Shown here piece by piece: positions 1 to 64,000 of a DNA stretch of 64,000 nt; within the stretch, counting starts at the first letter, position 1; every line of letters starts with the position of its first letter. Source of the DNA: Elusimicrobia bacterium CG_4_9_14_3_um_filter_62_55. GTDB lineage: Bacteria; Elusimicrobiota; Elusimicrobia; UBA1565. A program made the translations under genes and the position numbers. The stretch is taken from contig PFUL01000054.1 of assembly GCA_002790095.1 (NCBI GenBank), forward strand, positions 9,510 through 73,509. The letters are read 5' to 3'. Below the pieces are notes generated by a model that saw only the letters and a list, made by a program, of their open reading frames with translations, made no database searches and was not told where the DNA came from.

Positions 1-947
1 AAACCGGAGCGACGACAAGCACCGCGGCGAGCGATTTCCCGGGGTCCTGTACGAGGGAAATCGGTTCGCTGACGGAGATCTCTCCCGTGTCGATCGACCG
101 CTGCAAAGTGGAACGGCGCGCCTCGCCGCTCCCGAGGTCCAAGCCGAGCGCCCGCTCGTTTCCAGCCCGCGGTTCGGCGTACAGCACGGGAAAATAAACA
201 TCCCGGGTTCCCGCCTTCCTCAGGGATCCGTCCGGAGCCAACTCCTTCACCGAGAAGCCATCCATGCCCTCCGCGCGAGCGCGACTTTCCAACTCGGCGC
301 GTCCCGCGGCGGGAATCCTCGGGACCCATTCGAGGACTCGCAGGTATCGATGATTTTCGAGAATATATTGAGAGAAAATCGCGAATTCGGAGGGGGAAAC
401 CTCAACGCTCGCCTTAAAGAAGCCGACAAGCTGGTCAAGGACGCGGTCGACGGCTTCCATGCGCGCCGACAACTCAAACGACTCATTTCGCGCCTCCGAC
501 TCGAACGCTCGCGCGCGGCCCGCGCGCTGCGAATTCAAAACCAGGAACCCTACCAGAATCGACGCCGCGGCTCCAAATAGAAGAACCCAAATCGCGCGCG
601 GCTCGAACGGGAGGTCGACGCCCCGCGGAAAAGCATCCTCCCCCACGGCGTCCAAACGGGCCGCCCGCGCGAGCATCTCAACGGTCAGAAGCACGAATAG
701 GGCGCCCCCGAAAAAAACGGGCGTGACGAGCATCGTCGCCAACCGGGAAACCGATCCCATAATAATTCCGAAGCAGAACAGCGCGTAGCCGATGAGGAAC
801 GCGATGAGGAACGCGATCAAGACGCGCCAAAGCCTCCACAACGACGTGGCCGATGCGGCCGGAATCCTGCGGATTGCCTGGAGAAGCGCCGCCGCCATGA
901 CGACGACCGACGCGAGATTGACAAAAAGAAATCCCATGGCGGCTATA
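1..947 (-). CDS. CHASE-domain membrane sensor protein, N-terminal part (C-terminus lies beyond window start)
   Basis: Reverse-strand translation from ATG (rc of cat at 945-947) stays open to position 1. N-terminus MGFLFVNLASVVVMAAALL... has several hydrophobic helices, then a CHASE-like motif block ...DVYFPVLYAEPRAGNERALGLDLGSGEARRSTLQRSIDTGEISVSEPISLVQDPGKSLAAVLVVAPV. Not in the supplied ORF track because no stop occurs inside the window. Confidence 0.55.
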
Positions 948-1051
948 TTTAACCCCTTCCGCAGACCCCCGCGCCACCCCTTGCATAGCCCGCCAGGATC
1001 GAGAACCCCTTTAACCGGTCTCGGTCGCGGGGGAAGTCCGCCGCCGCTATC

Positions 1052-2317
1052 TCAGAGTGAGCAGTCGTAGACGACGACCGGAGCGGATTTCCCCTTCACC
1101 GTGATCTCTTTACGTTCAGCCGAAGAGAATGGCACGCCCGCCTCCCGGTAGACGCCCTCGGAGAGCAGCAGGCGGCCGGGCACGCAGTTGGACTCCAGGC
1201 GCTGGGCGAGATTCACCGCGTCTCCGATGTAGGTGTACTCGCGCCTCTGTGAGGAACCGACGTTCGCGCGCACCGCGCGGCGCGCGCCGTCGATCAAACC
1301 GTGGCGGTTCGCTTGAATCAACGGCACCTTTCGTCCTGAGAGATCTTCCGCCGGAAAGAACCGGATACGGCCGCGCACGAAGTCGCACTGAACCGGAAGC
1401 CGCAGCACCGACGGGCGCGGTCCGTCCTCCGGCCCCATCACCACCGCGAAGCCGTAGCGCTGGATCATCTGCTCAAAGAACTTCCCCGCGTCCTGCGGTC
1501 CGAGAAACTGGCGGTAAAAATCGAAGATCGGGACGCCGTCCACCTCGTACGCGTACTCCCCCTCCGTCCGCGTGAACTCAACGACGGGGCCGACCGCCTC
1601 CCAACCGTGATCGTAGGCGAACGCGATCTTGTTGCCGGCACGCGGGAGATCCCAAACCGCCGCACGGCCGCCTTTTTGCCGGACCCCGTCCGGAAAATAC
1701 TGGTGATTGGTCCAAAAATCCGGGTGACTCATCCCCAAATCATAATCCCCGACGCACAGGCCGCCGAAGAACGGGAGTCCGGGACAGGCCTCGCGCATGC
1801 GGGCGAGCATGCGGTTCTCCTTGCCGTCGATGATCGAACCGAAATAGAAACCCAGCGGGATACGATCGCTGGAGGCGCCGCTCCCCGCATTCAGCTCCAG
1901 CGCTTCGGCGAAGGCGGCTCCGTTCTCTACGCTGCTCTCCCCCAGATCTCGGGACGCGGTCCGCAGCGTGGAACCGTCGAGACGGATCAGCAGCACGATC
2001 ACGCTGTCCTTGGTGACCCCGAGATTCGTCACCTCGGCATAAGAGGAGCCTCCGAGAACGATCCGCAGATCCAGTTCGGCGGAAAGCCCCGCGTGGATCT
2101 CTTTCTGGTCGTGCTTGATGCCGGCGAAGGCGAACGCGAGCGAAGGCTCGGACACGGTCCGCTTCGCCTCTCGCGCCGCCTCGCGCGCCGCGGAGCGCGA
2201 ATCCCGCAGCCGGCTCAACCCGACGCCGACGCGCGTGCTCATGAAACCGCGGCCCGCACTGCGGGCTCGAAGGCGAAGGTCTCCGCGAGGCAGGCCTCGA
2301 TCGCCGGCAAAGCCCAA
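1052..2317 (-). CDS. FIST-domain protein fused to class III adenylate/guanylate cyclase catalytic domain
   Basis: 421-aa ORF. C-terminus YTYIGDAVNLAQRLESNCVPGRLLLSEGVY matches the class III cyclase homology domain. The N-terminal two-thirds resemble FIST N/C sensory domains. Alternative start at internal Met (2242). Lies directly upstream (same strand) of the CHASE sensor. Confidence 0.7.
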   Translation of the reverse strand: MGFAGDRGLPRGDLRLRARSAGRGFMSTRVGVGLSRLRDSRSAAREAAREAKRTVSEPSLAFAFAGIKHDQKEIHAGLSAELDLRIVLGGSSYAEVTNLGVTKDSVIVLLIRLDGSTLRTASRDLGESSVENGAAFAEALELNAGSGASSDRIPLGFYFGSIIDGKENRMLARMREACPGLPFFGGLCVGDYDLGMSHPDFWTNHQYFPDGVRQKGGRAAVWDLPRAGNKIAFAYDHGWEAVGPVVEFTRTEGEYAYEVDGVPIFDFYRQFLGPQDAGKFFEQMIQRYGFAVVMGPEDGPRPSVLRLPVQCDFVRGRIRFFPAEDLSGRKVPLIQANRHGLIDGARRAVRANVGSSQRREYTYIGDAVNLAQRLESNCVPGRLLLSEGVYREAGVPFSSAERKEITVKGKSAPVVVYDCSL

Positions 2318-2326
2318 TTGTCTTGA

Positions 2327-3340
2327 TTGACTAAAAACACTCGATCCCGGATCGTCGCGTCAGCCGTTGCATTTGCGGGCATTCTACCATCCTTGGAACG
2401 GATTGTTTGTTATGATGGGCCCCGGATGAAAGGTCCCGAATTCAAGATCTCGGAACTTGCCGCCGCGGTTTCGTTCGCCCTCACGGTGTTCACCGTTTTT
2501 GCCGCGGCCGTCGCGGCGTTGGCCGGATTCCCGTTTCCCTTTCCGCCCGCGCCGTTATACGCGGCCGCCGCGTGCGGACTCCTCTGCGTCGCATACGGAA
2601 TTTTCGTCGAACCCAAGCGCCTGAGCGAACGCTCGATTCGCATCGCGAGCCCGAAAATCACGACTCCCCTGCGCGTCCTCCACCTGTCGGACCTTCATGT
2701 GACGCGATGGAGGGACTTCGACGCGCGCGTCGCCCGAAAAGTGAAAGACCTAACCCCGGATTTGATCCTTCTGACGGGCGATTATACGGCCTCCCGCTTC
2801 GATCCGGAAGCGCTCACACGCCTGCTTTCGGAACTCGCGAAGACCGCCCCGGTCTACGCCTGCCTCGGCAACAGCGAGGGATCCCGTCCGGTGCATAGCT
2901 GGGTGTCCGTCCCGGGGCTCTCTTGGCTGGTCGAAGGCGGAGCCGACGTGAAACTCCGAGGCTCTCGCCTTCGCCTCGAAGCCGCGCAGCCGGGCGACGG
3001 GGAACGCCTCCTCGCGCTCAAGCCGGAGCCGTCCGTCTTCACGATCGGCCTCTACCACTATCCCGACTTAGCCGCCGTCCTCGCCGCGGTCCCCCTCGAT
3101 CTCGTTCTCAGCGGCCACACCCACGGCGGACAGGTCCGCCTGCCGTGGATCGGGGCGCTGTTTTCAAACGCCAAGCCCGGACGCCGTTTCGCACGGGGGC
3201 TGTTCCGTTCGGGAGACAAGACGGCCTTCGTCAGCCAAGGCATCGGCTGCGAAAGCTACGGACTTCCCCCGATGCGATTTCTCTGTCCTCCCGAAATCGC
3301 CGTTTTCGAACTAGTCCCGGAAAAGCCGTCAGTTGCCTGA
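2327..3340 (+). CDS. membrane-anchored calcineurin-like metallophosphoesterase
   Basis: Motifs LHLSDLH, GDY, GNSE and GHTHGG typical of the metallophosphatase fold. Hydrophobic N-terminal segment. Probable true start at Met 2426 (MKGPEF...), preceded by TGtTATGAT. Confidence 0.75.
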   Translation: MTKNTRSRIVASAVAFAGILPSLERIVCYDGPRMKGPEFKISELAAAVSFALTVFTVFAAAVAALAGFPFPFPPAPLYAAAACGLLCVAYGIFVEPKRLSERSIRIASPKITTPLRVLHLSDLHVTRWRDFDARVARKVKDLTPDLILLTGDYTASRFDPEALTRLLSELAKTAPVYACLGNSEGSRPVHSWVSVPGLSWLVEGGADVKLRGSRLRLEAAQPGDGERLLALKPEPSVFTIGLYHYPDLAAVLAAVPLDLVLSGHTHGGQVRLPWIGALFSNAKPGRRFARGLFRSGDKTAFVSQGIGCESYGLPPMRFLCPPEIAVFELVPEKPSVA

Positions 3341-3393
3341 AAAGTGCCGAATTCGGCCGTAGCTTGACTCTGGCCTCGACACGAAATCGGGTC

Positions 3394-3421
3394 TTGATAA
3401 TTTCCGGAAGTACGTTATAAT
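3394..3421 (+). promoter_or_regulatory. sigma70-like promoter: TTGATA (3394-3399), 16-nt spacer, TATAAT (3416-3421)
   Basis: Near-consensus hexamers in the only AT-rich stretch of this region, about 30 nt upstream of the XRE gene ATG at 3454. A short TTATA/TATAA inverted repeat overlaps the -10. Confidence 0.45.
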
Positions 3422-3453
3422 ATTCGTATAAACATAATTACATTACTATAGAA

Positions 3454-4233
3454 ATGAAAGTCACCGCCCTTAAATCCTACCGCTCGGCCATCGGCCGGGA
3501 ACTCCGCGAACTCCGCGAAGAGCGCCGCTGGAGCCAGTCCGAATTGGCGAAGCGCCTCGGCCTGTCTCAAGGATGGCTCTCCCGCATCGAAAGGGGAGAC
3601 GCCTCCCTGAGCGCCGAACAGCTCCTTTACGCCACGCGCATCTTCAACGCCAGCGTAGACCGCTTCCTGCCCAAACGGCGCGGCCCTTCCGGAGACCAGA
3701 TCCAAAACGCGCTGGCGAGACTCGGCGCGGCGCATCTCCTGGAGCTAGAGGGAGCCTTTCCCACGGAACGGCTCAGCGACGCGCTCAACGTAATCCAAGA
3801 GGTCCTCACCACGCCCGACAATCCCCGCCACGTCTCCGCCCTAACGCCCGTGCTGGTCGAGCAGGCCGCAGAACTCCGGCTGCCGGCCCTTCGCAAGCGC
3901 CTCGCCGAGGCCGGCCTCGAACGCCGCCTCGGCTGGCTCGTCGACAACACGCGCTGGGTCCTCGTACGAGAACTTGAGGAGACCAAGTCGATCCCGCTGC
4001 GGACCCTCAACAAATACCGCCGCGCGCTGAGCCGACTATCGCACGCCGGTTTCGAGCCGTTGGCGCGGACCGAGCCATCCGAGGACATATTCGACTCAAC
4101 GATCGTCAGCGACGCAAGCATCGATGAGGCCCGGAAGGAGCGCTCCGAGATCTCAGCGCGGTGGGGCATCCTGTCTTTTTTGCAGCCGCAGGACTTCCAA
4201 TCCGCGCTGAGGCAGGTCTATGCCCCCGATTGA
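3454..4233 (+). CDS. XRE-family HTH DNA-binding protein with ~190-aa C-terminal domain; putative antitoxin/regulator of downstream nucleotidyltransferase
   Basis: N-terminus GRELRELREERRWSQSELAKRLGLSQGWLSRIERGD is a classic HTH_XRE (HTH_3) helix-turn-helix. 14-nt overlap with the next gene. The C-terminal domain is not recognised (RRALSRLSH could be an Rx6H HEPN-like motif, speculative). Confidence 0.7.
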   Translation: MKVTALKSYRSAIGRELRELREERRWSQSELAKRLGLSQGWLSRIERGDASLSAEQLLYATRIFNASVDRFLPKRRGPSGDQIQNALARLGAAHLLELEGAFPTERLSDALNVIQEVLTTPDNPRHVSALTPVLVEQAAELRLPALRKRLAEAGLERRLGWLVDNTRWVLVRELEETKSIPLRTLNKYRRALSRLSHAGFEPLARTEPSEDIFDSTIVSDASIDEARKERSEISARWGILSFLQPQDFQSALRQVYAPD

Positions 4234-4816
4234 GCGGTTGCTGAAGGAACTCGACGGCATCTGGCCGCTCAAGCGGCCTCAGAAAATCCGTCTCGACATA
4301 ATCGGCTCCGGCGCCTTGATGCTCCAAAGCGACTACACCCGCTCGACCAAGGACGGCGACGTCTTCGAGCTGAAACCGCTTGAAGAGCTCGTACGCAAGA
4401 CTCTCCTAGATCTCGCCGGAAAGAAGTCCCGACTCCAAGCCAAACTGCATATGTACCTGGACATCGTGCCCAACGGCCTGCCGTTGCTCCCGGCGCGGCC
4501 CCTGTTCCACCGGATCGCTCTTTCCAAAAACCTCGAGCACTTCGAACTGCGCGCTCTCGACCCGGTCGACGTCGCGGTCAGCAAACTCCCCCGCTTCAAC
4601 GCCAACGATCGCACCGACGTGCAGTCCATGATCGAGCGCGGCCTGATCTCACATCAACGTTTGATCGCGCGGTTCCGCGACGCGGTCGACCGTTTCGCCA
4701 TGGATGCGCGGGCCGAACTTCTACCGAAGTACATCGAGCGCCTGCACTCCATAGAGCACGCGTTCTTTAATCTCCCGCCGACCCCTTTTGACTTGCCCGA
4801 CTGGATGGATCGATGA
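4220..4816 (+). CDS. minimal nucleotidyltransferase, AbiEii/MenT-like (DUF1814/DUF6036-like) putative toxin
   Basis: IIGSGALMLQSDYTRSTKDGDVF matches the minimal-NTase signature hG[GS]...[DE]h[DE]h and the GGxAL...R.S.D.D pattern of AbiEii/MenT toxins. GAGG Shine-Dalgarno 5 nt upstream. Translationally coupled to the HTH gene. Confidence 0.6.
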   Translation: MPPIERLLKELDGIWPLKRPQKIRLDIIGSGALMLQSDYTRSTKDGDVFELKPLEELVRKTLLDLAGKKSRLQAKLHMYLDIVPNGLPLLPARPLFHRIALSKNLEHFELRALDPVDVAVSKLPRFNANDRTDVQSMIERGLISHQRLIARFRDAVDRFAMDARAELLPKYIERLHSIEHAFFNLPPTPFDLPDWMDR

Positions 4817-4923
4817 AGATAAAGCGCGGGAGAAGCCGCGTTCGGAACTGATGCAAAATCCCGATTTCGGCCGCCTCGGACCGCTTCCCGCCCCTGAAAA
4901 GTTTTTGTAGAATAAGAGTTGTC

Positions 4924-4995
4924 GCCGCGGTAGCTCAGTGGTAGAGCACTGGTCTGAAAAACCAGGTGTCGGTAGTTCGATCCTACCCCGCGGCA
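4924..4995 (+). tRNA. tRNA-Phe (anticodon GAA)
   Basis: Cloverleaf readable: acceptor GCCGCGG/CCGCGGC, D-arm GCTC/GAGC with AGTGGTA loop, anticodon stem CTGGT/ACCAG with loop CTGAAAA (GAA at 4956-4958), T-arm GGTAG-TTCGATC-CTACC, discriminator A. CCA is not encoded (followed by CCC). Confidence 0.9.
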
Positions 4996-5010
4996 CCCCT
5001 TTCCAAAAGA

Positions 5011-5032
5011 CCCTCCCCCCGGAGGGTTTTTT
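5011..5032. terminator. bidirectional rho-independent terminator (CCCTCC-CCCC-GGAGGG + T6)
   Basis: 6-bp GC stem, 4-nt loop, TTTTTT on the plus strand, and a T-rich tract (rc of TTCCAAAAGA) on the minus strand. Sits between tRNA-Phe and the convergent gene ending at 5039. Confidence 0.6.
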
Positions 5033-5038
5033 GCCGTC

Positions 5039-5845
5039 TCAGTACTCGTCGACGCGCTTGAGCCAGCCGCGCAAAAAACGCGCGACCGAGGGGTCATCAC
5101 CGGCCCGCCGCTCCAGCACGAACTTCGCCGAGGATTTGAAGCGGTCCAAACCGTCGAGTCCGCCGTAGCGCTCCATCTCGAGAAGCACCTGAAACAATCC
5201 CCAACCGAAGCCGTTGGGCGTGCGCTCGGTCGCCTTGAGCCCCTCGCCTTTAAAGCCCACATAGTCGAGCATCGCCACCACGCCGCGTTCCGAGGCGGCG
5301 ACCGCGTCGATGCTGCGCTGAATCACTCCGGCGCGAACCGGATCGTGGCGGACGAGGGAATCGAGACTCGCGCTCAAGCGGCGGATCTGGAAATCCGCCT
5401 GCGCCACGAGGACGTCGCGACGGGAGAAAAACGCGCGCAGTTCGGCGAGTTCGGGGGATGCATCCCGGGAGAGAAACATCCGCCGCGTGCACCACGGCGC
5501 GGGGCGGATGCGCCCGGTGCCGTCGGCGCCGAGCGCCGTCGGCAATTCCGACGGGTCGACGCGCCGCTCGGAAATCATCCATTCGATCAACGCCGGGAGA
5601 CTCTCTTCGAAACCCGGCTTCGTTCCGCCGCAGAGTTCGTAGTCCGGATACCACAGGTAGTGGGCCGCCCCGATCGACGCGAAGGTTTCCCCGTCGTTCC
5701 ATTGAGCCAGACCGCGGACGGTTCCCCCTCCTTCGCGCTGCCAGATCAACTTGATGATTTCGAGTTTGCGCGTCTCGGGGAAGTCCGGAATCGGACCTGA
5801 GAGGGCACCGGCCGCCGAGAGCGCCAACGGGAGCAGGGCGCGCAT
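5039..5845 (-). CDS. secreted hypothetical protein (signal peptide)
   Basis: 268-aa ORF starting MRALLPLALSAAGALSG (signal-peptide-like). No recognisable catalytic motif. Confidence 0.55.
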   Translation of the reverse strand: MRALLPLALSAAGALSGPIPDFPETRKLEIIKLIWQREGGGTVRGLAQWNDGETFASIGAAHYLWYPDYELCGGTKPGFEESLPALIEWMISERRVDPSELPTALGADGTGRIRPAPWCTRRMFLSRDASPELAELRAFFSRRDVLVAQADFQIRRLSASLDSLVRHDPVRAGVIQRSIDAVAASERGVVAMLDYVGFKGEGLKATERTPNGFGWGLFQVLLEMERYGGLDGLDRFKSSAKFVLERRAGDDPSVARFLRGWLKRVDEY

Positions 5846-5869
5846 GTCTCAACATGATATCATGCGTCG

Positions 5870-6985
5870 ATGACTTCCGAGCTTGCGAAATCCGTCGGCC
5901 TGCTCGGCTACGGCCGTTTCGGCCGCGCCTTCGCCGAACTGCTGCTCGATGCCGGGTTCGAAGTGTTCGCCTTCGACCCTCACGAGCCCGTTCCCGACTG
6001 GCTCGCGGCCGACGGCCCGGGGACGCTCGCGAAACGCTGCGAGGCGGTGGTGCTCTGCGTCCCGACGGACGGCCTGGAGACCGCGCTCGACGCCCTCGAA
6101 CCGCATCTGAGCGCGCAGCATCTCGTCCTCGACGTTTCCAGCGTCAAACACGCCGCCGTGCGAACCCTCGAAGCCCGGCTCGGGAGCCGCATTCCCTGGT
6201 CGGCGACCCATCCGCTTTTCGGTCCGACCAGCATCGCTCGCGACGAGCGTCCCTTGCGGGTCGTCGTTTGTCCCAACGCCTTCCATCCCGGCGCGGCGGC
6301 CCGCGCCAAGGTGCTCTACGAAGCGGCGGGTTGCTCGGTGATCGAAGAGGACGCCGACGCCCACGATCGAGTCATGGCGCGCACTCACGCGCTCGCCTTT
6401 TACGTGGCGAAGGGCATGCTCGAACTCTCGGGGGACGCTCCCGTGCCGTTCGCTCCTCCCTCGTTTAAGGCGATGGAGCAGACGATCGAAGCCGTGCGCT
6501 CCGACGCGGGGCATTTGTTTTATCCCATCGCGCACGGCAATCCGTACGCCGCCGAAGCCCGCCGCTCTTTGCTCGACGCTCTCGGACGCATTCACAAGGC
6601 GCTGGAAAGCGAGGGAGCCCGCAGGGCGGAAACGCCTCCCGCCGTCACGGCCGCGGACCGATATGCCATTCCCGAACCGGCCATGCCTGCGCCCGCCCTG
6701 GGCGAGACTCGATCTCTGATCGATGAAATCGACGCGGAACTCGTCGCGCTGCTCGCGCGCCGGGAGCGCCTTGCCGAACGCGCGGCACGCGTAAAGGCGG
6801 GGCGAGGACTGGCGGTCCGCGACGAAGCCCGCGAGCGGTCCTTGCTCGCCGACCGCCGCGCGCGCGCGGAGGCCGCCGGTCTCGACCCGGACGACGTCGC
6901 CGTGATTTTCAAGGCGGTGATGCTGTTTTCCAGAAACGCCCAAGATAGGTACTTGAAGTCTCGCGGCGGGCCTGCTACACCATAA
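5870..6985 (+). CDS. tyrA: prephenate dehydrogenase fused to C-terminal chorismate mutase domain
   Basis: N-terminal Rossmann GYGRFGRAFAELL and a TyrA-type core. C-terminal ~90 aa LIDEIDAELVALLARRERLAERAARVKAG...RDEARERSLL is an AroQ-type chorismate mutase helix. Confidence 0.85.
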   Translation: MTSELAKSVGLLGYGRFGRAFAELLLDAGFEVFAFDPHEPVPDWLAADGPGTLAKRCEAVVLCVPTDGLETALDALEPHLSAQHLVLDVSSVKHAAVRTLEARLGSRIPWSATHPLFGPTSIARDERPLRVVVCPNAFHPGAAARAKVLYEAAGCSVIEEDADAHDRVMARTHALAFYVAKGMLELSGDAPVPFAPPSFKAMEQTIEAVRSDAGHLFYPIAHGNPYAAEARRSLLDALGRIHKALESEGARRAETPPAVTAADRYAIPEPAMPAPALGETRSLIDEIDAELVALLARRERLAERAARVKAGRGLAVRDEARERSLLADRRARAEAAGLDPDDVAVIFKAVMLFSRNAQDRYLKSRGGPATP

Positions 6986-6986
6986 G

Positions 6987-7508
6987 ATGACGATGAAAAC
7001 GGGGGCTCTCTTTCTTGCCGGATGGATCGTCTTCTCGGGCGCGGGACGCGCGGGCGCGCAGATGCTCAATATTCCCCTGATGAGCGAAGACGAAGAGGAG
7101 GATCTGCGGACGGCCCAGCAGCGGCTCGAAGAGCTCCAGCGGAAAATCAAACGCAAGGAGATTCCTCCGATTGAATTCGAGTTCAATAAGGCGGTTTTGC
7201 GTCCGTACTCCAAACAGACGCTCGAACTCGTCGCGGACCTGATGTTCGCACACCCTCAGTTAAAGCTGATGGTCTTCGGCCATACCTGCGACGTCGGCTC
7301 CGACCGATACAACCTTTGGCTCTCGCAGAAACGCGCCGAAGCCGTGAAGAACTACCTGATCGAAGTGGGCGTGATGGGCGAATTCATCAAGGCGAAGGGC
7401 TACGGCGAGACCAAGCCCGCCGTCCCCAACGACTCCGAAGAAAATCGCGAACAGAACCGCCGCGTCGAATTCATCCTCACCAAACGCTGGTGGGACTCCG
7501 TCTTCTAG
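6987..7508 (+). CDS. OmpA-family peptidoglycan-binding protein
   Basis: Signal peptide. OmpA_C motifs IEFEFNKAVLRP, GHTCDVGSDRYNLWLSQKRAEAV, GYGETKP, NRRVEF. Confidence 0.8.
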   Translation: MTMKTGALFLAGWIVFSGAGRAGAQMLNIPLMSEDEEEDLRTAQQRLEELQRKIKRKEIPPIEFEFNKAVLRPYSKQTLELVADLMFAHPQLKLMVFGHTCDVGSDRYNLWLSQKRAEAVKNYLIEVGVMGEFIKAKGYGETKPAVPNDSEENREQNRRVEFILTKRWWDSVF

Positions 7509-10244
7509 CTAAAATTTCTCGTATTGGGGCTTCCAGAGGCGGGAGAAGTTCAGTGAGAAGCCGGTGATCGTGCTGTAGCCGCTGATCGGGCGCACCTTCA
7601 GCATGAAATAGTAGAAATCGATGAACGGCGACACGGTCAAATCCTTCCATATCGGAAGGTGCACCTTCAGCACGCTGTTCAACTCCAAGCGCAAATCCTG
7701 GCGCGTATCGGCCGGGGTCCGGATGAAGTAATTCGCGTCGAATTCACCCTGCACGCGGACGGCGCCGATGCTGCGCGAGAGCAGCGCGCGCGTGCGAAAT
7801 CCATACTTATTGATCGGGGTTCTCGGCGTCCAATCCCGCCTCAGGTTGCCCGAAACCTCCAAGGATTGCAGCACGGTCCCGTTGAAAAATTCCACGCCCG
7901 GGTAAATCGAGGCGATGTGCCTGCGACGCTGCAGCGGCAAGCGCTCGATGTCGCCCTCGTACTGCGCTCCCATCGACGGTCCGAACGACCGGGCGATCGG
8001 TTTCCACGGGAAGGTTCCGATCTTCCAAGTCCCGACCGTCAACACCGAGGACCGGTTTCGAGGCGTATTGAGAATTTCCGCCCGCCCGGGCGGGCGCAGC
8101 CGCGAACGGCTGTATTCCGCCTCGAACGCATTGGTCCATTTAAACAGCGAACTACGGTACTCCAGGTCGGTTTTAGAAACACCGCCGATCAGCAGTTCGT
8201 CGAAGCCGTTGACCCGGGCGTTCGAGACACCGGAGAACGCTGGATCGTTGACGACCTTCGTGTTGGAAACGCGCAGGCTCAGGTCCCGGAAATTCAGCGT
8301 CCAGAGTCCCGATGTCGTCACGGGCCGGCCCAGCAGCAGCGGCCGATATCGCCTGGCGTCCCAGCCGGCATCCGCGCGCGCGCGCAGTTCTTCCAGCGCG
8401 ACTTTCTGCAAATCCCCGGCGGGAGTCTCGTGGCGCCGCGGCTTTAAGCCGGGATATTGCCCGTTCGCCGCAAGCAGCCGGTCGGTCGCCGCGACGCGAT
8501 ACACGCCCCTGGGATCGATCGGGACGCCGTGAATCGTATTCCCTTCCCCGACTCCGCCGAGCGCGAGCGGAAGTCCTCCGGGCGGGGATCCGCCGCCCTC
8601 TTGCCGACGCACCTCCGCGACGAGTCCCGCGAGCGCCGACCCGGGCAATTCGAACACCTCCACGCGGTCGCGCAGGGAAAACCACTCACGCACGAGGTCC
8701 TCGCTGAAATCGCCGGTCGTTCTCTCCTGGATGGCGAAGACGGGGACGAACGCCGCTTCCGCGCCGGAACGGTCGGCGATCAGCGAGGCGATGAGATTCC
8801 AAAAATCCCGAGCCTGCAGCCGCGGCGGACCCAAACGACCGCGCTCCGAGTAAAGCCTCCTTGAGGCCGGGAGCACGGGGGCCCTGCTGTCGACGAAAAC
8901 TCCGAATCCCTCCGCCTTGAATTTGACGAATCCGTCGAGGTCCGGCAAGGAGTCGTCGAGAAGCAGGTGCCGTTCGACGGCGTCAACCGCCTCGCCCCGC
9001 CGCGAAAGTGAAATCTCGGTCAGTACCGTCGGAGCGTCGCCGGAGACTAGAAGCGCGGGATCAAAGGGACCCCGCTGTTCGTCGCGCACCGTGTTCGACG
9101 GCAAAGCGGTGCTTGTCTCAAACGGGTGGCTGTTTCCCGCGATCACATCCAGACCCGGAACCTCGCGAAGCAGGCGTCCGTTCTGAGCGGGAGGAAGATT
9201 GGTCAACGCGACGACGAAATCCGCTTCCTGCCGCAGTTGCGGCGCCCAGCGCGTCGCCGCGGCCACCGGATCGGTAAGCCGAAAGCGCTCCGCGTATTTC
9301 GGGGGGAGATACCGCTCCCAGGCCGGGTCGGTCAGTCCCAGGACCGCCACCTTCGCCCCCGAAGCCCGGAAAATCCGGTACGGCGGGAAATAGCTCTTCG
9401 CGGGTTCCGAAGAATAAACCAGATTCGCCGAGAGAACCGGGATCGCGGCGTCCCCCCGCTCCGCGCGGTACGCGTCAAGGTCGTCGATGCGCGACAATTC
9501 GCCCGCCCCGACGGCCGCGGCGTCGACTCCCATCGCCTCGAAGCGCGATCCCGCGGCGGTCCCGGTCGTGACCGTCGCGCCGTACGCGAAAATTTCCCCT
9601 CGGTTCAGCGCCAACAGCGGACCTTCGCCGCGCAAGCGCGCGATCGCCGCCGCGACGCGGCCCTCGCCCCCTTGGGTGCGAAAGAGAAAAAACGCCGTAT
9701 GCGTCCGGCCCTGAAAGGAAAACCGGTAGACGAACGCCAACGACGCGCGCCACTGCGGGTGCCGCACTCGGGCGGGATCGAGCACGCTCAACGTGTGAAG
9801 GATCTCCCCCCCGCCTATCGGTTCCCGCGTGAGCAAGGCGCGAACGCGCCGGAACGGCGGAGCTTTCCGGTTCGGGTACGAAGCGGGATCCCTCGCGAGC
9901 GATTCGAACATGCCTGAAAATTCCTCGGACTCCGGGACAAACGCGACGATCCCGCCCGCCGATTCCAGCACCGTCAACTCCCGAGTCGAGACGCCGGTCG
10001 CGCCATCCCCGTGCAGACGCCGCGGAAGACGGAACAAGAACTCCCCTCCGTTGGAGTCGACGGGAACGTTGTAGACGCGTTCGAGATCGGCCGCGCCGTC
10101 GTAGAGCATCCGCTCGAACGGGTCGACCAGCGGCAATTCGAGGGAATAGTGGGTGCGCTGGAAAACCGCCAGCCTCACCTCTTGGGCCATCCCGGGAAGC
10201 GCCGCAGGGATCAGCAGCGCGGCGAGAAGCAGCCGTCGCGTCAT
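7509..10244 (-). CDS. large secreted protein: 5'-nucleotidase/metallophosphoesterase-like N-terminal region fused to C-terminal outer-membrane beta-barrel-like domain
   Basis: 911 aa with signal peptide MTRRLLLAALLIPAALPGMAQ. AVLGLTDP and DVIAGNSHPFE resemble the UshA/5'-nucleotidase metallophosphatase fold. The C-terminal ~350 aa show alternating amphipathic strands ending ...KPQYEKF (terminal Phe, typical of OM beta-barrels). 4-nt overlap with the upstream thioredoxin-like gene. Confidence 0.65.
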   Translation of the reverse strand: MTRRLLLAALLIPAALPGMAQEVRLAVFQRTHYSLELPLVDPFERMLYDGAADLERVYNVPVDSNGGEFLFRLPRRLHGDGATGVSTRELTVLESAGGIVAFVPESEEFSGMFESLARDPASYPNRKAPPFRRVRALLTREPIGGGEILHTLSVLDPARVRHPQWRASLAFVYRFSFQGRTHTAFFLFRTQGGEGRVAAAIARLRGEGPLLALNRGEIFAYGATVTTGTAAGSRFEAMGVDAAAVGAGELSRIDDLDAYRAERGDAAIPVLSANLVYSSEPAKSYFPPYRIFRASGAKVAVLGLTDPAWERYLPPKYAERFRLTDPVAAATRWAPQLRQEADFVVALTNLPPAQNGRLLREVPGLDVIAGNSHPFETSTALPSNTVRDEQRGPFDPALLVSGDAPTVLTEISLSRRGEAVDAVERHLLLDDSLPDLDGFVKFKAEGFGVFVDSRAPVLPASRRLYSERGRLGPPRLQARDFWNLIASLIADRSGAEAAFVPVFAIQERTTGDFSEDLVREWFSLRDRVEVFELPGSALAGLVAEVRRQEGGGSPPGGLPLALGGVGEGNTIHGVPIDPRGVYRVAATDRLLAANGQYPGLKPRRHETPAGDLQKVALEELRARADAGWDARRYRPLLLGRPVTTSGLWTLNFRDLSLRVSNTKVVNDPAFSGVSNARVNGFDELLIGGVSKTDLEYRSSLFKWTNAFEAEYSRSRLRPPGRAEILNTPRNRSSVLTVGTWKIGTFPWKPIARSFGPSMGAQYEGDIERLPLQRRRHIASIYPGVEFFNGTVLQSLEVSGNLRRDWTPRTPINKYGFRTRALLSRSIGAVRVQGEFDANYFIRTPADTRQDLRLELNSVLKVHLPIWKDLTVSPFIDFYYFMLKVRPISGYSTITGFSLNFSRLWKPQYEKF

Positions 10245-10681
10245 CGTTTCGGCTTGAAGTCGCGTTTAGGACGGGGGCGGGGCAATCCGCGGGAGCGCAT
10301 CACGGATTTCGTGATCAATTCGAGAATGGCCTCCCGCCGCGTCAGACCCGTTTCCTGACCGACCAGCATCTTGCCCCGGAAAACGAGAAGAGAGGACGGC
10401 TTCGCCCCGTACAGCGTCGCCAAATTACCCTGAGATCCCATATCGGCCTGAAAAAAAGAAGGCGTCGTGGGGTCGGTTTCGCGCGCGAACTCTCCGAGCA
10501 GACGCTCTTGAGCGACGCATAGTTCGCAATTGGAGCTGTGGAACTGAAGGACGATCGTCCTGCCGTCCTCCTGCTGCGCTCCGAAGGTCTCCGCATCGAA
10601 GGTATCGAGCATCCGGGCCCGCCGCGTTTGGGAAAACGCGAGCGCGGGAAGCAGAAGCGCCGGTAAAATCAGCCGCAGCAT
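10241..10681 (-). CDS. secreted thioredoxin-fold protein (CxxC)
   Basis: Signal peptide MLRLILPALLLPALAFSQ. CELC redox motif in a thioredoxin-like context. Confidence 0.6.
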   Translation of the reverse strand: MLRLILPALLLPALAFSQTRRARMLDTFDAETFGAQQEDGRTIVLQFHSSNCELCVAQERLLGEFARETDPTTPSFFQADMGSQGNLATLYGAKPSSLLVFRGKMLVGQETGLTRREAILELITKSVMRSRGLPRPRPKRDFKPKR

Positions 10682-10699
10682 CGCCTCGATTGTAGCGGA

Positions 10700-11884
10700 T
10701 TATCGGACGCGGATGCGCTCCGCGTCGATCATCCCTTTTCCCTGCTCTTTATCGGAGAGTCCGGGCATCGGAAGTGCTCCCCGCGCCAGCGCCGCCTTGA
10801 TCGCGTCGAAGCCCTTCGCGCCCTGAGCCGCCGCGAGCGCCGCCAGCCCGGCCACATGCGGGGTCGCCATCGAGGTTCCAGAGTAGCGTCCGTACTTTCC
10901 GCCGGGCAAGGTTGACTTGACGTCCACGCCCGGCGCGATGAAGTCGACTTCCTTTCCCCGACTCGAGAATTTAGCGACCGAGTCATTGGAGTCGCTCGCC
11001 GCGACCGCGATCGTGTTCCCGTAAGCCGCGGGATATCCCACGGAGCCTCCGGAATTCCCCGCCGCCGCGATCACGGCAACGCCTCTCGACTTCGCGTAGG
11101 AAACCGCCAGACGCATAAAGACGGTCCCCATCGGCGAGCCCAGAGACATGTTCGCGACGTCGATATCGTGGTTGCCGACCCAGATCAGTCCCTTGATGAT
11201 CGTGGTGAGACGTCCGCCCCCGTTCTTGTCGAGGACCTTAACCGGGACCAAGGACACCTCGGGCGCGACGCCGACCACGCCGGCGCCGTCGGCAACCGCC
11301 CCGATCGTGCCCGCCACATGCGTGCCATGACCCTGATCGTCGGCCGGGGGTTTGGATTTGTCGAAGGCGTTGTATCCTGCCGCGCAGTTTGCGGCCAGAT
11401 CCGGATGCGAGCAATCAATGCCGGTGTCGATGACGGCGACCCGAACGCCGCGTCCTTTCGTTTTACTCCAGGCTTTCCGGGCGTTGACGCGCGCGATTCC
11501 CCAGGGCATCTCCCCCGCGGTCGCGTTCGTCTGCTGAAACTTCCCGAGAGAGGCGGAGACGGTTTGCAGCGAGGGCAGCGCCGGCGCGGCGGCGTTGACC
11601 AGCCAAATGGTGTAAAAATCCTCTTCGACGAAGAAGATGTCCGGGTCCGACATCATTCGGATCGCGCTCGGCTGAAACGAACCGGCGGGAATCTCGGCGA
11701 CCTCGAGGCCCAAATCCTCGATCGACTCGACGGGGTTCAATCCAAAATGCCGAAGCTTCGCGTCGCGCGCCGGGGCGTCGACTCCCCTGTTGAATCCCAC
11801 GATCATGCGCTTGGGGGGATTCCCCGCGGCCGAGACCGTCCCGAGCGCCGCCGTCAAAATCACTGCCGTCATTAATCGTCGCAT
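10700..11884 (-). CDS. subtilisin-like serine protease (peptidase S8) with N-terminal propeptide
   Basis: Asp/His/Ser triad motifs VAVIDTGI, HGTHVAGTI and GTSMATPHVAG. Signal peptide. Confidence 0.9.
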   Translation of the reverse strand: MRRLMTAVILTAALGTVSAAGNPPKRMIVGFNRGVDAPARDAKLRHFGLNPVESIEDLGLEVAEIPAGSFQPSAIRMMSDPDIFFVEEDFYTIWLVNAAAPALPSLQTVSASLGKFQQTNATAGEMPWGIARVNARKAWSKTKGRGVRVAVIDTGIDCSHPDLAANCAAGYNAFDKSKPPADDQGHGTHVAGTIGAVADGAGVVGVAPEVSLVPVKVLDKNGGGRLTTIIKGLIWVGNHDIDVANMSLGSPMGTVFMRLAVSYAKSRGVAVIAAAGNSGGSVGYPAAYGNTIAVAASDSNDSVAKFSSRGKEVDFIAPGVDVKSTLPGGKYGRYSGTSMATPHVAGLAALAAAQGAKGFDAIKAALARGALPMPGLSDKEQGKGMIDAERIRVR

Positions 11885-12012
11885 CTATCCTCCGGTTGGC
11901 ACAGGCGTGCCCCGAGGGACGCGCCCGATAGTCCCACCTCCGCCGACCCGAAGAGCCTACTAAATTTAGGCCCATTAGGCCCAGATGCCGTTTCCCCCTC
12001 CGGCCGAAATCG

Positions 12013-13014
12013 TCAGCGGGCGCCGACGGCGTAGGGAACGACGACCTTAAGGAGGAAATAATGCTCATAGCCCGGTCCATCGAGCACGTCGCTCGAATAG
12101 CGTTCGAACCAGAGTTCGACCTGCTTCGACGCGAGACCGACGCCGAGGACAAGGTCCAAATTCGCCGCGGCGTATTTCTTCCGGTTCTTGTCGGTGAGGA
12201 AGTCGGCGTCGACCTTGAACCGAAGCCCCCCTCCCGGCGCGGAGATCAGCGCGCGGGCCTCATAGCGAAGGCCGGCCAAACCGGTTTGGTCGGCGCGCGC
12301 CGGGAAGCTCTTGTTGTGCAGGAAGTAGCCGAGTCCGAACTCCCCGCGAAGCGTCGCGCCTTTGGGTTTTTTATTGTTGTACAAGGTCTGCCGCCCGAGC
12401 GGCTGCAGGCCCGCGAGTTCGGCCTCGAAGGTCGCGCCCGCGCGAACGTCCCAGTAGCGGGAGGAGCCGCCGCTGCGGTCGAGGGGCAGATGCTCCTCGC
12501 GGTCGAACTGGATCCGCCAAGGTCCGTTGCGGCTTCCCATCCCGATCAAGTAGCTGCCCTGCGAAGGGAAGAGCGCGCGAGGACGGTCTCGGTCGGTCAC
12601 CAGAAGTCCGTCCACCAAAAATCCCATCCGGTTTCCCCGGAACGCGTCGAGCAAGGAAAGGCGGTACAGTTGAGCCCCCGTCCCGCTAGAATCGGGCCGC
12701 GCGGCGGCGGCGCCGACGCCGCTGGGGATCAGGCGTCCGATTTCGAGCCGCCCGGCCTGAGTCCGCTCGAGCGTCTCCACCGCGGGGAGGTCCTCCCGTC
12801 CGAGAGTCGGACGGTGGAAGACTCCGGCCGACGCCGCTTGAGCGCTCAGGCCGAAACAAAGAAATAGGTGAACGGCCGCCCGGGCTCGTTGCGCGCGCGC
12901 AACGCGGCGAGTTCGTCTCCGGAATCCACGACGATCCAGTTTCGGTTCAGCACGACCCATTGATTTCCGTATTCCGCCGCGAGTTGAAGCAGGTTCAAGG
13001 TTGCCATACGGCAA
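12013..13014 (-). CDS. secreted hypothetical protein (start uncertain)
   Basis: 333-aa ORF. Arg-rich n-region followed by hydrophobic AAVHLFLCFGLSAQAASA looks like a signal peptide. Internal Met at 12960 is an alternative start. No catalytic motif recognised. Confidence 0.45.
   Translation of the reverse strand: MPYGNLEPASTRGGIRKSMGRAEPKLDRRGFRRRTRRVARAQRARAAVHLFLCFGLSAQAASAGVFHRPTLGREDLPAVETLERTQAGRLEIGRLIPSGVGAAAARPDSSGTGAQLYRLSLLDAFRGNRMGFLVDGLLVTDRDRPRALFPSQGSYLIGMGSRNGPWRIQFDREEHLPLDRSGGSSRYWDVRAGATFEAELAGLQPLGRQTLYNNKKPKGATLRGEFGLGYFLHNKSFPARADQTGLAGLRYEARALISAPGGGLRFKVDADFLTDKNRKKYAAANLDLVLGVGLASKQVELWFERYSSDVLDGPGYEHYFLLKVVVPYAVGAR
12846..13007 (-). CDS. small DUF5678-like protein (53 aa), overlaps the 5' end of the previous gene in another frame
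   Basis: MATLNLLQLAAEYGNQWVVLNRNWIVVDSGDELAALRARNEPGRPFTYFFVSA fits the DUF5678 pattern (Y.GkWVa....kvVasGd...a...A...g..P..fFV). The longer 119-aa version of this ORF would overlap the metalloprotease start. Confidence 0.35.
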   Translation of the reverse strand: MATLNLLQLAAEYGNQWVVLNRNWIVVDSGDELAALRARNEPGRPFTYFFVSA

Positions 13015-13161
13015 CGTAGCAATACTACATTAAATCGTTGTTGCGGTTCGGAACCGAACCCGGACGGCCGAAAGTCCCATTTCAGGGTGGGCCGATTGTC
13101 CTCGCCTCCAATCCCCGTTCGACTCAACGGCTCCCCGGATGGGAATGTGTAGGATGCGTCC

Positions 13162-15447
13162 ATGAATAAGGACTCCAAACTCACGAAATTCGTTTCCGTT
13201 TTCATCGCGGCCGCGTTGCTGGCCGCAAATCCCGCCGGAGTCGCCTATGCCGGCTTCACCGCCGTCACCGGAAAGGCCGCCGTCGGGGCCGCGCCGGTCG
13301 CCGCTCCCATCGGCTTGATCCCGGGCCTGGGCAACGCGCCCTCTTTGAGCGTTCCGGCCGCGTCGCTTCAATTGGAGGGGTCTTTGCCTTCTTTGGCGCT
13401 TCCCTCGCTCGCCGCCCCCGCGTCCGCGCTGAACGCGGCCTCGCCGCTTCAGACCGCCGCGGCCGCGACCGGACTTCGCTTCGTGACCGCGACGGAAGGG
13501 TCCGCTCCGCGCGCCGCCGCGCCTTCGGCGCCGGCCGCCGCTCGAATCCTTATTAAGGATACGGTCGCCTCCGAAGCCGCCGTAACGGCCGCTCCCATCC
13601 GCAGGGAAGGAACCCTCCACCGGATCGGGCTGGCGCTCAAACAGCGCTCCTGGGCCCCTCTGTTCGACGGATCCCGCCCCACGATGCGCTCCGGCGCCGG
13701 ATTCGGCATTCAAGCCGCCGAGCCGCAGGACGCGGGCATCGAGCTCGACCCGCAGCCCGCGCAGCCGGAAGAAACCGAAGTTCCGCGCGTCAGCTGGAAA
13801 CGAGTCCGCGTTCCCGGCGCCCGCCCGAGCGGACTCGCCCGGCTTTTCAGCAGCCGCTCGAACCGGGAAATCGTCCTTGGCGGCAACCCGAGAACCGCGG
13901 CCGCCGTCGAGGCCGAAATCCGCGCAATGATCGACGCGAATCCCTCCCGATTCGGCGGGGTCCGTTCCGACGCGCTCGAAACCGTGATTTCCAAGCGGAT
14001 CGTCGGCCGCGCTGGGCTCGCGGACGTCGTCTACGTCGGCTTCCGCCAGAAGCTCAATGGGACCTCCGTCGAAGGGACGTTCTTGAATCTCTCGGTGCGT
14101 CTCGGCGCCGAGGACGCCGCCGTCGTCTCCGAAACGGCGCAGCTTTATCCGCAACTCAATGTAAACACCGAGGGAACGCTCGACGAGACTCAGGCGCTTG
14201 AAAACGCCTTCGACCGCCTGGGACGCCCGACCGGCTCCTACAACGACCTGCAGCCCGTCGGACAGAAGGTGATGCATCTGGGAGGCCGGTGGCGCTACGT
14301 CTCCGTGCACTACTCCGAAAGCAAGGCGCTACTCGCCGCGGTGGATTTGAACAACGGCGAGGCGTTCGCCTGGGACCCGAAGGTGCACGCGGAGTCCAAG
14401 GGGGGACTCACGGGCCGAGGCGTCCCGTTCGACCCGGCCCAAACGGGCACGAACATCGAAGAGATGCCGATGCCCCACGCCCAGATCACGACCTCGGACG
14501 GGCGCATGTTTTACACCGACAAAGACGGCTGGTTCACGCTGGAAGGCGACAAGCCGGTGACGATCACCGCGACGCTCAAAGGCAGATACGCGACCCTTGC
14601 AGATCAGGGCGCCTCGACGCTGAAGGTCACGGCGACCGTAACCCCGGGCGAGCCGATCCGGCTGGTATTCAATCCCGAAGGCTACGACGAGAACACCGTC
14701 GCCCAGGTCAACGCCTACCGGCATGCGAACGTCGTCCACGACTGGCTGGGCGCGAACCAGATCGACAAGGAGATCAACCGTTCGATCGCGATCAAGACGA
14801 ACATCAACCAGGACTGCAACGCGTACTACACGCCGTGGAGCCCGAGCCTCAACTTCTTCAAGTCGAGCTCGCGCTGCATCAACACCGCCTACGACACGGT
14901 CGTCTACCACGAATACGGACACTTCGTCGACGACATGATCGGCGGCATCGTCAACGGCGGTCTTTCCGAAGGCTGGGGAGACGTAATCGCCCTGTACATC
15001 ACCGGTCAACCCGTGCTCGGCGAGGGCTTCCTGAAGGGCCGCACGCCGGACTACATCCGCCACGGTGAGAACAAGTACCAGTACCGCGATCGCGACGAAG
15101 TCCACGCCCAAGGGCAGGCCTGGGGCGGCTTCGCGTGGAAACTGCGCAAGGCGCTCATCGAGAAGCTCGGCGAGAAAGAGGGCAAGGCGGTCGCCGAAGC
15201 CCTCGTCGTTCCGGTTTTCTTCGCGAACGTCCGCAACGTCCCCGCCGCCATCGAGGCCGTCTTGATGCGCGCGGTGGGCGAAGACGGGTCCATAGCGCAC
15301 TTCGAACAGATCCGTGCCGCGGCCGCCGCGCACGGCATCGCCATCAAGCGGCCCGCGGGCGGAGTGGCGGGGTCCTGGGTCCGCCGGACGGGCTTCTGGA
15401 GCTGGATCTCCTCGGTCGCCGGATCGGCGTCGGAACGCCGAATCTAA
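13162..15447 (+). CDS. secreted zinc metalloprotease, fungalysin/thermolysin-like (M36/M4, clan MA) with propeptide
   Basis: HEYGHFVDD (HExxH) followed by GGLSEGWGDV (the third zinc-ligand Glu in an EGWxD context is the fungalysin-type signature). Signal peptide, Ala/Pro-rich linker and FTP/PepSY-like propeptide region. Confidence 0.85.
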   Translation: MNKDSKLTKFVSVFIAAALLAANPAGVAYAGFTAVTGKAAVGAAPVAAPIGLIPGLGNAPSLSVPAASLQLEGSLPSLALPSLAAPASALNAASPLQTAAAATGLRFVTATEGSAPRAAAPSAPAAARILIKDTVASEAAVTAAPIRREGTLHRIGLALKQRSWAPLFDGSRPTMRSGAGFGIQAAEPQDAGIELDPQPAQPEETEVPRVSWKRVRVPGARPSGLARLFSSRSNREIVLGGNPRTAAAVEAEIRAMIDANPSRFGGVRSDALETVISKRIVGRAGLADVVYVGFRQKLNGTSVEGTFLNLSVRLGAEDAAVVSETAQLYPQLNVNTEGTLDETQALENAFDRLGRPTGSYNDLQPVGQKVMHLGGRWRYVSVHYSESKALLAAVDLNNGEAFAWDPKVHAESKGGLTGRGVPFDPAQTGTNIEEMPMPHAQITTSDGRMFYTDKDGWFTLEGDKPVTITATLKGRYATLADQGASTLKVTATVTPGEPIRLVFNPEGYDENTVAQVNAYRHANVVHDWLGANQIDKEINRSIAIKTNINQDCNAYYTPWSPSLNFFKSSSRCINTAYDTVVYHEYGHFVDDMIGGIVNGGLSEGWGDVIALYITGQPVLGEGFLKGRTPDYIRHGENKYQYRDRDEVHAQGQAWGGFAWKLRKALIEKLGEKEGKAVAEALVVPVFFANVRNVPAAIEAVLMRAVGEDGSIAHFEQIRAAAAAHGIAIKRPAGGVAGSWVRRTGFWSWISSVAGSASERRI

Positions 15448-15466
15448 TCGACTGAAAGCGGAAAAA

Positions 15467-15495
15467 CCCCGGGGCGCACGCGCCCCGGGGTTTTT
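15467..15495 (+). terminator. rho-independent terminator (CCCCGGGGCG-CACG-CGCCCCGGGG + T5)
   Basis: 10-bp perfect GC stem, 4-nt loop, TTTTT. 20 nt after the metalloprotease stop. Confidence 0.65.
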
Positions 15496-15572
15496 CCATT
15501 CCGGCTCGATGTGGTAGAATCACTCAGCGACGAAATTAAATCCGTAAAGAATTCCTTCCCCTTCGGAGCCTC

Positions 15573-17255
15573 ATGAACAAGATTTCCTTCGCGCTGAACC
15601 TGCTCGGCGCTCTCGGCGTTTTTCTGTACGGTCTCAAGGTCATGAGCGAGGGTCTCCAAAAACTCGCCGGCACGAAGTTGCGCGAGGTGCTCGCGAAAGC
15701 CACGAGCAACCGCTTCAGCGCGACTCTCTCCGGCTTCCTCGTCACCTGCGCGGTGCAGTCCTCGAGCGCGACGACGGTGATGGTGGTGGGCTTTTGCAGC
15801 GCCGGACTGATGACGCTGTCCCAAAGCCTAGGCGTGATCTTCGGCGCAAACATCGGCACGACGACGACGGCCTGGATCGTCAGCCTGCTCGGCTTCAAGG
15901 TCCACATGGAGAGGATCGCGGTGCCGCTGATCGGCATGGGCTTCTTCTCGCAGTTCATCAAGCGCTGGCGCATGCCCCACCGCATCGGCGAGGTTTTCGT
16001 CGGTTTCGGCCTGCTGTTCCTCGGCCTTGCGCTGCTCAGTGAAACGATCCCGAACGTGAAGGACGCGCCCGAGATGCTGACTATGATCTCGAGATTCTCT
16101 CCCGAGACTCTCTTCGGCTTCGGCTACGCGATCCTGGCCGGGACGATCATGACCGTCGCGGTGCAGTCCTCGAGCGCGGCGATGGCGATCACCCTGACCG
16201 CCGCGGCCAACGGCCTGATCGACTTTCCGACCTGCGCGGCGCTCGCGATCGGCCAGAACATCGGCACGACCACGACCGCCCTGCTCGCGGCGATCGGCGC
16301 GCCGCTGACCGCCCGCCGCGCGGCGCTCGGACATTTCCTATTCAACGTGATCGGGGTGATCCCGGTGATGCTCGTGTTCTCGCAAATTCTCGCCGGAGTA
16401 GACTGGGTGATGCCGGGGGATCCGTACTCGACCGGACAGCAAGCCCATCTCGCGGTCACCACGCATCTGTCGCTGTTTCACACGATGTTCAACGTGTTCA
16501 ACACGATCCTGTTCCTGCCCTTTATCAAGCAATTCGAGAATCTAATCGTGAAGCTGATGCCCGGTTCGGCGAAGGGCCCCCAGGAGCACGATCTGGTCTA
16601 TCTCTCGACGCCGTTCTCGGCGACGCCGGAACTCTCGATCATCGCGGCGCAGAAGGAAGTGGACCGTTTGGCGGGGATATGCCTCAAGATGGTGGGCAAG
16701 ATCCGCCGGGCGCTCGACATCCGCGGCAAGGAGCGCACCGACCTGCTCGACGAGCTGCGTGAGGACGAGAAGACCACCGACATCCTCGAGCACAAGATCA
16801 CCACCTATCTCGCGGAACTGACTCACGGCCACCTCTCTTCGCCGGCCAACCGCCAGGTCATCTCCATGCTCTCGATGGTCAATGATTTAGAGCGCATCGG
16901 CGACCACGGCGAAAAGGTGTCGATCCTGCTCAAACGGGAAGCCGAAGGCTCCTATGACTTCACCAAGGACGCCTGGAAGGAACTGCACCAGATGGTCGAT
17001 GAGGCGGAGGGAGTCCTGAAGGGCATGAAGAAGCAGATTCTCCATCCCGACAAAGACCCTCTCCCCAAGGCCCTCGAGCGCGAAGAAGCGCTCAACGACC
17101 TGCGCAGCAGGTTACGGCAGAACCATTTGGACCGCCTCGCCCACGGCAAATGCTCCGCCATCGCCGGGGTGGTTTTCTCGGATCTTTTAACTTCGTTCGA
17201 GAAGATGGGCGATCACGCCTTCAACGTGGTCGAAGCCTGCGTCGGCGTCAAGTAG
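15573..17255 (+). CDS. Na+/phosphate cotransporter family protein with C-terminal PhoU-like domain
   Basis: Two repeated Na_Pi_cotrans cores (QSSSATTVMVVGF... and QSSSAAMAITLTAA...). C-terminal helical PhoU-like region. Confidence 0.85.
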   Translation: MNKISFALNLLGALGVFLYGLKVMSEGLQKLAGTKLREVLAKATSNRFSATLSGFLVTCAVQSSSATTVMVVGFCSAGLMTLSQSLGVIFGANIGTTTTAWIVSLLGFKVHMERIAVPLIGMGFFSQFIKRWRMPHRIGEVFVGFGLLFLGLALLSETIPNVKDAPEMLTMISRFSPETLFGFGYAILAGTIMTVAVQSSSAAMAITLTAAANGLIDFPTCAALAIGQNIGTTTTALLAAIGAPLTARRAALGHFLFNVIGVIPVMLVFSQILAGVDWVMPGDPYSTGQQAHLAVTTHLSLFHTMFNVFNTILFLPFIKQFENLIVKLMPGSAKGPQEHDLVYLSTPFSATPELSIIAAQKEVDRLAGICLKMVGKIRRALDIRGKERTDLLDELREDEKTTDILEHKITTYLAELTHGHLSSPANRQVISMLSMVNDLERIGDHGEKVSILLKREAEGSYDFTKDAWKELHQMVDEAEGVLKGMKKQILHPDKDPLPKALEREEALNDLRSRLRQNHLDRLAHGKCSAIAGVVFSDLLTSFEKMGDHAFNVVEACVGVK

Positions 17256-17264
17256 AGGACAGGT

Positions 17265-19646
17265 TCACCCCGTCGTCAGCATCCCGGCGCTGACACCGGT
17301 CACCGTCTCCCGAAAAAGTTCGCGCGCGGCCGCGTCATCCTTGCCGGAGGCGAGCAGTTCGATCTGCAGCAGATTCAACGGGTGAATCATCGGCGCGCGC
17401 AAACGGATGCTCTCCCGCAGCCAGTCCCGGTCCTTAAGCAAGCCCCCGCCGGCCGCCTTCGCCAACGCGAGCGCCGACCGGCGCTCGCGATCCAGCTTCT
17501 TTAAGAGGCCGGAAGCCTCCTTCGGCGCCAAGCGCCGCGCGTACTTCTCCCATACCGCAGGGGCGGTTTTTGCCAGAGCGAAACCCAATTGCCTCAGAAA
17601 TCCGCGCAGCAGCGGATCCTCCGTGCGGGCCTTCGCTAAACGCCGCGCGGCGCCGGGCTTCTTCAGTTCCCGCCGCCAGCCGCTCCCGAGCCCGTACCAC
17701 ACCGGAAGCAAAAGCCGGGTCTGGGTCCAGCACAGCACCCAAGGGATCGCGCGCAGGGTCTCCAGTCCGGAAGGCCCGGAACGGCTCCGCTTCGCCGGGC
17801 GAGAGCCGATCGTCAAGGTTCCCAACCGCGTATAGGGCGTCGCGGCCGACACGAGCGCGTAGAGGCCGGGGTCGGCGACTAATTTTTCATACGCGGCGCG
17901 AGCCTCGGCGGCCAACGCCCGCGCGAACGCGCCGACCCGCTTGCGGGAAGGAGGCTTCGCTTGAACCGCGGCGATCTTTTCGACCTGGGATCTCAGGATT
18001 TCTCGCGTCGAGAACAAGCGCTCGACCATCTCGCCTTGAACGGTGATCTTAAGCGTGCCCAGCGCGTCCTTCGGCCAGGTCGCAGCCTGCTCCTCGATGG
18101 TTCCCCCGCCCCGGCCTTCGCTGCCGCCCGCGCCGTGAAAGTAGACGATCGAGACGCCGCGAGCCCGGCTCCAGCGCCCGATCGCCTCCATCGCGTCGCG
18201 GATCGCAAGTCGACTCGGAAAACTTCCCATGCGCTTGGCGGTGTCGGAATAGCCCAGCATCACCTCAAGACGCCGGCCGCGGGCGCGAACAACCCGCCCG
18301 AACGCCCCACGCCGGACGGCGGCATCCAAGATCTTCGGCGCTCGTGGGAGATCGTCGGGCATCTCAAACAACGGCACGGCCGCAACGGCCGGTCCCCCAA
18401 ACACGGTTTCCACCAAAACCGCGGCCTCTTCCAGATCCACGGCGGAACTCGTCATGCTGACGACCATCCCGCGCGCGTACCAGGAAACCTCGCCGCCCCG
18501 CGCCAGCGCTTTCACCGCGCGCAGCATCGCGGCGATCGGCGACGATTTTCCGAACAAACCGCGCTCCTCGCGCAATTCCAGCGGAATCACGAGCCCGGGA
18601 TAAAGGTCCAAAAGATGCTCCAGACGCGTGAACGCCTGATGATCGACGCCGCGAAGGCGTCGGTAGCAAGCCCGAAGCCGGTGCAGCGCCGTCTGAAACC
18701 GGCGGACCCGCGCGCCGTCGCCGGAGAGGACCCGCCTGAGCGCGCGCTTGGCCGCCGAGAACTCCCGCCAACGCGCGTCGAGCACTGGATCGCGGGCCAT
18801 CGCGAGAAAGGAAAATAGATCCCCCTCCAAGCGTTTCGTGATGAACGAAAGGATCCGTTCCCGGGAGGCGCCCAAGGACATGCGCGTTTGCTCGGCCCCG
18901 ACCCCCGGATGCCCGTCCTTGTCGCCGCCCACCCATGACCGAACGCGAACGCGGTGTCCTTCCCGGTACAACGCGAGCATTTCATCGAAAACCTGGTCGC
19001 CGAGCAAAGAATAGATGTAGCGGGCCTCATCGCGCACCGACGGCTTCTCGCCGGGATGGGTCCCCTCGATCCACATTTGCCGAAGCAAGTGGCGCAGCGT
19101 ATTCATACGGGGAGGCTGGCCGAATTCCAGCGCCTCTACCAGAAGCTTTTGCACCCCATGCAGCAGACGCACGTTCGCGGGGGAACGCGCCTCGGTCGGA
19201 TGGGAGGTCAACACGAACACGACGTTCGCTCCGGGGCGCGGGGACGCGGGCCGCAGCGCCGCGGCGCCGGCGTTCCGGCGGCGCGCGCGCAAACGGTGCG
19301 TCCGGTGGGCGTTCTCGCAGGCGTTGACGAGTTCCATGTAGAGGGTGTAGGCGCGGGCGACGCAGGCGCGCCTGGCGGGACTCAGCGCACGCAGCGCGCT
19401 TGCGGCCTCGCGCAAAGAGCGCGCGTCGCCCGCGCGCACGCGCACCATCAGCAGGCGGACGGCCTCGACCGAGGCGAAGACGCGCGGACCTTCCGCGTCG
19501 CGCACGGTATCGCCGAGCACGAGTTGAACCGTCTTCACCAGGGAACGAAGGGAGGGCGACAGACTCGCCACCACAGCAGGGCTACTTTCCGCCGGCCGAC
19601 CTGCGCTTGGAGGCGAGAACCACGCGCCCGCTGCGATCGATGTCAT
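17265..19646 (-). CDS. ppc: phosphoenolpyruvate carboxylase
   Basis: [46 protein letters not shown] and C-terminal ...MLTTG are PEPC signatures. The annotated ATG overlaps mreB by 65 nt. Tandem GTG codons at 19574/19571 give an alignment-consistent start with a 7-nt gap instead. Confidence 0.9.
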
Positions 19647-20640
19647 CGAGGACCTCGAGGTAGCGGCTGGTGCCGACGGCGACGCAGGTCAGAGGATCCT
19701 CGGCGCGCTGCACCGGAAGTTCGGTCTCCTGGCGAATGAGGTCCGGAAGACCACGCAAAAGCGCGCCGCCCCCGGCGACGATGATGCCGCGGTCGACGAG
19801 GTCGGCCGACAACTCAGCCGGAGTCTCTTCGAGCGCGTCCTTGATCATGTCGATGATGATCGTGACGGGCTCTTTGAGGGCTTGGCGGACTTCCTCGGAG
19901 GAAATGATGACGGTCTTGGGGAGTCCGTTGGCCTGATCGCGGCCTTTCACTTCCATCGTCATCTCTTCCTTCAGGGGGAACACCGAACCGATCCGGAGCT
20001 TGATGGTCTCCGAGGTCGCTTCGCCGATGATGATGTTGTGCTTGCGCCGCAGGAACTGCTGAATCGCCTCGTCGAATTCATCGCCGGCGATGCCGATGCA
20101 CTTGGAAACGACCATCCCGCCCAGGGAAATGACGGCGGCCTCGGTGGCGCCGCCGCCGATATCGACGATCATGCTGGCGTTGGGCTCGGAGACCGGGAGT
20201 CCGGCGCCGATCGCGGAGGCCATCGCCTCGTCGATCAAGAACACCTCGCGGGCGCCGGCCTGCTCGGCCGATTCCTGCACCGCCCGGCGTTCGACCTCGG
20301 TGATGCCGGAAGGGACGCTGATGACGATGCGCGGGTGCAGCAGGCTCGAGCGGTGGTGCACCTTGCGGATGAAGTACTTGATCATCTGCTGGGTTACTTC
20401 GAAATCCGCGATGACGCCGTTCTTCAGCGGGCGGACGGTGACGATCGAATCCGGGGTGCGGCCGAGCATCTTCTTGGCTTCGGCGCCGACGGCCAAAACG
20501 CGCTTGCTTTCCTTATCCAACGCGACGACCGAAGGTTCTCGGAGCACGATCCCCTTGTCCTTGACGGACACGAGCGTATTCGCCGTCCCAAGGTCGATGC
20601 CCATGTCGTTGGAGAAGAGGCCGAAAAGAAAATCTAGCAT
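19582..20640 (-). CDS. mreB: rod-shape-determining protein MreB
   Basis: Actin-fold motifs [19 protein letters not shown] and the Hsp70/actin phosphate loops. 352 aa. Confidence 0.9.
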
Positions 20641-20665
20641 GAGGGGTTTCCTTTATTTGAGTGTA

Positions 20666-21412
20666 TTATTCTGCCAAATTCGAGGCTTTGGGTCCATCCC
20701 CTTCCGCGACCCGGGGAAGGGGCTGGGCCCGTTCCAGTCTCGCCCGGTAGACCCTGCGCAGCTTCTTAAGCCGCTCGTCCGCGGGGGCGTTCGGGTGGCG
20801 CTCGTAGGGACTCGGAAGGGCGGCGGCGAGCTCCACCGCCTCGTCCATCGTCAGTTCGGCGGCGGACTTGCCGAAATACTCATGCGCGGCCGCCTCCGCC
20901 CCGAAGATGCCCTCGCCCCACTCGGCGATGTTCAGGTAGATTTCGAGAATCCGCTCCTTTTCCAGGTTCCGTTCGAGATGCCGCGCGATCAGGATTTCCC
21001 GGATCTTGCGCCCGACGGAGCGAGAAGGGGAAAGGAAGAGGTTCCGCGCAACCTGCTGCGAGATCGTACTCGCCCCGCGGGCCATCTTCCCCCGCTCCCA
21101 GTTGTAGCGCATCGCAGCCTTGAAGGCCGCCCAATCGACTCCGCTGTGGGTGTAGAACCGATCATCTTCGGCGATGAGCACCGCGCGGATCAAATAGGGG
21201 GAGATGTCCTTGAGCGCGACCCAGCGCAGGTTCGTCGTCGGCCTTGTCCCGGTGCGCCGCAGGCGGCGAACATAGATCGCCACATAGCGCGTCGTGACCG
21301 GATTGCGGCTGCGCAGCCCGCTCACGTCCGGCAGCCACGCCAAATACAGCGCCGCGGCCGACCCTGAGGCGGCGAGCAATCCCCCGACGAGGAGAAAGGT
21401 CCTGGCGACCAT
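20666..21412 (-). CDS. mtgA: monofunctional biosynthetic peptidoglycan transglycosylase
   Basis: GT51 motifs AVLIAEDDRFYTHSGVDW and GASTISQQVARNLFL. Start chosen at Met 21412 (MVARTFLLVGGLL TM anchor) rather than ORF start 21631. Confidence 0.85.
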   Translation of the reverse strand: MVARTFLLVGGLLAASGSAAALYLAWLPDVSGLRSRNPVTTRYVAIYVRRLRRTGTRPTTNLRWVALKDISPYLIRAVLIAEDDRFYTHSGVDWAAFKAAMRYNWERGKMARGASTISQQVARNLFLSPSRSVGRKIREILIARHLERNLEKERILEIYLNIAEWGEGIFGAEAAAHEYFGKSAAELTMDEAVELAAALPSPYERHPNAPADERLKKLRRVYRARLERAQPLPRVAEGDGPKASNLAE

Positions 21413-21465
21413 CCCTACAGTATACAAACACCTGAAATAGGACCGGTTCCGTAATATTTTCCTTA

Positions 21466-21494
21466 TTGACAGACGAAAGTCTACGGATAAGCTA
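21466..21494 (+). promoter_or_regulatory. candidate promoter: TTGACA (21466-21471), 16-17 nt spacer, TAAGCT/AAGCTA
   Basis: Perfect -35 hexamer in the mtgA-divergent intergenic. The AGGAGA directly abutting the ATG at 21501 (about 1-nt spacing) suggests a leaderless or very short-leader transcript. Confidence 0.3.
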
Positions 21495-21500
21495 AGGAGA

Positions 21501-24500
21501 ATGGACCCCAGTCTCGGCCCGATCACCGGCGACGTCGACTCCATCGACAATCTCGACACCGCGAAGATGACCCTTCGCTGGGCCCTTGAACGCATCAGCG
21601 GCCTCGAGGAAAAGACCGGGAATCTCTCCAAACTTCTAAAGGAAGCGCGAGAATCCTTGGCGGTCCGCGCGCGCTCCTGCGAAGAACAGGAATTGGCGCT
21701 GCGCGGACGCGAAACCTACTACGCGAAACTGGAAAGCCTGCTCCAGTCCTACTGTTCCGAAAGTCTCGACGTCGATAAACTGCTGCGCCGCGAGGTCGAG
21801 GTGGAGCGCCTCGAAACCGAGCTGCACGAACGCCGCCAGACGCTGGAACGTCAATTCGCGGCCCGCTCGGACGCGCTGGAACGGCGGTTCAAGAAATTGG
21901 AAGCCGAAGTCGACGTACAGGATCGACGGCTGACCGAGAACCTGGAATCGACGCTCCAAGAGCGCATGCGCCGGATGGATCAGACCTACCTGTCGCGGGA
22001 ACTCAAAATCCGCGCGGCTGAACAGGCGCTCGACCGCCGCGAAGAGGCGGTGGGCGAGCGCGAGGACGCGATCGAGAAGCGCTACGAAGCGCGCAAGCAT
22101 CACCTTGAAGTCGATTACGCGCGCCGCGCGGCCGAACTCGAAGAGGAAACCCGCCTGCGGCTGGAACGCTGGGACGGGGAGCACCAGGAATCGCTACGCC
22201 GCGAAGAGCACGCCCACGCGGTGGAGAAAGCGAACATCCTCGCGCGTGTGAAGCGTTGGGAAACGCAGACGCACGAGTGTATCGAACAGATCCGACGGCT
22301 CGAAGAAGACAAGGTCGAGACGCGCGCGCGGCTCTACGATTCCCTCTCTCAAATGGACGACCGGCGGGGGGCCCTCGAAGAAGATTTCCAGGCGCGCCAA
22401 GCGCGCCTCGACTCCGAACGCAAAACGCTGTACGCGATCATCGACGGCCACAAGCGCAAGCTCGAGGAATTGGAAAGCTTCCTTACGCAGAGCTTCCACG
22501 AAAAGACCGCCCTCGCGGATCTCGACGCGGAACGAACCCTTCAAAACAAGGACGCGCTCAAGGCCTATCTGGAGAAGCACAAGCGGCGCTTCGAAGAAGG
22601 CATCCGCGAGGAATACGAGGCCCGTTTGTCGGAACTGCGCTCCCAGGTCGACGAGGCGAACCGCCGCTCCGAACGCGTGTTGGAAGGCGTCGAGCGCTCG
22701 CTCGAAGGGCAGAAGGCGCAAATTGAGAACGCTCTGCGCTCGGAGCATCAGCACGCAACGCATAAGATGAAGGAGGACCGCGACAACCTTCGCCGGAAGG
22801 TCGAAGTCCTGCAGAAAGCGCTTCAGGAAGAGAAGGCGCAGCAGGAAGCCCGGCAGCACCAGCTCCACCTTGAGCGAAAGAACCAGGAATCCGAATACGC
22901 CCGGCGGCGCGAGGACTTAGAGGCTGAATTCGCAGAACTGACGGGCAAGCTCAAGCGTCAGCAAGCCGACCAATTGGAGGCGGAGCGCTCGAACCTGCGG
23001 GGCATGGTCGACGCCGAACACGACTCGCGCGGCAAGCAGTTGGAAGAACGCTACGGCCGCATGTTCGCGGACCTGGAGAACAAGCGCCGCGAATTCGAAA
23101 AGCTCGTCGAACAGCGCTCCGCGGAGCTCGACGCGGCCCAGCGCGACAACGAGGCCGCCGCGCAGCAGCTCGCCAACAAGAGCGCCGATTTGTCCAATCA
23201 ATGGTCTCAGCGCCGCCAGAGACTCGAGGCCGAGATGCGGCAGATGACGGAGGCGCTCGACCGTCAGCACCGGGAACAACTCGAAGCGGAGCGCAGTTCC
23301 CTGCGCCAGATGCTCGAAGCCGAATACGGTCAGAAGAAGGCCGAACTCGAGAAGCAGTTCGAGGAGCAGGACGCCGCGCTGCGGGACTTCGCCGCCAAGC
23401 TCAAGGGGGAACTCGACGCACGAGCGCATGCCCTCGACGCCGAACGCCGGAAGGCGGAGCAGGAGATGGCCGCCGACCGGGAGCAGGCCCGGCAGGAACT
23501 CGAGGAACAGACCCGAGTGCGCCTCGCCCAATTCGAAGACCAGCGCGAGCAGCAGGACCGGGCCCTGCTCGAACACGCGGCCCAACTGCGCGCCGAACAC
23601 AACCAACGGGAGCGTGAACTCGACGCCCTCCGCCAGAAACTCGCGCAGGAAGAAGAAACGATTCAAAAGCGATGGGAGACGCGCCGGGCCGACCTCGAGA
23701 ACGAATTTCGCGCGATGACCGACACGCTTGACCGCCAGCACCGGCAGCAAATCGAGGAGGAAAAGATTTCGACCCGCCAGATGCTCGAAGCGGAGTTCAA
23801 GGGCCGGGAAAGCGCGCTGCGCAAGAATCACGAGGAGCAGGACGCCGCGCTTTCCGCGCACGCGGCCCAACTGCGCGCCGAACACCAGAGGCGCGTCACG
23901 GAATTCGAAGCCGATCGGGAGATGTCCCGGCAGCGGATCGAAGAGGAGACGGGCGCGCTGCGAGCCGCGCTCGAAGCGGAGTTTACCCAGCGCGCCGAAG
24001 TGCTGGAAGCGAAGCTGGCCGGTCACTCGGCCGCGCTGCGCCGGCGCGAGGAAGACATCGAACGCGAGCGCGAAGAGCGCGAGGGCGAGTACCAGAAAAG
24101 CCTGAAGGCTCTCGAAAAGCGGCACTACGACCTTCTCAACGATCTCAAACGCCGCTCCGACGAATTGGAGGCCTCGCACGCCGAGCGTGAGCAGGCTCTC
24201 GCCGCGCAATATCGCGAACTCGAGGAGGGTTTCCGCAAGCGCACCGAACGCTTCGAAGGGCTCTATAAAGAGCGTCTGGATCAACTGCGGGCCCGCGAGG
24301 GCGCATTGGCGGAAGAGCAGGCTCAGCGAGACGCGGCGCTCGCCTCTGAAATCGAGATCGAGCGCCGGCGCGTGCGCGAAGAACTGCAGGCTCGCGCACA
24401 AGCACTGCAGGAAGCCGACGCGGCGCGCCGGGCGGAATTCGAGGCGCGCGAACGCGACATGGAACAGGCGGTGCTCAAGAAGATTTCGGGAGTCGACGCC

Positions 24501-24797
24501 GAGGCCGCCTCTTTACTCGACGAATTTGAAAAGCGCCACAAGCAGAGAATCGACGAACTCGAGCACGCCCACAAGAACGAAACTCTCGATCTCAAGCGCC
24601 GGGTTGCCGACTCCGAAACGCGCGAAAAGGAGCTGCGCCAGTGGGAACTCTCGCTCAAGCGCTACAGAGACCAGCTTGACCGCAGTTGGGCCGAGAAGCA
24701 GCGCCGGCTCGATGACGAACGCACGCGCCTGCGCGACGAGATCGCCGCCGCCGCCCAGGAATTGGACATCGACCCGGAACGCGGGGACGAGAGGTAA
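21501..24797 (+). CDS. giant coiled-coil protein (1098 aa) with tandem ~150-aa internal repeats
   Basis: Extreme E/R/Q/A/L composition and heptad character throughout. Three repeat units are recognisable (FAELTGKLKRQQADQLEAERSNLRGMVDAEH..., MRQMTEALDRQHREQLEAERSSLRQMLEAEY..., FRAMTDTLDRQHRQQIEEEKISTRQMLEAEF...). No NTPase motif. Confidence 0.7.
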   Translation: MDPSLGPITGDVDSIDNLDTAKMTLRWALERISGLEEKTGNLSKLLKEARESLAVRARSCEEQELALRGRETYYAKLESLLQSYCSESLDVDKLLRREVEVERLETELHERRQTLERQFAARSDALERRFKKLEAEVDVQDRRLTENLESTLQERMRRMDQTYLSRELKIRAAEQALDRREEAVGEREDAIEKRYEARKHHLEVDYARRAAELEEETRLRLERWDGEHQESLRREEHAHAVEKANILARVKRWETQTHECIEQIRRLEEDKVETRARLYDSLSQMDDRRGALEEDFQARQARLDSERKTLYAIIDGHKRKLEELESFLTQSFHEKTALADLDAERTLQNKDALKAYLEKHKRRFEEGIREEYEARLSELRSQVDEANRRSERVLEGVERSLEGQKAQIENALRSEHQHATHKMKEDRDNLRRKVEVLQKALQEEKAQQEARQHQLHLERKNQESEYARRREDLEAEFAELTGKLKRQQADQLEAERSNLRGMVDAEHDSRGKQLEERYGRMFADLENKRREFEKLVEQRSAELDAAQRDNEAAAQQLANKSADLSNQWSQRRQRLEAEMRQMTEALDRQHREQLEAERSSLRQMLEAEYGQKKAELEKQFEEQDAALRDFAAKLKGELDARAHALDAERRKAEQEMAADREQARQELEEQTRVRLAQFEDQREQQDRALLEHAAQLRAEHNQRERELDALRQKLAQEEETIQKRWETRRADLENEFRAMTDTLDRQHRQQIEEEKISTRQMLEAEFKGRESALRKNHEEQDAALSAHAAQLRAEHQRRVTEFEADREMSRQRIEEETGALRAALEAEFTQRAEVLEAKLAGHSAALRRREEDIEREREEREGEYQKSLKALEKRHYDLLNDLKRRSDELEASHAEREQALAAQYRELEEGFRKRTERFEGLYKERLDQLRAREGALAEEQAQRDAALASEIEIERRRVREELQARAQALQEADAARRAEFEARERDMEQAVLKKISGVDAEAASLLDEFEKRHKQRIDELEHAHKNETLDLKRRVADSETREKELRQWELSLKRYRDQLDRSWAEKQRRLDDERTRLRDEIAAAAQELDIDPERGDER

Positions 24798-24798
24798 C

Positions 24799-26121
24799 AT
24801 GGCCGGGGAAAAACCGCTTTCATCGTTGGTCCGCCGCATCCTCGACGAGTACGACGCCCGCGTCGGCCGCCTCGACGTGGACCTGCCGAAGGCCCCGTTT
24901 CCCGCAGCGCCGCGGACGGCGCCGCCTCCCCGCGCGAGGCCCCCCGAATCCGAACCGACGCCGCCGATGCGCGCTCCGAACGCCCGCGAGGTCCTTCCGC
25001 CGATTTCCCGCGTCGAACCCGGCCTGACGCCGCTCTCCGCGCCTAAGCCGAAGGTCCCCCCCGCCCCCGCGCCCCTTTTCGATCCGGAGCGCACCGCTCC
25101 GCCGCCTGCCGCTTCGCCCGCTCCGTCGTGGAGCGCCGGACTCGCGCAGACCCTTCAGATCGCTTTAGGCGTGTTTCTCGGCATGACGATGGCGAAATTC
25201 GTGCCGGACCGAATCGCACCGGCCCCCGCGGCGCCGGACGCGAATGGAAACATCGCGAAGGCGACGCCGCAACTTCCGGCGCGCCGCGAATCGCCTCCAG
25301 CAGCGGCCGAACCGGCCCGCGCCCCCGCCCCGGAACGGCGGACGCCGCGGCCCGCGCCGCCTGCGCCCAAGGAAGAACCGAAAGCCGTTGCGAAGACCGC
25401 GCGGACTCCCGCGCCGGAACCAAAGCCGGCGCCGATCTCGGAACCGAAGCCCGAACCGGCGGTCGTCTACGAACCCTCGATGCGCATTCCCTTCCCCGCG
25501 CAATGGCCCCGGGGACTGATTGTGCGCGGCTTTGAGATGATGTCGGTGGACCGCCGCAGCGGCAACATCATCGCGATCGACCCGCAGCGGACTCCGCCGC
25601 GGCGCGAAGTCCCCTTTCCTAACTTCTCCGCGGAAAGCCTCGCGCGCGACGCCTCCGGAGTCTGGAGCGTCGACTCGGCGCTTATGAAAATCCATCTTCA
25701 CGATCCGGAAAGCTTCGCGATTCTCGCCTCGTTTGACGCGCCGGGCGGCCGCCCGAGCGCGCTCGCCGCGGACGCGGACGGATTGTGGAGTGCCGATCGC
25801 GGCTCAGGCCGAATCTACCGGCACACCTTCGACGGGAAGAGGCTTTCGGTGACCGGGACCTATGCGATCGCGCAAGGAAATCCCATCGCGCTGCACCGCG
25901 CAGGGGGAGAGCTCTGGGTCTTCGACGGGACGACGCTCAAGGTCGGGCGTTACCGCATCGTCGGAGACGGACTCGCTCCCGCCGGCGCGGCTGATTTAGG
26001 CGCGCTGTTTCCGGACGCGACGAGCATCCGTTCGGCGACACTGGACGGTCGCTACCTTTGGGTCATGACCGAAAATCCGTCCTTTCTGCATCGCCTCGAC
26101 GCGCGGCGCTTGCAGTACTAG
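24799..26121 (+). CDS. proline-rich transmembrane protein with C-terminal beta-propeller-like domain
   Basis: Start MAGEKPLSS is 1 nt after the coiled-coil gene stop. Long Pro/Ala linker, one TM helix (LAQTLQIALGVFLGMTMAKFV), then repeated hWhxD blades (GVWSVD, GLWSAD, ELWVFD, YLWVMT). The 5' part of track ORF 24187..26121 is an out-of-frame read-through artefact. Confidence 0.6.
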   Translation: MAGEKPLSSLVRRILDEYDARVGRLDVDLPKAPFPAAPRTAPPPRARPPESEPTPPMRAPNAREVLPPISRVEPGLTPLSAPKPKVPPAPAPLFDPERTAPPPAASPAPSWSAGLAQTLQIALGVFLGMTMAKFVPDRIAPAPAAPDANGNIAKATPQLPARRESPPAAAEPARAPAPERRTPRPAPPAPKEEPKAVAKTARTPAPEPKPAPISEPKPEPAVVYEPSMRIPFPAQWPRGLIVRGFEMMSVDRRSGNIIAIDPQRTPPRREVPFPNFSAESLARDASGVWSVDSALMKIHLHDPESFAILASFDAPGGRPSALAADADGLWSADRGSGRIYRHTFDGKRLSVTGTYAIAQGNPIALHRAGGELWVFDGTTLKVGRYRIVGDGLAPAGAADLGALFPDATSIRSATLDGRYLWVMTENPSFLHRLDARRLQY

Positions 26122-26205
26122 CCTCCTGGAATTCTCAAAAACCTGTTCCGGCGCATGTTTCGCGCCGGCGAACGGCGCTATCCTGAACCGGACAGGAGAA
26201 AGAAC

Positions 26206-28482
26206 ATGAAAAAGCTTTGGGCCGCCTTCGCCGTCGTCACCCTCGGATCCTTCGCCGTTTTAGGTTGGATCGGCGTCGAGATATACCGGAATAAACCCCC
26301 CATTCCCATCGAGATCGTCGACGCCTCGGGCGCCGCGGTGTTCGAAAAGGACGCGGTTTCGACGGGACAAAACGTATGGCAAAAACTGGGCGGCATGCAG
26401 GTGGGCTCGATTTGGGGACACGGCGCCTACACCGCCCCCGACTGGACCGCCGACTGGCTGCACCGGGAACTCGTTTTCGTGCTCGACGGCTGGGCGAAGG
26501 CCGCCGGCGCGGCTTCCTACGAGGCGCTGCCTCAGCCGGAGCAGGCCGCGCTGCGCGCCCGACTCACCGAGTTATACCGGAACAACTCTTACGACCCGCG
26601 CGACGGCCGCTTGGTCCTGCCCTTGGAGCGCGCCAAGGCGGTGCGCGCGAATGCCGCGCATTTCTCCGATGTCTTCGAAAAAGGCCGCGCCGCCTATGCG
26701 ATTCCGGCGGGAGCCGTCGCGAACCCGGTCGACGCCGACCGCCTCTCGGCGTTTTTCTTCTGGTCGGCCTGGGCCGCGGCGGCGCACCGTCCCGGCACCG
26801 CCCATTCCTATACCAACGATTGGCCACATGAGCCGCTGATCGGGAATGTCCCGACGCCGGCGGCGATCCTGTGGACCGGCGTGAGCGTGTTCCTCCTGCT
26901 GGCGGGCATCGGCGCCATGGTCTGGTTCTACGCGCGGCCCGGCGCGGAAGCGGAGGAACACGCCACCCCGCCGACCGCCGATCCGCTGCTCGGGCTGAAG
27001 CTCAGCGGCTCGCAAAAGGCGACCTTCGCGTATTTCGGCGTAGCCTGCGCGCTGATGCTCGTTCAGGTGTTGGCCGGCATCGTCACGGCGCATTATGGAG
27101 TCGAAGGCGACGGCTTCTACGGCGTTCCGCTGGCCAACTGGCTGCCCTACGTCGTCACCCGCACCTGGCATGTGCAACTCGGGCTGTTCTGGATCGCCAC
27201 GTCCTGGCTGGCCGCGGGGCTGTTTCTCGCGCCGTTGATTCTCGGCCGCGAACCGAAGGGTCAGACCTTCGGCGTTCTCGCGCTGCTCGGCGCCTTGGTC
27301 GTCGTCGTCGTCGGATCGCTCGGCGGGGAATGGATGAGCGTGTTCCACAAGTTCGGCGACTCCTCCTGGTTCCTCTGGGGGCATCAGGGCTACGAATACG
27401 TCGAGTTGGGCCGGGTCTGGCAGATCGGCCTCTTCGCCGGGCTGCTGCTTTGGCTCGGCCTCGTCGCGCGCGGGGTTCTCCCTCCGCTGCTTGAGCGCCG
27501 CCCCGGCGCCTCCAAACTGCTCGGCCTGTTCACCGTCGCCGCCGTCGCGATCGCCGGCTTCTACGGCGCCGGCCTGACCTGGGGACAGCACACGCATATC
27601 AGCGTCGTGGAGTACTGGCGCTGGTGGGTCGTGCATCTCTGGGTCGAGGGCTTCTTCGAGGTGTTCGCGACCGTCGTCATCGCGTTCTTGTTCTCGAAGA
27701 TGGGGTTGATCCGCGACGGGGCCGCCGCCCGCGCGACGCTGGCGGCGTCGGTCCTCTTCCTCTCCGGCGGCATCGTCGGCACCGCGCATCATTTGTACTT
27801 CTCCGGCACGCCGACCTCCGCGCTCGCCTTCGGCTCGGTGTTCAGCGCGCTCGAGGTCGTGCCGCTGACCTTGATGGGCTACGAGGCCTGGCATCACCTG
27901 CGCGTGGAGGGCGCGGCGCCCTGGGTTCGCTCCTACAAGTGGCCGATCCGATTCTTCGTCGCGGTCGCGTTTTGGAACCTGGTCGGCGCGGGGCTCTTCG
28001 GGTTCATGATCAACCCGCCGGCCGCGCTCTACTACATGCAGGGGCTCAACACCACGCCGCTGCACGGGCACGCAGCCCTGTTCGGCGTGTACGGTATGCT
28101 CGGCATCGGCCTGATGCTGTTCTGCCTGCGCGCCGCCGACGCCGGGCGCCCGTGGAAGGACGGGTTGCTGCGCGTGGGCTTCTGGGGCCTCAACGGCGGG
28201 CTGATGGCGATGTGCCTGCTCAGCCTGCTGCCGCAAGGACTGATGCAGACGATCGCGTCGATCGAGCACGGCTACTGGTTCGCGCGCAGCGCGGACTTTC
28301 TGCAGACTCCTTTGATGTCGACCTTGCGCTGGATGCGCGTGCCCGGAGACGTCGTCTTCGCGACCGGCATCGGCGCGGTCGTCCTCTTCGTCGCCGGGCT
28401 GCTCGGCGGCTGGTCCTACGCCCGGCCGACGACGCTCACCCCCCTAAAGAATAAGCGTTCCCCCGAACCGGCGCTGCGCTGA
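26206..28482 (+). CDS. norZ: quinol-dependent nitric oxide reductase (qNor, single-subunit NorZ type)
   Basis: ~760-aa heme-copper oxidase superfamily protein with N-terminal extension and His ligand clusters (HHLYFSG, HGHAALFG). AGGAGA 6 nt upstream of ATG 26206. Confidence 0.85.
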   Translation: MKKLWAAFAVVTLGSFAVLGWIGVEIYRNKPPIPIEIVDASGAAVFEKDAVSTGQNVWQKLGGMQVGSIWGHGAYTAPDWTADWLHRELVFVLDGWAKAAGAASYEALPQPEQAALRARLTELYRNNSYDPRDGRLVLPLERAKAVRANAAHFSDVFEKGRAAYAIPAGAVANPVDADRLSAFFFWSAWAAAAHRPGTAHSYTNDWPHEPLIGNVPTPAAILWTGVSVFLLLAGIGAMVWFYARPGAEAEEHATPPTADPLLGLKLSGSQKATFAYFGVACALMLVQVLAGIVTAHYGVEGDGFYGVPLANWLPYVVTRTWHVQLGLFWIATSWLAAGLFLAPLILGREPKGQTFGVLALLGALVVVVVGSLGGEWMSVFHKFGDSSWFLWGHQGYEYVELGRVWQIGLFAGLLLWLGLVARGVLPPLLERRPGASKLLGLFTVAAVAIAGFYGAGLTWGQHTHISVVEYWRWWVVHLWVEGFFEVFATVVIAFLFSKMGLIRDGAAARATLAASVLFLSGGIVGTAHHLYFSGTPTSALAFGSVFSALEVVPLTLMGYEAWHHLRVEGAAPWVRSYKWPIRFFVAVAFWNLVGAGLFGFMINPPAALYYMQGLNTTPLHGHAALFGVYGMLGIGLMLFCLRAADAGRPWKDGLLRVGFWGLNGGLMAMCLLSLLPQGLMQTIASIEHGYWFARSADFLQTPLMSTLRWMRVPGDVVFATGIGAVVLFVAGLLGGWSYARPTTLTPLKNKRSPEPALR

Positions 28483-28503
28483 CGAACGCATCGCGCTATA
28501 CGA

Positions 28504-28536
28504 AATCCCCTCTCCCGAATGGGAGAGGGGATTTTT
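28504..28536. terminator. rho-independent terminator (AAATCCCCTCTCCC-GAAT-GGGAGAGGGGATTT + T-run)
   Basis: 14-bp stem, 4-nt loop, TTTTT. 22 nt after the norZ stop. A-run on the other strand serves the convergent hemerythrin genes. Confidence 0.65.
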
Positions 28537-28540
28537 GCAA

Positions 28541-29011
28541 TTAGAAAAGCGGCTCGATCCCGACGCGGCGCAGGGCGCGTCGACAGTACGCAAGCGCTTG
28601 GGGACCTTCCGAACACGCCCGAAGCGGAATCACCGGCGCGCATTCCAAGGACGGCTCTCCCTCGCAAAGGGAGTACAGCCCCCCGGGTTCTTCCTCGATT
28701 CGGTTGTGCGGCGCGAGGATCGCGCGGATCGTCGCAAGAATTCCGGGTGTTGGAACGGGGACCAACAGCGCAGTGAGCGCGCCATGATCGGAATGAAGCC
28801 TATCCAGGATTTTTCCGACCGAGGGAGCGGACAGCCGCACCTTCGGCATCAGGTCGTGCTCCTCGACCCACATATGCCGCAACAGGCCGGCCCGAAATTC
28901 GTCGTATAGGGGACCGGGGGCGAGGCCGGCCGCCTCGACGCGAGCGAGGATCGCGTCGAGGCGGCGATGATCGTCTTCCATCGCGCGTGAGACCGGCCCG
29001 GAGTCGTCCAT
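28541..29011 (-). CDS. hemerythrin-like (HHE cation-binding) domain protein
   Basis: H..LD...H..EE pattern (DHRRLDAIL, HMWVEEHDLMP, HSDHGAL). ATGA overlap with the upstream hemerythrin gene. Confidence 0.55.
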   Translation of the reverse strand: MDDSGPVSRAMEDDHRRLDAILARVEAAGLAPGPLYDEFRAGLLRHMWVEEHDLMPKVRLSAPSVGKILDRLHSDHGALTALLVPVPTPGILATIRAILAPHNRIEEEPGGLYSLCEGEPSLECAPVIPLRACSEGPQALAYCRRALRRVGIEPLF

Positions 29012-29499
29012 CAGTGGGCGTGTCCCGCCCCGCCGCAGCAGACCGCGTAGCGTTCTTCGGGGAGGGCGTCCATCGACGCCTTGATCCCGCGGATCGCGTC
29101 GGCGTCTAAGCCCGCGTCGATGGCGGGATAGAGGATCTGCTCTTCCTTCATGTTATGCGCCTTCAGCACGTCGAGCAGCGCCTTCTCATCGAGATCGCTC
29201 TCCGGATCGGCAACGCGCACTTTGTCGTGGATGGCGTCGAGATACTTCTTGATCATCAGATGCTCTTGGCGCATTATTTCGGTCGGCCCGGAGTTCGTCA
29301 TCCCCGTGCGCTCCTCGAACAGCGGGAACAGGATTTCCTCTTCCCAGACGATGTGGCGCGACAGGCCGGTGATGAACGCCTTGAATTTCAGCTTCGCCGC
29401 GGCTGCGTCTTGGCGCTTAAGGCCCTGAAACTCCGTAAAAAGCCCGTCGAGCCGGTCGTGGTCTTCCCCGAAGTACTGCTTGATGCTGGTCATAGTCAT
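29011..29499 (-). CDS. hemerythrin-like domain protein
   Basis: HIVWEEEILFPLFE, EHLMIKKYLDAIH and HNMKEEQILYP are canonical hemerythrin HHE repeats. Confidence 0.75.
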   Translation of the reverse strand: MTMTSIKQYFGEDHDRLDGLFTEFQGLKRQDAAAAKLKFKAFITGLSRHIVWEEEILFPLFEERTGMTNSGPTEIMRQEHLMIKKYLDAIHDKVRVADPESDLDEKALLDVLKAHNMKEEQILYPAIDAGLDADAIRGIKASMDALPEERYAVCCGGAGHAH

Positions 29500-29525
29500 G
29501 CCGTCCTCCCGGCGGGTTGCGCCTT

Positions 29526-29560
29526 GATTATAGGATAGCCTCCCCCGCCTTGGAAAAGTA
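29526..29560 (-). promoter_or_regulatory. candidate promoter for hemerythrin operon: perfect TATAAT -10 on minus strand (29526-29531) with TTCCAA 17 nt upstream
   Basis: rc reads ...TTCCAAggcgggggaggctatccTATAATcaaggcgcaacccgccGGGAGGAcggcATG. -10 perfect, -35 weak. Confidence 0.35.
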
Positions 29561-29589
29561 TGCGCCTGAACAGGATTTTGGAAATCAGC

Positions 29590-30243
29590 TTATGCGGCTT
29601 CGCAGAGGGCCTGCAGCGCGGCGGCATCAAGTACCGAGACCCGCTTCCACCCGGACGCGATCCATTCCTTCTTGCGGAAGTCCACAAGGGTTCGAATGGC
29701 GGTCTCGGTGGTGCAGCCGGCGAGTTCGGCGATTTCCTCGCGGCGGATCGGAATCTCGCCGCCGATCGAATTCGAAAGCGTCAGCAGCACCCGCGCGACG
29801 CGAACCTCCACGGGCTCCCCCGCCAGCGAGCGCAGCGTCTGCGCCTGACGCAGATGGTCGCCGATCGAGGCGTAGACCACCTTCGAGAATTCGGGGAAAT
29901 CCGTCATCAGAGACGCGAACAACGCCGCCGGAATGCGGTACGCCTCGCAGTCCTGCAGCGGGAGAGCGCTGACCGGGTAGGGCTTCTTGTCCATCACCGC
30001 GATCATCCCGAACAATTGCCCGGGGGCGATGATCTCCATCGACGCGGCTTCCATGCGCGGAGAATACTTGACCGCCTTGACCAGGCCCGATTTCAGCACG
30101 AAGACCGCGTTCGCCGGATCGCCCTCTTGGAACACGGGTTCGTTTTTACCGTATCCCTTCGCATGCACCGAGCGAGACAGTCCTTCCAGCGTCTCTTGAG
30201 GGAGGCGCTTGAACGCCGGCAAACGCGCAAGGAAGAAATCCAT
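29590..30243 (-). CDS. Crp/Fnr-family transcriptional regulator (Dnr/NnrR-like candidate)
   Basis: cNMP-binding beta-roll plus C-terminal HTH (EIAELAGCTTETAIRTLVDFRKKEWI). Start at Met 30243 gives a TGATG overlap with the upstream gene stop. Sits between NO-reductase/hemerythrin genes. Confidence 0.8.
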   Translation of the reverse strand: MDFFLARLPAFKRLPQETLEGLSRSVHAKGYGKNEPVFQEGDPANAVFVLKSGLVKAVKYSPRMEAASMEIIAPGQLFGMIAVMDKKPYPVSALPLQDCEAYRIPAALFASLMTDFPEFSKVVYASIGDHLRQAQTLRSLAGEPVEVRVARVLLTLSNSIGGEIPIRREEIAELAGCTTETAIRTLVDFRKKEWIASGWKRVSVLDAAALQALCEAA

Positions 30244-31166
30244 CAAGGCCGCCAGCCTGCGGAGTCCATCGCCGCGCGCGCCTGCTCCAGCATCCATTCG
30301 CCTACGGCCGGATCGGGCAGCAATCCGCGGCCGTCCATCACCAGTTCGAGATCCTTCAACATGTCCGCCTGCGGGCCGAAGCCCGAAAGCCGGTACGGGA
30401 TCGCGAGCACCTTGCGTCCGGCGTCGCGCTCGCGATTAACGAATAAGCGGATCTCCCGCCGCGCCAAAGCCCGCTTCTCGGGCCAGTCGTCGCGCATCGT
30501 CGCGGCCTGGACCGTATGAAAGGGCAAGGCCCGGCGCAGCGCTTCGACCGCCGGCATCATCGACTCCCGCCATGCGGCGTCCGCCGCGTCGTCGCCGACC
30601 CCGTGTCCCAGTAGAAGGACGGACTCGACCGACGGATCCGCGCTCAGTTCGCGCGCGCGTTTAACGAGAATCCGCCCGCCGATCGGGCCGTCGAGCAGTC
30701 CCTCGCGGGTCAGCACGAAGCGGCTTCGCGACTCGACGCGCCACAACGGCATCGCGTCCGGTCCGCGCTCCATCATCCGGCTCATGTCGTGGCCGCTCAT
30801 ATCCCAATGGGCCGGGCGCGGTCCCGCGCCCGGGGCGGTCCCTAGAATCTTCTCGGTCCTGATCAGAAAGCTGTCCCCGCTCAAAAACAGGCGGACCACC
30901 GCGATGCGCCGCACGCCGCGGCGCTCCAAGAGGGAAACCGCCTTCTGCAGCGTGTCCGCGCGCGCCATCCCGAGCGCAAGTTCGGTCGGGAACGCCGCGC
31001 GAAGGGGCTCCAGCGACTCCTCGGCCAATTGATTCCACTCGGGCTCTCCGCCGTGCGCCATCACCAGCACGCCGATGCGGCCTTCCTTCGGGACGCCGGC
31101 GCAGGCGCAAAGGCCGGTCAGCGCCGCGATCATCGCGATCCGCTTCATGGCCGCGGAGTCTAGCAT
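30243..31166 (-). CDS. lipoprotein with two CbiX/SirB-like (class II chelatase fold) half-domains
   Basis: Lipobox-like MIAALTGLCACAG. GVLVMAHGGEPEWN and LLLGHGVGDD resemble CbiX-type HG motifs. Confidence 0.45.
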   Translation of the reverse strand: MLDSAAMKRIAMIAALTGLCACAGVPKEGRIGVLVMAHGGEPEWNQLAEESLEPLRAAFPTELALGMARADTLQKAVSLLERRGVRRIAVVRLFLSGDSFLIRTEKILGTAPGAGPRPAHWDMSGHDMSRMMERGPDAMPLWRVESRSRFVLTREGLLDGPIGGRILVKRARELSADPSVESVLLLGHGVGDDAADAAWRESMMPAVEALRRALPFHTVQAATMRDDWPEKRALARREIRLFVNRERDAGRKVLAIPYRLSGFGPQADMLKDLELVMDGRGLLPDPAVGEWMLEQARAAMDSAGWRP

Positions 31167-31167
31167 T

Positions 31168-31560
31168 TCACGCCCTCCTCTCCCGAAGCCGGTCGAAGAA
31201 GGCGGCGAACCTCAGCGTTTTGCCGCCCTCGGACTCGATCTCACGCGCCAGACCCCCGTCCTCGGTGACGACGACCACGCCCTTGCCGGAACGAATCCGG
31301 TGCCGCGCGGACCCTAAGATCGCGTCGTCGGCATCCCCATCCAACGCGAAGCGCACCCGCACGGGAGCGGACACCGGAAAAACTCGCCGGCGGGGACCGT
31401 CGAAAAAAATCTCGATGCGAACGCTGCCCTCGAGCGGTTCCGCCAGGGCGTTGACGCGTTCGAGAAACGCCTCGTGGCGGGCCTCGTCCATCTCCGGGAA
31501 ACGCGGGTCGTAATCGCGGCGGCGCACCGCGTTGGAACCGTCGACCAAGTACAGCCTCAC
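31168..31560 (-). CDS. NYN-domain (YacP/Rae1-like) predicted ribonuclease
   Basis: MRLYLVDGSNAV...VVVVTEDGGLAREI matches the YacP-like NYN (PIN-like) fold. 4-nt overlap with the upstream helicase. Confidence 0.7.
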   Translation of the reverse strand: MRLYLVDGSNAVRRRDYDPRFPEMDEARHEAFLERVNALAEPLEGSVRIEIFFDGPRRRVFPVSAPVRVRFALDGDADDAILGSARHRIRSGKGVVVVTEDGGLAREIESEGGKTLRFAAFFDRLRERRA

Positions 31561-33608
31561 GCGGCCTTCCTGATCGGCGGATCGGAGAGACGCGGGATCA
31601 CCATCCGAACGCTCCCATCATCAAAGCGCACCTCGTTGACCCACTCGGGCCGCCCGTCCACGGTCTCTTGCAGCTTCGCCGACACGATGCCGGCGCCGAA
31701 CTCCGCGTGTTCCACGACGTCACCGGGCTCGAACGCGACCGAGAGCGCGGACCCGTCCGCGGGAACGGATTCAACCGGAACGGGAACCGGCACTTTCGAG
31801 CCGTCGACTTCGCACGCGGCGTCGAGGATGCGCTTGAGAATAGCAAGCCCCGCGGCGGCGGGAGAGTCCGGGTTTCCCTCATCGGCGGCCTCGACGGCGC
31901 GGCGGAGCGCTTTGCCCGAACCCAAAATCACGACCTTCGTGCGCGCCCGGCTGATCGCGACGTTGAGGCGGTTCGGATTGAAGAGAAAACCCGCCAGCCG
32001 GGCCATGTAGGACAACTGCGAACTCGTCAGAGAAATAACGACCAGTTCCCGTTCCTGCCCCTGAAAGCGTTCGACGGTCGCGACGGATAGCCCTCTTCGC
32101 CGTCCGCAGAGAAAGCGAATTCGATTGCATTGCGTGCGGTAAGGAGAGATTACGCCGATCTCCTCCGCGGAGACCCCCAGACGCGCAGCCTCGGCGACGA
32201 TCGCGGCTGCCCAACGGGCCTCCGGCTCGCACTTGGAACGCTGATCCTCGTGGGGAACGTCCACGAAGATCAGCGGCTCCTCCGGATCGAAAACGGTCTC
32301 AAATCCGGAACCCGGCGCGCGTCCGAGCGAAAGGCGGCGCGCCCCCGCCTCCGCCGTCGGAGAAAGCGCTCCGTCGTAAAAGCAATCGCTGACAACGGCG
32401 CAGAGAGAATCGTTCAGTCGGCGCGTTTCGTCGATCATCGGAGGATCGGCGTAGACCTCGCGCACGAGTTCGATCGCCGAACGGCTCGCGGCCGGGTCCG
32501 AGTCCTCGCCTCCTCCCGACTGAACGACCGGGGGAAGCTGGGCGTCGTCACCGATAAAAACCGTCTTCTCAGCCAACAGCCGCGCCCCGAGAGCGAGCAC
32601 CAGCGGGGCTTGTCCGGCCTCGTCGAAAAGGACCACATCGAAGGCGGGCGATCCGCCGAGCTCGGCCGCGACATTGCGCGCGGCGTAAATCGTCGCCCCT
32701 GCAACGAAGGGCTTCTTGGTTTTCGGAAGCCGGTAGACAGGACGGATGCCGGCCGGCAGCCCCTCGTTGCGGCCCCTCGAACCTCCGAGCTTCAAGAAAC
32801 CGTCCGCGAGAAGCCCCCGCAGACGCGGTTCTTTGTCGAGGAATCGCTTCCCCACGAAGTAGGTTTCCCGCAGCGCGTGATGGATCGCGTTGTGCGCGAC
32901 AGCCGTGACGAGCACGCGCAGACCCTTTTCCACCGCGAAGTGCAGCGCCAGACGCGCCAACAAGTGCGTCTTGCCCGACCCCGGAGGGCCCTGAACCGCG
33001 TACCATCGCGGAGCCCCCGCCGCCCCCGCGAACGCCGCGGCCATGGAGGGCGGAAGTCCCTCGCCGTACACGGACTCCGGAGCGGCCGCGCCTGCTCCGG
33101 GAGCGTCGTCCCCGTCGAGCCATCCGGACAGACCCTCCTCTTCCGCTTCCCTCAGAATCCCCAGCTGGACGTCGAGAAGATCGAAGATGTCCTCGTCGAG
33201 AACCCACGGTTCCGAGCTTTCAAGAATGGATTCGTCCTCGAGCTGTCCGGATAGCCTCAGTTCGTATTTCTTGCCGTCGTAGCGGTCCTCGATGAGTTCG
33301 AGCGTCGCGACGGCCTCGCGCGGATTTCCCCGGCTGAGCCGCAAGCGCGTTCCCGGGCGAAAGCGCGAGTCGTTTCGGCGGCTGTGAAACACGAAAATTC
33401 TTCTTCCTCCCTGGGCTTCGACCCCCGACGAGAAGGCTTGATCGATCGCGAGTCCGGCCTTGACGCGATCTTCGACCGGAGATTCATAGAGGGCTTCTCG
33501 CCCTGAATTCTGGGCGTGGTGTTCCTGCTCCAGGAATCGCCGCAGCGCGGCGATCGAATCGGTGACGGGTTCCCAGCCCTGGCCGTGTGCGAGCGTTTCG
33601 TTTTCCAA
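31557..33608 (-). CDS. Upf1/DNA2-like superfamily I helicase (AAA_11/AAA_12) with ~200-aa N-terminal and ~90-aa C-terminal extensions
   Basis: Walker A GPPGSGKTH, Walker B VLFDEAGQ, motifs VERFQGQERELVVISL and LNVAISRARTKVVILG. Start 7 nt after the rlmI stop. Confidence 0.8.
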   Translation of the reverse strand: MENETLAHGQGWEPVTDSIAALRRFLEQEHHAQNSGREALYESPVEDRVKAGLAIDQAFSSGVEAQGGRRIFVFHSRRNDSRFRPGTRLRLSRGNPREAVATLELIEDRYDGKKYELRLSGQLEDESILESSEPWVLDEDIFDLLDVQLGILREAEEEGLSGWLDGDDAPGAGAAAPESVYGEGLPPSMAAAFAGAAGAPRWYAVQGPPGSGKTHLLARLALHFAVEKGLRVLVTAVAHNAIHHALRETYFVGKRFLDKEPRLRGLLADGFLKLGGSRGRNEGLPAGIRPVYRLPKTKKPFVAGATIYAARNVAAELGGSPAFDVVLFDEAGQAPLVLALGARLLAEKTVFIGDDAQLPPVVQSGGGEDSDPAASRSAIELVREVYADPPMIDETRRLNDSLCAVVSDCFYDGALSPTAEAGARRLSLGRAPGSGFETVFDPEEPLIFVDVPHEDQRSKCEPEARWAAAIVAEAARLGVSAEEIGVISPYRTQCNRIRFLCGRRRGLSVATVERFQGQERELVVISLTSSQLSYMARLAGFLFNPNRLNVAISRARTKVVILGSGKALRRAVEAADEGNPDSPAAAGLAILKRILDAACEVDGSKVPVPVPVESVPADGSALSVAFEPGDVVEHAEFGAGIVSAKLQETVDGRPEWVNEVRFDDGSVRMVIPRLSDPPIRKAA

Positions 33609-33614
33609 CGGGCC

Positions 33615-34829
33615 TCAGCCGATTTCGAGCAGCGCGAAATGTAGGTATTCGGTCTCGGGCATCGTCAGAAGCACGGGGTGGTCCATCGCCTGGCCGCGCA
33701 GTTCCAGCAGGCGAACGGTCTTCTGAGCTTTCGCGGCGGCCTCGCGCAGCATCCCGATAAACGCGCCGCGCGAGACGTGATGAGAACAGGTGCTCGTCGC
33801 CACGATTCCTCCGCGCCGCAAAAGACGAAACGCGTTCGCGTTGAGCTTCACATAGGACCGCATCGCCTTCGTCAGGTGCTTTTTGGAAGGCACGAGACTC
33901 GGCGGATCGACGAAAACGACGTCGGGTTGGAAGTTCCGGCGGGTGTCGGAAAACTCCGCAAGCAGTTTTTCCGCGTCGTCGACCCGGAATTCACATTTCC
34001 CTTCGAGCCCGTTGAGTTTCGCGCTTTCGATCGCGGCGTCGATCGCGCGCTGAGAACTGTCGATTCCGAACACGCGCAGCGCGCCGTGCTTCGCGGCGTT
34101 CAACGCGAACGCCCCGGAGTGACAGTAGAGGTCCAGGATGGTTTTCCCCTTCACGAACGGCCAAATCGCGCGTCGGTTTTCCCGTTGGTCGAAGTAGAAT
34201 CCCGTTTTCTGCGCGCCCTCCGGATCGACCTTGAATTTAAGGCCGTTCTCTTCGATCACCAAATCCTCCGGCAAAGATCCGAACACCGGACCGCTCTTTC
34301 CGGAAAGGCCTTCGAGCGCGCGGGAGGGATGATCGTTCTTCTGATAGATCGCCGTCGGATTCAACAACCCTCTGAGCGCGGCGATCAGCGGCTCGATCAG
34401 ATTTTCCATTCCCGCGGATAAGACCTGGAGCACGAGCACGTCGTTGAAGCGGTCGACGATAAGTCCGGGGAGATCGTCGCTCTCTCCGAAGCAGAGACGA
34501 TAGGCCGTCGTATTTTCGCCGAGAAAACGCGTTCGCCGGTTCAGACACGCCTCGAGCCGGTCCCGCAGGAACGCGGCGTCGACCGGAGCGGGCTCCCGGG
34601 AAAGCAGTCGGAAGGCGATCAGGCTTTTCGGATTGAAAAATCCCATCCCGAGGGTTTTCCCTTTGGAGGAGAACAACACCGCGAGCGCACCCGGCGCCGC
34701 GTCGGTCGGCGCCTCCTGCAGTTCGTTGGAGAACACCCAGCGGTGTCCGGCGAGCAGGCGATCCTCCTCTCCGGACTTGAGCTTCAGCGCAACGAGATCG
34801 GATACGGCGGCTTTGGGTTCATCGGACAT
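33615..34829 (-). CDS. rlmI: 23S rRNA (cytosine1962-C5)-methyltransferase RlmI-type, PUA + class I SAM MTase
   Basis: N-terminal PUA-like, central LDLYCHSGAFAL, DPPS motif and catalytic Cys (TSTCSHHV), as in RlmI/YccW. Confidence 0.8.
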   Translation of the reverse strand: MSDEPKAAVSDLVALKLKSGEEDRLLAGHRWVFSNELQEAPTDAAPGALAVLFSSKGKTLGMGFFNPKSLIAFRLLSREPAPVDAAFLRDRLEACLNRRTRFLGENTTAYRLCFGESDDLPGLIVDRFNDVLVLQVLSAGMENLIEPLIAALRGLLNPTAIYQKNDHPSRALEGLSGKSGPVFGSLPEDLVIEENGLKFKVDPEGAQKTGFYFDQRENRRAIWPFVKGKTILDLYCHSGAFALNAAKHGALRVFGIDSSQRAIDAAIESAKLNGLEGKCEFRVDDAEKLLAEFSDTRRNFQPDVVFVDPPSLVPSKKHLTKAMRSYVKLNANAFRLLRRGGIVATSTCSHHVSRGAFIGMLREAAAKAQKTVRLLELRGQAMDHPVLLTMPETEYLHFALLEIG

Positions 34830-35622
34830 AGACGGGATCTCCCGGTTGGATGCGGTATTGGGCCGCGAAATTCCCGTCGCGGACCGACAACTCGACGAGT
34901 CCGTAGGACCCGACGAGAGCGAGCGGCGTCCCTGGAGGGACCGACGCGTACGTCTTCTTCACAGATCCGAGACGCACGCCCCCGGCCCAAACGGCTTTGC
35001 CCTTGCCGACCTGCGCGGCCTTCAGCGTCGTCACGCAGTTGCCGAAGGCGTCCACATGCAGCACGCCGCGGGCGGGAACCTTTTTGAGACGCCGACGCGG
35101 GCGCGCCTTGGGTCCCAATCGTGAGGGATCGAGCCCCGAAACGAGTGCGGCCGCGACGGGGGCGAAAACGTCCCGACCGTGGAAGGTCCTGCTGATCTCA
35201 GGAAGAAACAGTCGGGTGTTTGTTACGCGACGGAACTCGAGCGGCTTGTCCTCGCCCGCCAGCGCGTCGAGCAGCCCGTTGTCCGGGGCCAGGAACTGTC
35301 GCTTGCGCCCGCGCGCCCACAATACGGAACGGCCCGTGCCGACGCCGGGATCGACGACGGAGACGAACAGAGTCCCCTCGGGGAAGAACCGCGCCGAGGC
35401 CGCCAGAAAAAACGCCGCGGCGCCGACGCGCTGAGGCGGCAGCTCGTGGCACAGATCGACGACCGGAACCCCCGGAGCGCGGGAGAGAAGGACCCCCTTC
35501 ATCATCCCCACGTACGGATCGCGAAGCCCGAAATCCGTAAGTAGGACGACGGGCGCCGGCCTCGACCGCCTTCCAACGGCGTCCGGAGGCGGCACTTCCT
35601 CGCGATAGCGCTCGGTCGTCAC
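34819..35622 (-). CDS. SAM hydroxide adenosyltransferase family protein (DUF62)
   Basis: VVLLTDFGLRDPYVGMMKGV N-terminus and overall DUF62 architecture. Confidence 0.8.
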   Translation of the reverse strand: MTTERYREEVPPPDAVGRRSRPAPVVLLTDFGLRDPYVGMMKGVLLSRAPGVPVVDLCHELPPQRVGAAAFFLAASARFFPEGTLFVSVVDPGVGTGRSVLWARGRKRQFLAPDNGLLDALAGEDKPLEFRRVTNTRLFLPEISRTFHGRDVFAPVAAALVSGLDPSRLGPKARPRRRLKKVPARGVLHVDAFGNCVTTLKAAQVGKGKAVWAGGVRLGSVKKTYASVPPGTPLALVGSYGLVELSVRDGNFAAQYRIQPGDPVYVR

Positions 35623-36932
35623 AGGACTCCGGCCCGCCGCATGATTTGGGGGATCGAGCGGCCGTAATGCGAGAGATCAAATAAGCGTTCGAGTTCGGCC
35701 GCGCTGAGCTTGCGGCGCAGCGCAGGATCCGCGCCCAGCGTCGCCTGGAAGGATTTTCCCGTTTTCCAGGTTTCCATCGCGTTGCGCTGGACGATATCGT
35801 ACGCCTCCATGCGGCCGAGCCCCTTATCGATCAGTTCCAGCAGAACGCGCTGGCTGAACACCAACCCGTGTGAACGCTCCAGGTTTCGCTTCATGTTTTT
35901 CGGGTATACGTTCAGACCTTCGAGAACCCGCGCGAAACGGTGCAGCATGAAGTGAAGCAGGACCGTCGCATCCGGGAGCGTCACCCGCTCAACGGAGGAG
36001 TGGGTGATGTCGCGCTCGTGCCACAACGCGACGTTCTCGAGCATCGGCACGGTGAACCCGCGGATCACGCGGGCCAAGCCGCAGAGATTCTCGCACAGCA
36101 CGGGGTTTCTCTTGTGCGGCATCGCCGAGGAACCCTTCTGTCCGCTGCCGAACGGTTCTTCGGCTTCGAGGACTTCAGTACGCTGCAGATGGCGGATTTC
36201 GGTCGCAAAACGTTCGATCGCGGCCGCTGAAAGCGCGATGGCCTGAAATAAGTCCGCGTGGCGGTCCCGTGGAACGACCTGGGTTGAGACGGGCTCCGCC
36301 TTCAGACCGCAGGCCCGAAGCACCCGCGCTTCGAATGCCGGTGGAAAGTGCGCGCAGGTTCCGACCGCCCCGGAAAGATTGCCGTAAGCGATTTCGCGTC
36401 CGACGCGTTCAAGCCGGGTGATGTTGCGCAGCGCCTCGGCGTGCCAACCCGCCATCTTCAATCCGAACGGAATCGGCTCGGCGTGGACGCCGTGCGTACG
36501 CCCGACCATCCAGGTGTTCTGATGGCGCCGCGCGAGTTTCTTCAGCGCTTTCACGACCGGCTTCCAGGCCGCGATCAAAAGCGTGGTTGCGTCGACCAAC
36601 TGCATCGCGAGCGCCGTATCGAGGACGTCGGATGAGGTCAGCCCGAAATGCAGATACTGGACGACCTTCGGGGCCTTCCCCTTGAGCGCGTCGGAAACGA
36701 CTTGAAGCATCGCGACCACATCGTGGGCGCTCTTCTCCTCCTTCCTGCGAACCTTCTCCGCGAGAGGCCCGCCCTCGATGATCCGCCGCAATTCGGCCAC
36801 TTCACGGCGCGGAATCTTTCGAGACGGCGCGAGGGCCTCAAGCCACGCGAGTTCGACGATGAGCATCCGCTTAATGCGGGCCTCCGGCCCCCAAAGGGCC
36901 GCCATTTCCGGACGCGAGTAGCGCTCGATCAC
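35619..36932 (-). CDS. purB: adenylosuccinate lyase
   Basis: Fumarase/ASL signature GSSAMPHKRNP. N-terminus VIERYSRPEM aligns with the PurB start. GTG start at 36932 with GGGAGG 5 nt upstream. The ORF-track ATG at 36998 would add 22 unaligned residues. Confidence 0.9.
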   Translation of the reverse strand: MIERYSRPEMAALWGPEARIKRMLIVELAWLEALAPSRKIPRREVAELRRIIEGGPLAEKVRRKEEKSAHDVVAMLQVVSDALKGKAPKVVQYLHFGLTSSDVLDTALAMQLVDATTLLIAAWKPVVKALKKLARRHQNTWMVGRTHGVHAEPIPFGLKMAGWHAEALRNITRLERVGREIAYGNLSGAVGTCAHFPPAFEARVLRACGLKAEPVSTQVVPRDRHADLFQAIALSAAAIERFATEIRHLQRTEVLEAEEPFGSGQKGSSAMPHKRNPVLCENLCGLARVIRGFTVPMLENVALWHERDITHSSVERVTLPDATVLLHFMLHRFARVLEGLNVYPKNMKRNLERSHGLVFSQRVLLELIDKGLGRMEAYDIVQRNAMETWKTGKSFQATLGADPALRRKLSAAELERLFDLSHYGRSIPQIMRRAGVL

Positions 36933-37519
36933 GCGCGCCTCCCGATCCCGTTCTCGTAGGGGGTGGACAACGCGACCCGCCTGCGGCAGGCGTCGCACTG
37001 GTCCGGCGGGAAAACCGGGATCGGAAGAGTCACGAGCGCGCGCACCGGCACGCCGAGGGAGAGAGCCCCGGTTGAGCGGTCCACGACCGCGCCGACTCCC
37101 ATCACCTTCGCGCCGTGCTCGGCCGCGGTATGGATCAATTCTCCCGTGCTTCGTCCCGCCATCAGCACGTCCTCGATCACGAGAACCCGCTCGTTGCGCT
37201 GCAGACGAAAATGCGGTCGGAGCCCCATCACACCGCCGAGCCTCTCAAAGAAAATCGAACGGCACTTTCGTGCGTGAGCGACCTGCTGTCCGAGGACCAA
37301 GCCCCCCATCCCGGAAGAAACCACGACGTCGGCCTCACCGGGAAATTGGGCGCTCAGCGATTTCGCAAGCTTCTGCGCCAAGTTCGGAAACTGGAGAACC
37401 CTTTCCGGCTGAACGAATTTCGAGGTGTGCAATCCGGAGGGAAGCCGATAGTGACCTTCGAGAATCGCTCCGTGTTCCTGCAAAATTCCGACGACGTCGA
37501 GTTTAGGGATACGGCTCAT
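36929..37519 (-). CDS. pyrE: orotate phosphoribosyltransferase-like (type I PRTase)
   Basis: PRPP-binding motif VLVIEDVLMAGRS. Size and N-terminus are consistent with PyrE-type PRTases. Confidence 0.7.
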   Translation of the reverse strand: MSRIPKLDVVGILQEHGAILEGHYRLPSGLHTSKFVQPERVLQFPNLAQKLAKSLSAQFPGEADVVVSSGMGGLVLGQQVAHARKCRSIFFERLGGVMGLRPHFRLQRNERVLVIEDVLMAGRSTGELIHTAAEHGAKVMGVGAVVDRSTGALSLGVPVRALVTLPIPVFPPDQCDACRRRVALSTPYENGIGRRA

Positions 37520-39864
37520 GGGGTCCTCCCGCAGGTAAGGTAGTCTTCAATCGACGGCATCGGCGACACGCGCTGTATTCCGGCCGCCAGCGCGTTTTCA
37601 ATATCGTTGTTCTTGATCCGGCGGAGGTTGAAGTTCACCGTGGGACTATTGAGATCATTGACGAGATCGACGTCGATGGACGGACGGCCTTTGTCGTCGG
37701 TCAGTTTCGCGGCCAAATTTTTAGACACTTGAGGGAGCCGAAGCAGCACATGGAGGTCCGTCTTTTCCTTGGGGAAATCGACCTTCCCGTCGGAGTAGGA
37801 AACGAATTGCGAGCTGTCGAAGTGAACAAAATTCACATCGACGAGCCCCCGCTGCGCCTCGAATTCACCGTAGGCCTTCGTAAAGGACATCGATTTCGGA
37901 AGCGCCGTATCCAGAGAGAACCTTCCTATCGCGGCAAGCCGGTGCATTTCGACGTAGGGAATCAGCAGCAGGTCCACCAGTGGGTGCCCTTTGCGCATCT
38001 CGGGAATATTCTGCATCCGGCCCGGACCGAAACTCATCCGGAACCGCCCGTTGATCTTTTCCAATCCCTGCGCGATGTCGCGCAGATTCCAGATCAGTTT
38101 AAAGTTATCGGTGGTGAAGTTGGGGCTATGCGCCTCATGCCAGGCAAGTCGTCCGAACATGTCGGGAAATCTCGGCGGAATCGCGTCCTTGAGCACCGTG
38201 GCCCAACGCCGGTCAGTCGCGTGCGGAAGCCCCTTTTCCTGCCGCCGCAGCACGATCAGGTTCTCGATCGCCGCATAGGCTTCGTCGATGCGCAGCGTGT
38301 CGACTTCCCCATCGACATAAACGGCGCTGGGATGACGAACATTCTTGATGCACCCCTTCAAATCGATTTTGCTCTCGTTCCAGACCAATTTCAGTTTAGG
38401 GACGATCATATTCCCGTTTTTCACCGAAAACGCCAGGTCGATGTCGGACAGCGCATTGCCGTAGGCGATCCAACTCCCGCGCGGAGCGCGGAGTTCCCAG
38501 TCCTTGAAGCCGTCGCGGGAGCGGAAGTCGACGTCCGCGTTCGTCACGCGCTTTCCGTTCCAAAAGACGAGCGAAAAATCACGCAGTTGCAGCGCCGCCC
38601 GCTGAAGGCTGGGTCGGTTCCAGGGCCCCTGAAGGCTCAGCGTTCCCGTGACCTTTCCCTCGGGAGCGTTCTCCTTCCACGGCGCATAGAGTTCTGCAAC
38701 TCGGGAGAGATCCGTCCCTGCGAACCGAAGTGTCGAAAACAGATTTCCGTCGGAGATCCGGTAGCGGCCCCAGGCCCCGATTCTCAGGCCGTCGGTCTGC
38801 ATCGACAAATGGGGGATATGGTAGGCGACGATTTTCGCCGCGGCGGTGGAGGCCTCCGCTTCGTCGCCGAGAGACACGGCCTCCGCCGACGTGACGATCG
38901 GGCGCAGACGAGCCTCCCAAAGACTCGCCGGGAGGTCCACCCATGAGGGCGTCGGCTCATACCGCCCCAGGTCGGCGGCGGTCAGAGGCGGGAGTTCCAG
39001 CTTCAGGTCCACCTCGGGCGCCGTCATGTTCCGCAGTTCCCCCGACGCGCGCATGGTCTTTCCATCGAGAGTGATCGTCAACGATTGAGCCTCGATGGAC
39101 GCCCCTTCCGGATGGAATCCGGCGAGATCGATGCGTCCTTCGAAATCGAAACTCGCCCGAACGGTCTTCTTTACGATCTTGCTCGTATTGACGAAGGACA
39201 TCCTCACGTCAAACGCGTCTTCCAGGTTGAAGTCGTCTGCGGAGAAGGCGAACTCGGAGAACTGCAGATTGAGCTTACGGGGGATGTCGCGCACGCGCAA
39301 ACTTCCGTTCTCCACCGCGATCGTCCGCGCCGCGGAAAGAGGCGGAAGCGCGAAGCGTCCTCCGGTTCTCTCGGAGTGCTGGCGGGTCAGAACCTCCTCG
39401 ATGTTCCAAATGCCGTCTCCCCTGCGGACAAGCTGGATCTCGGGACGGACCAGCCGCACCGCGCTCAACTCGAGGCGGCCGCGCAGCAGCGCCGACGGCT
39501 TGAATTTCACGAGCAGGAATTCGCTCGAAAGAAACTTCTTGCCCGGGAACTCATCGGACTCCGCGACCTCAAGGCCTTCGACCTTGATCCCTTGATGCAG
39601 CAGCAAGGTCACGTGTTTGATGGTCACGGGCCGATGGAAGGTTCCCTCCAACGCCGTAATGATGCGGGCGCGGAGCATCTCGGGCGTGACCCAGAAACGG
39701 ATCGCCCCGAAGAGCGCGAGCGCGATCAACGCGAACGCCAAAACCAGCGCGGCGAGCCCGCGGCCGATCGAAATGACGATGCCGCGCCATAGGGCGATGC
39801 GGCGCCGGGACGCACGCGGGTAGCCCTTTCGGCTCGATTGAGCCGGGGGTTTTTTCTTGTTCAC
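37516..39864 (-). CDS. AsmA-family protein (N-terminal TM anchor, large periplasmic domain)
   Basis: 782 aa. N-terminal TM (LAALVLAFALIALALFGAI) and AsmA/DUF3971-like repetitive beta-rich region. 4-nt overlap with pyrE. Confidence 0.7.
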   Translation of the reverse strand: MNKKKPPAQSSRKGYPRASRRRIALWRGIVISIGRGLAALVLAFALIALALFGAIRFWVTPEMLRARIITALEGTFHRPVTIKHVTLLLHQGIKVEGLEVAESDEFPGKKFLSSEFLLVKFKPSALLRGRLELSAVRLVRPEIQLVRRGDGIWNIEEVLTRQHSERTGGRFALPPLSAARTIAVENGSLRVRDIPRKLNLQFSEFAFSADDFNLEDAFDVRMSFVNTSKIVKKTVRASFDFEGRIDLAGFHPEGASIEAQSLTITLDGKTMRASGELRNMTAPEVDLKLELPPLTAADLGRYEPTPSWVDLPASLWEARLRPIVTSAEAVSLGDEAEASTAAAKIVAYHIPHLSMQTDGLRIGAWGRYRISDGNLFSTLRFAGTDLSRVAELYAPWKENAPEGKVTGTLSLQGPWNRPSLQRAALQLRDFSLVFWNGKRVTNADVDFRSRDGFKDWELRAPRGSWIAYGNALSDIDLAFSVKNGNMIVPKLKLVWNESKIDLKGCIKNVRHPSAVYVDGEVDTLRIDEAYAAIENLIVLRRQEKGLPHATDRRWATVLKDAIPPRFPDMFGRLAWHEAHSPNFTTDNFKLIWNLRDIAQGLEKINGRFRMSFGPGRMQNIPEMRKGHPLVDLLLIPYVEMHRLAAIGRFSLDTALPKSMSFTKAYGEFEAQRGLVDVNFVHFDSSQFVSYSDGKVDFPKEKTDLHVLLRLPQVSKNLAAKLTDDKGRPSIDVDLVNDLNSPTVNFNLRRIKNNDIENALAAGIQRVSPMPSIEDYLTCGRTP

Positions 39865-39917
39865 ACGGGACTATTCTAACCTATTGTCCCCGTACGCGCG
39901 CACGCGTACCTCATAGG

Positions 39918-40505
39918 CTAAACGAAAAATCGAACGACGGCTGCGGAGAGAAGCGGAATCCAAAAATTATCGTCGATCGGGAGCGGGAGCAGTTCGAGGA
40001 CGGTCGCGGCGGCGGCCCCGACGAAGAGCGCCGACGGTGGAAGACCTGCAGCCCATCCGGAAACCCCACAGGCCGCGAAACAGGCGGTCGAGCCCTGGAC
40101 GCTCTTTTTGCCCCCGAACCACGGCCATTTCCAAGTTCCCCACGCGCGTCCGGCCAAGGCGGCGACCCCGTCGCCAAAGGCGAGATACGCGATAGCTGCG
40201 CACACCACCGGCGGACGTTCCCCGAACAACGCGATCGTGCCGAGACATCCGAGGGTGGTCCAGAAGATTCCGCTGATCCGACCGATTTCACTTTCCCGGT
40301 GAATGCCCCCGAACGATTTCATGAGCAGGGCATTCAATTCGGGCCGCCGCAACCGGAAGAATTCAACCGCGCCTTCAATCGGAATCCAAGCGCAAAGCAC
40401 GGCGGCCGAGGGCCAGCGTCCCCAACGGAGATAAATTCCGAGATAGACGAGGCTGAGGCAGTGGAACGTCTTGCGCTTGAATTCCTTATTAAGTTCCGGG
40501 TTCAT
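39918..40505 (-). CDS. polyprenol/dolichol kinase - CDP-alcohol cytidylyltransferase superfamily membrane protein
   Basis: Start taken at internal Met (MNPELNKEFKRKTFHCL...). Motif AYLAFGDGVAALAGRAWG and multiple TM helices. The 154-aa Arg-rich extension of ORF 39918..40967 overlaps the upstream gene and is rejected. Confidence 0.55.
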   Translation of the reverse strand: MNPELNKEFKRKTFHCLSLVYLGIYLRWGRWPSAAVLCAWIPIEGAVEFFRLRRPELNALLMKSFGGIHRESEIGRISGIFWTTLGCLGTIALFGERPPVVCAAIAYLAFGDGVAALAGRAWGTWKWPWFGGKKSVQGSTACFAACGVSGWAAGLPPSALFVGAAAATVLELLPLPIDDNFWIPLLSAAVVRFFV

Positions 40506-41203
40506 CCCGTCACCGCGCGCACGGCGTCCGCGGCTCCGCCGGCCAAGGCGCCCCAGAATCCCCGCGTGACCGCGGCGACCCAGCGCGCGCTGTCCGAGAG
40601 AGAAACGGCCCGGGGGAACAAACACTTCAACGCGACCAGCAGCACGAGGGCGTTGAGCAGCGCGATCAGAGACAACGACAGAGCGACCCCCAAATGGTCG
40701 AGATCGGTCTGATGCGCCGACCCCAGCGCGCGCGCCGTGTGGCAAAAGTGAAAGGCGAGCGCCGCGCCCATCGCGGCGAGAAACGCCTGCTGGGCCTGAG
40801 GCCACGCGACGCTCCAGGAGACGATCCGGTACAAGCCGACGACGAGCAAAGCGTACAACGGAATCCAATACGGCGCGAGCGCGATAAACGCGTTCATGCG
40901 GGAAAGATCGACGTGCCCGCTGTCGGCCTTGATCACGAAGGAAAACACTTTTGCGCCGTGCAGCCACGCGGCCGCCGCGTGCGTGAATTCATGGGCGAAT
41001 ACGTACGCCCTTTCCCCGCGAACGAGTCCAGCGGCGTGAAGCACCGCCACGACGGCGAAACCGCCCGAAAACGACGAGCCTGATGAAGCGAAGGTGAACA
41101 GGGTATGCGCGGCGGCGAGCGTCGCCGCCGCCGCTGTCGGAACGAAAGCCAATCCAAGCGCGGTCAGCGCCGGAGATCGTCTCGTCCCTCGCTTGGAACT
41201 CAC
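40502..41203 (-). CDS. integral membrane HExxH zinc metallopeptidase-like protein
   Basis: HEFTHAAAAWLHG within polytopic membrane context (M50/DUF3267-like). No further assignment possible. Confidence 0.45.
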   Translation of the reverse strand: MSSKRGTRRSPALTALGLAFVPTAAAATLAAAHTLFTFASSGSSFSGGFAVVAVLHAAGLVRGERAYVFAHEFTHAAAAWLHGAKVFSFVIKADSGHVDLSRMNAFIALAPYWIPLYALLVVGLYRIVSWSVAWPQAQQAFLAAMGAALAFHFCHTARALGSAHQTDLDHLGVALSLSLIALLNALVLLVALKCLFPRAVSLSDSARWVAAVTRGFWGALAGGAADAVRAVTG

Positions 41204-41670
41204 TCCAGCATGTACTCTTCGTAAGGGATTTTAGCCGCGTCGAGCTCGGCCTTCCAGAGGGCCTTGGTCGTCTTCATCTTCTCGCGCGACAAGCGCACCC
41301 ACTTGCTTTCCGGCGGGGAGAATAAATCCACCGCGGTCTTGTACCAATGATAGGCGTATTTCAAAGAGCTTTCCGCGACGGATTCATCGCGACGGAATTC
41401 CTCGAGCGCGACGCGCTGCCGGTATTCCGTCTCGTCCATCCGTCCTGCCGCCTTCTCGGCGTCGAGTTCAGCCACGGAGCGTTCGAAAATTTTCTGAAAA
41501 TGCGCCTTCTTCCGGGAGGGATCGACGTTCCAGGATAGATATTTCTCTCCCTCCAGGTAGGCGGTGCGGGCCCGCAGGAGCAGATCCGCGTAAACGGCGG
41601 TGAAAACGAAGAGCGTCCCGAGCGCTGCGAAAGAAAGCCAGCGTTTCCAGGCCGGCATGGGCACTACCAA
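41200..41670 (-). CDS. membrane-anchored hypothetical protein
   Basis: N-terminal TM (WLSFAALGTLFVFTAVYADLLL), charged helical remainder. ATGA-type overlaps on both sides. Confidence 0.5.
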   Translation of the reverse strand: MVVPMPAWKRWLSFAALGTLFVFTAVYADLLLRARTAYLEGEKYLSWNVDPSRKKAHFQKIFERSVAELDAEKAAGRMDETEYRQRVALEEFRRDESVAESSLKYAYHWYKTAVDLFSPPESKWVRLSREKMKTTKALWKAELDAAKIPYEEYMLE

Positions 41671-42122
41671 GAACTGGAGAGACCGCCGCGCGACTGGCCG
41701 AACCCGCCGGGCGCCGGGGGCTTGGTGCCGAGCAGTTTATGCAGCCGTCCGGTGAGGACGGCGGGTTTGATCGGCTTCTCTATGTACTCGCGAACGTTCG
41801 TTTCCTGAAGAATCATATCGATCGTCGCTTGATCGATTTTGCGGCCGGTGATCACGATAATCGGGACGGAGCGGGCGTCCCCCATTTGCAATTCCTTCGC
41901 GACCTCGAATCCGCCCATTCCCGGAAGCATGAAGTCGAGCACGATCGCGTCGGGAGCCGAGGCCTCGACCTTGCGGATGGCCTCTTGGCCGTCCGTCGCC
42001 CGTTCCACGCGAAAGCCGTCCTTCTTGACGACGTGTTCGAGCAAATCGAGGATGCTCTCGTCGTCGTCGACGATCAGGACGAGCTTATCCTTCGGTTCCG
42101 CACTTCCAGGTACCGGTTCCAC
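41664..42122 (-). CDS. stand-alone response regulator receiver (CheY-like)
   Basis: LIVDDDESILD acidic pocket, phospho-acceptor Asp in AIVLDFMLPGMGG, conserved T and K (VITGR...EKPIKP). Confidence 0.8.
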   Translation of the reverse strand: MEPVPGSAEPKDKLVLIVDDDESILDLLEHVVKKDGFRVERATDGQEAIRKVEASAPDAIVLDFMLPGMGGFEVAKELQMGDARSVPIIVITGRKIDQATIDMILQETNVREYIEKPIKPAVLTGRLHKLLGTKPPAPGGFGQSRGGLSSSW

Positions 42123-42165
42123 AGTTCCTTACGGTACAAAATACCGGCGGGACTCTTCAATCAAA

Positions 42166-42396
42166 CTAGAGATTCGTCGTCACGAGGGTTTCCGTGGTCT
42201 GCACTCCGTGAATGGCGCGGATTTCCCGAACGATCAACCCGCTGAGCTTGTCGATCGTGTCGGCCTCGGCCTGAAGCACCGCATCCCAGGAGCCGAACGT
42301 GAGAAAAACGTCGGTGATCCCTTGGATCTGGCGCACCTGGTTCATCGCCTTTTGCTCGAGTCCGGCGATCAGCTTGCATAATACGAACGCTTTCAT
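42166..42396 (-). CDS. stand-alone AsnC/Lrp-type ligand-binding (RAM) domain protein
   Basis: 76 aa. VFLTFGSWDAVLQAEADTIDKLSGLIVREIRAIHGV fits the AsnC_trans_reg C-terminal domain. No HTH present. Confidence 0.55.
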   Translation of the reverse strand: MKAFVLCKLIAGLEQKAMNQVRQIQGITDVFLTFGSWDAVLQAEADTIDKLSGLIVREIRAIHGVQTTETLVTTNL

Positions 42397-42398
42397 GT

Positions 42399-43115
42399 TT
42401 ACCTCCGTTTGTTCCAGCGGTCGACCGCGTACTTAGTTTGTCTCAAACGCTCCGCCGCCGCAAGCGCTTGGGGCGAGATCGGGCGCGGCACGAACAGCAG
42501 TCTCCATTGAAGAGAGATCCCCTCGACGATCGCCTCCCGCAGAACGAGGGGCTCGGCGCCGAAGGCCTCCGGACGCAGCGAACCCTGATAGAGACCGGTC
42601 TCTCCGCGCCTGCGCAGCGCGCCGCCGAGGACCTTGCCTCCGCCGGGCAGCACGAGATCCTTGGGTTCGGGTCCGGAGAAGCATTCGGCCCTGAGACCCG
42701 GCAATTCTTCGAGCGCGCTCGGCGGAGCCCAGAGGCGGGTTTCAAAGCCGCGACTCTTAAGCCCCAAATGCGCGGCGAGATGCAGATTCTTGTAGACCAC
42801 GCCCGGAGAGGTGAGCCGGGACCATGGAAAGACGAACGAAAAAGTCAGATCGACGTCGTGGTAGACGATCCCGCCGCCGGTCGCCCGCCGGACGCGCGCC
42901 GATGCGGCGGGAGCTCCCCGATTCAAGGCCGCGGCCTCGACCTCGTCGTACGCCATCGAGACGCCGAACGTGATCGGCCAATCGCCGCGCGTGCGGCGCC
43001 AACGGAAAAAGCGAAGGATGCAGGTCGCGGGATCGGCGCCGTCGAGAACGGCCTCATCAAGCGCCATCTGCGCGGGCGCGTCGAGATCGGGACTCTCGAG
43101 CAGGACCGCGTTCAC
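42399..43115 (-). CDS. lipoate-protein ligase / octanoyltransferase family protein (BPL_LplA_LipB)
   Basis: Central GGGIVYHDVDLTFSF and KVLGGALRRR motifs of the biotin/lipoate protein ligase fold. Adjacent to gcvH, its likely substrate. Confidence 0.7.
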   Translation of the reverse strand: MNAVLLESPDLDAPAQMALDEAVLDGADPATCILRFFRWRRTRGDWPITFGVSMAYDEVEAAALNRGAPAASARVRRATGGGIVYHDVDLTFSFVFPWSRLTSPGVVYKNLHLAAHLGLKSRGFETRLWAPPSALEELPGLRAECFSGPEPKDLVLPGGGKVLGGALRRRGETGLYQGSLRPEAFGAEPLVLREAIVEGISLQWRLLFVPRPISPQALAAAERLRQTKYAVDRWNKRR

Positions 43116-43131
43116 AACGGGGGCTCCGGGC

Positions 43132-43527
43132 TCAGGAAGCCGGGGCTTCCGACTTAAGGAAAGCCTCGTAGGCCTCGGAGTCCATCAACGCGTCAAGCTC
43201 TCCCGGGTTTCCCGGTTTGACGCGGAAGAACCAGCCGTCGTCGTGAGGAGAAGAATTCACGAGACCGGGATTCTGCAGAACCGCGTCGTTGACGGCGACC
43301 ACTTCACCGGAAACCGGGGCGTAAATATCGAACGCCGCCTTAACCGATTCGACCACAGCGACGGCCTCTCCTTGGGAAATCGTCCGGCCGGCCTTCGGGA
43401 GATCGACGAACACCACATCGGTGATCTCATGCTGAGCGTGGTCCGAGACGCCGACGACGACCTCGTCGCCGTCGAGCGCGGCCCACTCGTGGGATTTCAT
43501 GTAGCGCGATGACTTCGGATCGGGCAT
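43132..43527 (-). CDS. gcvH: glycine cleavage system H protein
   Basis: Lipoyl-lysine context VESVKAAFDIYAPVSGEVVAVN. 131 aa. Confidence 0.9.
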   Translation of the reverse strand: MPDPKSSRYMKSHEWAALDGDEVVVGVSDHAQHEITDVVFVDLPKAGRTISQGEAVAVVESVKAAFDIYAPVSGEVVAVNDAVLQNPGLVNSSPHDDGWFFRVKPGNPGELDALMDSEAYEAFLKSEAPAS

Positions 43528-43539
43528 GGGGGGTTCCTC

Positions 43540-44640
43540 TTAAGTGCGTTTATAAAAAGGGCCTTCAACGACCTCGGCGGCGACCGCGCGCCCGTGCAAA
43601 GTCACGCTCAAGGGCGTCCCCGCCGGGAGTTCGGGACGGTTCAAATAGCCGACGCCGATGCCGGCCTGCAGCGTCGGAGAAAAGGTTGCGCTCGCCAGCG
43701 TACCGATCTTCTCGCCTTCAAAAACGACCTCGGACCCCGAGCGCGGTACACCGCGTTCCAAGAGCTTCAACGGGGTGAGACGACGCCGGATTCCTTCGGT
43801 CTTCTGCTTCTCGAGCGCCGCCTTGCCGATAAACTCGCCCTTCTTGAGCTTGACCACCCATCCGTATCCCGCCTCGTACGGCGTATGTTCTCCGTCGATG
43901 TCGGAACCATAAAGCAGGTAGCCCGCCTCCAATCGGAGGGTATCCCGAGCGCCGAGTCCGCAGGGAAGGAGCCCGAACGACGCGCCGCGCGCCTGAAGCG
44001 TCTGCCAAGCGCGGGTCGCGAGTTCCCGGGCGCAGATCACTTCGAATCCGTCTTCCCCCGTATAGCCGGTGCGCGTGATCCAGGCGCTTCGGCCGAAAAG
44101 TTCGAGCTTCATCGCGCCGAAACGGGGCAAAGCGACGGCATCGGTTGAGAGGGCTTCCATGATCTTCTCAGAGAGGGGACCTTGCAGCGCGATCATGCCA
44201 AGCGCCTCGCTGCGGTCTTCGACGGCGACGTCGAACCCTTCGGCCGCGCGGCGAATCCAGGCCGCGTCGCCTTCACGCGTTGCGGCGTTGACGACGACCA
44301 GGTAGCGGTTTTCCGCAAGCCGCGAGACGATGACGTCGTCGACCACGCCCCCGTTCTCGTTGAGCATGTGCGAATACAAACCGCGGCCGTCCTGGAGCCG
44401 CGAAATGTCGTTGGAATTAACGCGCTGCAGAAGCGCAAGCGCTCCCGGGCCCTCCACGAATACCTGCCCCATGTGGCTGACGTCGAACAGGCCCGCGGCG
44501 CTGCGCACGGCGCGGTGTTCGGTGATAATGCTGGAGAATTGAACCGGAAGCTCCCAGCCGTGAAAGGACACCATACGCCCCCCGAGCTCGGTATGCAGGG
44601 CGTGGAGCGAGGTCCTTTGAAGTGATTCTATGGTGGTCAT
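43540..44640 (-). CDS. gcvT: glycine cleavage system T protein (aminomethyltransferase)
   Basis: TPLHALHTELGGRMV-type N-terminus, GLFDVSHMG, YTGEDGFE. Start at Met 44640 (MTTIESL). Confidence 0.9.
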   Translation of the reverse strand: MTTIESLQRTSLHALHTELGGRMVSFHGWELPVQFSSIITEHRAVRSAAGLFDVSHMGQVFVEGPGALALLQRVNSNDISRLQDGRGLYSHMLNENGGVVDDVIVSRLAENRYLVVVNAATREGDAAWIRRAAEGFDVAVEDRSEALGMIALQGPLSEKIMEALSTDAVALPRFGAMKLELFGRSAWITRTGYTGEDGFEVICARELATRAWQTLQARGASFGLLPCGLGARDTLRLEAGYLLYGSDIDGEHTPYEAGYGWVVKLKKGEFIGKAALEKQKTEGIRRRLTPLKLLERGVPRSGSEVVFEGEKIGTLASATFSPTLQAGIGVGYLNRPELPAGTPLSVTLHGRAVAAEVVEGPFYKRT

Positions 44641-44714
44641 ACGCGTTATAGCGATACCATACAACAAACGACGGTTTCCCGTACATCCTATTGTAATACA
44701 CGGGAGGCATCCTT

Positions 44715-45455
44715 ATGATTAGGACGACGATGCGCTATTGGACCCTTTCCCCGGAAGGAAGCGTCTCGGGCCCGTTCGATCCAAGCCAAATCGCAGGGAT
44801 CGACGGCTTCGGCGCCGAAACCCGCGTCTGCCCCGAACGCTTCTATGGAAGCGGGGATCACGCCTGGCTGCGCGCCGGATTCATCTCGGAATTGCGGGCG
44901 ATGCTGCCGCCGGCCGAGCGCCTGCTCCCCCCCGATCCTTCCCAAGCTGAGGTCCGTCTGCTCGGCTCCCTGGAAGAACGGGTGGCGGAACTTGAAGAAC
45001 TGCTTCTGGACTCTTTGGATCGTTTGCGCGAACGCGGACGCGCAGTGAAGGCGCTCGAAGCCGAAAACCTGGAACGGGGAAAAGACGTCCTGCGGCTTCG
45101 GACCGCTCTGAAAAAAATCTCTCTGCGGGTCGGAGCGCTCGGAAGTCTCGAGGCCAAGCTCCTCAAAATGAGCGCGCTGCTCGATACCCGAGAAGAGATT
45201 ATCGGCGCGGTGCGGCAAACCTTCGAAGCGGGCTTAGAAACCGCCGCACGCACGGCCGCGGAAACGGCGGCGGAAGCCCATCAGGTGATCCGCGAGGCGG
45301 AGCGCATCGCCGAGGCGGCCGTCGCCCACGCGGAGAAGGCCGAGGGAAGGGCGAAGCTTGCTCCGGTTCGTAAGGAGCGGCGAGGGAAGCGGCGGCGGAA
45401 GAGACGAAGAACGGAGAAATCGAGGGAGGATTTGTTCGAACCTCCCGCCGGTTGA
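44715..45455 (+). CDS. DUF4339 (GYF-like) domain protein with coiled-coil and poly-Arg/Lys C-terminus
   Basis: N-terminus RYWTLSPEGSVSGPFDPSQI...HAWLRAGFISEL resembles DUF4339. Central heptad region, C-terminal KERRGKRRRKRRRTEKS. Confidence 0.5.
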   Translation: MIRTTMRYWTLSPEGSVSGPFDPSQIAGIDGFGAETRVCPERFYGSGDHAWLRAGFISELRAMLPPAERLLPPDPSQAEVRLLGSLEERVAELEELLLDSLDRLRERGRAVKALEAENLERGKDVLRLRTALKKISLRVGALGSLEAKLLKMSALLDTREEIIGAVRQTFEAGLETAARTAAETAAEAHQVIREAERIAEAAVAHAEKAEGRAKLAPVRKERRGKRRRKRRRTEKSREDLFEPPAG

Positions 45456-45663
45456 CTCCCCGCTCCATGTTCCTGTAGTTTTAACGACGGCTTGCCCCAA
45501 CGGCGCGGACGCCCCGTGGGGGCGTCCGTCATCGGCGCGCAAGCGCGCCGAGGGGAAATTCGAGAGTTACCCTCGGCGGAAAGGATTGCACGCCCTGAGG
45601 CGCCAGACGACGCGCTCCCGCACATCACGCGCGTGCATGCCGCAACGGAAATTTCAATCGGGA

Positions 45664-45687
45664 GCAACTGTCCCCGGGGACAGTTGC
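45664..45687. repeat. 24-bp perfect palindrome GCAACTGTCCCCGGGGACAGTTGC (copy 1)
   Basis: Read directly. Shares the 20-nt core AACTGTCCCCGGGGACAGTT with the copy at 46903-46926. Lies 130 nt downstream of the HNH gene stop. Confidence 0.75.
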
Positions 45688-45818
45688 CGGCTCGTTCGAG
45701 CATCGCGTGCGAAGCGCGAAATCAGACGCCGTTGATCAGGTAAAACTACGAAACATGGTGGATCCCCGCCCTTGCAGCCAACGACGGAATGCGCCATTGC
45801 CGAGTTTGCGCAGGCCCG

Positions 45819-46868
45819 CTATTGAGGCTCACGCCGCCGCCTGGCGCGATCCCCGAAGCGCCTAATGGCCGCTCCCTGGTTGTGCGCACGACACAACAGC
45901 CGGATGTTCTCGACGGCATCGGAACGGCCGCCTACCGCCCAAGGGACGATGTGATCGAATTCCAATCCGCCGCGGGCCGAGCAGCGCTGTCCCGACTTGG
46001 AAACAAACGAGCAACGGCCATCGTCCCGCTTCCAAACCGCGCTCCGTACGGATTGCGGAACGCGACGCGAGTGATCCGAGAGGCCCGCGCGCGGCTTGCG
46101 GGCAAAAGTTTCCTTGCGCCGATCCGGATCCTTCCGTTCGAGATAGAACTCTGCCGCCGCATCGATAACGTCCTCCAATTTTCCCGCAGGATGTTTGTGG
46201 CGAAGAAGCTCCTTCAGCCGTTGGATTTTCACCCTCAACGGTTCGCCGCCGGTGAAGCCAAAGTGAACCCGCTCCGGCGAGATCGGCCGGATGGAGTCCG
46301 TTTCGATCCGCGTTGGCGAAACCATGATCGGCGGATGCGGCACGCGGGCGTCCGGCTCGCTTGAGCGTTCGTTTTCCGGCGAAGAGTCGGAAGCCGCAGG
46401 CGACTCACCCGGCTGACTCTCAGGGAGCGGAATGCGCTGAATGTGATCTCGCAGATCCGGCCGAGGCGACAGCGACGCGGCCAGATGTTCCAGTTCCCGT
46501 TTTGATTTTCCCTCGGCCTCCGAAAGCATGTCGCCATAATTATCGGCGGTCAGATGCGGCCGAAGGATCACGAGCGCGGTCAGGTGTATCCTTCCGTTCG
46601 CAAGCGCTTCCAGCAGCGCAGGAAATTCAGCCGCGGCCCGGGCCGCTTGGATGCGCTTGTACGCGGAACCCTCGGAATATCCGAGTTTCTTAGTGCAGAA
46701 TTCGAACAGTGATGAGTAACCTTCATCCTCATGAAGCCTGCGTTGGCTGATTTCGATTAGATGCGCGATCGATAAGGCGGCAAAGCCGCGTTCGCATCGA
46801 ACCGCTCTCTCAAGCCCGTCCATCAGATCTGCATCGGTTAATCGGCGGCAGGCCTCGATCAACTTCAT
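45819..46868 (-). CDS. DUF222 + HNH endonuclease (13E12-repeat-type HNH protein)
   Basis: N-terminal DUF222-like helical region. C-terminal HNH: CSFVSKSGQRCSARGGLEFDHIVPWAVGGRSDAVENIRLLCRAHN (Cx2C...H...N, CxxH). Confidence 0.85.
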   Translation of the reverse strand: MKLIEACRRLTDADLMDGLERAVRCERGFAALSIAHLIEISQRRLHEDEGYSSLFEFCTKKLGYSEGSAYKRIQAARAAAEFPALLEALANGRIHLTALVILRPHLTADNYGDMLSEAEGKSKRELEHLAASLSPRPDLRDHIQRIPLPESQPGESPAASDSSPENERSSEPDARVPHPPIMVSPTRIETDSIRPISPERVHFGFTGGEPLRVKIQRLKELLRHKHPAGKLEDVIDAAAEFYLERKDPDRRKETFARKPRAGLSDHSRRVPQSVRSAVWKRDDGRCSFVSKSGQRCSARGGLEFDHIVPWAVGGRSDAVENIRLLCRAHNQGAAIRRFGDRARRRREPQ

Positions 46869-46902
46869 GCCCTCATGTACGAACGAGGATCAAAATAGTT
46901 CC

Positions 46903-46926
46903 CGAACTGTCCCCGGGGACAGTTCG
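46903..46926. repeat. 24-bp perfect palindrome CGAACTGTCCCCGGGGACAGTTCG (copy 2)
   Basis: Read directly. 35 nt upstream of the HNH gene start. Same 20-nt core as copy 1. Confidence 0.75.
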
Positions 46927-47050
46927 ATTGGGAAAAAACAGCGCCGGCCCGGGAGGGCCGCTTCCGTTTCTCTTTTCGTTCGAGCTCGGAGATTTGCGAA
47001 GCAAATCTTCGAGCCACGCGCCCGAAGCGCGTAAATTTCGCCGTTAGCCG

Positions 47051-47383
47051 CTACCGATCGTCGGGCAATTCGGAGGCTACGACCCGCCGCACCGCGCGGC
47101 CGACGGCCACGCGTTGTTCGGTGCGGCGGAAGGAGACTCCGGCGACCGTGTAACCGTCTTCGTCGAGCGAGGGATCGCTTATGAGCGCTTCGACGCCGGA
47201 AAACGGATCGCCGAACACGTCGAAATCGAGCAATAGCAGCCCCCCGACGGGAATGGGCGCCCGAAGAATCAGGCGCGCACCGTCGGGATTCAACGAAAGC
47301 AGACGTCCCCAGGTTTCCGCGCGGGACGGATCATCGGCGAAGCGCACGAGCACCGGCACGAAGCGCGAGGCGTCGACTCTCAC
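47051..47383 (-). CDS. PilZ-like domain protein (tentative)
   Basis: 110 aa. RxxxR-like N-terminus (MRVDASRFVPVLVRF) and a downstream D/GG-containing beta segment resemble PilZ, but the motif match is loose. 4-nt overlap with the upstream gene. Confidence 0.35.
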   Translation of the reverse strand: MRVDASRFVPVLVRFADDPSRAETWGRLLSLNPDGARLILRAPIPVGGLLLLDFDVFGDPFSGVEALISDPSLDEDGYTVAGVSFRRTEQRVAVGRAVRRVVASELPDDR

Positions 47384-48567
47384 GGCGTGAGGATCGCGCG
47401 CAAATGTTCCGGCGGAATCTCGTGAATAAACACGCGGCCGAGGCCCTCGCCGCGGGGAAGTTCCTCGGCGGTGCTCACGAAACGGGAACCGTCGAACGCG
47501 AGTCCGGTGGGCTTCCAGCGTCCGCCGCGGTACGCGTCGAGCGGCAGGCGCATCGTCACCCGATTGGGATTTTTAAAGTCATGGCGCAGCAGTTCCCGGT
47601 TCGTCCAATCGAGCGACCACAAAGCGCGGCCGTCGAAGGTGAGGGCGGTCGGTACGCCGCCCGGATACGGATAGCTTTCGATCACCGACAAACCTTCGTC
47701 CGGAATCCGTTTGTGAATCTTCTTTGTCTTCGTATCGACGGACCACAGATAGAGGCCGTCGTACGCAAGTCCGACGGTCTGCGGCGCGGCATCGCGCGAC
47801 CACGAAAGAACGCTCAGGCGATCATCGAGCAAATGCTTGACGATTCCGCGAGGCGCGGCGGCCGCATACAGCGCGTCGCCCGCGTAGGCGAGCGCCCCGG
47901 GCACCTCTTGAGGGAGATAGCGCGTGCGCAGAACCGCGAAGGTGTTCGGGTCGTGACGGTGAATCGTCTGGGAAAACCAGTCGCTGATCCAGTACCGCTT
48001 TCCGTCATAGGCCAAGCCGGCGGGATGCGCGTACGGCAGCGCGAATTCGGATGGAGGGACAGGGACCTCGGATTCCCGGGCGAGACGCCGGTGTCTCTCG
48101 AGCGCGCCCCAACCTGCGGCCATCGCCACGAGCAGCAGGCCCAGCGCGGCATACGCTCCGACTCCGATCTTCTTCTCGATGGGACGCGAGGCTTCGAACG
48201 CGGTTCCCTTAAAGCGCAGGGCCTTGGAAACGGTCGCGGCCATGTGCTCCGCGGTCCACGGCGGAGCGACGACCTCGTAGGCGCCCGCTTTCAACAGGTC
48301 CAACGCTCGCGCGGCCTTGCGCTCGGTCATCGCGACGATCACGGGAAGCAGCGGAGCCTCCCGTTCGAGTTCGGCAAGAGCCGATTCGGCGACGGTTTCG
48401 GAAGGCGCCTGAGCGACGATCATCAAGCGCGGACGCTGGCGGGAAACAATCTCCATCGCCCCGGAAAGATCCTTCGCCGCCGCGACCAAGTGCCCGAGTT
48501 CCTCGAGCGCAAGCTTCAACGTGAGGCGCTGCTCCTCATCTTTGGCGACGACGGCGAGAACGGCCAT
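47380..48567 (-). CDS. pseudo-receiver domain + TM + beta-propeller (hWhxD repeats) protein
   Basis: N-terminal REC-like fold lacking the phospho-Asp (LMIVAQAPS). TM helix (GVGAYAALGLLLVAMAAGW). Blades RYWISDW, LYLWSVD, ALWSLDW, the same blade motif as in 24799..26121. Confidence 0.6.
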   Translation of the reverse strand: MAVLAVVAKDEEQRLTLKLALEELGHLVAAAKDLSGAMEIVSRQRPRLMIVAQAPSETVAESALAELEREAPLLPVIVAMTERKAARALDLLKAGAYEVVAPPWTAEHMAATVSKALRFKGTAFEASRPIEKKIGVGAYAALGLLLVAMAAGWGALERHRRLARESEVPVPPSEFALPYAHPAGLAYDGKRYWISDWFSQTIHRHDPNTFAVLRTRYLPQEVPGALAYAGDALYAAAAPRGIVKHLLDDRLSVLSWSRDAAPQTVGLAYDGLYLWSVDTKTKKIHKRIPDEGLSVIESYPYPGGVPTALTFDGRALWSLDWTNRELLRHDFKNPNRVTMRLPLDAYRGGRWKPTGLAFDGSRFVSTAEELPRGEGLGRVFIHEIPPEHLRAILTP

Positions 48568-50057
48568 CAGCGCCGCTCCGGACTCGGAATCAGCAGCGTT
48601 TTCCCTTCGATCGGGAGACCTCGCTCAATGCGGTCCGGATTCGCTTCGTAAATCGCTTCCCAGAGAGCCGCATTCCCGTAGTAGGTCTCCGCCAATTTAC
48701 GCAGAGTATCGCCCGGCCGGACACGATGCCGCTTGGGAAAACCCGAACGGGACCGACGCGGGGCGCGCTTCGTCGCCGGAGCGGCGGCCTGCGGCGGCGC
48801 CGACGATTCGACTTCCCCTGCGTCCCCGCCCGCGGGCCTCCCCGAACCCGTCGTTTCGGAATCGATCCCCGCCGGAAGACCCGAACCGGAGGATCCGGGG
48901 GCCGGCGACAAAGGATCGGCCGGTCCGGGATGATCGCGGTCGTAGCGGCGACGCTGGAGTTCGTACTCGAGATCGCGGCTTTGCTGCTGCAGCTCCCGCA
49001 GACGCTCTTCTTCGGCTTGGACCTGACCCTCAAGACTGGTTTTGTCCGCTTCCGCCGCGTCACGGCGGCTGCGCATGTCCCTCGACTCGCGGTCGAGTTC
49101 TCCGATCTCTGAACGCAGTTGCTCCGCGCGGCGGGCGGCCTGCCCGACGAAGCGGCCGTAAAACGCGGGGGCGCCGAATTTCCAGGTCGTGGAAAACTGG
49201 AAACCGCCGCCGTTTCGATTGACGCCGTTGGACGGGATCGTCATGGCGAAATCGAGAATCAGCGGCGAGAAATTGATCCCCGCTCCGATCGCGATCGCGT
49301 CTTCCCCGTTGAGCGAAAGCCCTTTACCCAGTCTCAGCTTCAGCAGGCGCTGGTAGAAATCCGCTTCAAGACCCGGAAACACCTGGGTCAGCCCCGGACG
49401 GATGCGGATATCGGTCGCGAGGTTGACGCGACTCCTCCAACGGTAAGAAGCCCCCACGTTCAACGACGGATTCTGCACCGGGAGACTCGCGGTGAGATCG
49501 GTGACCGAAATCCCGAGCGTCGTATTCCATCCGGGTTCTATCTGCGCGCCGAGATCGAGACCGGGAGCGGCCTTATTCTTCGCCGCCGCGGGATTGACGA
49601 CGACGACCTTGAAATTTCCCCCCAGCCGGACCGGCTTCGGGATGTAGTACTTCTGGAGATTGACGGTATCCGAGAAATGAAACAGCAATTCGCTTTTTTC
49701 TCCGCCGTTGAACCTTCCGGGGTCGAGCCGCTGCTTGATGTCCAGAAACCCCATTCCCACCGTCGCTCCGGGGAGAATCGGGAGCGGCCGCGAGTAGGCG
49801 GCCGTTACCATCGACAACATGCCGACCGGGGAAATCAACCGACCGACGCTCGCGGTCGCCTGGGTGAAAGGAGCGCCTGCCAAGCCCGCCGGATTAAAGA
49901 ACATCCCGTAGAGGTCGCTGGAATCGGCCGTGTACGCGTATCCCATCCCCATCGGACGCGCACCGGGAAGGACGTCATTGAAATTCGCCGCCTCGGCGAA
50001 CGCCGGAGCGAAGGCTAAAGAAAAAGCCAAAGATATTCGAATAAAACCGCTTCGCAC
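48567..50057 (-). CDS. FadL/PorV-like outer-membrane domain + coiled coil + C-terminal LysM protein
   Basis: Signal peptide, then GMGYAYTADSSDLYGMFFNPAGLA (FadL-family hatch-like NPAGLA). Central ERLRELQQQSRDLEYELQ coiled coil. C-terminal LysM (HRVRPGDTLRKLAETYYGNAALWEAIYEANP...GKTLLIP). Confidence 0.6.
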   Translation of the reverse strand: MRSGFIRISLAFSLAFAPAFAEAANFNDVLPGARPMGMGYAYTADSSDLYGMFFNPAGLAGAPFTQATASVGRLISPVGMLSMVTAAYSRPLPILPGATVGMGFLDIKQRLDPGRFNGGEKSELLFHFSDTVNLQKYYIPKPVRLGGNFKVVVVNPAAAKNKAAPGLDLGAQIEPGWNTTLGISVTDLTASLPVQNPSLNVGASYRWRSRVNLATDIRIRPGLTQVFPGLEADFYQRLLKLRLGKGLSLNGEDAIAIGAGINFSPLILDFAMTIPSNGVNRNGGGFQFSTTWKFGAPAFYGRFVGQAARRAEQLRSEIGELDRESRDMRSRRDAAEADKTSLEGQVQAEEERLRELQQQSRDLEYELQRRRYDRDHPGPADPLSPAPGSSGSGLPAGIDSETTGSGRPAGGDAGEVESSAPPQAAAPATKRAPRRSRSGFPKRHRVRPGDTLRKLAETYYGNAALWEAIYEANPDRIERGLPIEGKTLLIPSPERR

Positions 50058-50137
50058 GCCCCGGAATTATAACACAAATGCTCCACGGGACCGCGCTTGA
50101 CAGTCTTCCGGGCTGCGGCCATACTTGGAGCATCGCG

Positions 50138-50971
50138 ATGGGTATTGTTCGACGACCGAAGAGCGCTGCGGGGCAGATTTTCCTGCTGGCCGTTATTTTC
50201 GCCGACATCGGCCTGATGATTTGGGGCTGGCATCTTTACCAAAAGAAGCAGCAGGAAAAACTCGACGCAAGCGGGTTCGATTTAGCGCAAACGCCGGATG
50301 CGGGCCGCAAGCCGTTCGCCGCGATGCCCGACCCGGTGAAGGTCGACGACCTCGAAGCGTCGATGCGCCTGGTCATTAAGGAATCGCGGGATCTCCCCGC
50401 CTTGGGTCAGGGGCGCGGCGGAGCCCCGCCGACGCAGACCGGGGCGAGTGAAGGTTCGAAAACGCATGCGCCGCCCCCTGCGGCACGCCCCCCGTCGAAC
50501 CGGTCGATGCGCTCCGCCTCCGCAGAAGAACGCCGGAAGGTTCGCAAGGCGAAGGGTTTTTACTACAACCTCAAAAACGATCCGCGGTTTAAAAACTCCA
50601 AGGTCCTCCAGGACTGGAAGCAGGAGTTTCTCTCTCACAAGGACCTGCGAGCGATCAACGCCGCGTACCAGAAAGACCGGGACGCGATCAAATTCATGGT
50701 CAAGATGGCGGGCTCCGACAGCTTCCGGGGAATGTTCGGCAAGTATATGCTCAAACAGGAAATGCGCGACTTCGTCCAGGAAATGGCGGGCTCCGCCGTG
50801 GTCGCGGCCGCCGCCGACACCTTCCTCGCCGACTCGAATATGGGGGCGCTCGCCAAGCACCTCGGGTTTGCGAAGGACCGAATGGAAGGGAAGAATCCGG
50901 ATGAAAACGGACCAAGCGCCCTCAAAGGTCTTCGGGAGAACGAAGACTATCGGAACGCGCTCGATCGCTAG
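50138..50971 (+). CDS. membrane-anchored hypothetical protein (paralog A)
   Basis: Start at Met 50138 (MGIVRRPKSAAGQIFLLAVIFADIGLMIWGW TM). C-terminal block WKQEFLSHKDLRAINAAYQKDRDAIKFMVKMAGSDSFRGMF aligns with paralog B. Confidence 0.5.
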   Translation: MGIVRRPKSAAGQIFLLAVIFADIGLMIWGWHLYQKKQQEKLDASGFDLAQTPDAGRKPFAAMPDPVKVDDLEASMRLVIKESRDLPALGQGRGGAPPTQTGASEGSKTHAPPPAARPPSNRSMRSASAEERRKVRKAKGFYYNLKNDPRFKNSKVLQDWKQEFLSHKDLRAINAAYQKDRDAIKFMVKMAGSDSFRGMFGKYMLKQEMRDFVQEMAGSAVVAAAADTFLADSNMGALAKHLGFAKDRMEGKNPDENGPSALKGLRENEDYRNALDR

Positions 50972-50987
50972 AGCGTTTAAACCGCGC

Positions 50988-51128
50988 CTAACTGCCGCCG
51001 CCGTAGTCCTGCGGCGTCGGCATCTGGGCCGGAGCCTCGTCTTTCTTGTCCTTATCCCCATTGTCGCAGGCGGTCATCACCGCGCCGCCGAACAGAAGAA
51101 CGAAGAGAGGCAACACAAGCTTTTTCAT
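50988..51128 (-). CDS. small lipoprotein (46 aa)
   Basis: MKKLVLPLFVLLFGGAVMTAC with lipobox-like MTAC, then a Lys/Asp-rich tail. The longer ORF-track version (to 51500) has an implausible Gly/Pro-rich extension. Confidence 0.35.
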   Translation of the reverse strand: MKKLVLPLFVLLFGGAVMTACDNGDKDKKDEAPAQMPTPQDYGGGS

Positions 51129-51213
51129 CGTTCCCGGAGTGTAAGCTCCAGCCCTCTTTCCGTCAAGGGTCCGATCTTGACGGAATTTTGAGACCCGGTC
51201 ATAATCAGGGGGC

Positions 51214-52203
51214 ATGGATAAGAAAACGGCCGCGGCGGCCGTCCTGACCGTGCTCTTTTTCGGCGGCATGACCGCCGGATCGGTGTTCCTTTTTCTCAAA
51301 CCCAGCGGGGAAAGCGCGGTAAAGGCGCCGACGTCCGGAATGTTCCCCGCCTCCCGGACCGGCTCCGAACCCGCCGCGGCGCCCTCCATCCCTTCCGCCA
51401 AAATTCCCCCGCCTGCCGATTGGGGAGGCCCGGCCGTCGCCCCTCCCCCGGTCCAAGGCGTCGCACCGAGAAAAAGCGGCGGCGGGTCTTTGGGCTTCAT
51501 TAGGAAGGACGAGAGCTTCTTGGCGGAAGAAAGCGCGGAGAAAGATGCGCGGGAAGCGGCGACGAAAGGAGACGCGAAGGCACTGGTCGAGGGTTTGCGT
51601 CAGTCCCGTGACAAGGAAACGGGGAGCCTCTCCGACGACGCGATCCGCGCCGTGATGCAGAAGGTCGTCGACAGCGTCAAAGCGAGGCAACCGCTTTGGT
51701 ACAAACAATTTCTCGGAAATCGCGGACTGAAGGCCATCGCGGACCGCTACGACAAGGACAAGGATTTTGAGAGCTTCGTGAGACTGCTCGCGAAGAACAC
51801 GCAGTTCAAGTCCATGCTCAAGCTCAAAAGTAAGAAACCTGCCCTGCGGGAATTAACCTGGTCTTTGCTCGGAGACGACTCCGTCGGCCCCACGCTGAAG
51901 CGCATCCTCCTCGAAAAGCGGGATAATCCGGCCCTCATCGGACTTCTGAAAAGCTACGGAGCCGGAGCCGGAGTCCCCCCGGACATCCTTGAAGAGGCGG
52001 GCATCGCGACGCAGAAGTCGGCGAGACGAGGCGCGCGGAGCGCTCCGCGTGCAAAGCCCAGGCTGCAAAAGCGCGGTTTCGACGGGTTTCGAAGCGGCGC
52101 GACGGACGACGCGTCGGCCGGCGATTCCAAACCGTCCCAGGCGCTGCCGCCGGGCGTGGATCCGGCGATGCTCGAACACTACAAGAAGTACATGAAGAAG
52201 TAA
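51214..52203 (+). CDS. membrane-anchored hypothetical protein (paralog B)
   Basis: N-terminal TM (AAAAVLTVLFFGGMTAGSVFLFL). YKQFLGNRGLKAIADRYDKDKDFESFVRLLAKNTQFKSMLKL parallels paralog A. Confidence 0.55.
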   Translation: MDKKTAAAAVLTVLFFGGMTAGSVFLFLKPSGESAVKAPTSGMFPASRTGSEPAAAPSIPSAKIPPPADWGGPAVAPPPVQGVAPRKSGGGSLGFIRKDESFLAEESAEKDAREAATKGDAKALVEGLRQSRDKETGSLSDDAIRAVMQKVVDSVKARQPLWYKQFLGNRGLKAIADRYDKDKDFESFVRLLAKNTQFKSMLKLKSKKPALRELTWSLLGDDSVGPTLKRILLEKRDNPALIGLLKSYGAGAGVPPDILEEAGIATQKSARRGARSAPRAKPRLQKRGFDGFRSGATDDASAGDSKPSQALPPGVDPAMLEHYKKYMKK

Positions 52204-52207
52204 GGGG

Positions 52208-53119
52208 CTATTCGCCCAAGACGTCGGCCATGCGCCGCGCGGCGTACGCCGGCATCCACAACAGATGGAGAATCGCGGTGTAGTGACCGCCCGGAACCCA
52301 ACGCTGGACCGAGTCCGGAAAGGCCTCTTTCAGCTTGCGGCCGTTCTCCGGCGGGATCACCCGATCGGAACTCGCGTTGATGAGCATGACGGACTTTCCG
52401 GCGTTCTTCTCGCGATACTCCAGCGGGTCGAGTCCCTCCCAAGCCGTCTTCAGATCCGCGCGCGATATTCCCGCCATTTTCATGAACGCGGCCGTCATCG
52501 TGCTGCGGTGCACCAAATCAATCATGTCGGCGCCCCCCAGAAGGAAGACCGCGCCGGACGGACGGGGATCCACCGAGTAGAGCGACGACCCCACGAGCGC
52601 ACCGAGACTGATCCCGAACACGCCCACCCGGGAACCGTCGAGGAGTTCCGAGCCTTCCAAAACATCCAGGGCGCGCCCGGCATCGGCCCGGGACTGCCGG
52701 AAGTTTTTCCCGAGACGCGACGCGCTGCGCGCAAGGAATACGGCCCCGCTCGGGATCGTAGGATTCGGACGCCGATGGAATTGGTAGGGCATCTCCAGCC
52801 ACAACACCGCCAGTCCGCGCCGCAAAAAGGCGTGAACGAAGCGCATTTCGATCCAGGCGTTGGGCGCCGCCATAATGGGGAGGATGAGCACCGCGGGGGG
52901 ACGCGCCCGGGAGGCGACCCGGTCTCGCGGCACATAGAGATGCCCCCAAACCGTGTCGTTCACCGGAAAGGGACTCCGCTCAGGGGACGGGAACCGAATT
53001 TCGTAGAGGCGATACCGATAGGTTTCCGCTTCGAAACGGATCTCCGTCTCAAAGCCCCTCGCGGCCGACGCCGCGAGGGAAATTAAGAGAATCGCCGGGA
53101 AAAATCGAGGATTTGACAC
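52208..53119 (-). CDS. alpha/beta-hydrolase fold protein (dienelactone hydrolase/peptidase S9-like)
   Basis: Signal peptide. Nucleophile elbow GISLGA (GxSxG). Downstream Asp/His candidates. Confidence 0.7.
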   Translation of the reverse strand: MSNPRFFPAILLISLAASAARGFETEIRFEAETYRYRLYEIRFPSPERSPFPVNDTVWGHLYVPRDRVASRARPPAVLILPIMAAPNAWIEMRFVHAFLRRGLAVLWLEMPYQFHRRPNPTIPSGAVFLARSASRLGKNFRQSRADAGRALDVLEGSELLDGSRVGVFGISLGALVGSSLYSVDPRPSGAVFLLGGADMIDLVHRSTMTAAFMKMAGISRADLKTAWEGLDPLEYREKNAGKSVMLINASSDRVIPPENGRKLKEAFPDSVQRWVPGGHYTAILHLLWMPAYAARRMADVLGE

Positions 53120-53230
53120 TTTTTAAGAAATCTTCTAGAATCCGAAGTATCACGTAATGGGAGTGTAGCAGTTTTCCCGATTGCGTCGGAATTTCAGCCG
53201 TTATTCTTCCGGAGGGGGAAGTACAGCAAC

Positions 53231-53545
53231 ATGGCACATGTGATTAATGAGAAGTGTCTGGGTGAAGTCTACGCGGCCTGCGTCGACGTCTGCCCGGTGG
53301 ACTGCATTCATCCCGGCAAGTACAAAGATGCGAACTTCATGGTCATCGACCCCGAAGTCTGCATCGACTGCGGCGTCTGCCTCCCGGAGTGTCCGATCGG
53401 AGCGATCGTCGGCTCCACCGACGAGGATGAGACCTACGCGGGGATCAACGCCGAGCTCGCGCCGACCTTCAAGGACAACGAAAAGGTCACCCCGCGGCCG
53501 CCGAACGATCCGCCGAAAAAGCCCGGGAACACGCTCGTAAAGTAA
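53231..53545 (+). CDS. fdxA: 7Fe ferredoxin ([3Fe-4S][4Fe-4S], FdxA type)
   Basis: CxxAxxxCP and CxxCxxCxxxCP motifs (CLGEVYAACVDVCPVDC, CIDCGVCLPECP). GGAGGGGGAAG Shine-Dalgarno. AT-richer upstream region. Confidence 0.9.
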   Translation: MAHVINEKCLGEVYAACVDVCPVDCIHPGKYKDANFMVIDPEVCIDCGVCLPECPIGAIVGSTDEDETYAGINAELAPTFKDNEKVTPRPPNDPPKKPGNTLVK

Positions 53546-53570
53546 GAGGTCGGTCTGGGTATATTTCCAA

Positions 53571-53605
53571 GGGCCAGGCACCCCGCGGCGCGCGGTGCCT
53601 GGCCC
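53571..53605 (+). terminator. GC-rich hairpin (GGGCCAGGCACC-N11-GGTGCCTGGCCC), possible terminator of fdxA
   Basis: 12-bp stem read directly. Weak T tract (TCTTAGTT), so intrinsic termination is uncertain. Confidence 0.4.
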
Positions 53606-53632
53606 TCTTAGTTCCGCGGCGATGGACACGTC

Positions 53633-55612
53633 ATGCCTAATTCCAAAAGCACCGGCCGGTCGATTCTTCTTGCGATCGCGTTTCTTCCGCTTGTCCGAGG
53701 GAACGGAGGCGCGGGCGTGACCGTCGTCCACGCCTGGCCGCTGGAATTGAAGGAAGCCCGCATCGAAGGCTTGACCCGCCTTCCCTTCGAGAAGGGACTG
53801 CTGCAAGGGACGGGCTCTATCGAATCGGCGGTCATCGAGGCGGAGTTTCCTTTCGACGACCTGGTCGGATCCTGGAACGCCGACACGCCGAGCGGTTCTT
53901 CCATCGAGATGGAAGCCCAGGTCCGCGTCGAGGGACAGTGGTCCAAATGGTACCGCCTGTCCCGTTGGGAGCCGAAAGCCCCCCGAAGTTTCGAAAAACA
54001 GGCCGACCCCTACGGAGAGGTGTCCGTTGACACGCTCCGCCTGAACAAGAAGGCTCAGGCGTTCCGGTACCGGGTGCGCATGCTCTCGGCGGGAACCCGC
54101 GAGGCGAAGCTGCTGCGCGTCGCCGTGACCTACGCGGAAACAAGTCAACGAGCCGTGAAAAGCGTTCCGTGGGTGGAAGGCCCCTGGGCGCGCGAGATAA
54201 AACTTTCCCCCCGGTCCCAGACCGTCGAGGATCCGGAGATCCGCGGAGACATCTGCTCGCCGACATCGCTCGCGATGATTCTGGAGAACTGGGGCGTCAA
54301 ACGCACCACGGCGAAAATCGCGGAAATCGTTTTGGACCGCAACGCGGAAATCTACGGGAATTGGCCGCTCAACGTCGCCGCGGCCGCGTCGCTGGGCCTC
54401 AGCGGACAGGTCGCCCGGTTGGAATCCCTTCTCGATCTGCAGGAAGAAATCGCCGCCGGCCGCCCGGTCGTCGCCTCGGTCACCTACAAAAAGGGCGATC
54501 TCGATAATTCCCCTATCGAAAAGACGAACGGGCATCTGCTCGTCGTCGCCGGCTTCACCAAGCAAGGCGACGTGATCTGCTACGACCCAGCCGCGAAACC
54601 GGGAGGCGTGCGCCGCGTCTATAAGCGCGCTCAATTCGAAAAGGTTTGGCTTAAGAACAAGCACGGACTCGTTTACATGCTCGGCCCCCGCTTTCCTTCG
54701 GTGGCGCTCGTGGGAGTCGCCACCGCGGACCTTCGCGCGCGTCCCCGCGCCACCGCGGGTCTGCAGCCGATGGACAAAGGGCGGGTTTCCCAACTCCTCT
54801 ACGGAGAGCACGTGAAGGTGCTTGAGGCGCGGGGAGACTGGGTCCGGGTGAAGGCGCTCGAACAGCCCCACCGTGACGGCAAGGAAGATTGGAGCGGTTA
54901 CCCCGGCTGGGTCCGCGCCGACGCGTTGGCCGCTCCGCCGGTCCCGTATCGGCCGACCGCAGTCATCCGCCTCAAGCGCGCCGAACTCCGCTGGAAGGAC
55001 GCGCAGGGTCTCGAGGAAAGCCTGACGCTCCCGATGGGCGCCGCTCTCCGAGCGGAGCCCTCCTCAGGCGGCCGCACGAAGGTCCGCCTGCTGGAAGGAC
55101 GAACTGCGGAAATTGACTCGGCGGCGCTGTGGCGGCTGGAAGTCTCGAGCCCTACGAAGATCGACCGCCGCGACGTCGTCGAAGCGGCAGCCACCTTTCT
55201 CGGCGATTCCTACGTCTGGGGCGGACGCTCAAGCCAGCAGTTGAAGCCGGGCTGGGGCGTCGATTGCTCCGGACTCGTTCATCTCGCCTACCGCTCGGTC
55301 GGGATGACGATTCCACGCGACGCTCACACGCAGTTCGAGAAGGCGAAACCCGTCAAGCGGGTCAACCTTCAGCCGGGCGATTTAATTTTCCTGACCGAAT
55401 CCGCGCGCTCGAAACAGGTCGACCATGTGATGCTCTACACCGGAGGCGACGGCATTTTGGAAAGCCGCGCCGGAGTCGCGAGGACGCTGCGAACGACGTT
55501 TACGGAACGCTTCGGCGCCGCGCTCGACTCGATCGAATCGGGGACGCTCGTGACCGACCTGACCCGACGCAAGCCCGTGCAGCGCCGCATCCATTTCGGG
55601 AGCCTGCTGTGA
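53633..55612 (+). CDS. multidomain cell-wall hydrolase: peptidase C39-like + SH3b-like + C-terminal NlpC/P60
   Basis: Signal peptide. Cys in GDICSPTSLAMILENWG (C39-like). C-terminal NlpC/P60 triad context WGVDCSGLVHLAYRSVG...H (DHVMLYTG). Confidence 0.75.
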   Translation: MPNSKSTGRSILLAIAFLPLVRGNGGAGVTVVHAWPLELKEARIEGLTRLPFEKGLLQGTGSIESAVIEAEFPFDDLVGSWNADTPSGSSIEMEAQVRVEGQWSKWYRLSRWEPKAPRSFEKQADPYGEVSVDTLRLNKKAQAFRYRVRMLSAGTREAKLLRVAVTYAETSQRAVKSVPWVEGPWAREIKLSPRSQTVEDPEIRGDICSPTSLAMILENWGVKRTTAKIAEIVLDRNAEIYGNWPLNVAAAASLGLSGQVARLESLLDLQEEIAAGRPVVASVTYKKGDLDNSPIEKTNGHLLVVAGFTKQGDVICYDPAAKPGGVRRVYKRAQFEKVWLKNKHGLVYMLGPRFPSVALVGVATADLRARPRATAGLQPMDKGRVSQLLYGEHVKVLEARGDWVRVKALEQPHRDGKEDWSGYPGWVRADALAAPPVPYRPTAVIRLKRAELRWKDAQGLEESLTLPMGAALRAEPSSGGRTKVRLLEGRTAEIDSAALWRLEVSSPTKIDRRDVVEAAATFLGDSYVWGGRSSQQLKPGWGVDCSGLVHLAYRSVGMTIPRDAHTQFEKAKPVKRVNLQPGDLIFLTESARSKQVDHVMLYTGGDGILESRAGVARTLRTTFTERFGAALDSIESGTLVTDLTRRKPVQRRIHFGSLL

Positions 55613-56487
55613 GCGGAGAGGACCGGAAGCTCGCTTCGCTCTACGACGTGCTCGAGTTCCTCGACTCCCTGCGGGAATCCAACGAGATCAAGGTCTGGTC
55701 GCGCATGCTGGAAAAGACGGCCGCCGCCCTCGGCGCGGAAGCCGCGGTCTACTTCTACCACGACCCGATATCGCATCAACTCGTCTCGTTTCACGCGATC
55801 GGAGCAGGCTCCCAGGCCCCGGCGAGAGCCCCGGTCGAACCCGGGGAAGGGCTCGCCGGCTGGGTCTCCAAATTCCATGAGCCCGCTCTCGTGGCCGATG
55901 CGGCCGGCGACGGTCGCTTTAAGCTTTCCGTGGATTCCGCGCCCGGCGTCGGAACGCGCACCGTCCTCGCCGCCCCGCTCTTCGTCAATCTCGATTTCGT
56001 CGGGGTCTTCGAATTCATCAACAAGACCGAAGGAATGTTCACGAGCGAAGATTTGCGCTTCGTCAAAACGACGGTGCAGCAGACCTCGCACACGATCCGC
56101 CGCCTGCAGTTGGACTCGATGGTGAACCGGGTCACCACCTACAATTCGTCGATTCTGGACAACCTCAGCGGCGGATTTCTGGCCGTCGACCTCCAGGGCC
56201 GGATTATGATCTGCAACCCGGCCGCCCGGCAGATGCTCTCAATCGCCGGAGAAGCCACCGACCGGCCGGTCGAGCAGGTGCTGCATCGGATCCCCCAACT
56301 CGCGGGCGTGCTGCGCCGCACGCTTTCCACGAAGCAGACCGTGAAGCGCGAGGATATTCATTGGGAACTCGAAGGCCGTCCGCGCGTGCTCGGCTACAGC
56401 ACGCTGCTGATTAAGGACACGCACGGCCAACTCGCCGGCGCGGGCATCACGTTCCAAGACATCACGGCTCACCAAAAATCGGCCTGA
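55609..56487 (+). CDS. GAF + PAS sensor-domain protein without output domain
   Basis: GTG start in a GTGA overlap with the previous stop. GAF-like (GEGLAGWV...) and PAS-like (ILDNLSGGFLAVDLQGRIMICNPAARQML). An alternative later Met start is possible. Confidence 0.6.
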   Translation: MSGEDRKLASLYDVLEFLDSLRESNEIKVWSRMLEKTAAALGAEAAVYFYHDPISHQLVSFHAIGAGSQAPARAPVEPGEGLAGWVSKFHEPALVADAAGDGRFKLSVDSAPGVGTRTVLAAPLFVNLDFVGVFEFINKTEGMFTSEDLRFVKTTVQQTSHTIRRLQLDSMVNRVTTYNSSILDNLSGGFLAVDLQGRIMICNPAARQMLSIAGEATDRPVEQVLHRIPQLAGVLRRTLSTKQTVKREDIHWELEGRPRVLGYSTLLIKDTHGQLAGAGITFQDITAHQKSA

Positions 56488-56509
56488 GTCCTTTGCTATC
56501 ATAGGCCCT

Positions 56510-57733
56510 ATGGACCGCCGGGCCCTGCTCAACGCGTCGCTGGTCTGCGCCCGTTCGCTGCGCGCGAACTTGAAATCCGTCGAAAGCCCCGACGGGAGAC
56601 CCCGGTCTCTGCTCGTCGCCGGAGGCGGGCAATTCCACTCGGTCTGGACGCGCGATTTCTGCTTCGCCGCCGGAGGGCTGCTCGCCGCAGGGGAAACGCA
56701 GGCGGTCCGCGACACGCTCGACGCGCTGCTGGCGCATCAACGGGCGGACGGACTGATCCCGCGCCTGCTCGATTCGTATTCCCCTCTGACCCGTTTCGCC
56801 CGCGCGATGCTGGGATCGCGCATTCCCCTGAAGGCGCCGCTGAAGCCGAATTTCATCTCGGACCATTTCGTCTCTTCGATCGATTCCAACGCGCTGCTGG
56901 TTTGGGCTACCTGTCGATACGCGATCGCCGCCGACCAACCGGCTTGGGCGGGACTCGTTCTGCCCAAACTGGAAAAGGCGATGGCATACTACACCGACCG
57001 TCTCAAAAACGGCTTGGTTCGCCAACCTCCCTTTTCCGACTGGAAGGACACGGTCTCCGCGCGGCGCGGCGCCGTGTTTTTTACCCAGCTCCATCGCTGG
57101 AAGGCGCTGCAGGCCCTTTCGCGTCTGCACCGCCATCTCGGCCGCGTGTCCGAGGCTGCCCGCCGGGAAAGCGAGGCCCGCGCCTTCGCCCGCCTCGTCG
57201 ATCGCGCCTTTTGGGACGAGACGCGCGGATTCTACCGCGACACGCTTGTACGCAACCGCCTGTCCTGCGATTCAAATCTCGCCGCGGTCGCCTGGGGTTT
57301 CGCCTCCGAGGAACGCTCCGCGCGCGTCGTCCGAGCCATCGACCGCGCGGGACTGTGGAGCCCCTGGGGCCCTCGGGCCGGAGAACGCTACCGCGCCTCT
57401 GAGAAGGGCTGGCTGGTACGGCTCGCCGGCGTCGCCGGATATCAGGATGATTTCGTGTGGCTTTGGATCGCCGCGCTGGGCCTGCAGGCGCTGCGCCGCA
57501 CCGGCCGCAAAGCCCTTTTAGAGCGTACGCTGCGGCGGGTCGCGGCGCTTCTCGAGCGGGACGGCGCCGTCTCCGAGGTCTACGATCCGGAAACGGGCGC
57601 CGAGATTAAGACCCGTCTCTATCGTTCGGAAAAGCCGTTCAGCTGGAGCGCGGGCATGCTGCTAGAGACCCTGCGCGAACTTCTTGACAATCCGGCGCTG
57701 GCCGAGGAGGCCTCATGCGATACGCGTTCCTGA
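56510..57733 (+). CDS. six-hairpin (alpha/alpha)6 glycoside hydrolase-like protein (GH63/GH100/amylo-alpha-1,6-glucosidase family)
   Basis: HSVWTRDF motif and overall length and helical repeats typical of (alpha/alpha)6 barrel glycosidases. Confidence 0.55.
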   Translation: MDRRALLNASLVCARSLRANLKSVESPDGRPRSLLVAGGGQFHSVWTRDFCFAAGGLLAAGETQAVRDTLDALLAHQRADGLIPRLLDSYSPLTRFARAMLGSRIPLKAPLKPNFISDHFVSSIDSNALLVWATCRYAIAADQPAWAGLVLPKLEKAMAYYTDRLKNGLVRQPPFSDWKDTVSARRGAVFFTQLHRWKALQALSRLHRHLGRVSEAARRESEARAFARLVDRAFWDETRGFYRDTLVRNRLSCDSNLAAVAWGFASEERSARVVRAIDRAGLWSPWGPRAGERYRASEKGWLVRLAGVAGYQDDFVWLWIAALGLQALRRTGRKALLERTLRRVAALLERDGAVSEVYDPETGAEIKTRLYRSEKPFSWSAGMLLETLRELLDNPALAEEASCDTRS

Positions 57734-58734
57734 TCCTGCTTGCCGCGCCGCTGTTCGCGGAAACGAGCCACATATCCGCGGGCTTCGACGGCGCCGCAAA
57801 GACCCTTCCCCTCGAGTTCTTCAAGCCGAATCCTGCGCTGCCGACGATCGAGGGACGCGAAGTCGAGGTCCCGGAGGATTTGAAGAAAGCCAAGGCCGTC
57901 TGGGGCACCGGGGCTCAGTCGGAGAAACTCGACCGGCTTCAGCCGGCGCCCAAGACCGCGTTTCGATTCGCCGTGCTCGGAGACATCGAAAACGGACGAT
58001 TCCCTTGGCAGCGCATCTTCGCGCCCAAAGGCGCCGCCGCCAAGCAACTCGCCGCGATTCACGCGGCGTCGGCCGATTTCATTCTCCAACTCGGCGATTT
58101 CGTCAGTAAGGGCAACGCCGACAACTACCGCGCCTATGTGAGGTTCCTGAAGGCGCATGTCTCGATCCCGATGTTCCACGTGATCGGCAACCACGACCGT
58201 TCCCGCCCCAACGGAAACGCGGATAAGAGCCTATACAGCGCCGTGTTCGGTGACGGCGACTACATTCGCGACTACAACGGCTGGCGCATCGTCGCGCTCG
58301 ACTCGTCGAACTACGCGCTCACCGACTCCCAACTCGAATGGCTCGACGCCGCGCTCTCCACCGACAAGAAGACGATCGTCGCGACCCACATCGTGCCGAA
58401 CTACTTAAAAGGGAAGCTTCACTCGGTCGGTCCGGATAAAGGGGTTCTGATCCCCGAGGCCTACTTCGAGCCCGGCGCGGCCCGTTTCGGAGAAATCCTC
58501 GCGCGGCGAAAGGTCGCCCGCGTTTATCTCGGCCACATCCACGCCTTCGGAATCGGAGACGTCAACGGCGTGAAGTACGTGCTGACCGCCGGAGGCGGAT
58601 CGCCGCTGTACCCGCTCCCGCCGGGCTATCCGTCGCGGCGCAAGGCGCATTACCTCATCGTCGAGGCGACCGGAGCGGGGTTGTCCGAAACCGTCCACGA
58701 GCTCGACGGGACCTCCTTTCCGATCCCGTGGTAG
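57715..58734 (+). CDS. secreted calcineurin-like metallophosphoesterase
   Basis: Signal peptide. AVLGDIENG, GDFVSKGN, GNHD, ATHIVP and GHIHAF metallophosphatase motifs. 19-nt overlap with the previous gene. Confidence 0.75.
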   Translation: MRYAFLILLAAPLFAETSHISAGFDGAAKTLPLEFFKPNPALPTIEGREVEVPEDLKKAKAVWGTGAQSEKLDRLQPAPKTAFRFAVLGDIENGRFPWQRIFAPKGAAAKQLAAIHAASADFILQLGDFVSKGNADNYRAYVRFLKAHVSIPMFHVIGNHDRSRPNGNADKSLYSAVFGDGDYIRDYNGWRIVALDSSNYALTDSQLEWLDAALSTDKKTIVATHIVPNYLKGKLHSVGPDKGVLIPEAYFEPGAARFGEILARRKVARVYLGHIHAFGIGDVNGVKYVLTAGGGSPLYPLPPGYPSRRKAHYLIVEATGAGLSETVHELDGTSFPIPW

Positions 58735-59762
58735 CCTGGGGCGCTTTCGCGCTCGTCGCCCTGCTGGCGGGTTCGGGCTGCGCTCAGGAACCCCGGACCT
58801 GGGCGGAGTATACCGAATCACTTCCCCCGCTGCAGACGATCCCGCACGAATCGTCGCACACGCTCCGGGTCCTCTACCTCGAAGACCCCCGCCTGCCGAA
58901 ACTCGACGAGAAGCAGAGAGAGACGCTGTACCGGAAGATCGAAATCCTGCTCGCGCAGTGGTATTCCTTCAAAGTCGATCTCGTGGAGGTCGGAGCGGGA
59001 GACCTAAGGGAACGATTCGAGAAGGCGGCTCCTGTTTTCGAAACCCCTTTGGCGAAGGATTTCATAAGCCGCAACGCCATCGACCTCGGGGGGTTCGGCT
59101 CGAAAGACTCGATCCTGAGCACGATCCGAGAGGACCTCGCGCGCCGCGACGAAAAACTGATCCGCCGCTACGTCAAATTGAAGCCCGGAGCGACGAAGGA
59201 CGACGCGGCCGCCGCGGTGTTCGCTGTGTTTGAAGACCGCCTGACCCGCCTGCGCGAGACGCCCGTCGGGGAGGAAGGCAAGGACATCCTGCACTCGGCA
59301 CGCTACGCGGACACGCAATCCTTCTCACATTGGGAGGTTTTTCTCGGGCGATTGGCGGACGCGGATTTCGTGCTGAGCAACTCTGTGATCGCCGGGCCCG
59401 ACTCGGCGATGCCGCTTTACGTCGCCGTGCGCGGCGGCATCACCAACGGCTTCGTGACCAATTCGAAGGAAAACGACTACCGCGCGGTCGGCGTCGTCGG
59501 GGCGCTTCCGTTTCTCTCCGACGCGCCGTTCTTCCTGGAGGAACGCGGCAAGATCCCCCAGCGCGAGAAACTCGACACCCTCGCCACCTTCTGGATGCAC
59601 GAATTGGGCCATTTCTTCCTGCGCATGAAGGAACATTACGGCGAGGGAGGCTGCGTGCACGTCGCCCCGGAAGGCCTGCGCGTCTACGAATGGCACCGCG
59701 CGGTCCGCAAGGCGCAAAACACCTGCCGGTTTCTTCCGGAAGAACGCCTCACTCTGTACTAA
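58728..59762 (+). CDS. lipoprotein with HExxH zinc-metallopeptidase motif
   Basis: Lipobox LLAGSGC. C-terminal WMHELGHFFL (HExxH). 7-nt overlap with the previous gene. Confidence 0.6.
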   Translation: MVAWGAFALVALLAGSGCAQEPRTWAEYTESLPPLQTIPHESSHTLRVLYLEDPRLPKLDEKQRETLYRKIEILLAQWYSFKVDLVEVGAGDLRERFEKAAPVFETPLAKDFISRNAIDLGGFGSKDSILSTIREDLARRDEKLIRRYVKLKPGATKDDAAAAVFAVFEDRLTRLRETPVGEEGKDILHSARYADTQSFSHWEVFLGRLADADFVLSNSVIAGPDSAMPLYVAVRGGITNGFVTNSKENDYRAVGVVGALPFLSDAPFFLEERGKIPQREKLDTLATFWMHELGHFFLRMKEHYGEGGCVHVAPEGLRVYEWHRAVRKAQNTCRFLPEERLTLY

Positions 59763-60000
59763 TACCGGAAGCAGGAGCGAAGATGGTCGTCGACCATCCC
59801 GACCGCCTGCATGTGCGCATAGACGATCGTGCTGCCGACGAAATTGAAACCCTGGACTGCGCCCCTTCCAGGATCAGGAACTCGAAATGCCTTAGGTCGT
59901 CGTGAACGGGAACGCCCCACTCCCTGTCGTGGTACTCCCGGTAGAGATCACCGCCGGTCTCGGACCAGTCGCAGCGTCTTTTACCGTTATAAGCCGTCAT
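59759..60000 (-). pseudogene. tag: DNA-3-methyladenine glycosylase I (tag) remnant with internal deletion/frameshift
   Basis: N-terminal 50 aa (RCDWSETGGDLYREYHDREWGVPVHDDLRHFEFLILEGAQ) match Tag. The frame then breaks. The Tag C-terminus (GFNFVGSTIVYAHMQAVGMVDDHLRSCFRY, cf. GFKFVGTTICYSFMQACGLVNDHVVGCCCY) resumes in another frame and ends at the TAG at 59759-59761. About 100 central residues are missing. Confidence 0.65.
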
Positions 60001-60376
60001 CGAGAACCGCCGGTTCGTTGGGAACGAGGGTCGCGGCATAATGCCCTTCGAGCATCCGACGCGCGCGCCACTCCCCGAGATGCCGTCGGGGCTTAGGGAC
60101 GAGCATCAGATCGCATTCCAGCCCCTCGAAGGCGCGCTTCCAGGTCGATAGGCGGGCATCCTTTTTTCCGGACTCCAGCTCATGCCAATGCTGCTGTCTT
60201 ATCCCCGCCCGGTGCGCCGCTTCCGCCTGGCTCATCCCTATTTTCACCCGGGCCGCCCATAGAAGCTCGCCCGGCGCCGCCGACTTCCAAGTGGGCGGTG
60301 CGGAGCGCGCGAACACCACGAGTCGGTTGAGCACGCGCTTCACACGCAGCGGCAGATTGACCAATTTTCCCATCAC
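59987..60376 (-). CDS. XRE-family HTH transcriptional regulator
   Basis: HTH: MSQAEAAHRAGIRQQHWHELESGKK. 129 aa. Divergent operator-like palindrome upstream. Confidence 0.6.
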   Translation of the reverse strand: MMGKLVNLPLRVKRVLNRLVVFARSAPPTWKSAAPGELLWAARVKIGMSQAEAAHRAGIRQQHWHELESGKKDARLSTWKRAFEGLECDLMLVPKPRRHLGEWRARRMLEGHYAATLVPNEPAVLDDGL

Positions 60377-60465
60377 GAACTCCGAATGCTTCTTTCGCCG
60401 TCTTCCCGCCGGGACGACGGCTCGGCGGGGAGGGGCAACATAAAGGTTTTCTGTCCCCTTGTAAT

Positions 60466-60487
60466 GTTACACATTTTCGTGTGTAAC
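60466..60487. promoter_or_regulatory. inverted repeat GTTACACA-N6-TGTGTAAC (candidate operator)
   Basis: 8-bp perfect arms, 6-nt spacer, in the AT-rich intergenic between the XRE gene and the low-GC membrane-protein gene. Confidence 0.4.
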
Positions 60488-60577
60488 TCTCCAAAGGACC
60501 TGCATTGCGACCTAGCCAGGCACCCTCCTTAGGATGCAACTTCTAATTCTTGCGGCCGATGCAATGCATAAAGTCGT

Positions 60578-60982
60578 TCATTCAGTTCTTCCCACTTGCT
60601 CAATGATTTGATCATGCTTCCGCATCAGAAGAAATGCAACGAGGGCGCTAGAAATCAACGACAGGGGGGCCATTCGGAGGCATCGACCTGCGAAGGATAA
60701 TGTATCCAAATTGAAAATCCGCGGGAACACAATTGATTCCGGGAGTAGTGGGAAAAGGGCAGCCGTATTCAAAATTTGGCCAGAGACATCATCACCGGCT
60801 ACGATGAGCGCGGTAAGCACAGCCAATTTCATTCCCCCGATAATTCCGAAAATCTTCAGAAAAACTGATTTTGAGGAGCGATTCTGAAACACACGGGCAA
60901 CCAAGAAAAGCGCTCCCACTGGAGCGCTAGCGAAAATCGTCCCTACGGAAAGCGTCAACCCCGCCGTGGCACTGCTACCCAT
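60578..60982 (-). CDS. ORFan polytopic membrane protein in low-GC islet
   Basis: 134 aa, about 4 predicted TM helices. Region 60440-61030 is about 48% GC by eye versus about 67% background. No recognisable family. Confidence 0.5.
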   Translation of the reverse strand: MGSSATAGLTLSVGTIFASAPVGALFLVARVFQNRSSKSVFLKIFGIIGGMKLAVLTALIVAGDDVSGQILNTAALFPLLPESIVFPRIFNLDTLSFAGRCLRMAPLSLISSALVAFLLMRKHDQIIEQVGRTE

Positions 60983-61059
60983 GCACTTGCCTCTGCCCGA
61001 TGTTTACGTTCCCAAATTCCTGAAAAGTATAGGCGGCAATTGCGCGGCATTCCAGAAGG

Positions 61060-62193
61060 TTACGCGCCCGCCTTGAAGACATTCCGCTTCGGCGCTTCCC
61101 GGTGCCGCACGGCGCCCAGCAGAGGGCCCACCGCCCAATTCGCGAGCGGGTTCGAATGGCGCACCCAAATCGACGTCGGCTCCGGCAAAGCCCCCAATTT
61201 TGCTTTCGGTTCCAGCGCCGTCCGCCCGAACGAAACCCGGGTACACCCCAACGCGATCGCGTCTTTGACCACGGACTGCAGCAGGGCGAAGTACACCGGC
61301 AATTCGCCGCGCAGGTCGCGCGAAAACCCGATGTAGTATCCGATAGCGGTCTTGGAGTCTTCCTTGAGCGTCGTCACGAAGCCCAGTATCTCTTCCCCTC
61401 GCCGCACGACGGTACAGCGCATGTCCGCGCCGGCGACGGCCGCGACCCGCGGCAAATAGTCCGGCGTCGCGGTCACGGGGCGCAATCCGGCGGCGCGGTG
61501 AACCTCCAGGTAAAGATCGTACAAGCGCTCGGCGTTTCGGCCCCAGGCGCCGAGCGGCTCGACCGAACAGCCGGCTTTCTCCAGACGACCGACCACGCCG
61601 CGCGCGTTCTTGCGGTAATGGGAATGCAGCTCTCCGAGGTAGTCGTCGAAGGATTTCCAGGACGGCTCCAGGGTCAGAACCATGTTCGGCTCGGTTTCAA
61701 CCGGACGGTAGCGGAAGCGTTTAAGCGCGGCGGGACCGGCGTCGGACGCGGGGAGATCCTTGATGGCGACGAAGTCGACCTTTCCCGAAAGCGTGTCGGC
61801 CTTGCGGACCCGGTACAGCACCTCGGCAACGGCGGGCCAAACGGCCGCGGGGTCGACCCCATCGGAGAACGCAACGCCGTGCTGCCCCCACGAGAACAGA
61901 TTGCCGCAGACCAACGCGCGGGCCCGCAGCCGAGCGGGGGCGACGGGGCTTTGGACGATTCGGTCCATCCCAATGTCGACGAGTTGCATCGAGACAGCGG
62001 CGACGGGTCGCCGCCCGTCGTAGACCAGCGCGCAGCGAGCGGTCAGATTGTCGGGCGCGCTTTGTTCCAGCGCGGAAAGATACGGCCTGCTCAGGAAGAA
62101 GCTCTTGCCTGCGGTCAACGCGTCCCAGGAGGCCGGTTCGAGGCAGCCGATCGAGTCGGAGATGGCGAATGAATATCGAGTTTTCCGGGTCAT
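61060..62193 (-). CDS. FemAB/BioF2-like GNAT-fold acyltransferase (Acetyltransf_6-like)
   Basis: 377 aa with duplicated GNAT-like halves. C-terminal ...AIGYYIGFSRDLRGELPVYFALLQSVVKDAIALGCTRVSFG typical of the FemAB-like family. Confidence 0.6.
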   Translation of the reverse strand: MTRKTRYSFAISDSIGCLEPASWDALTAGKSFFLSRPYLSALEQSAPDNLTARCALVYDGRRPVAAVSMQLVDIGMDRIVQSPVAPARLRARALVCGNLFSWGQHGVAFSDGVDPAAVWPAVAEVLYRVRKADTLSGKVDFVAIKDLPASDAGPAALKRFRYRPVETEPNMVLTLEPSWKSFDDYLGELHSHYRKNARGVVGRLEKAGCSVEPLGAWGRNAERLYDLYLEVHRAAGLRPVTATPDYLPRVAAVAGADMRCTVVRRGEEILGFVTTLKEDSKTAIGYYIGFSRDLRGELPVYFALLQSVVKDAIALGCTRVSFGRTALEPKAKLGALPEPTSIWVRHSNPLANWAVGPLLGAVRHREAPKRNVFKAGA

Positions 62194-62212
62194 GCAAAAC
62201 CCGGAGCAATTA

Positions 62213-63169
62213 TTATGCCGCGAGCAACTCGCGCTCCCGCTCGGGGTCCATACCGTTGACGCGCAGCGTCTCGGGCGGGCGCGTCTTGTCCCACTCCCAG
62301 GTGTCCCGGATCGTCTCCTCCAGGGGGCGAAACGTCAGCCCGCGTTCCCGGGCGAGCCCCCCGGCGAAGCGGGTGTCGATGCCCGGGATCCACAACGGCA
62401 GTTCGGTGTAGGGCTCGACCTCGTGGCGCAGCAGGAACGCGTCGTCCTTCCAAACCAAATTGCCGTTTCCGCCGACGACGCCTTGCATCGTTTCCAGCAG
62501 TTTCCCCATCGCCAGCGGCTTGCCGACCGCGTTGTAGCAGCCCGCGTCCATCTCGCCCGCCATGCGCACGACCCATTCGGCGAGGTCGCGAACGTCGATG
62601 AACTGAGTCAGGCGCTGGGGCCCGCCCGGCGCGAGGATGTCGCCGCCGCGCGCCACGCGCGACGGCCAGTAGGTAAAGCGATCCGTCGTATCATAGGGAC
62701 CGACGATCAATCCCGGACGGACGATCGTGGAGCCGATCGGGTAAATCTCATCGACGACTTTCTCACACGCGACCTTCAGCGCGCCGTAAGCCCCGCCGGT
62801 CATCGGCTCCGGCGGTTCCTGCAGGGGCGAGAACACCTCGCCGTCCTCGTCTTCCCTTCCCCCCCAATTCTTGTACACCGACACCGTCGAGATGAAGAGA
62901 TAACTGCCGACCTTGTGCTTCAAGAATTCGGCGGAAGCGCGCACCTCCCCGGGCAGCCTGCCGTTGACGTCGATCGCCGCGTCGAAGACCCGATTTTTCA
63001 ACCGTCCGATCTGGGTCGTCCGGTCGCCGAGCACCCGCTCGCAGTCGGGGAATAAGTCGAGGCCGGTCTGCCCGCGGTGAAACAGCGTGACCTCATGCTT
63101 TCGCTTGAGCGCCGCCTCGACGATGTGCCGCCCGACGAACGCGGTCCCGCCGATCACGAGGAGGCGCAC
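62213..63169 (-). CDS. NAD(P)-binding epimerase/dehydratase-family (atypical SDR) protein
   Basis: Rossmann GGTAFVGRHIV at N-terminus. YxxxK-like context (YGALK). Confidence 0.8.
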   Translation of the reverse strand: MRLLVIGGTAFVGRHIVEAALKRKHEVTLFHRGQTGLDLFPDCERVLGDRTTQIGRLKNRVFDAAIDVNGRLPGEVRASAEFLKHKVGSYLFISTVSVYKNWGGREDEDGEVFSPLQEPPEPMTGGAYGALKVACEKVVDEIYPIGSTIVRPGLIVGPYDTTDRFTYWPSRVARGGDILAPGGPQRLTQFIDVRDLAEWVVRMAGEMDAGCYNAVGKPLAMGKLLETMQGVVGGNGNLVWKDDAFLLRHEVEPYTELPLWIPGIDTRFAGGLARERGLTFRPLEETIRDTWEWDKTRPPETLRVNGMDPERERELLAA

Positions 63170-63819
63170 GAGCGCACCCCCTTTTTAGGGCAAAACGCGG
63201 CCAGCGGACAAAAATCGCAGACCGGAGAACGGGCAAAGCAGGCCCGGCGGCCGTGCCACACCATCGCGTGTCCGAAGAAGATCCAATCGGCGGGGTCGAC
63301 GCAGGCCATGAGATCCCGCTCGACCTGCACCGGGTTCGTTTTTGCGGTCAAGCCGAGACGGTAGGCGACGCGCTTCATGTGCGTGTCGACGACGATGCCT
63401 TCGCTGAGACCGAACGCGGTTCCGAGGATCACGTTGGCGGTTTTACGCGCGACGCCGCGCAGGGTCAGCAGTTCTTTCATCGTTTTCGGCATCTTCGCGT
63501 CGAAGCGTTCCAGCAGCGCGCGGGCGAGTTCCCGGATCGACTTCGCCTTCAAACGGAAAAACCCGGTAGACCGGATCAGGGTCTCGAGTTCCGGCACGGG
63601 GATTTCGGCGAAATCGCGCGCGGTTTTGCAGCGCCGGAACAGCGCCTTCGTCACGACATTGACCCGCTTGTCGGTGCATTGCGCGGAGAGGATCGTCGCG
63701 ACCGCGAGTTGGAGCGGGGATTTGAAATCCAATTCGCAGTGCGCGTCGGGGTAAAGCGCCCGAAGCCCGGCGACGGTCGCCTGGGCGCGCTCTTTTCGAG
63801 CCCCGAGCGGCGAGCCCAT
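63154..63819 (-). CDS. nth: endonuclease III (HhH-GPD DNA glycosylase with [4Fe-4S] cluster loop)
   Basis: HhH-GPD (LRGVARKTANVILGTAFG...VDTHMKRV) and Cx6Cx2Cx5C (CFARSPVCDFCPLAAFC). 16-nt overlap with the downstream gene. Confidence 0.9.
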   Translation of the reverse strand: MGSPLGARKERAQATVAGLRALYPDAHCELDFKSPLQLAVATILSAQCTDKRVNVVTKALFRRCKTARDFAEIPVPELETLIRSTGFFRLKAKSIRELARALLERFDAKMPKTMKELLTLRGVARKTANVILGTAFGLSEGIVVDTHMKRVAYRLGLTAKTNPVQVERDLMACVDPADWIFFGHAMVWHGRRACFARSPVCDFCPLAAFCPKKGVRSCASS

Positions 63820-64000
63820 CTATTCCGCTCGGGAAAGCGGGTAGAAGTAGACTCCCATGAAAACCGCGTTGTCGTAGAATCCCCGAACCCGGTCGCGCAT
63901 GGCGTACACGCCCGGCGGATGCACCGTATAGAGCTGAGGCGTCTCCTCGAACCCGAGCTTCAGAATTTCATGATAGAGGCCGGCGCGCTTTTGCGCGTCA
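63820..64000 (-). CDS. 3' end of an unidentified upstream gene (partial; start beyond window end)
   Basis: Open frame on the minus strand ...GLYHEILKLGFEETPQLYTVHPPGVYAMRDRVRGFYDNAVFMGVYFYPLSRAE, with stop at 63820-63822 abutting the nth ATG (63817-63819). Confidence 0.4.
   Translation of the reverse strand, partial: DAQKRAGLYHEILKLGFEETPQLYTVHPPGVYAMRDRVRGFYDNAVFMGVYFYPLSRAE

Follow-up and report, generated by a model that had tools for sequence, protein, structure and literature searches.

A putative toxin-antitoxin cassette pairing an XRE-type helix-turn-helix protein with a DUF6036 nucleotidyltransferase

Minimal nucleotidyltransferases (NTases) of the AbiE/MenAT kind are toxins that extend the 3' ends of tRNAs and so block translation, and antitoxin-induced self-phosphorylation was recently shown to be their off-switch. 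The two overlapping genes described here, located in a 64-kb window (the whole stretch of DNA analysed, 64,000 nt), raise the question of whether a protein with NTase motifs and an XRE-type helix-turn-helix (HTH) partner constitute a system of this type, and how the partner would act on the enzyme. Judging from sequence comparison, the pair most likely represents an uncharacterised toxin-antitoxin family rather than a housekeeping operon, and we lean, if only slightly, towards reading it as a mobile, self-contained and autoregulated two-gene cassette of the toxin-antitoxin type.

Layout of the cassette and its upstream region

Both open reading frames and their 14-nt overlap were found on the plus strand as first annotated (Table 1). 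The overlap implies, at the sequence level, translational coupling of the partner and NTase genes; the partner gene itself is not preceded by a Shine-Dalgarno sequence. The tRNA-Phe(GAA) gene, the sole Rfam match at the locus, occupies positions 4924-4997, 107 nt beyond the NTase stop codon, in agreement with the earlier estimate of about 100 nt. The initial annotation had pointed out this adjacency, which we consider incidental: across 60 related loci a tRNA neighbourhood is no family trait. A functional or integrative tie to tRNA-Phe was rejected, because tRNA or tmRNA genes lie within about 6 kb in only a minority of these loci, and their identity and orientation vary. Integration at tRNA-Phe was likewise dismissed, as the module sits 5' of the tRNA in the window and not at its 3' integration end.

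Table 1. Features of the cassette (positions in the window; residue numbers refer to the respective protein)
Feature	Position	Strand	Details
Sigma-70-type promoter	3394..3421	+	-35 TTGATA 3394-3399, 16-nt spacer, -10 TATAAT 3416-3421
Operator 1 (putative)	3422..3435	+	ATTCGTATAAACAT; degenerate 14-bp palindrome AT-nnn-TATA-nnn-AT, directly 3' of -10 box
Operator 2 (putative)	3442..3455	+	ATTACTATAGAAAT; palindrome with 6/7 pairs, 20 nt from operator 1
Partner gene, putative antitoxin-autorepressor	3454..4233	+	259 aa
XRE-type HTH domain, aa 13-69	3490..3660	+	recognition helix S38-Q-G-W-L-S-R44
All-alpha C-terminal domain, aa 76-259, proposed toxin-neutralising	3679..4230	+	
Q84-N-A-L-A-R89-L-G-A-x-H94-L-x-E97	3703..3744	+	partner's most conserved segment; helix end and ordered loop (model)
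Gene overlap, 14 nt	4220..4233	+	ATGCCCCCGATTGA; family pattern ATGnnnCCnATTGA
DUF6036 NTase gene, putative toxin	4220..4816	+	198 aa
Motif I, G29-S30 (hG[GS])	4304..4309	+	beta1-alpha2 turn (model)
Motif II, R41-S42-T43-K44-D45-G46-D47	4340..4360	+	R41, T43, K44, D45, D47 invariant
D81, third carboxylate, beta3 (Y-L-D-I)	4460..4462	+	near-invariant; strand 80-83 in model
C-terminal motifs D117-V...S-K122-L-x-R125-F (motif III-like) and N-D130-x-x-D133 (motif IV-like DxxD)	4568..4618	+	

The promoter had been described as the best in the window. Its score, 11/12, is indeed the highest in the 64 kb, a rank shared with the ferredoxin promoter at 53113, and the claimed AT-rich setting was found as well: no other 120-nt segment of the window has a lower GC content than positions 3361-3480 (37.5%). 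At the sequence level, the operon carries a strong promoter of its own. Upstream regions were AT-rich in all 71 related loci, and promoters scoring at least 9/12 were present in 51 of the 71 versus 6 of 355 control windows.

Downstream of the -10 box, up to the start codon of the partner gene, lie two 14-bp palindromes, the first in the operator 1 slot of the family layout, the second ending on the first two bases (A and T) of the start codon. Together, the two sites form a pattern with a single occurrence in the 64 kb (expected, 0.00). Among the related loci, at least one near-perfect 14-mer palindrome was detected upstream in 60/71 (12.5% of shuffles), and palindromes paired at 20-nt spacing in 15/71 (0.14% of shuffles); in 14 of these 15 the palindromes adjoin the ATG. 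A role of the palindromes at the RNA level was rejected for the window, the predicted leader being unstructured (-0.2 kcal/mol, z 0.74). Across loci, operator class and half-site sequence covary with the recognition helix of the XRE-HTH domain, and because of this covariation the partner is proposed as the repressor of the operon. The first-gene protein is thus, in silico, the putative autorepressor of its own operon, and the covariation provides a ready-made specificity code for an XRE repressor family. Autoregulation through dual inverted repeats is also known for AbiEi and MenA4 (PMC7319586).

The nucleotidyltransferase and its partner

The second protein had been assigned to AbiEii/MenT-type NTases on account of a G-S-G-A-L-M-L...R-S-T-K-D-G-D core. 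The core is present (I-G-S-G-A-L-M-L, aa 28-35, and aa 41-47) and the motif II pattern upholds the likeness; the profile does not, the protein belonging to DUF6036 (PF19502; 43.4 bits, cut-off 23.6, E 4e-11) and not to PF08843. DUF6036 was above its cut-off in 24/24 aligned relatives (best E 2.9e-13), and all full-length database homologs carry PF19502 as a precomputed annotation. Searches against PF08843 returned nothing for the window NTase even at E<=10, and a single match under threshold (E 0.091) among the 24 relatives. The Pfam profile check placed the protein in no housekeeping NTase family; PADLOC models, including AbiE, gave no match, and neither phmmer nor the family HMM retrieved anything from the PDB, MenT and AbiEii chains included. 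We found no literature on DUF6036 in a library of 8 million papers.

The structural model gave a Foldseek ranking headed by 5uvd, MenT1 and four MenT3 entries, with the AbiEi antitoxin seventh; the resemblance to MenT is only weak (Foldseek E 0.08, TM 0.42), and no match reached E<=0.001. The AbiEi structure aligns to the NTase model, not to the partner.

In 24 homologs G29 is invariant and position 30 is S, C or A, so that the anticipated conservation of the G-S and D-x-D residues applies to G29, D45 and D47 and not to the serine. A32 and L33 are invariant too, as are D117, K122, D130 and D133, and R125 is near-invariant. Within motif II, R41 is the family-specific arginine, T43 a putative phospho-acceptor, and D45 and D47 the predicted catalytic aspartates; T43 lies on an alpha2-beta2 loop of low model confidence (pLDDT 62, residues 41-50). 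By its sequence, the protein is a compact NTase of the Pol-beta fold with an intact and invariant catalytic centre. It should be added that a jumbo cyanophage encodes a distant DUF6036 protein, in which motif II reads R-V-T-A-D-V-D with the arginine kept, and D81 and the C-terminal motifs are retained.

The partner was correctly described as a 259-aa XRE-type HTH protein and a non-canonical antitoxin candidate. Its HTH at aa 13-69 matches Pfam HTH_31 (E 3.9e-14) and also HTH_3; it scored under the cut-offs of the models for the HipB, PezA and MqsA families, and the winged-HTH plus AbiEi-type C-terminal domain of AbiEi/COG5340 was not found. The C-terminus, said to comprise about 190 aa without assignment, has no Pfam match, and its domain of about 185 aa has no relative among PDB sequences; AlphaFold models the partner with a pLDDT of 94.3. 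The domain occurs only in the XRE-HTH architecture with an NTase neighbour, never with another enzyme. Many of its charged residues are invariant (R125, R158), and the columns of segment Q84-E97 are invariant or near-invariant in 50 sequences. By analogy with the AbiEi loop, this segment is a candidate element for contacting the NTase active site.

The suggested HEPN-like motif RRALSRLSH did not withstand comparison: its histidine is not conserved in the 50 homologs, and members of the domain alignment match no HEPN profile, so this reading was rejected. Nevertheless, the polarity of the pair might be reversed in the manner of HEPN-MNT systems, in which minimal NTases serve as antitoxins. The partner's C-terminal domain would then be the harmful effector, e.g. 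an RNase using R89-x4-H94, and the NTase would inactivate it by nucleotidylation. This agrees with the near-invariance of R89 and H94 in Rx4H spacing within the most conserved segment, with the enzyme-like set of invariant charged residues and with the HEPN-MNT precedent; a minimal Pol-beta NTase joined to an all-alpha protein with a conserved Arg...His pair is common to type VII HEPN-MNT and the present cassette. The cassette differs from HEPN-MNT in other respects. HEPN or MNT profiles (PF01909 and PF18765 in 24 NTase family members) gave no match, no HEPN domain with conserved Rx4-6H was identified in the partner, the partner carries an HTH, and the gene order is opposite, the NTase gene being downstream in 82/82 loci and upstream in HEPN-MNT. 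We regard reversed polarity as highly improbable.

Distribution and proposed mechanism

The partner domain was encoded immediately upstream of the NTase and on the same strand in 82 of 82 related loci; the pairing is far beyond chance, and homologs do occur as a pair, as had been presumed. The overlap measures exactly 14 nt in 53 of the 82 loci, and in nearly all of the rest its length is 1-23 nt. No third gene recurs (the commonest flanking ORF family was seen in 5/83 loci), and neighbourhoods are variable and unrelated among loci. A search of 185,579 species genomes turned up the cassette at 134 loci, patchily across several phyla, with Elusimicrobiota, Myxococcota, Acidobacteriota and Aminicenantes among its hosts, and no homolog was found in PLSDB plasmids. 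Three metagenome-assembled genomes contain two copies each, and the copies are only 40-49% identical. At one locus (L055) an apparent partner-NTase fusion was rejected as Rosetta-stone evidence: the other frame still encodes the normal C-terminus and preserves the 14-nt overlap, and the fusion looks like a 1-nt frameshift.

Instead of a toxin-antitoxin system, the pair could form a non-toxic, regulated enzyme operon, with the NTase modifying a small molecule (an antibiotic of the aminoglycoside or lincosamide type, or a metabolite) and the XRE protein acting as a ligand-sensing repressor whose C-terminal domain binds the inducer. We consider this improbable. Neither the NTase nor its relatives have a Pfam match to the resistance-NTase families (ANT(2''), Lnu), and motif II contains the DUF1814-specific arginine and a putative phospho-acceptor threonine. 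With 5uvd set aside, the Foldseek ranking is led by MenT1, MenT3 and the AbiEi antitoxin, and none of the 50 matches listed is ANT(2''). Furthermore, pairing at 82/82 loci, overlap of the two genes, diverged paralogous copies in one genome and unrelated neighbourhoods are typical toxin-antitoxin traits, and the partner domain accompanies no other kind of enzyme.

For the toxin-antitoxin reading we propose the following mechanism. By analogy with AbiEii and MenT, the NTase would be the toxin and would extend RNA molecules at the 3' end, with tRNA acceptor ends as the most likely target, which would block translation. The C-terminal domain of the partner may neutralise it by covering the active site, by shifting the T43 loop, or by both, and the strongest candidate for reaching that site is the near-invariant loop R89-L-G-A-x-H94-L-x-E97; we infer this contact between partner and NTase from gene linkage only. 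Such a shift of the T43 loop may lead the NTase to phosphorylate itself, in a type VII-like manner (MenA1-MenT1, MenA3-MenT3, AbiEi-AbiEii). Were the partner lost or inactivated, the operon would be derepressed and the NTase set free at the same time.

To our knowledge, antitoxin-induced auto-phosphorylation (type VII) has so far been shown only for DUF1814 toxins. We put forward, tentatively, that it extends to DUF6036, where a new all-alpha domain would trigger it through the R-L-G-A-x-H-L-x-E loop, and that the partner also represses the operon via a dual operator that overlaps the start sites of both transcription and translation, the cassette being the founding member of a new toxin-antitoxin family of mainly uncultured Elusimicrobiota, Myxococcota and Acidobacteriota. 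If true, DUF6036 gains a function, a new toxin-neutralising domain is defined, and the system tests whether induced auto-phosphorylation is general to the active-site design or dependent on the antitoxin fold.

With an unchanged mechanism, the cassette might defend against phages by abortive infection, releasing its toxin once the cell is infected, and not be a selfish module for addiction or stress. AbiE, the nearest of the characterised systems, belongs to the Abi type, and a DUF6036 protein is encoded by the jumbo cyanophage; one homolog lies in an island-like setting near a tmRNA gene, adjoining an IS110 transposase and a gene of the RhuM family (Pfam Virulence_RhuM). Against this role, the NTase has no PADLOC match, and the defence-island context that the initial annotation had proposed to look for did not appear: neighbours in the window are ordinary metabolic, signalling and envelope genes, and the flanks of 83 loci show no recurring defence gene. 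A defence function is, in our view, unlikely.

Comparison with known systems

The layout of type II systems with XRE antitoxins, namely an XRE-HTH gene first, an overlapping bicistron and palindromic putative operators, is found here at the sequence level. HipBA, HigBA, PezAT and RES-Xre share with the cassette the XRE-HTH autorepressor in first position (putative here), the promoter palindromes and the overlapping gene of the toxin, likewise putative here; they differ in toxin type, here a Pol-beta NTase, and the 185-aa partner domain is unrelated to theirs. Pfam DUF6036 is a family without described function or partner, of which the present subfamily is locked to an XRE partner.

The NTase shares 13-14% identity, at TM 0.42, with MenT1 of the Mycobacterium tuberculosis pair MenA1-MenT1 (Rv0078B/Rv0078A), and its motif II has the pattern of MenT1 T39/D41/D43 (of the MenT1 residues T39/D41/D43/K137/D152). 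MenA1, a 68-aa peptide, lacks a DNA-binding domain; the partner here is a 259-aa HTH protein.

Motifs I and II of AbiEii follow hG[G/S]-x15-DhD, the Pol-beta norm being a spacer of 9-13 (Dy et al. 2014). In the NTase, 14 residues separate I28-G29-S30 from D45-G46-D47, which is above 13 and one residue short of AbiEii. Its R41-S42-T43-x-D45-x-D47 repeats the pattern of AbiEii R63-S64-T65-x-D67-x-D69; R63 is the DUF1814-specific arginine, placed four residues before the first Asp and absent from other Pol-beta NTases, and R41 stands equally four residues ahead of D45. Phospho-acceptors have been mapped to the second position ahead of the first catalytic Asp (MenT1 T39, MenT3 S78, AbiEii T65), the place taken by the putative acceptor T43, whose loop is predicted by the model to be flexible, like the acceptors of apo MenT and AbiEii. 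In the C-terminal helical lobe, AbiEii likewise has a Lys motif and a DxxD motif, but the agreement with motifs III and IV is partial. Compared with motif III (KLxAaxxR), V-S-K122-L-x-R125-F fits K-L-x-x-aromatic and differs in the position of the terminal Arg; compared with motif IV (+DxxD), D130-x-x-D133 is preceded by Asn, not Lys/Arg. K122 is 8 residues from DxxD, versus 15-22 in MenT1, AbiEii and MenT3.

The AbiEi-AbiEii system of Streptococcus agalactiae (DUF1814/COG2253 with COG5340), first classed as type IV and now proposed as type VII, is also bicistronic, its DNA-binding antitoxin preceding the NTase, and it likewise has a two-domain antitoxin (a DNA-binding and a larger neutralising domain) and paired inverted-repeat operators. 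In contrast to AbiEii, the putative toxin here has 198 aa and belongs to DUF6036, not PF08843; in contrast to AbiEi, the partner has an XRE-HTH where AbiEi has a winged HTH, and its C-terminal domain is all-alpha and not NTase-like. The initial classification as a variant type IV/VII toxin-antitoxin or abortive-infection module with a non-standard antitoxin stands as far as the XRE partner, motifs and pairing are concerned, and fails on the PF08843 profile. Taken together, sequence comparison suggests that the R-S-T-x-D-x-D catalytic loop exists in the smaller family DUF6036, with a differently built putative antitoxin.

Layout of the cassette and its putative dual operator

In silico, the cassette is an autonomous, autoregulated and translationally coupled bicistron of mobile-cassette-like character, whose second product retains an intact AbiEii/MenT-type catalytic centre. 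The two ORFs with their 14-nt overlap, the promoter, the tRNA-Phe gene and the quoted peptide motifs were all found as initially annotated (see the table). The promoter, previously regarded as the best of the window, does have the top score but ties with one site at 53113; its AT-rich setting was confirmed, the 120 nt in which it lies having the lowest GC content of the window (37.5%).

Features of the cassette and of other elements in the window
Feature	Position	Strand	Details
Predicted promoter	3394-3421		TTGATA-16-TATAAT; match 11/12
Putative operator 1	3422-3435		ATTCGTATAAACAT
Putative operator 2	3442-3455		ATTACTATAGAAAT
Partner ORF	3454-4233	+	259 aa
NTase ORF	4220-4816	+	198 aa
tRNA-Phe(GAA)	4924-4997		107 nt downstream of NTase ORF
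ORF downstream of tRNA-Phe	5039-5845	-	268 aa; N-terminus resembles a signal peptide
Sole other 11/12 sigma-70-like promoter	53113		TTGACA-17-TAGAAT; likewise in an AT-rich patch
Ferredoxin-like ORF	53231-53545		104 aa; 4Fe-4S, CxxCxxCxxxCP motifs; clear Shine-Dalgarno

The ferredoxin-like ORF is located downstream of the 53113 promoter, and this unit (53113-53545) has no relation to the cassette. The 268-aa ORF had no Pfam match at E ≤ 0.001.

A feature beyond the initial annotation is a conserved putative dual operator. Upstream regions of the cassette were AT-rich in 71 of 71 loci (45% vs 64% GC) and scored far higher as promoters than windows drawn at random from these loci. In the layout common to many loci, -35 and -10 are 17 nt apart; two 14-bp palindromes with 6 nt between them follow, and ATG comes last. 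At least one palindrome (≥ 6/7 pairs) was present in the last 60 nt of 60/71 loci vs 12.5% of shuffles, and a palindrome pair at 20-nt spacing in 15/71 loci vs 0.14% of shuffles, with the second palindrome adjoining the start codon in 14 of these 15. Across the 64 kb, the combined pattern had a single match (0.00 expected).

Half-sites ATCG...CGAT correspond to the recognition helix SQ[N/S]RLSE, ATCGC...GCGAT to SQNYLSE, ATCC/ATCT...GAT to SQNYLSL, ATTTC...GAAAT to TQGHLSQ and, in the window, ATTAC...GAAAT to SQGWLSR. Several independent half-site classes are thus consistent with the helix, which argues that the partner HTH reads the palindromes, the correlation being inflated by relatedness among loci. 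The leader RNA of the window is unstructured, so the palindromes should act at the DNA level; paired inverted repeats also serve autoregulation of AbiEi and MenA4 (PMC7319586). The partner gene has no Shine-Dalgarno (3436-3456), because operator 2 extends into its ATG, whereas GAGGCAGG precedes the NTase start within the partner coding sequence (4205-4222); therefore, translation efficiencies of the two genes may differ.

Conservation and spread of the pair

In 82/82 loci (80 from GTDB species genomes and two metagenomic contigs), the partner domain was encoded immediately 5' of, and co-oriented with, the NTase. The 14-nt overlap ATGnnnCCnATTGA was seen in 53 of the 82, and nearly all remaining loci overlap by 1-23 nt. 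Altogether, 134 loci were found among 185,579 species genomes, with hosts in Elusimicrobiota, Myxococcota, Acidobacteriota and Aminicenantes; a 100% identical NTase comes from Elusimicrobia MAG CG1_02_63_36. Three MAGs carry two copies each (L037/L038, L009/L043 and L044/L064), with only 40-49% identity in both proteins, which is consistent with insulated paralogous systems; start-codon calls are uncertain in some copies, which limits comparison of their operators. In one MAG (locus L055, 5239-6585) partner and NTase form one 448-aa ORF; a genuine fusion was rejected, since the other frame still shows the usual partner C-terminus together with the ATGnnnCCnATTGA overlap, so that a 1-nt assembly error or frameshift is probably responsible.

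No recurrent flanking ORF family exceeded 5/83 loci. Defence-island context was absent from the window, where FIST-cyclase, metallophosphoesterase, chorismate mutase/prephenate dehydrogenase and OmpA genes flank the cassette. The tRNA-Phe setting, noted initially, proved incidental, as most of 60 loci have no tRNA or tmRNA gene near the cassette. In two related loci, L002 (7107-7471) and L036 (6746-7102), a tmRNA gene with the identical tag ANDNAYALAA lies 150-500 nt downstream, its 3' end towards the cassette; upstream, L002 encodes an IS110-family transposase as well as a RhuM-family protein (Pfam Virulence_RhuM). From this arrangement, an island integrated at ssrA would seem to carry the cassette in some genomes.

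The NTase and its partner

Pfam assigned the NTase to DUF6036 (PF19502; 43.4 bits, cut-off 23.6); AbiEii (PF08843) was not matched even with the threshold relaxed to E ≤ 10. All 24 aligned relatives matched DUF6036 and just one AbiEii, sub-threshold (E 0.09); therefore, the NTase is not a DUF1814 member by profile, contrary to the initial assignment. NCBIfam and PADLOC returned no match, PDB sequences yielded none with phmmer or the family HMM, and no paper on DUF6036 was found in the library searched.

Invariant in the alignment are G29, A32, L33, R41, T43, K44, D45, D47, Y79, D117, K122, D130, D133 and R151, so the expected G-S and D-x-D conservation held for G29, D45 and D47, with near-invariance at D81 and R125. 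The AlphaFold model (pLDDT 87.9) places G29-S30 at the beta1-alpha2 turn, D45 directly before beta2, D47 inside it, D81 on beta3, and K122, R125, D130 and D133 in the C-terminal helical lobe; the conserved residues would thus sit where a Pol-beta NTase requires them. Compared with the published DUF1814 definition (Dy et al. 2014), the motif I-motif II spacer is similarly extended (14 residues; AbiEii 15, Pol-beta norm 9-13) and the DUF1814-specific motif II Arg is identically spaced (R41-x3-D45; AbiEii R63-x3-D67), whereas motif III matches partially (K-L-x-R-F vs KLxAaxxR); motif IV reads N-D-x-x-D vs +DxxD. R41-S42-T43-x-D45-x-D47 equals AbiEii R63-S64-T65-x-D67-x-D69, where T65 becomes phosphorylated in the presence of AbiEi and has counterparts in MenT1 T39 and MenT3 S78; NTase-MenT1 equivalences are based on motif pattern and secondary-structure position. 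T43 is modelled on the alpha2-beta2 loop, where confidence is lowest (pLDDT 62, residues 41-50); this placement would parallel the flexible-loop position reported for apo toxins.

A distant DUF6036 protein of Dolichospermum phage Dfl-JY45 retains A-G-G, R-V-T-A-D-V-D, Y-F-D and D...SK..R...NDR.D; therefore, the signature is family-wide. In this jumbo cyanophage (locus L083, 1971-2857; PP438435.1 166991-167877) the protein (198 aa, Pfam E 5e-12; R-x-T-x-D-x-D, K and DxxD motifs kept) is preceded, with a 4-nt overlap, by a 97-aa ORF of no assigned family. DUF6036 may therefore have further, small partners, and such pairs may be phage-borne.

The partner is indeed non-canonical: profile tests place it outside COG5340, and its C-terminal domain has no assigned family. 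A domain-only profile retrieved 303 proteins, with HTH-plus-domain architecture in all 120 matches listed, so the domain appears dedicated to this pairing. Its best-conserved stretch, Q84-N-A-L-A-R-L-G-A-x-H-L-x-E97, covers the end of a helix and the ordered loop after it; further invariant positions are R125, R158 and W161. The RRALSRLSH motif, initially suggested to be HEPN-like, is not conserved. R89-x4-H94 is, as a reversed, HEPN-MNT-like polarity would have it, but signs of HEPN are lacking, the gene order is wrong for HEPN-MNT and the partner carries an HTH, which makes this polarity very unlikely.

Proposed mechanism and relation to known systems

We lean towards a reading in which the NTase would be a toxin blocking translation via RNA or tRNA 3' ends, and the partner C-terminal domain would neutralise it by occlusion and/or induced T43 auto-phosphorylation. 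By analogy with the AbiEi loop, which enters the AbiEii active site, the R89-E97 loop would be the likely contact with the NTase. The cassette may act in phage defence or in addiction/stress.

The NTase is a compact, distant AbiEii/MenT relative with an active-site design in common, outside that family by every profile test. The earlier view of a variant AbiE/MenAT-like module with a non-standard antitoxin hence stands for the active-site motifs and the non-COG5340 partner, and fails for DUF1814 membership. With DUF6036 as its putative toxin family and a putative antitoxin domain without assigned family, the cassette would work most like AbiE/MenAT; by profile tests it lies outside DUF1814 and COG5340.

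What the first reader, a model, noticed from the sequence alone, without database searches (positions are those of the whole stretch)
31168..33608. Translationally coupled Upf1-like SF1 helicase + YacP/Rae1-like NYN RNase embedded in an rRNA-methyltransferase operon
A 683-aa AAA_11/AAA_12 (Upf1/DNA2-like) helicase with unassigned N-terminal (~200 aa) and C-terminal (~90 aa) extensions overlaps the downstream NYN-domain gene by 4 nt and starts 7 nt after rlmI. In Bacillus the YacP (Rae1) NYN endoribonuclease is ribosome/A-site dependent and is encoded next to the rRNA methyltransferase rlmB. Here a YacP-like NYN is again next to an rRNA methyltransferase (rlmI) but partnered with a eukaryote-NMD-like Upf1-family helicase. 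The pairing suggests an RNA-surveillance or RNA-targeting defence (Mokosh-like: RNA helicase plus nuclease) module. I am not aware of a described NYN + Upf1-like two-gene system.
Basis: partly seen in the sequence, partly recalled or inferred. Interest (0 to 1): 0.65.

Follow-up and report, generated by a model that had tools for sequence, protein, structure and literature searches.

The report
Dna2/Upf1-like helicase plus small NYN nuclease
An uncultured Elusimicrobiota lineage carries a conserved, vertically inherited pair of genes, a Dna2/Upf1-type helicase with a UvrD-style Tudor adaptor domain and a small Rae1-like nuclease, and the pair sits where related genomes keep DNA-break-repair genes, so it looks like an undescribed genome-maintenance module and not an anti-phage system.

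Summary
A 683-aa AAA_11/AAA_12 SF1B helicase (31557-33608, minus strand) overlaps a 130-aa YacP-like NYN gene (31168-31560) by 4 nt and starts 7 nt after rlmI.

The "unassigned" ends of the helicase are now assigned. The N-terminus is the canonical stalk plus 1B beta-barrel of Upf1/IGHMBP2/Dna2 helicases. The C-terminus is a UvrD/PcrA/CarD-type Tudor domain.

The pair is adjacent in 17 of 22 Elusimicrobiota loci. It lies in a deeply conserved housekeeping block: asmA-pyrE-purB-SAM_HAT-rlmI-HEL-NYN.

- No homolog of the NYN protein was found in the viral or plasmid collections.
- There is no PLD nuclease and no kinase domain, so this is not Mokosh.
- rlmI is only the upstream neighbour. In related lineages the slot after rlmI holds a RecB-family/Cas4-like exonuclease and AddB-AddA, and HEL-NYN lies between them.
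- The best sequence match of the helicase is DNA2.

Best reading (confidence about 0.4): a split Dna2-like helicase-nuclease module for genome maintenance, possibly tethered to RNA polymerase.

Rivals: RNA surveillance (Upf1 plus Rae1-like), which is not excluded, and two independent genes that are adjacent only by descent.

Verdict: new variant of a known kind, moderate interest.

The parts
31557..33608 (-). SF1B (Upf1/IGHMBP2/Dna2-like) helicase gene, 683 aa, TTG start
33099..33608 (-). Helicase residues 1-170: stalk helix, 1B-type beta-barrel, stalk helix (the 'unassigned' N-terminus)
32967..32990 (-). Walker A motif GPPGSGKT (residues 207-214)
   Evidence: Read from the sequence. Invariant in alignments A1 and A4.
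31899..33056 (-). RecA1-RecA2 motor core (about residues 185-570), with DEAGQ (329-333), GDDAQLPP (353-360), TVERFQGQER (511-520) and VAISRAR (550-556)
   Evidence: Pfam AAA_11/AAA_12/AAA_30. Invariant columns. PDB profile alignment to DNA2 covers query 171-568.
31560..31733 (-). C-terminal Tudor/SH3-like domain (about residues 626-683) of the UvrD/PcrA/CarD type
   Evidence: AF2 strands 631-670, pLDDT 84-96. Profile against PDB hits the UvrD CTD (7egt, 0.0044; 4c2t, 0.0064), CarD RIDs and the PcrA CTD. Pfam CarD_TRCF_RID E 0.077. hhalign places it on E. coli UvrD 666-712 (E 0.018). H634, F637, R668 and V670 align with the positions of PcrA H681, W684, K712 and L714, which are needed for RNAP binding (PMC5397179).
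31168..31560 (-). Short YacP/Rae1-fold NYN nuclease gene, 130 aa, GTG start
   Evidence: Pfam NYN_YacP in 16 of 16 family members (best 2.3e-6). AF2 pLDDT 89.5. Foldseek top three hits are B. subtilis Rae1 (E 3e-5 to 4e-4, TMq 0.63-0.69), then the SMG6 and Nmd4 PIN domains and ExoIX. D7, N10, D54, D78 and D101 are invariant even in distant stand-alone relatives. The protein lacks the roughly 40-residue C-terminal extension of YacP (profile positions 2-128 of 166).
31557..31560 (-). GTGA overlap of the helicase stop codon and the NYN start codon
   Evidence: The same 4-nt overlap occurs in L093, L094, L098 and L100. Other loci have gaps of 3-60 nt.
31565..31571 (-). SD-like AGGAAGG 4 nt upstream of the NYN start, inside the helicase 3' end
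   Evidence: Read from the sequence. Inference only.
31495..31512 (-). NYN loop YDPRFP (residues 17-22), nearly invariant (D18, R20 and P22 invariant) in the helicase-linked clade and absent from stand-alone relatives
   Evidence: It lies in a lower-confidence loop of the model (pLDDT 70-75). Its role as a possible partner-binding element is an inference.
33615..34829 (-). rlmI-type 23S rRNA m5C methyltransferase: upstream neighbour, context only
   Evidence: Pfam PUA_3 plus Methyltrans_SAM. NCBIfam 23S C1962 methyltransferase models, below the equivalog cut-offs. In three sampled lineages that lack HEL/NYN at this locus, it is followed by a RecB-family exonuclease.

Best explanation
The two genes form a lineage-specific, vertically inherited helicase-nuclease module of the genome-maintenance toolkit of one Elusimicrobiota clade. 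It amounts to a split, remodelled Dna2-like enzyme.

Shown:
- The helicase is an intact SF1B motor with the stalk/1B-barrel architecture of Dna2/IGHMBP2/Upf1, plus a C-terminal Tudor domain of the UvrD/PcrA/CarD kind.
- The partner is a small NYN (PIN-like) protein that keeps the four invariant acidic residues expected of a NYN active site.
- The pair occupies the chromosomal slot that in related genomes holds a RecB-family (Cas4-like, Fe-S type cysteine motif) exonuclease and, in one sampled locus, AddB-AddA.

Inferred mechanism:
- The Tudor domain docks the helicase on RNA polymerase, or on another repair partner, as in PcrA/UvrD.
- The motor loads on a 5' single-stranded tail and moves 5'->3'. 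That tail could be a DNA flap or end, or the RNA of an R-loop.
- The NYN nuclease cuts the displaced strand.
- This would clear flaps or RNA:DNA hybrids at sites where transcription, replication and break repair meet. It would supply the 5'->3' motor that AddAB lacks.

The pair is not a phage-defence system, and its position next to rlmI is incidental.
For: 1. Vertical, core-genome character.
- The order asmA-pyrE-purB-SAM_HAT-rlmI-HEL-NYN recurs in at least 12 loci at 46-82% protein identity.
- HEL and NYN distances track purB distances (r 0.63-0.85).
- HEL and NYN diverge at about the same rate as rlmI (mean distances 0.66 and 0.67 against 0.60).
- No homolog of the NYN protein was found in plasmids or viral contigs.

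2. DNA-repair slot.
- Lineages lacking the pair have rlmI-PDDEXK(418 aa)-AddB-AddA (L105) or rlmI-PDDEXK (L106, L107).
- A sister clade has rlmI-PDDEXK-HEL-NYN-Transgly with overlapping junctions (L098, L100).
- Other members have HEL-NYN-AddB(-AddA) with a NYN/AddB overlap (L091, L085, L002, L092), or AddBA 3 kb downstream (L093).
- The composite order is rlmI-[PDDEXK]-[HEL-NYN]-[AddB-AddA]-Transgly.

3. Dna2 is the best sequence match (6.5e-36) and the top Foldseek hit. Fused PDDEXK-Dna2-AAA_11/12 bacterial proteins are among the homologs (P0119, P0120). The characterised bacterial DNA2-like enzyme Bad is a 5'->3' DNA motor (PMC7430649).

4. The Tudor domain has the signature residues of UvrD/PcrA, which are DNA-repair helicases that bind RNAP.

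5. Distant homologs of the helicase pair with DNA-type partners: UvrD-like helicases, an RNase-H-fold protein and HsdM.
Against: - The nearest characterised relative of the NYN protein is Rae1, an mRNA endonuclease acting at stalled ribosomes. NYN proteins are generally RNases.
- The whole block is inherited as a unit, so adjacency to repair genes, like adjacency to rlmI, could be passive.
- In the window itself neither the PDDEXK gene nor AddAB is present within 64 kb.
- The Tudor similarity rests on individually weak statistics (E 0.002-0.08). The domain is missing in several lineages (P0030, P0037, P0040, P0041, P0045).
- NYN is separated from HEL by 3.8-5 kb in two genomes and is absent in one (L082, L002, L096).
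- Mirror-tree correlation does not single out HEL-NYN over HEL-purB.
- Nothing has been tested biochemically.
Confidence: 0.4

Rival explanations
1. RNA surveillance. The NYN protein is this clade's Rae1 equivalent and cuts mRNA at stalled or collided ribosomes, or processes rRNA. The Upf1-like helicase remodels or strips the RNA or RNP for it. This would be a bacterial analogue of Upf1 with the PIN nucleases SMG6 and Nmd4.
For: - Rae1/YacP is the top structural match of the NYN protein. SMG6 and Nmd4 PIN domains follow, and Nmd4 was crystallised bound to the Upf1 helicase domain.
- The acidic residues corresponding to a NYN active site are intact.
- The pair is conserved.
- rlmI lies upstream.
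Against: - There is no CH domain or other Upf2/ribosome-binding module. The N-terminus is only the stalk and barrel.
- The NYN protein lacks the C-terminal extension of YacP.
- The rlmI link is not general (L002, L101, L102).
- The genomic slot belongs to DNA-repair genes.
- The C-terminal domain resembles RNAP/repair adaptors, not ribosome binders.
- DNA2 is the best sequence match.
Confidence: 0.2
2. No joint function. A housekeeping helicase and a housekeeping YacP-like nuclease are neighbours only because the whole block is inherited as a unit in compact genomes. The 4-nt overlap reflects general gene packing.
For: - Overlapping junctions are the norm in this cluster.
- rlmI-HEL adjacency is about as conserved as HEL-NYN adjacency.
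- NYN relatives exist as stand-alone genes (L101, L102).
- NYN stays with AddB, not with HEL, when the order breaks (L002, L092).
- L096 keeps HEL without NYN.
- The mirror-tree signal is not specific to the pair.
Against: - HEL and NYN have about the same narrow phyletic spread (47 and 42 clusters). The neighbouring PDDEXK gene is far more widespread (270 or more clusters).
- Lineages with the same backbone but without HEL also lack NYN at this locus (L105-L107). This suggests the two arrived or were kept as a cassette.
- The helicase-linked NYN clade has its own nearly invariant YDPRFP loop.
- Adjacency holds in 17 of 22 loci, although the sequence downstream of NYN is highly variable.
Confidence: 0.25
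3. An anti-phage or RNA-targeting defence pair (Mokosh-like helicase plus nuclease).
For: - PADLOC and NCBIfam models for MkoA (3.9e-52), MkoC, DpdJ, PLuB and ProA match the helicase core.
- Helicase-nuclease pairs are common in defence systems.
- One distant homolog sits next to a type I methylase gene (L009).
Against: - All those matches cover only the generic AAA_11/AAA_12 core and lie far below the curated cut-offs.
- There is no PLD nuclease and no kinase domain.
- The NYN protein has no PADLOC hit.
- The locus is in a fixed position in a housekeeping block across deep divergence. Its neighbours are purB, pyrE, rlmI and asmA, and inheritance is vertical.
- No homolog of the NYN protein was found in viral or plasmid collections.
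Confidence: 0.05

Closest known systems
Dna2 (eukaryotes) and Bad (Geobacillus), DNA2-like nuclease-helicases
   Same: - The SF1B AAA_11/AAA_12 motor with a stalk/barrel domain is shared. Dna2 is the best sequence hit (6.5e-36) and the top Foldseek hit.
- A PD-(D/E)XK nuclease with a Cas4/Dna2-type cysteine motif is encoded directly upstream, with overlap, in the sister clade.
- Bad is a 5'->3' ssDNA motor (PMC7430649).
   Different: - There is no fused nuclease domain.
- In the window lineage the PD-(D/E)XK gene is absent from the locus, and the only adjacent nuclease is a NYN protein.
- The helicase has an extra C-terminal Tudor domain.
PcrA/UvrD C-terminal Tudor domain (and CarD/Mfd RID)
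   Same: - A five-strand Tudor/SH3-like fold sits at the extreme C-terminus of an SF1 helicase behind a flexible linker.
- The V-x-H-x-x-(F/Y)-G-x-G-x-V motif and a basic-x-aliphatic pair lie at the positions of PcrA H681, W684, K712 and L714.
   Different: - It is attached to an SF1B (5'->3') motor instead of an SF1A (3'->5') motor.
- Sequence similarity is marginal.
- RNAP binding is untested.
- Several orthologs have lost the domain.
Rae1/YacP of Bacillus subtilis
   Same: The NYN fold and the acidic residues at the conserved NYN positions are shared, and Rae1 is the best structural match.
   Different: - Sequence identity is 17-18%.
- The score is below the Pfam cut-off for the window protein.
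- The roughly 40-residue C-terminal extension is missing.
- The phylum and the gene context differ: there is no rlmB or sigH neighbourhood.
- Ribosome dependence is unknown.
Upf1 with the PIN proteins SMG6 and Nmd4 (eukaryotic NMD)
   Same: A Upf1-type helicase is combined with a PIN-like nuclease-fold partner. Both sets of structures appear among the top matches.
   Different: - There is no CH domain and no Upf2/Upf3 or ribosome-linked components.
- The resemblance is at fold level only.
- The genomic context points to DNA repair.
Mokosh (MkoA/MkoB, MkoC)
   Same: The helicase core is of the COG1112/Upf1-like kind.
   Different: - There is no PLD nuclease and no Ser/Thr kinase domain.
- Only the C-terminal third of the MkoA model is matched.
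- The locus is a core-genome position, not a defence island.
RecBCD/AddAB end-resection machines
   Same: The pair is next to AddB-AddA in several genomes. An SF1B motor such as RecD complements a 3'->5' motor in RecBCD.
   Different: - There is no evidence of a physical complex.
- AddAB is not adjacent in the window.
- The helicase is not a RecD/RecD2 family member (TIGR01448 E 7e-5 only).

Membership tests
Upf1-like SF1B helicases (AAA_11/AAA_12; Upf1, IGHMBP2, Sen1, Dna2) | Intact Walker A/B and motifs III, V and VI of the AAA_11/AAA_12 core | tested here: met
   Pfam AAA_12 at 1.2e-29 and AAA_11 at 5.8e-14. The motifs are invariant in 76 sequences.
Upf1-like SF1B helicases (AAA_11/AAA_12; Upf1, IGHMBP2, Sen1, Dna2) | Stalk helices plus a 1B beta-barrel N-terminal to RecA1 | tested here: met
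Upf1-like SF1B helicases (AAA_11/AAA_12; Upf1, IGHMBP2, Sen1, Dna2) | 5'->3' translocation on single-stranded nucleic acid | not testable with these tools
   Needs biochemistry.
Dna2/Bad nuclease-helicase | PD-(D/E)XK nuclease domain with an Fe-S cluster on the same polypeptide | tested here: not met
   No such domain is present in the 683-aa protein. A separate 396-427-aa PDDEXK_1 gene with a C...CxxCx5C motif precedes the helicase only in L098 and L100.
Dna2/Bad nuclease-helicase | Helicase domain closest to DNA2 among solved structures | tested here: met
Mokosh defence system | PLD-family nuclease, as a separate gene or fused | tested here: not met
   Pfam and PADLOC scans of the two proteins, and Pfam scans of rlmI and the CbiX-like neighbour, show no PLD. 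Definition.
Mokosh defence system | Ser/Thr kinase domain on the helicase protein (type I), or full-length match to MkoA/MkoC | tested here: not met
   The MkoA model is matched only at positions 784-1096 of 1112. There is no kinase domain.
Mokosh defence system | Variable, island-like genomic context | tested here: not met
   The locus has a fixed position in a housekeeping block in 12 or more loci. No homolog of the NYN protein was found in viral or plasmid collections.
Rae1/YacP NYN endoribonuclease | NYN fold with the conserved acidic residues at the active-site positions | tested here: met
   Foldseek top hits are 5mq9 and 5mq8. D7, D54, D78 and D101 are invariant.
Rae1/YacP NYN endoribonuclease | Score above the Pfam NYN_YacP gathering threshold | tested here: not met
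   The window protein scores 17.1 bits against a cut-off of 24.6. All 16 family members hit the model, best E 2.3e-6.
Rae1/YacP NYN endoribonuclease | Full-length architecture (about 160-175 aa with a C-terminal extension) | tested here: not met
   The protein is 130 aa and matches profile positions 2-128 of 166. Longer YacP-like proteins carry an extension that this family lacks.
Rae1/YacP NYN endoribonuclease | Translation/ribosome-dependent mRNA cleavage | not testable with these tools
   Needs in vivo or in vitro assays (see PMC12407103).
PcrA/UvrD-type Tudor RNAP-interaction domain | Five-strand Tudor-like fold at the extreme C-terminus after a disordered linker | tested here: met
   AF2 shows a disordered stretch at 614-622 followed by strands at 631-670.
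PcrA/UvrD-type Tudor RNAP-interaction domain | Significant sequence relationship to UvrD/PcrA CTD or CarD/Mfd RID | tested here: inconclusive
   Hits are consistent but weak: UvrD CTD 0.0044 and 0.0064, CarD 0.08-1; Pfam RID 0.077; hhalign on E. coli UvrD 666-712, E 0.018.
PcrA/UvrD-type Tudor RNAP-interaction domain | Residues needed for RNAP binding (PcrA H681, W684, K712, L714) | tested here: met
   H634 is invariant, position 637 is F or Y, R668 is invariant, and position 670 is V, I or L. Correspondence to the PcrA residue numbers goes through E. coli UvrD and is inferred.
PcrA/UvrD-type Tudor RNAP-interaction domain | Binding to the RNA polymerase beta subunit | not testable with these tools
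   Needs pull-down or structure.

The most novel reading that the evidence does not exclude
The helicase is an RNA-polymerase-tethered, Sen1/Upf1-like 5'->3' RNA or RNA:DNA helicase, and the Rae1-fold NYN protein is its dedicated RNase. Together they would form a bacterial co-transcriptional machine that removes R-loops or terminates or clears stalled transcription complexes and degrades the released RNA. This would be a prokaryotic counterpart of Sen1/SETX or Upf1-SMG6, built from an SF1B motor that has captured the RNAP-binding Tudor domain of UvrD/PcrA.
Probability: 0.15. Interest if true: 0.75.

Novelty: new variant of a known kind. Interest (0 to 1): 0.45.

Why it matters
Helicase-nuclease modules for genome maintenance are well known (Dna2, AddAB, RecBCD, UvrD). 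Three things appear to be undescribed here:
- a Upf1/Dna2-type 5'->3' motor carrying a UvrD/PcrA-type Tudor adaptor;
- its stable pairing with a Rae1-fold NYN nuclease;
- the insertion of this pair between a RecB-family exonuclease and AddAB.

If the pair works together, it would show how a deep-branching, mostly uncultured phylum rebuilt Dna2-like or Sen1-like functions from separate parts. It would also give a simple two-protein system for asking whether NYN nucleases can act in DNA or R-loop metabolism. The case also shows that adjacency to an rRNA methyltransferase, or similarity to Mokosh models, is not evidence of function.

Tried and rejected
Only 3 of the 80 loci were Elusimicrobiota. 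Contexts were instead gathered from the metagenome scan and 12 contig look-ups.
- A profile of the NYN family against PDB sequences found nothing meaningful. Structure was needed.
- Pfam on the isolated N-terminal 200 residues found nothing. The region was assigned by structure only.
- The afdb50 fold library was unavailable.
- The promoter/terminator scan gave counts equal to the shuffled controls, so operon boundaries remain unknown. Rfam found only one tRNA in the window.
- Mirror-tree test. The HEL-NYN correlation (r 0.76, Mantel p 2e-4) looked specific against rlmI and SAM_HAT, but HEL-purB is as high (0.71-0.85). I read it as evidence of vertical descent, not of co-evolution.
- The hypothesis that loss of the Tudor domain goes with loss of NYN was rejected. 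L098 lacks the Tudor domain but keeps NYN.
- The NYN-rlm link seen in Bacillus was rejected as a general rule.
- Mokosh, Nhi, Dpd, PLuB and ProA membership was rejected. Only the helicase core is matched, far below the cut-offs.
- A literature search for the four terms NYN, Upf1-like, bacteria and helicase together returned nothing.

Full report
**1. What is there**

On the minus strand of the window lies a run of co-directional genes:
- an AsmA-like gene, 37516-39864
- a phosphoribosyltransferase, 36929-37519
- purB, 35619-36998
- a SAM hydroxide adenosyltransferase (SAM_HAT), 34819-35622
- an rlmI-type 23S rRNA m5C methyltransferase, 33615-34829
- the helicase (HEL), 31557-33608, 683 aa
- the NYN gene, 31168-31560, 130 aa
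- a CbiX-like lipoprotein, a Crp regulator and two hemerythrins

. HEL starts with TTG 7 nt after the last base of rlmI. NYN starts with GTG inside the HEL stop codon (GTGA), a 4-nt overlap. Both starts coincide with the N-termini of homologs.

One caveat applies. Overlaps of 4-11 nt also join purB/SAM_HAT, SAM_HAT/rlmI and asmA/pyrE, so the overlap reflects general gene packing and is not a special mark of coupling. The window comes from Elusimicrobiota. It has 63% G+C, and every close homolog that carries an organism name is from that phylum.

**2. The helicase**

Pfam finds AAA_12 (1.2e-29) and AAA_11 (5.8e-14). Walker A (GPPGSGKT), DEAGQ, GDDAQLPP, TVERFQGQER and SRAR are invariant in 76 homologs, so the motor should be active.

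The AlphaFold model is confident (pLDDT 91.3).

The N-terminal 170 residues form a long helix, a six-strand barrel and a second helix. This is the stalk/1B arrangement of Upf1-family helicases.
- Foldseek ranks Dna2, IGHMBP2, Upf1, SETX/Sen1 and ZNFX1 at the top.
- At sequence level the best solved relative is DNA2 (6.5e-36), followed by IGHMBP2 and UPF1.

The C-terminal extension is a helical linker, a disordered stretch (614-622) and a small beta domain (strands 631-670). Four lines of evidence point to a UvrD/PcrA/CarD-type Tudor domain:
- A profile of this region hits the C-terminal Tudor domains of UvrD (E 0.0044 and 0.0064) and PcrA, and several CarD RNAP-interaction domains.
- Pfam gives CarD_TRCF_RID at E 0.077.
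- hhalign places it exactly on E. coli UvrD residues 666-712.
- H634, F/Y637, R668 and V/I670 occupy the positions of PcrA H681, W684, K712 and L714, whose mutation weakens RNAP binding (PMC5397179).

Each statistic is weak, but they agree. I treat the fold as shown and RNAP binding as inferred. The domain is missing from several orthologs.

**3. The NYN protein**

The window protein scores below Pfam's NYN_YacP cut-off (E 0.0056). All 16 family members tested hit that model (best 2.3e-6).

The model (pLDDT 89.5) finds B. subtilis Rae1/YacP as its three best PDB matches (E 3e-5 to 4e-4, TMq 0.63-0.69). SMG6 and Nmd4 PIN domains and the flap nuclease ExoIX follow. D7, N10, D54, D78 and D101 are invariant, including in remote relatives.

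The protein is a short form. It lacks the roughly 40-residue C-terminal extension of YacP.

An exhaustive profile search found:
- 1122 relatives at E <= 1e-3;
- 41 at E <= 1e-10;
- only 3 representative clusters at E <= 1e-30.

Slightly more distant short NYN proteins stand alone, with no helicase and no rlm gene nearby: L101 (another Elusimicrobiota MAG) and L102. The helicase-linked clade has a nearly invariant YDPRFP loop that those relatives lack.

**4. Conservation of the pair**

| Loci found through | Number | NYN and HEL directly adjacent | Exceptions |
|---|---|---|---|
| the helicase | 10 independent loci | 7 | NYN 5.2 kb away in L002; absent in L096; undetermined in L099 |
| NYN | 12 loci | 10 | separated by 3.8 kb in L082; helicase beyond the 3.4 kb available in L092 |

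. The NYN profile finds nothing near the 34%-identity helicase homologs of other phyla. Those homologs sit instead next to UvrD-like helicases, an RNase-H-fold protein or HsdM. The pair is therefore conserved, but confined to one Elusimicrobiota clade.

**5. Context**

The order asmA-pyrE-purB-SAM_HAT-rlmI-HEL-NYN recurs across the whole range of divergence. HEL and NYN distances track those of purB. No homolog of the NYN protein was found in plasmid or viral collections. This is vertical, core-genome behaviour, not that of a defence island.

The decisive finding came from the sister lineages.
- In L098 and L100 a 396-427-aa PD-(D/E)XK protein with a Cas4/Dna2/AddB-type cysteine motif is wedged, with overlaps, between rlmI and HEL.
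- That exonuclease family is much more widespread in the phylum (270 or more clusters).
- In lineages without HEL/NYN at this locus it directly follows rlmI. In L105 it is followed by AddB-AddA.
- In L091, L085, L002 and L092, NYN is directly followed by, and overlaps, AddB(-AddA). In L093 AddBA lies 3 kb downstream. A transglycosylase gene closes the block.

The composite order is rlmI-[RecB-family exonuclease]-[HEL-NYN]-[AddB-AddA]-Transgly. The pair thus sits inside a DNA-break-repair slot, and rlmI is merely the gene upstream of that slot. In the window lineage the exonuclease and AddAB have left the locus. A CbiX-like gene and an NO-response cluster follow NYN there, with the transglycosylase about 10 kb further on.

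**6. Interpretation**

The best-supported reading is a split, remodelled Dna2-like helicase-nuclease module for genome maintenance. It would combine a 5'->3' SF1B motor (compare the bacterial DNA2-like enzyme Bad, PMC7430649), a Tudor adaptor like that of the repair helicases UvrD/PcrA, and a PIN-like nuclease. It would act on 5'-tailed DNA or on RNA:DNA hybrids where transcription, replication and repair collide, and may supply the 5'->3' motor that AddAB lacks.

The architecture, the conservation and the context are shown. The substrate, the polarity, RNAP binding and a HEL-NYN complex are inferred. Confidence is about 0.4.

The rivals:
- **RNA surveillance (about 0.2).** This keeps real support from the Rae1 and Upf1/IGHMBP2 similarities. 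It is weakened by the absence of any ribosome- or Upf2-binding module, by the truncated NYN, and by the repair context.
- **Independent genes adjacent by descent (about 0.25).** This is favoured by the passive-synteny arguments. It is disfavoured by the matching narrow distribution of the two genes, their joint absence from backbone-sharing lineages, and the clade-specific NYN loop.
- **Defence (about 0.05).** Mokosh requires a PLD nuclease, with a kinase domain in type I. Neither is present, and the MkoA, DpdJ, PLuB and ProA matches cover only the generic core.

**7. Novelty and score**

I found no description of this pairing, or of a Upf1/Dna2-type helicase with a UvrD-type Tudor domain. All the parts are known folds, the module type (helicase plus nuclease in genome maintenance) is familiar, and the function is untested. 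I rate it a new variant of a known kind, interest 0.45.

The most novel reading not excluded is an RNAP-tethered Sen1/Upf1-like RNA helicase with its own RNase. I give it a probability of about 0.15. It would deserve an interest of about 0.75 if true.

Noticed in passing
L105 6001-13257; L106 6001-7257; L107 8001-9257; L098 4725-6008; L100 3490-4680: A roughly 418-aa RecB-family/Cas4-like PD-(D/E)XK exonuclease directly follows rlmI in many Elusimicrobiota. It has a Cys...CxxCx5C motif and a C-terminal coiled-coil tail. More than 270 protein clusters were found. In L105 it precedes AddB-AddA. It looks like a conserved third component of the AddAB locus in this phylum.
   Followed up: partly
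L004 9977-13746; L011 9376-13259; L012 about 10000-13665; L097 8001-11765: The 34%-identity relatives of the helicase in Chloroflexota and in cultured Massilia species are tightly linked to a roughly 660-aa UvrD-like (SF1A) helicase, with overlap in L011. These relatives keep the N-terminal barrel but have no Tudor domain. This is an apparently uncharacterised SF1B+SF1A two-helicase pair. In L013 the partner is an RNase_H_2-superfamily protein, and in L009 a type I HsdM.
   Followed up: partly
window 21501-24797 (+): A 1098-aa protein made almost entirely of E/R/Q/A-rich coiled coil has no Pfam match. It accounts for the strong AT skew (0.40) at 22-24 kb.
   Followed up: partly
window 30243-31166 (-): A CbiX-like lipoprotein gene (weak Pfam CbiX hit, signal-peptide-like start) begins 2 nt after the NYN stop. 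Its homolog also follows NYN directly in L094 and L095, and lies 2.4 kb downstream in L001.
   Followed up: partly
window 26155-30297: A probable nitric-oxide response cluster: a qNOR-type NorB (cytochrome-c-like domain plus COX1), two hemerythrin-domain proteins and a Crp/FNR regulator. It is inserted between NYN and the transglycosylase gene that closes the block in other genomes.
   Followed up: no
window 34819-35622 (-): A SAM hydroxide adenosyltransferase (SAM_HAT_N/C) gene overlaps the start of the SAM-dependent methyltransferase rlmI. The pair is conserved in nearly all related loci.
   Followed up: no
L082 6213-10000; L002 12010-17171; L099 7866-9708: Where HEL and NYN are separated, the inserted DNA carries unrelated genes: a GT2 glycosyltransferase, a large membrane protein and an FGGY sugar kinase. 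In L002 and L092, NYN stays fused to the start of AddB, not to the helicase.
   Followed up: partly
window 24187-26121 (+) and many overlapping ORFs in 26-39 kb: The high G+C content produces long spurious ORFs on both strands, for example a 644-aa Pro/Arg-rich ORF at 24187-26121 and a 565-aa ORF antisense to norB. These should not be taken as genes.
   Followed up: no
window 4924-4995 (+): A single tRNA gene is the only Rfam match in the window.
   Followed up: no

What the first reader, a model, noticed from the sequence alone, without database searches (positions are those of the whole stretch)
45664..46926. DUF222-HNH endonuclease gene bracketed by two copies of a 24-bp perfect palindrome
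GCAACTGTCCCCGGGGACAGTTGC (45664-45687) and CGAACTGTCCCCGGGGACAGTTCG (46903-46926) share the 20-nt core AACTGTCCCCGGGGACAGTT. I did not see this core elsewhere in the 64 kb. They flank a DUF222-HNH (13E12-repeat-type) endonuclease gene, a family suspected to be selfish or mobile and usually multi-copy. The palindromes could be REP-like elements, recognition or cleavage sites of the HNH enzyme (homing-type behaviour), or the ends of a small mobile cassette. Neither is followed by a T-run, so they are not simple intrinsic terminators. The 360-nt apparently non-coding stretch 45456-45818 adjacent to copy 1 contains a further hairpin (GACGCCCC-GTG-GGGGCGTC, ~45508-45526).
Basis: seen in the sequence. 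Interest (0 to 1): 0.55.

Follow-up and report, generated by a model that had tools for sequence, protein, structure and literature searches.

The report
HNH nuclease gene with cognate palindromes
The two palindromes are real and are not generic repeats: across a very large, uncharacterised family of HNH nuclease genes, each lineage has its own perfect palindrome next to the promoter, at the gene's ends or in frame inside the gene, so the palindromes are most likely the sites this nuclease's own DNA-binding domain recognises.

Summary
Confirmed: 24-bp perfect palindromes at 45664-45687 and 46903-46926 are the only copies in 64 kb. They bracket a 349-aa HNH gene (45819-46868, minus strand).

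The bracket is a family trait. In HNH homologues sampled without regard to palindromes, perfect palindromes are about 5-fold enriched at the gene (P = 3e-12). Eight independent loci show the same bracket with different palindromes of one design (ACT...AGT arms). In another clade the palindrome lies in frame in the disordered linker.

Homology between cassettes in different contexts stops at a palindrome edge. A relative with the same neighbours lacks the gene, both palindromes and about 1.6 kb.

The predicted N-terminal domain resembles ParB/KorB/Noc helix-turn-helix domains, which bind palindromes as dimers. In the window's subclade the upstream palindrome lies 0-24 nt upstream of the -35 of a conserved ECF-sigma-like promoter (0-5 nt in four loci, including the window).

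Best reading (0.55): the palindromes are the nuclease's cognate binding sites. The promoter-proximal copy would be an autoregulatory operator, as for I-TevI, within a horizontally mobile selfish cassette. A REP/RAYT-like or homing role is not excluded: one Eisenbacteria MAG has at least 38 copies. DUF222 membership is below Pfam's threshold.

The parts
45664..45687 (.). Palindrome copy 1 (GCAACTGTCCCCGGGGACAGTTGC), 131 nt downstream of the HNH stop codon
   Evidence: As RNA it folds into a hairpin of -18.3 kcal/mol. The 18-mer core recurs in more than 107 loci of the genome collection.
46903..46926 (.). Palindrome copy 2 (CGAACTGTCCCCGGGGACAGTTCG), 34 nt upstream of the HNH start codon and directly abutting the -35-like GGAAC. 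Proposed operator.
   Evidence: The closest homologue with DNA (L197, 61% identity) has the same core 37 nt upstream of its start. Homology between the two cassettes begins at this palindrome.
45819..46868 (-). HNH nuclease gene, 349 aa: ParB/KorB-like helical HTH domain, disordered linker, helical segment, HNH domain
46431..46868 (-). N-terminal domain (residues 1-146). The putative recognition helix SEGSAYKRIQAARAA is residues 65-79 (46632-46676).
46272..46430 (-). Disordered linker (residues 147-199). This is the position where other clades carry the palindrome in frame.
   Evidence: pLDDT about 50. Alignment A1. In-frame copies encode (Q/E)LSPGTV and related L....V peptides.
45849..46067 (-). 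HNH catalytic core (residues 268-340), with conserved D305-H306, N321, H329-N330 and Cys286/296/326
46878..46902 (-). Promoter-like motif GGAAC-N16-CGTA (ECF-sigma type), 9 nt upstream of the ATG
   Evidence: The motif lies within 150 nt upstream of the start in 29 of 89 homologue entries (many are duplicate entries of one locus; about 20 distinct loci), against a background of 0.0033 per 150 nt. It is also present in L200, L201 and L203.
46933..46972 (-). Intrinsic terminator (hairpin plus UGUUUUUU) of the upstream 395-aa/110-aa operon, just before palindrome 2
   Evidence: terminator scan; -22.2 kcal/mol.
45692..45733 (+). Flank repeat, copy 1 (TCGTTCGAGCATCGCGTGCGAAGCGCGAAATC...CGCCGTT), just inside palindrome 1
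   Evidence: (family D12) and 30: local alignment score 32 against 16.5 +/- 2.4 in shuffles, 0 of 300 shuffles as good. Its CGCGAT..CGAACGA part matches the flank of the Eisenbacteria repeat unit.
46976..47045 (+). Flank repeat, two diverged tandem copies, outside palindrome 2 and beyond the terminator
   Evidence: All three TCGTTCGWDC matches in the window lie at 45692, 46877 and 46976.
45505..45549 (.). Two further hairpins (GCGGACGCCCCGTGGGGGCGTCCG and GGCGCGCAAGCGCGCC) downstream of the convergent 246-aa gene. Probably its terminator region; not shown to belong to the cassette.
   Evidence: No homologue of these was found elsewhere.
45479..47050 (.). Segment absent from the syntenic relative L195 (approximate limits)
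   Evidence: In L195 the 259-aa and 110-aa genes abut with overlapping stop codons. It has no HNH gene and no palindrome even at 4 mismatches.

Best explanation
The palindromes are the cognate DNA sites of the protein encoded between them. That protein is a modular site-specific nuclease with three parts: an N-terminal ParB/KorB-type helix-turn-helix domain, which would bind a dyad-symmetric site as a dimer; a long disordered linker; and an HNH catalytic domain.

Copy 2 abuts the -35 element of the gene's own ECF-sigma-like promoter and would act as an operator through which the nuclease controls its own synthesis. Copy 1, with its flank repeat, is a second site at the 3' edge.

Promoter, gene and palindromes together form a stand-alone cassette of about 1.3-1.6 kb. 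It has been inserted between housekeeping genes and moves horizontally.

Shown: the family-wide association; the positions of the palindromes; the homology boundaries; the presence/absence polymorphism; and the fold similarity.

Inferred: that the N-domain binds the palindrome; that binding represses transcription; and that the HNH domain cuts or nicks at or near such sites elsewhere.
For: 1. Association in a sample chosen by protein only. Perfect palindromes (stem >= 9, loop <= 2) occur at 0.43 per kb within the gene +/- 200 nt, against 0.08 per kb elsewhere in the same 44 loci. Poisson P = 3.5e-12.

2. The bracket recurs with different palindromes of one design. Examples: L119 (AACTCTTGTCGACAAGAGTT), L122/L123 (AACTCTTCCCGGGAAGAGTT), L126, L150, L202, L203 (AACTGTCGCCGGCGACAGTT) and L102. 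The copies within one locus share the same core (near-identical in L202); between loci they differ.

3. In another clade the palindrome lies in frame in the linker. 19 of 19 exact copies are in the same frame. Diverged palindromes occupy the same position and encode LSPGTV, LSSRTV, LSLRTV, LAPGQV, LPLGAV and similar peptides. Changes therefore come in symmetric pairs, which points to constraint on the DNA dyad rather than on the peptide.

4. Most palindromes have no unpaired centre (23 of 28). That fits recognition of duplex DNA by a dimer better than a hairpin loop.

5. The N-domain fold matches ParB, KorB, Spo0J, Noc and SopB DNA-binding domains by two methods.

6. The palindromes sit at operator-like positions relative to the conserved GGAAC-N16/17-CGT(A/G) motif. 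They are 0-24 nt upstream of -35 in the window, L197, L198, L200, L201, L203, L126 and L152. One overlaps -10 in L134. They lie 26-38 nt downstream in L079, L119 and L117.

7. Cassette homology starts at the 5' palindrome (window against L197) and ends at the 3' palindrome (L121 against L122).

8. There is an empty site in L195 and a decayed remnant in L148.

9. The HNH family is the only gene family that recurs strongly near the 18-mer.

10. Precedent: the homing endonuclease I-TevI represses its own promoter through an operator that resembles its homing site (PMC2988022).
Against: There is no experiment: binding, repression and cleavage are all inferred.

About 40% of the sampled homologues have no perfect palindrome nearby, and L110, at 51% identity, has none.

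Palindrome type tracks N-domain phylogeny, but the putative recognition helix predicts it no better than the rest of the domain does (partial Mantel r = 0.23 for both).

An operator role does not by itself explain the 3' copies, the in-frame copies, or the 38 mostly intergenic solo copies in one Eisenbacteria MAG. Those solo copies lack the promoter motif.

The segment missing in L195 is larger than the bracket.
Confidence: 0.55

Rival explanations
1. A REP/RAYT-like or homing-type system. The HNH nuclease cuts or nicks its palindrome and thereby spreads the palindrome units, itself, or both, by break repair or gene conversion between copies. On this view the bracket reflects how the cassette enters a site, and the solo copies are products or targets of the enzyme. 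This overlaps with the best explanation, since both require cognate recognition; it differs in what the main function is.
For: One Eisenbacteria MAG has at least 38 copies in a truncated scan. They carry a conserved one-sided flank (TTCGTTCGATCGCGCTGAAC), form BIME-like mosaics and are mostly intergenic. An Elusimicrobiota MAG has 6 copies. The window's copy 1 carries the same flank motif. The nuclease gene flanked by its own palindromes mirrors RAYT genes flanked by REPs (own knowledge of Nunvar 2010 and Bertels & Rainey 2011). The DUF222-HNH (REP13E12) loci of M. tuberculosis are among the strongest gene-conversion hotspots (PMC13061034). Cassette homology ends at the palindromes.
Against: The empty site in L195 has no palindrome, so this insertion did not visibly use a pre-existing site. 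There is no target-site duplication or other junction signature, and the outer flanks are not inverted repeats. Most genomes in the scan show one or a few copies. No HNH enzyme is known to transpose DNA. The amplified MAG has HNH homologues next to only 2 of its 35 loci.
Confidence: 0.25
2. The palindromes act at the RNA level as hairpins that terminate or stabilise the HNH transcript or insulate it from neighbouring transcription. No protein recognises them specifically.
For: Both copies fold into strong hairpins (-18.3 and -19.5 kcal/mol). 3' copies often abut the stop codon (L121, L122, L203). Low-GC singletons of the same 18-mer look like intrinsic terminators with A and T runs.
Against: A hairpin does not need a self-complementary centre, yet 23 of 28 palindromes have none unpaired. 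When copy 2 lies upstream of the -35 element it is not in the transcript. There is no U-run after copy 1. This reading does not explain why the copies in one locus share the same core while loci differ, nor why in-frame copies are kept in the linker.
Confidence: 0.08
3. Coincidence: generic REP-type or terminator palindromes of the host genome happen to sit beside an unrelated HNH gene.
For: The 18-mer is found at more than 107 loci, many without an HNH gene nearby. Some hits are in unrelated phyla, where chance hairpins are plausible.
Against: The only two copies in 64 kb flank the gene. There is a 5-fold enrichment in an unbiased sample. The bracket recurs in 8 lineages with lineage-specific palindromes. 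The frame is constant inside genes. Homology boundaries fall at the palindromes.
Confidence: 0.05
4. A restriction-like or defence nuclease whose recognition sequence is the palindrome, with the host copies protected in some way.
For: HNH type II enzymes recognise palindromes as dimers (own knowledge). There are weak PADLOC REase_II and McrA-like matches on the HNH part.
Against: No methyltransferase or other defence gene lies nearby; the neighbours are gcvT, gcvH, lplA and a response-regulator operon. The neighbours differ from locus to locus. A site of 18-24 bp is far too rare to restrict phages. The matches cover only the generic HNH core.
Confidence: 0.04

Closest known systems
I-TevI (and probably I-TevII/III) of phage T4: a modular homing endonuclease that also represses its own promoter
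   Same: A selfish nuclease built from a catalytic domain, a long linker and a sequence-specific DNA-binding domain. A copy of its recognition sequence sits on its own promoter and is bound rather than efficiently cut (PMC2988022).
   Different: I-TevI has a GIY-YIG catalytic domain, is encoded in an intron and binds an asymmetric site as a monomer. Here the catalytic domain is HNH and C-terminal, the gene is free-standing in a chromosome, the sites are perfect palindromes, and extra copies lie at the 3' end or inside the gene. Nothing has been tested experimentally.
REP elements and their RAYT (TnpA-REP) genes
   Same: A single nuclease-type gene flanked by its own short palindromes. Gene and palindrome form lineage-specific pairs. 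In some genomes the same palindrome is amplified to many intergenic copies in mosaic clusters.
   Different: RAYTs are HUH/Y1 transposase relatives that act on single-stranded hairpins, and REPs are imperfect palindromes with a conserved GTAG-type head (own knowledge). Here the enzyme is an HTH-HNH protein, the palindromes are perfect through the centre, some lie in frame inside the gene, and most genomes have few copies.
ParB-parS, KorB-OB and Noc-NBS (ParB-family HTH proteins and their palindromic sites)
   Same: The predicted fold of the N-terminal domain. Palindromic sites of 13-16 bp or longer are bound by dimers. KorB is a repressor that acts on promoter-proximal or distal operators. Some parS sites lie inside the parB/spo0J gene (own knowledge).
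   Different: No ParB N-terminal CTPase domain was predicted or matched, and there is no partition partner. The HTH is fused to a nuclease. Sequence similarity is undetectable; the only PDB sequence hit is on the HNH part.
REP13E12 / DUF222-HNH genes of Mycobacterium
   Same: The architecture is a helical N-domain plus a C-terminal HNH domain. There is a weak DUF222 match. Both are repeated or selfish-looking genes of unknown function, and the mycobacterial loci are gene-conversion hotspots.
   Different: The window protein is below Pfam's DUF222 cut-off, and only 5 of 29 relatives match at E <= 0.01. No palindrome association has been reported for REP13E12 in the papers searched.
Rickettsia palindromic elements (RPEs) inserted in frame in protein genes
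   Same: Palindromic repeat units are tolerated in frame inside coding sequence (own knowledge of Ogata et al. 2000).
   Different: RPEs insert into many unrelated genes. Here the in-frame palindrome occupies one position in one gene family, in one frame, and co-diverges with that family.

Membership tests
HNH / His-Me finger nucleases (PF01844) | Profile match above the curated cut-off | tested here: met
   29.5 bits against a cut-off of 21.4, E = 8.6e-7. 24 of 29 relatives match.
HNH / His-Me finger nucleases (PF01844) | Beta-beta-alpha-metal fold with the catalytic His and Asn/His and the Cys/His zinc ligands | tested here: met
DUF222 (PF02720; 13E12-repeat type) | Profile match above Pfam's gathering score | tested here: not met
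   17.6 bits against 24.4. 5 of 29 relatives match at E <= 0.01, the best at 1.9e-5. The family is probably a distant relative of DUF222, but membership is not shown.
ParB/KorB-type HTH DNA-binding domains | Fold similarity of the DNA-binding domain | tested here: met
ParB/KorB-type HTH DNA-binding domains | ParB N-terminal CTPase (ParB/Srx) domain and a partition or operator function | tested here: not met
   There is no Pfam ParB match. The model shows only a helical domain, a linker and the HNH domain. The function cannot be tested here.
REP/RAYT system | Associated gene is an HUH/Y1 (IS200/IS605 TnpA-like) transposase | tested here: not met
   The only gene family that recurs strongly near the palindrome is the HNH family. 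The Pfam scan of the window protein gives only HNH, HNH_5 and a sub-threshold DUF222 match.
REP/RAYT system | Palindrome amplified to many dispersed, mostly intergenic copies in the host genome | tested here: inconclusive
   38 copies in MAG JANLWK01 and 6 in JBIOJO01, but only 2 in this 64-kb window and 1-5 in most assemblies. The whole genome of the window's organism was not available.
Free-standing homing endonuclease gene | Presence/absence polymorphism at a conserved site | tested here: met
   L195 keeps gcvT, the 259-aa gene, the 110-aa gene and the 395-aa gene, but has no HNH gene. L148 keeps only a remnant.
Free-standing homing endonuclease gene | The empty allele carries the intact recognition site, which the insertion disrupts | tested here: not met
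   L195 has no palindrome at up to 4 mismatches. In the window the sites are intact on both sides of the gene. L195 is a distant relative (neighbour protein 65% identical), so the state just before insertion is unknown.
Free-standing homing endonuclease gene | The enzyme cleaves the cognate site | not testable with these tools
   This needs purified protein.
Intrinsic terminator | GC-rich hairpin followed by a U-run | tested here: not met
   Copy 1 has no T-run on either strand. Copy 2 is flagged only by a lenient scan, and its tail is the promoter motif. The true terminator of the upstream operon is at 46933-46972.
Insertion sequence / MITE | Transposase gene, terminal inverted repeats and a target-site duplication | tested here: not met
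   There is no transposase family match. The flanks outside the palindromes are not related in inverted orientation. No duplication was seen at the approximate junctions.
Rfam RNA families | Covariance-model match | tested here: not met
   Only two chance-level miRNA hits (E 0.5-0.8) in 44500-47500.

The most novel reading that the evidence does not exclude
This very large family of HTH-HNH genes (more than 10,000 50%-identity clusters), distantly related to the long-enigmatic DUF222/13E12 genes, would be a new class of selfish element. It would be analogous to REP/RAYT but driven by an HNH nuclease. Each lineage would carry a private perfect palindrome that the ParB/KorB-like domain recognises. 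The nuclease would use it both to throttle its own expression and to nick or cut copies elsewhere, seeding gene conversion, cassette spread and, in some genomes, REP-like amplification. Keeping the site in frame inside the gene's linker would couple site and enzyme.
Probability: 0.25. Interest if true: 0.85.

Novelty: new variant of a known kind. Interest (0 to 1): 0.66.

Why it matters
HNH genes with a DUF222-like N-domain are abundant in genomes and metagenomes: 10,270 clusters at E <= 1e-30. Their mycobacterial relatives, REP13E12, have lacked a function since 1999, although they are among the strongest gene-conversion hotspots in M. tuberculosis.

The recurring pairing of each gene with a private perfect palindrome, the ParB/KorB-like fold and the conserved promoter together turn 'unknown selfish nuclease' into a concrete, cheap-to-test model. 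That model names a defined protein, a defined 24-bp site and a defined promoter.

If binding and cleavage are confirmed, the family would offer many natural nucleases with long (18-30 bp) palindromic specificities. It would also provide a second enzymatic route, besides RAYTs, to palindromic repeat families, and an example of a DNA site conserved in frame inside the gene of the protein that reads it.

Tried and rejected
1. Outer flanks of the bracket as terminal inverted repeats. The similarity is no better than in shuffles, so this was rejected.

2. Sigma-70 promoter scan of the region: no match.

3. Rfam: nothing.

4. PADLOC, PHROGs and NCBIfam: only generic matches to the HNH core.

5. Plasmid collection: no full-length homologue. 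Viral contigs: two hits to the 18-mer, which are one phage region with iterated half-sites and no HNH homologue.

6. Paralogue pair L043/L096 as a way to define cassette ends. The similarity runs into a neighbouring gene, so it was uninformative.

7. Helix-specific covariation with palindrome sequence. A partial Mantel test gives the same weak signal for the helix and for the rest of the domain, so there is no residue-level evidence.

8. The cross-phylum spread of the exact 18-mer as evidence of transfer. The low-GC singletons (Peribacteria, Gracilibacteria, Syntrophomonadaceae) look like ordinary terminators and may be chance hairpins. Long perfect palindromes at contig ends (for example L089) may be assembly fold-backs. 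Neither was used as evidence.

9. Searching the metagenome collection with the broad alignment A1 failed because it has no conserved stretch. The search was repeated with A2.

10. A second GGAAC-N-CGTA match at 30129 lies inside ORFs and is taken as chance.

11. Literature: no paper in the library links DUF222-HNH genes to palindromes or to ParB-like HTH domains.
Full report
**The observation.** The window carries GCAACTGTCCCCGGGGACAGTTGC at 45664-45687 and CGAACTGTCCCCGGGGACAGTTCG at 46903-46926. Both are perfect 24-bp palindromes with a shared 20-nt core. Allowing three mismatches, these remain the only two matches in the 64 kb, and 100 shuffles gave none. Between them lies one ORF, 45819..46868 on the minus strand, 349 aa. 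It passes Pfam HNH (29.5 bits against a cut-off of 21.4). Its DUF222 match is below the curated cut-off (17.6 against 24.4 bits). The same arrangement is present in two independent JGI metagenome assemblies. A neighbouring protein is 100% identical to one from Elusimicrobia bacterium CG1_02_63_36, which names the source organism. The neighbours are housekeeping genes: gcvT, gcvH and lplA on one side and a response-regulator operon on the other. There is no second copy of the gene in the window.

They are mostly from Candidatus Eisenbacteria, with some from Elusimicrobiota and Acidobacteriota. One Eisenbacteria MAG (JANLWK01) holds 38 copies. About a third of all the copies scanned (35 of 116, mostly from this MAG) carry a conserved one-sided flank, TTCGTTCGATCGCGCTGAAC, and they form mosaics with other palindromes. 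By a crude codon-periodicity test they are mostly intergenic. So in some genomes the element is REP-like.

The copies are nevertheless not independent of the gene. 26 of the 107 loci have a homologue of the window's HNH protein in the same 8-kb block. Outside the amplified MAG the figure is 24 of 72. Clustering all ORFs within 1.5 kb of a palindrome shows no other comparably recurrent family. Singletons in low-GC phyla look like ordinary terminators and may be chance hairpins, so I do not count them.

**Copies inside the gene.** In the Eisenbacteria-type homologues (33-38% identical to the window protein) the palindrome lies inside the gene. The ORF runs through it, and all 19 copies are in the same frame, encoding (Q/E)LSPGTV. 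The alignment places this in the hypervariable linker between the N-terminal domain and the rest of the protein. L102 carries a second linker motif, QLSSRTV. This corresponds to the variant ACTGTCCTCGAGGACAGT, in which both arms have changed together.

**An unbiased sample.** To remove the bias of having searched for the 18-mer, I fetched HNH homologues from metagenome contigs using protein patterns only. Exact or near-exact copies of the window's palindrome are rare there. However, about 20 of 37 loci carry other perfect palindromes of the same design: ACT...AGT arms, a variable inner stem, and a centre that is often CCGG or CCCCGGGG.

- Their density is 0.43 per kb within the gene +/- 200 nt, against 0.08 per kb in the rest of the same loci. 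Poisson P = 3.5e-12.
- Bracketing pairs like the window's occur in L119, L122/L123, L126, L150 and L102. Among close homologues fetched later they occur in L202 and L203. With the window this makes eight independent loci.
- The two copies in a locus share the same core (near-identical in L202); between loci they differ.
- The in-frame copies of diverged palindromes sit in the same linker position and mostly in the same frame, giving L....V peptides such as LSTRTV, LSLRTV, LAPAQV, LDPDPV, LAPGRV, LAPGQV and LPLGAV.
- 23 of the 28 palindromes have no unpaired centre. A hairpin does not require that; a dimer reading duplex DNA does.

**Mobility.** L195, a contig from a related organism (neighbour protein 65% identical), has the same gene order: gcvH, gcvT, the 259-aa gene, the 110-aa gene and the 395-aa gene. 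Its two convergent genes overlap at their stop codons, and it has no HNH gene and no palindrome even at four mismatches. The segment extra in the window is about 45479-47050. That is larger than the bracket by 185 nt on the left and 124 nt on the right.

Other comparisons point the same way.

- The closest homologue with DNA (L197, 61% identity) sits in a different context. Its similarity to the window begins at the outer edge of the upstream palindrome.
- L121 and L122 (72% nucleotide identity, different contexts) stop being similar exactly at the end of the 3' palindrome.
- L148 keeps only a C-terminal remnant of the gene at a site where L110 has it whole.
- Where flanks are orthologous, the HNH gene has diverged more than its neighbours (77% against 89.6%).

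**The protein.** An AlphaFold model built on 120 homologues has a mean pLDDT of 87. It shows a helical N-domain (residues 1-146, pLDDT above 95), a disordered linker (about 147-199), a helical segment and the HNH domain.

- Foldseek independently ranks ParB, Spo0J-parS and Noc first, with high probability but weak E-values.
- These proteins bind palindromic sites as dimers, and KorB is a repressor.
- The family is very large: 10,270 50%-identity clusters at E <= 1e-30.

**The promoter.** Immediately after palindrome 2, on the gene's strand, lies GGAAC-N16-CGTA (46902..46878), 9 nt before the ATG. The same motif, with consensus GGAACTTTTTCGGGGGGTCGATCGTAT, lies within 150 nt upstream of the start in 29 of 89 homologue entries. 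Many of these are duplicate entries of one locus, so they represent about 20 distinct loci. The background is 0.0033 per 150 nt. The motif has the form of an ECF-sigma promoter (own knowledge of ECF consensus sequences).

The palindromes take operator-like positions around this motif.

- 0-5 nt upstream of -35: the window, L197, L198 and L200. These carry three different palindromes, one of them 52 nt long.
- 17-24 nt upstream: L201, L203, L126 and L152.
- Overlapping -10: L134.
- 26-38 nt downstream: L079, L119 and L117.

Solo copies in the amplified genomes lack the motif. In the window, the terminator of the upstream operon (46933-46972) lies just before palindrome 2. L122 has the same order: terminator, palindrome, gene, palindrome.

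**The flank repeat.** To the right of each palindrome in the window there is a related segment of about 40 nt (45692-45733, and two diverged tandem copies at 46976-47045). The alignment score is 32 against 16.5 +/- 2.4 in shuffles. All three TCGTTCGWDC matches of the window fall in this region. Part of the segment, CGCGAT..CGAACGA, matches the flank of the Eisenbacteria repeat unit. I cannot say what it does.

**Interpretation.** The simplest account of the evidence is that the palindromes are the cognate sites of the protein's own N-terminal domain. The promoter-proximal copy would then act as an operator. The precedent is I-TevI, a modular homing endonuclease that represses its own promoter through a site resembling its homing site (PMC2988022). 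The cassette is evidently mobile over evolutionary time.

What the nuclease does at other copies is open. The amplification in some genomes, the bracket itself and the gene-conversion record of mycobacterial REP13E12 loci (PMC13061034) keep a REP/RAYT-like or homing-type role alive.

Four points weigh against over-reading.

- Nothing has been tested biochemically.
- About 40% of homologues show no perfect palindrome.
- The fold match is moderate.
- Palindrome type follows the phylogeny of the N-domain with no signal specific to the recognition helix.

I found no paper linking this family to palindromes or to a ParB-like domain.

**Verdict.** The finding generalises into a family-wide, apparently undescribed pairing of an HTH-HNH nuclease with lineage-specific perfect palindromes. 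I file it as a new variant of known kinds (autoregulated selfish nucleases; REP/RAYT-like pairs), with interest 0.66.

Noticed in passing
window 46878-46902 (minus strand); L115-L203 upstream regions: An ECF-sigma-like motif, GGAAC-N16/17-CGTA (consensus GGAACTTTTTCGGGGGGTCGATCGTAT), is conserved upstream of many HNH homologues from different lineages. This is odd for a horizontally moving gene and hints at stress-linked expression.
   Followed up: partly
window 44715-45455 and 45461-45478: The 246-aa gene next to the insertion ends 8-13 codons earlier than its homologues in L195 and L196, which end ...PPSGPDPFSL*. A remnant of the old 3' end seems to persist just past the new stop codon.
   Followed up: partly
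window 15460-15497; also 53570-53606 and 28929-28965: Other long inverted repeats. An example is GGAAAAACCCCGGGGCGC / GCGCCCCGGGGTTTTTCC (18+18 nt, perfect), which looks like a bidirectional terminator.
   Followed up: no
L011, L057, L065 and other contigs of MAG JANLWK01: This Eisenbacteria MAG has further palindrome families interleaved with the ACTGTCC type: ACCTGCCCCGGGGCAGGT and GAGGTGTCTGCGCAGACACCTC. Together they form BIME-like mosaics.
   Followed up: no
L034, L035, L042, L068, L075 (Acidobacteriota MAGs): Here the 18-mer sits within arrays of GGGGACAGTCAC and GGGGACACTCAACC units. No HNH homologue lies in the same block.
   Followed up: no
L113 2000-2120 and L114 4440-4560 (IMG/VR contigs): A phage intergenic region carries the 18-mer amid iterated ACTGTCC/GGACAGT half-sites, resembling iterons or operators. 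No HNH homologue is present.
   Followed up: partly
L200 2405-4680 (GCA_023249735.1): Two tandem HNH paralogues (P0004 and P0029) lie behind a 52-nt perfect palindrome that abuts GGAAC-N17-CGTG.
   Followed up: partly
L110 against L148: The flanks are syntenic (uvrA-like gene and succinate-dehydrogenase flavoprotein). L110 has the full HNH gene, while L148 keeps only its C-terminal third, so this is a decaying copy.
   Followed up: partly
L089 3837-3916, L054, L058, L094: Very long perfect palindromes (up to 78 nt) are centred on the 18-mer, some at contig ends. They may be assembly fold-backs rather than biology.
   Followed up: no
window 45692-45733 and 46976-47045: A flank repeat containing small hairpins (TCGCG...CGCGA against ACGCG...CGCGT, a compensatory change) accompanies both palindromes. 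Its role is unknown.
   Followed up: partly
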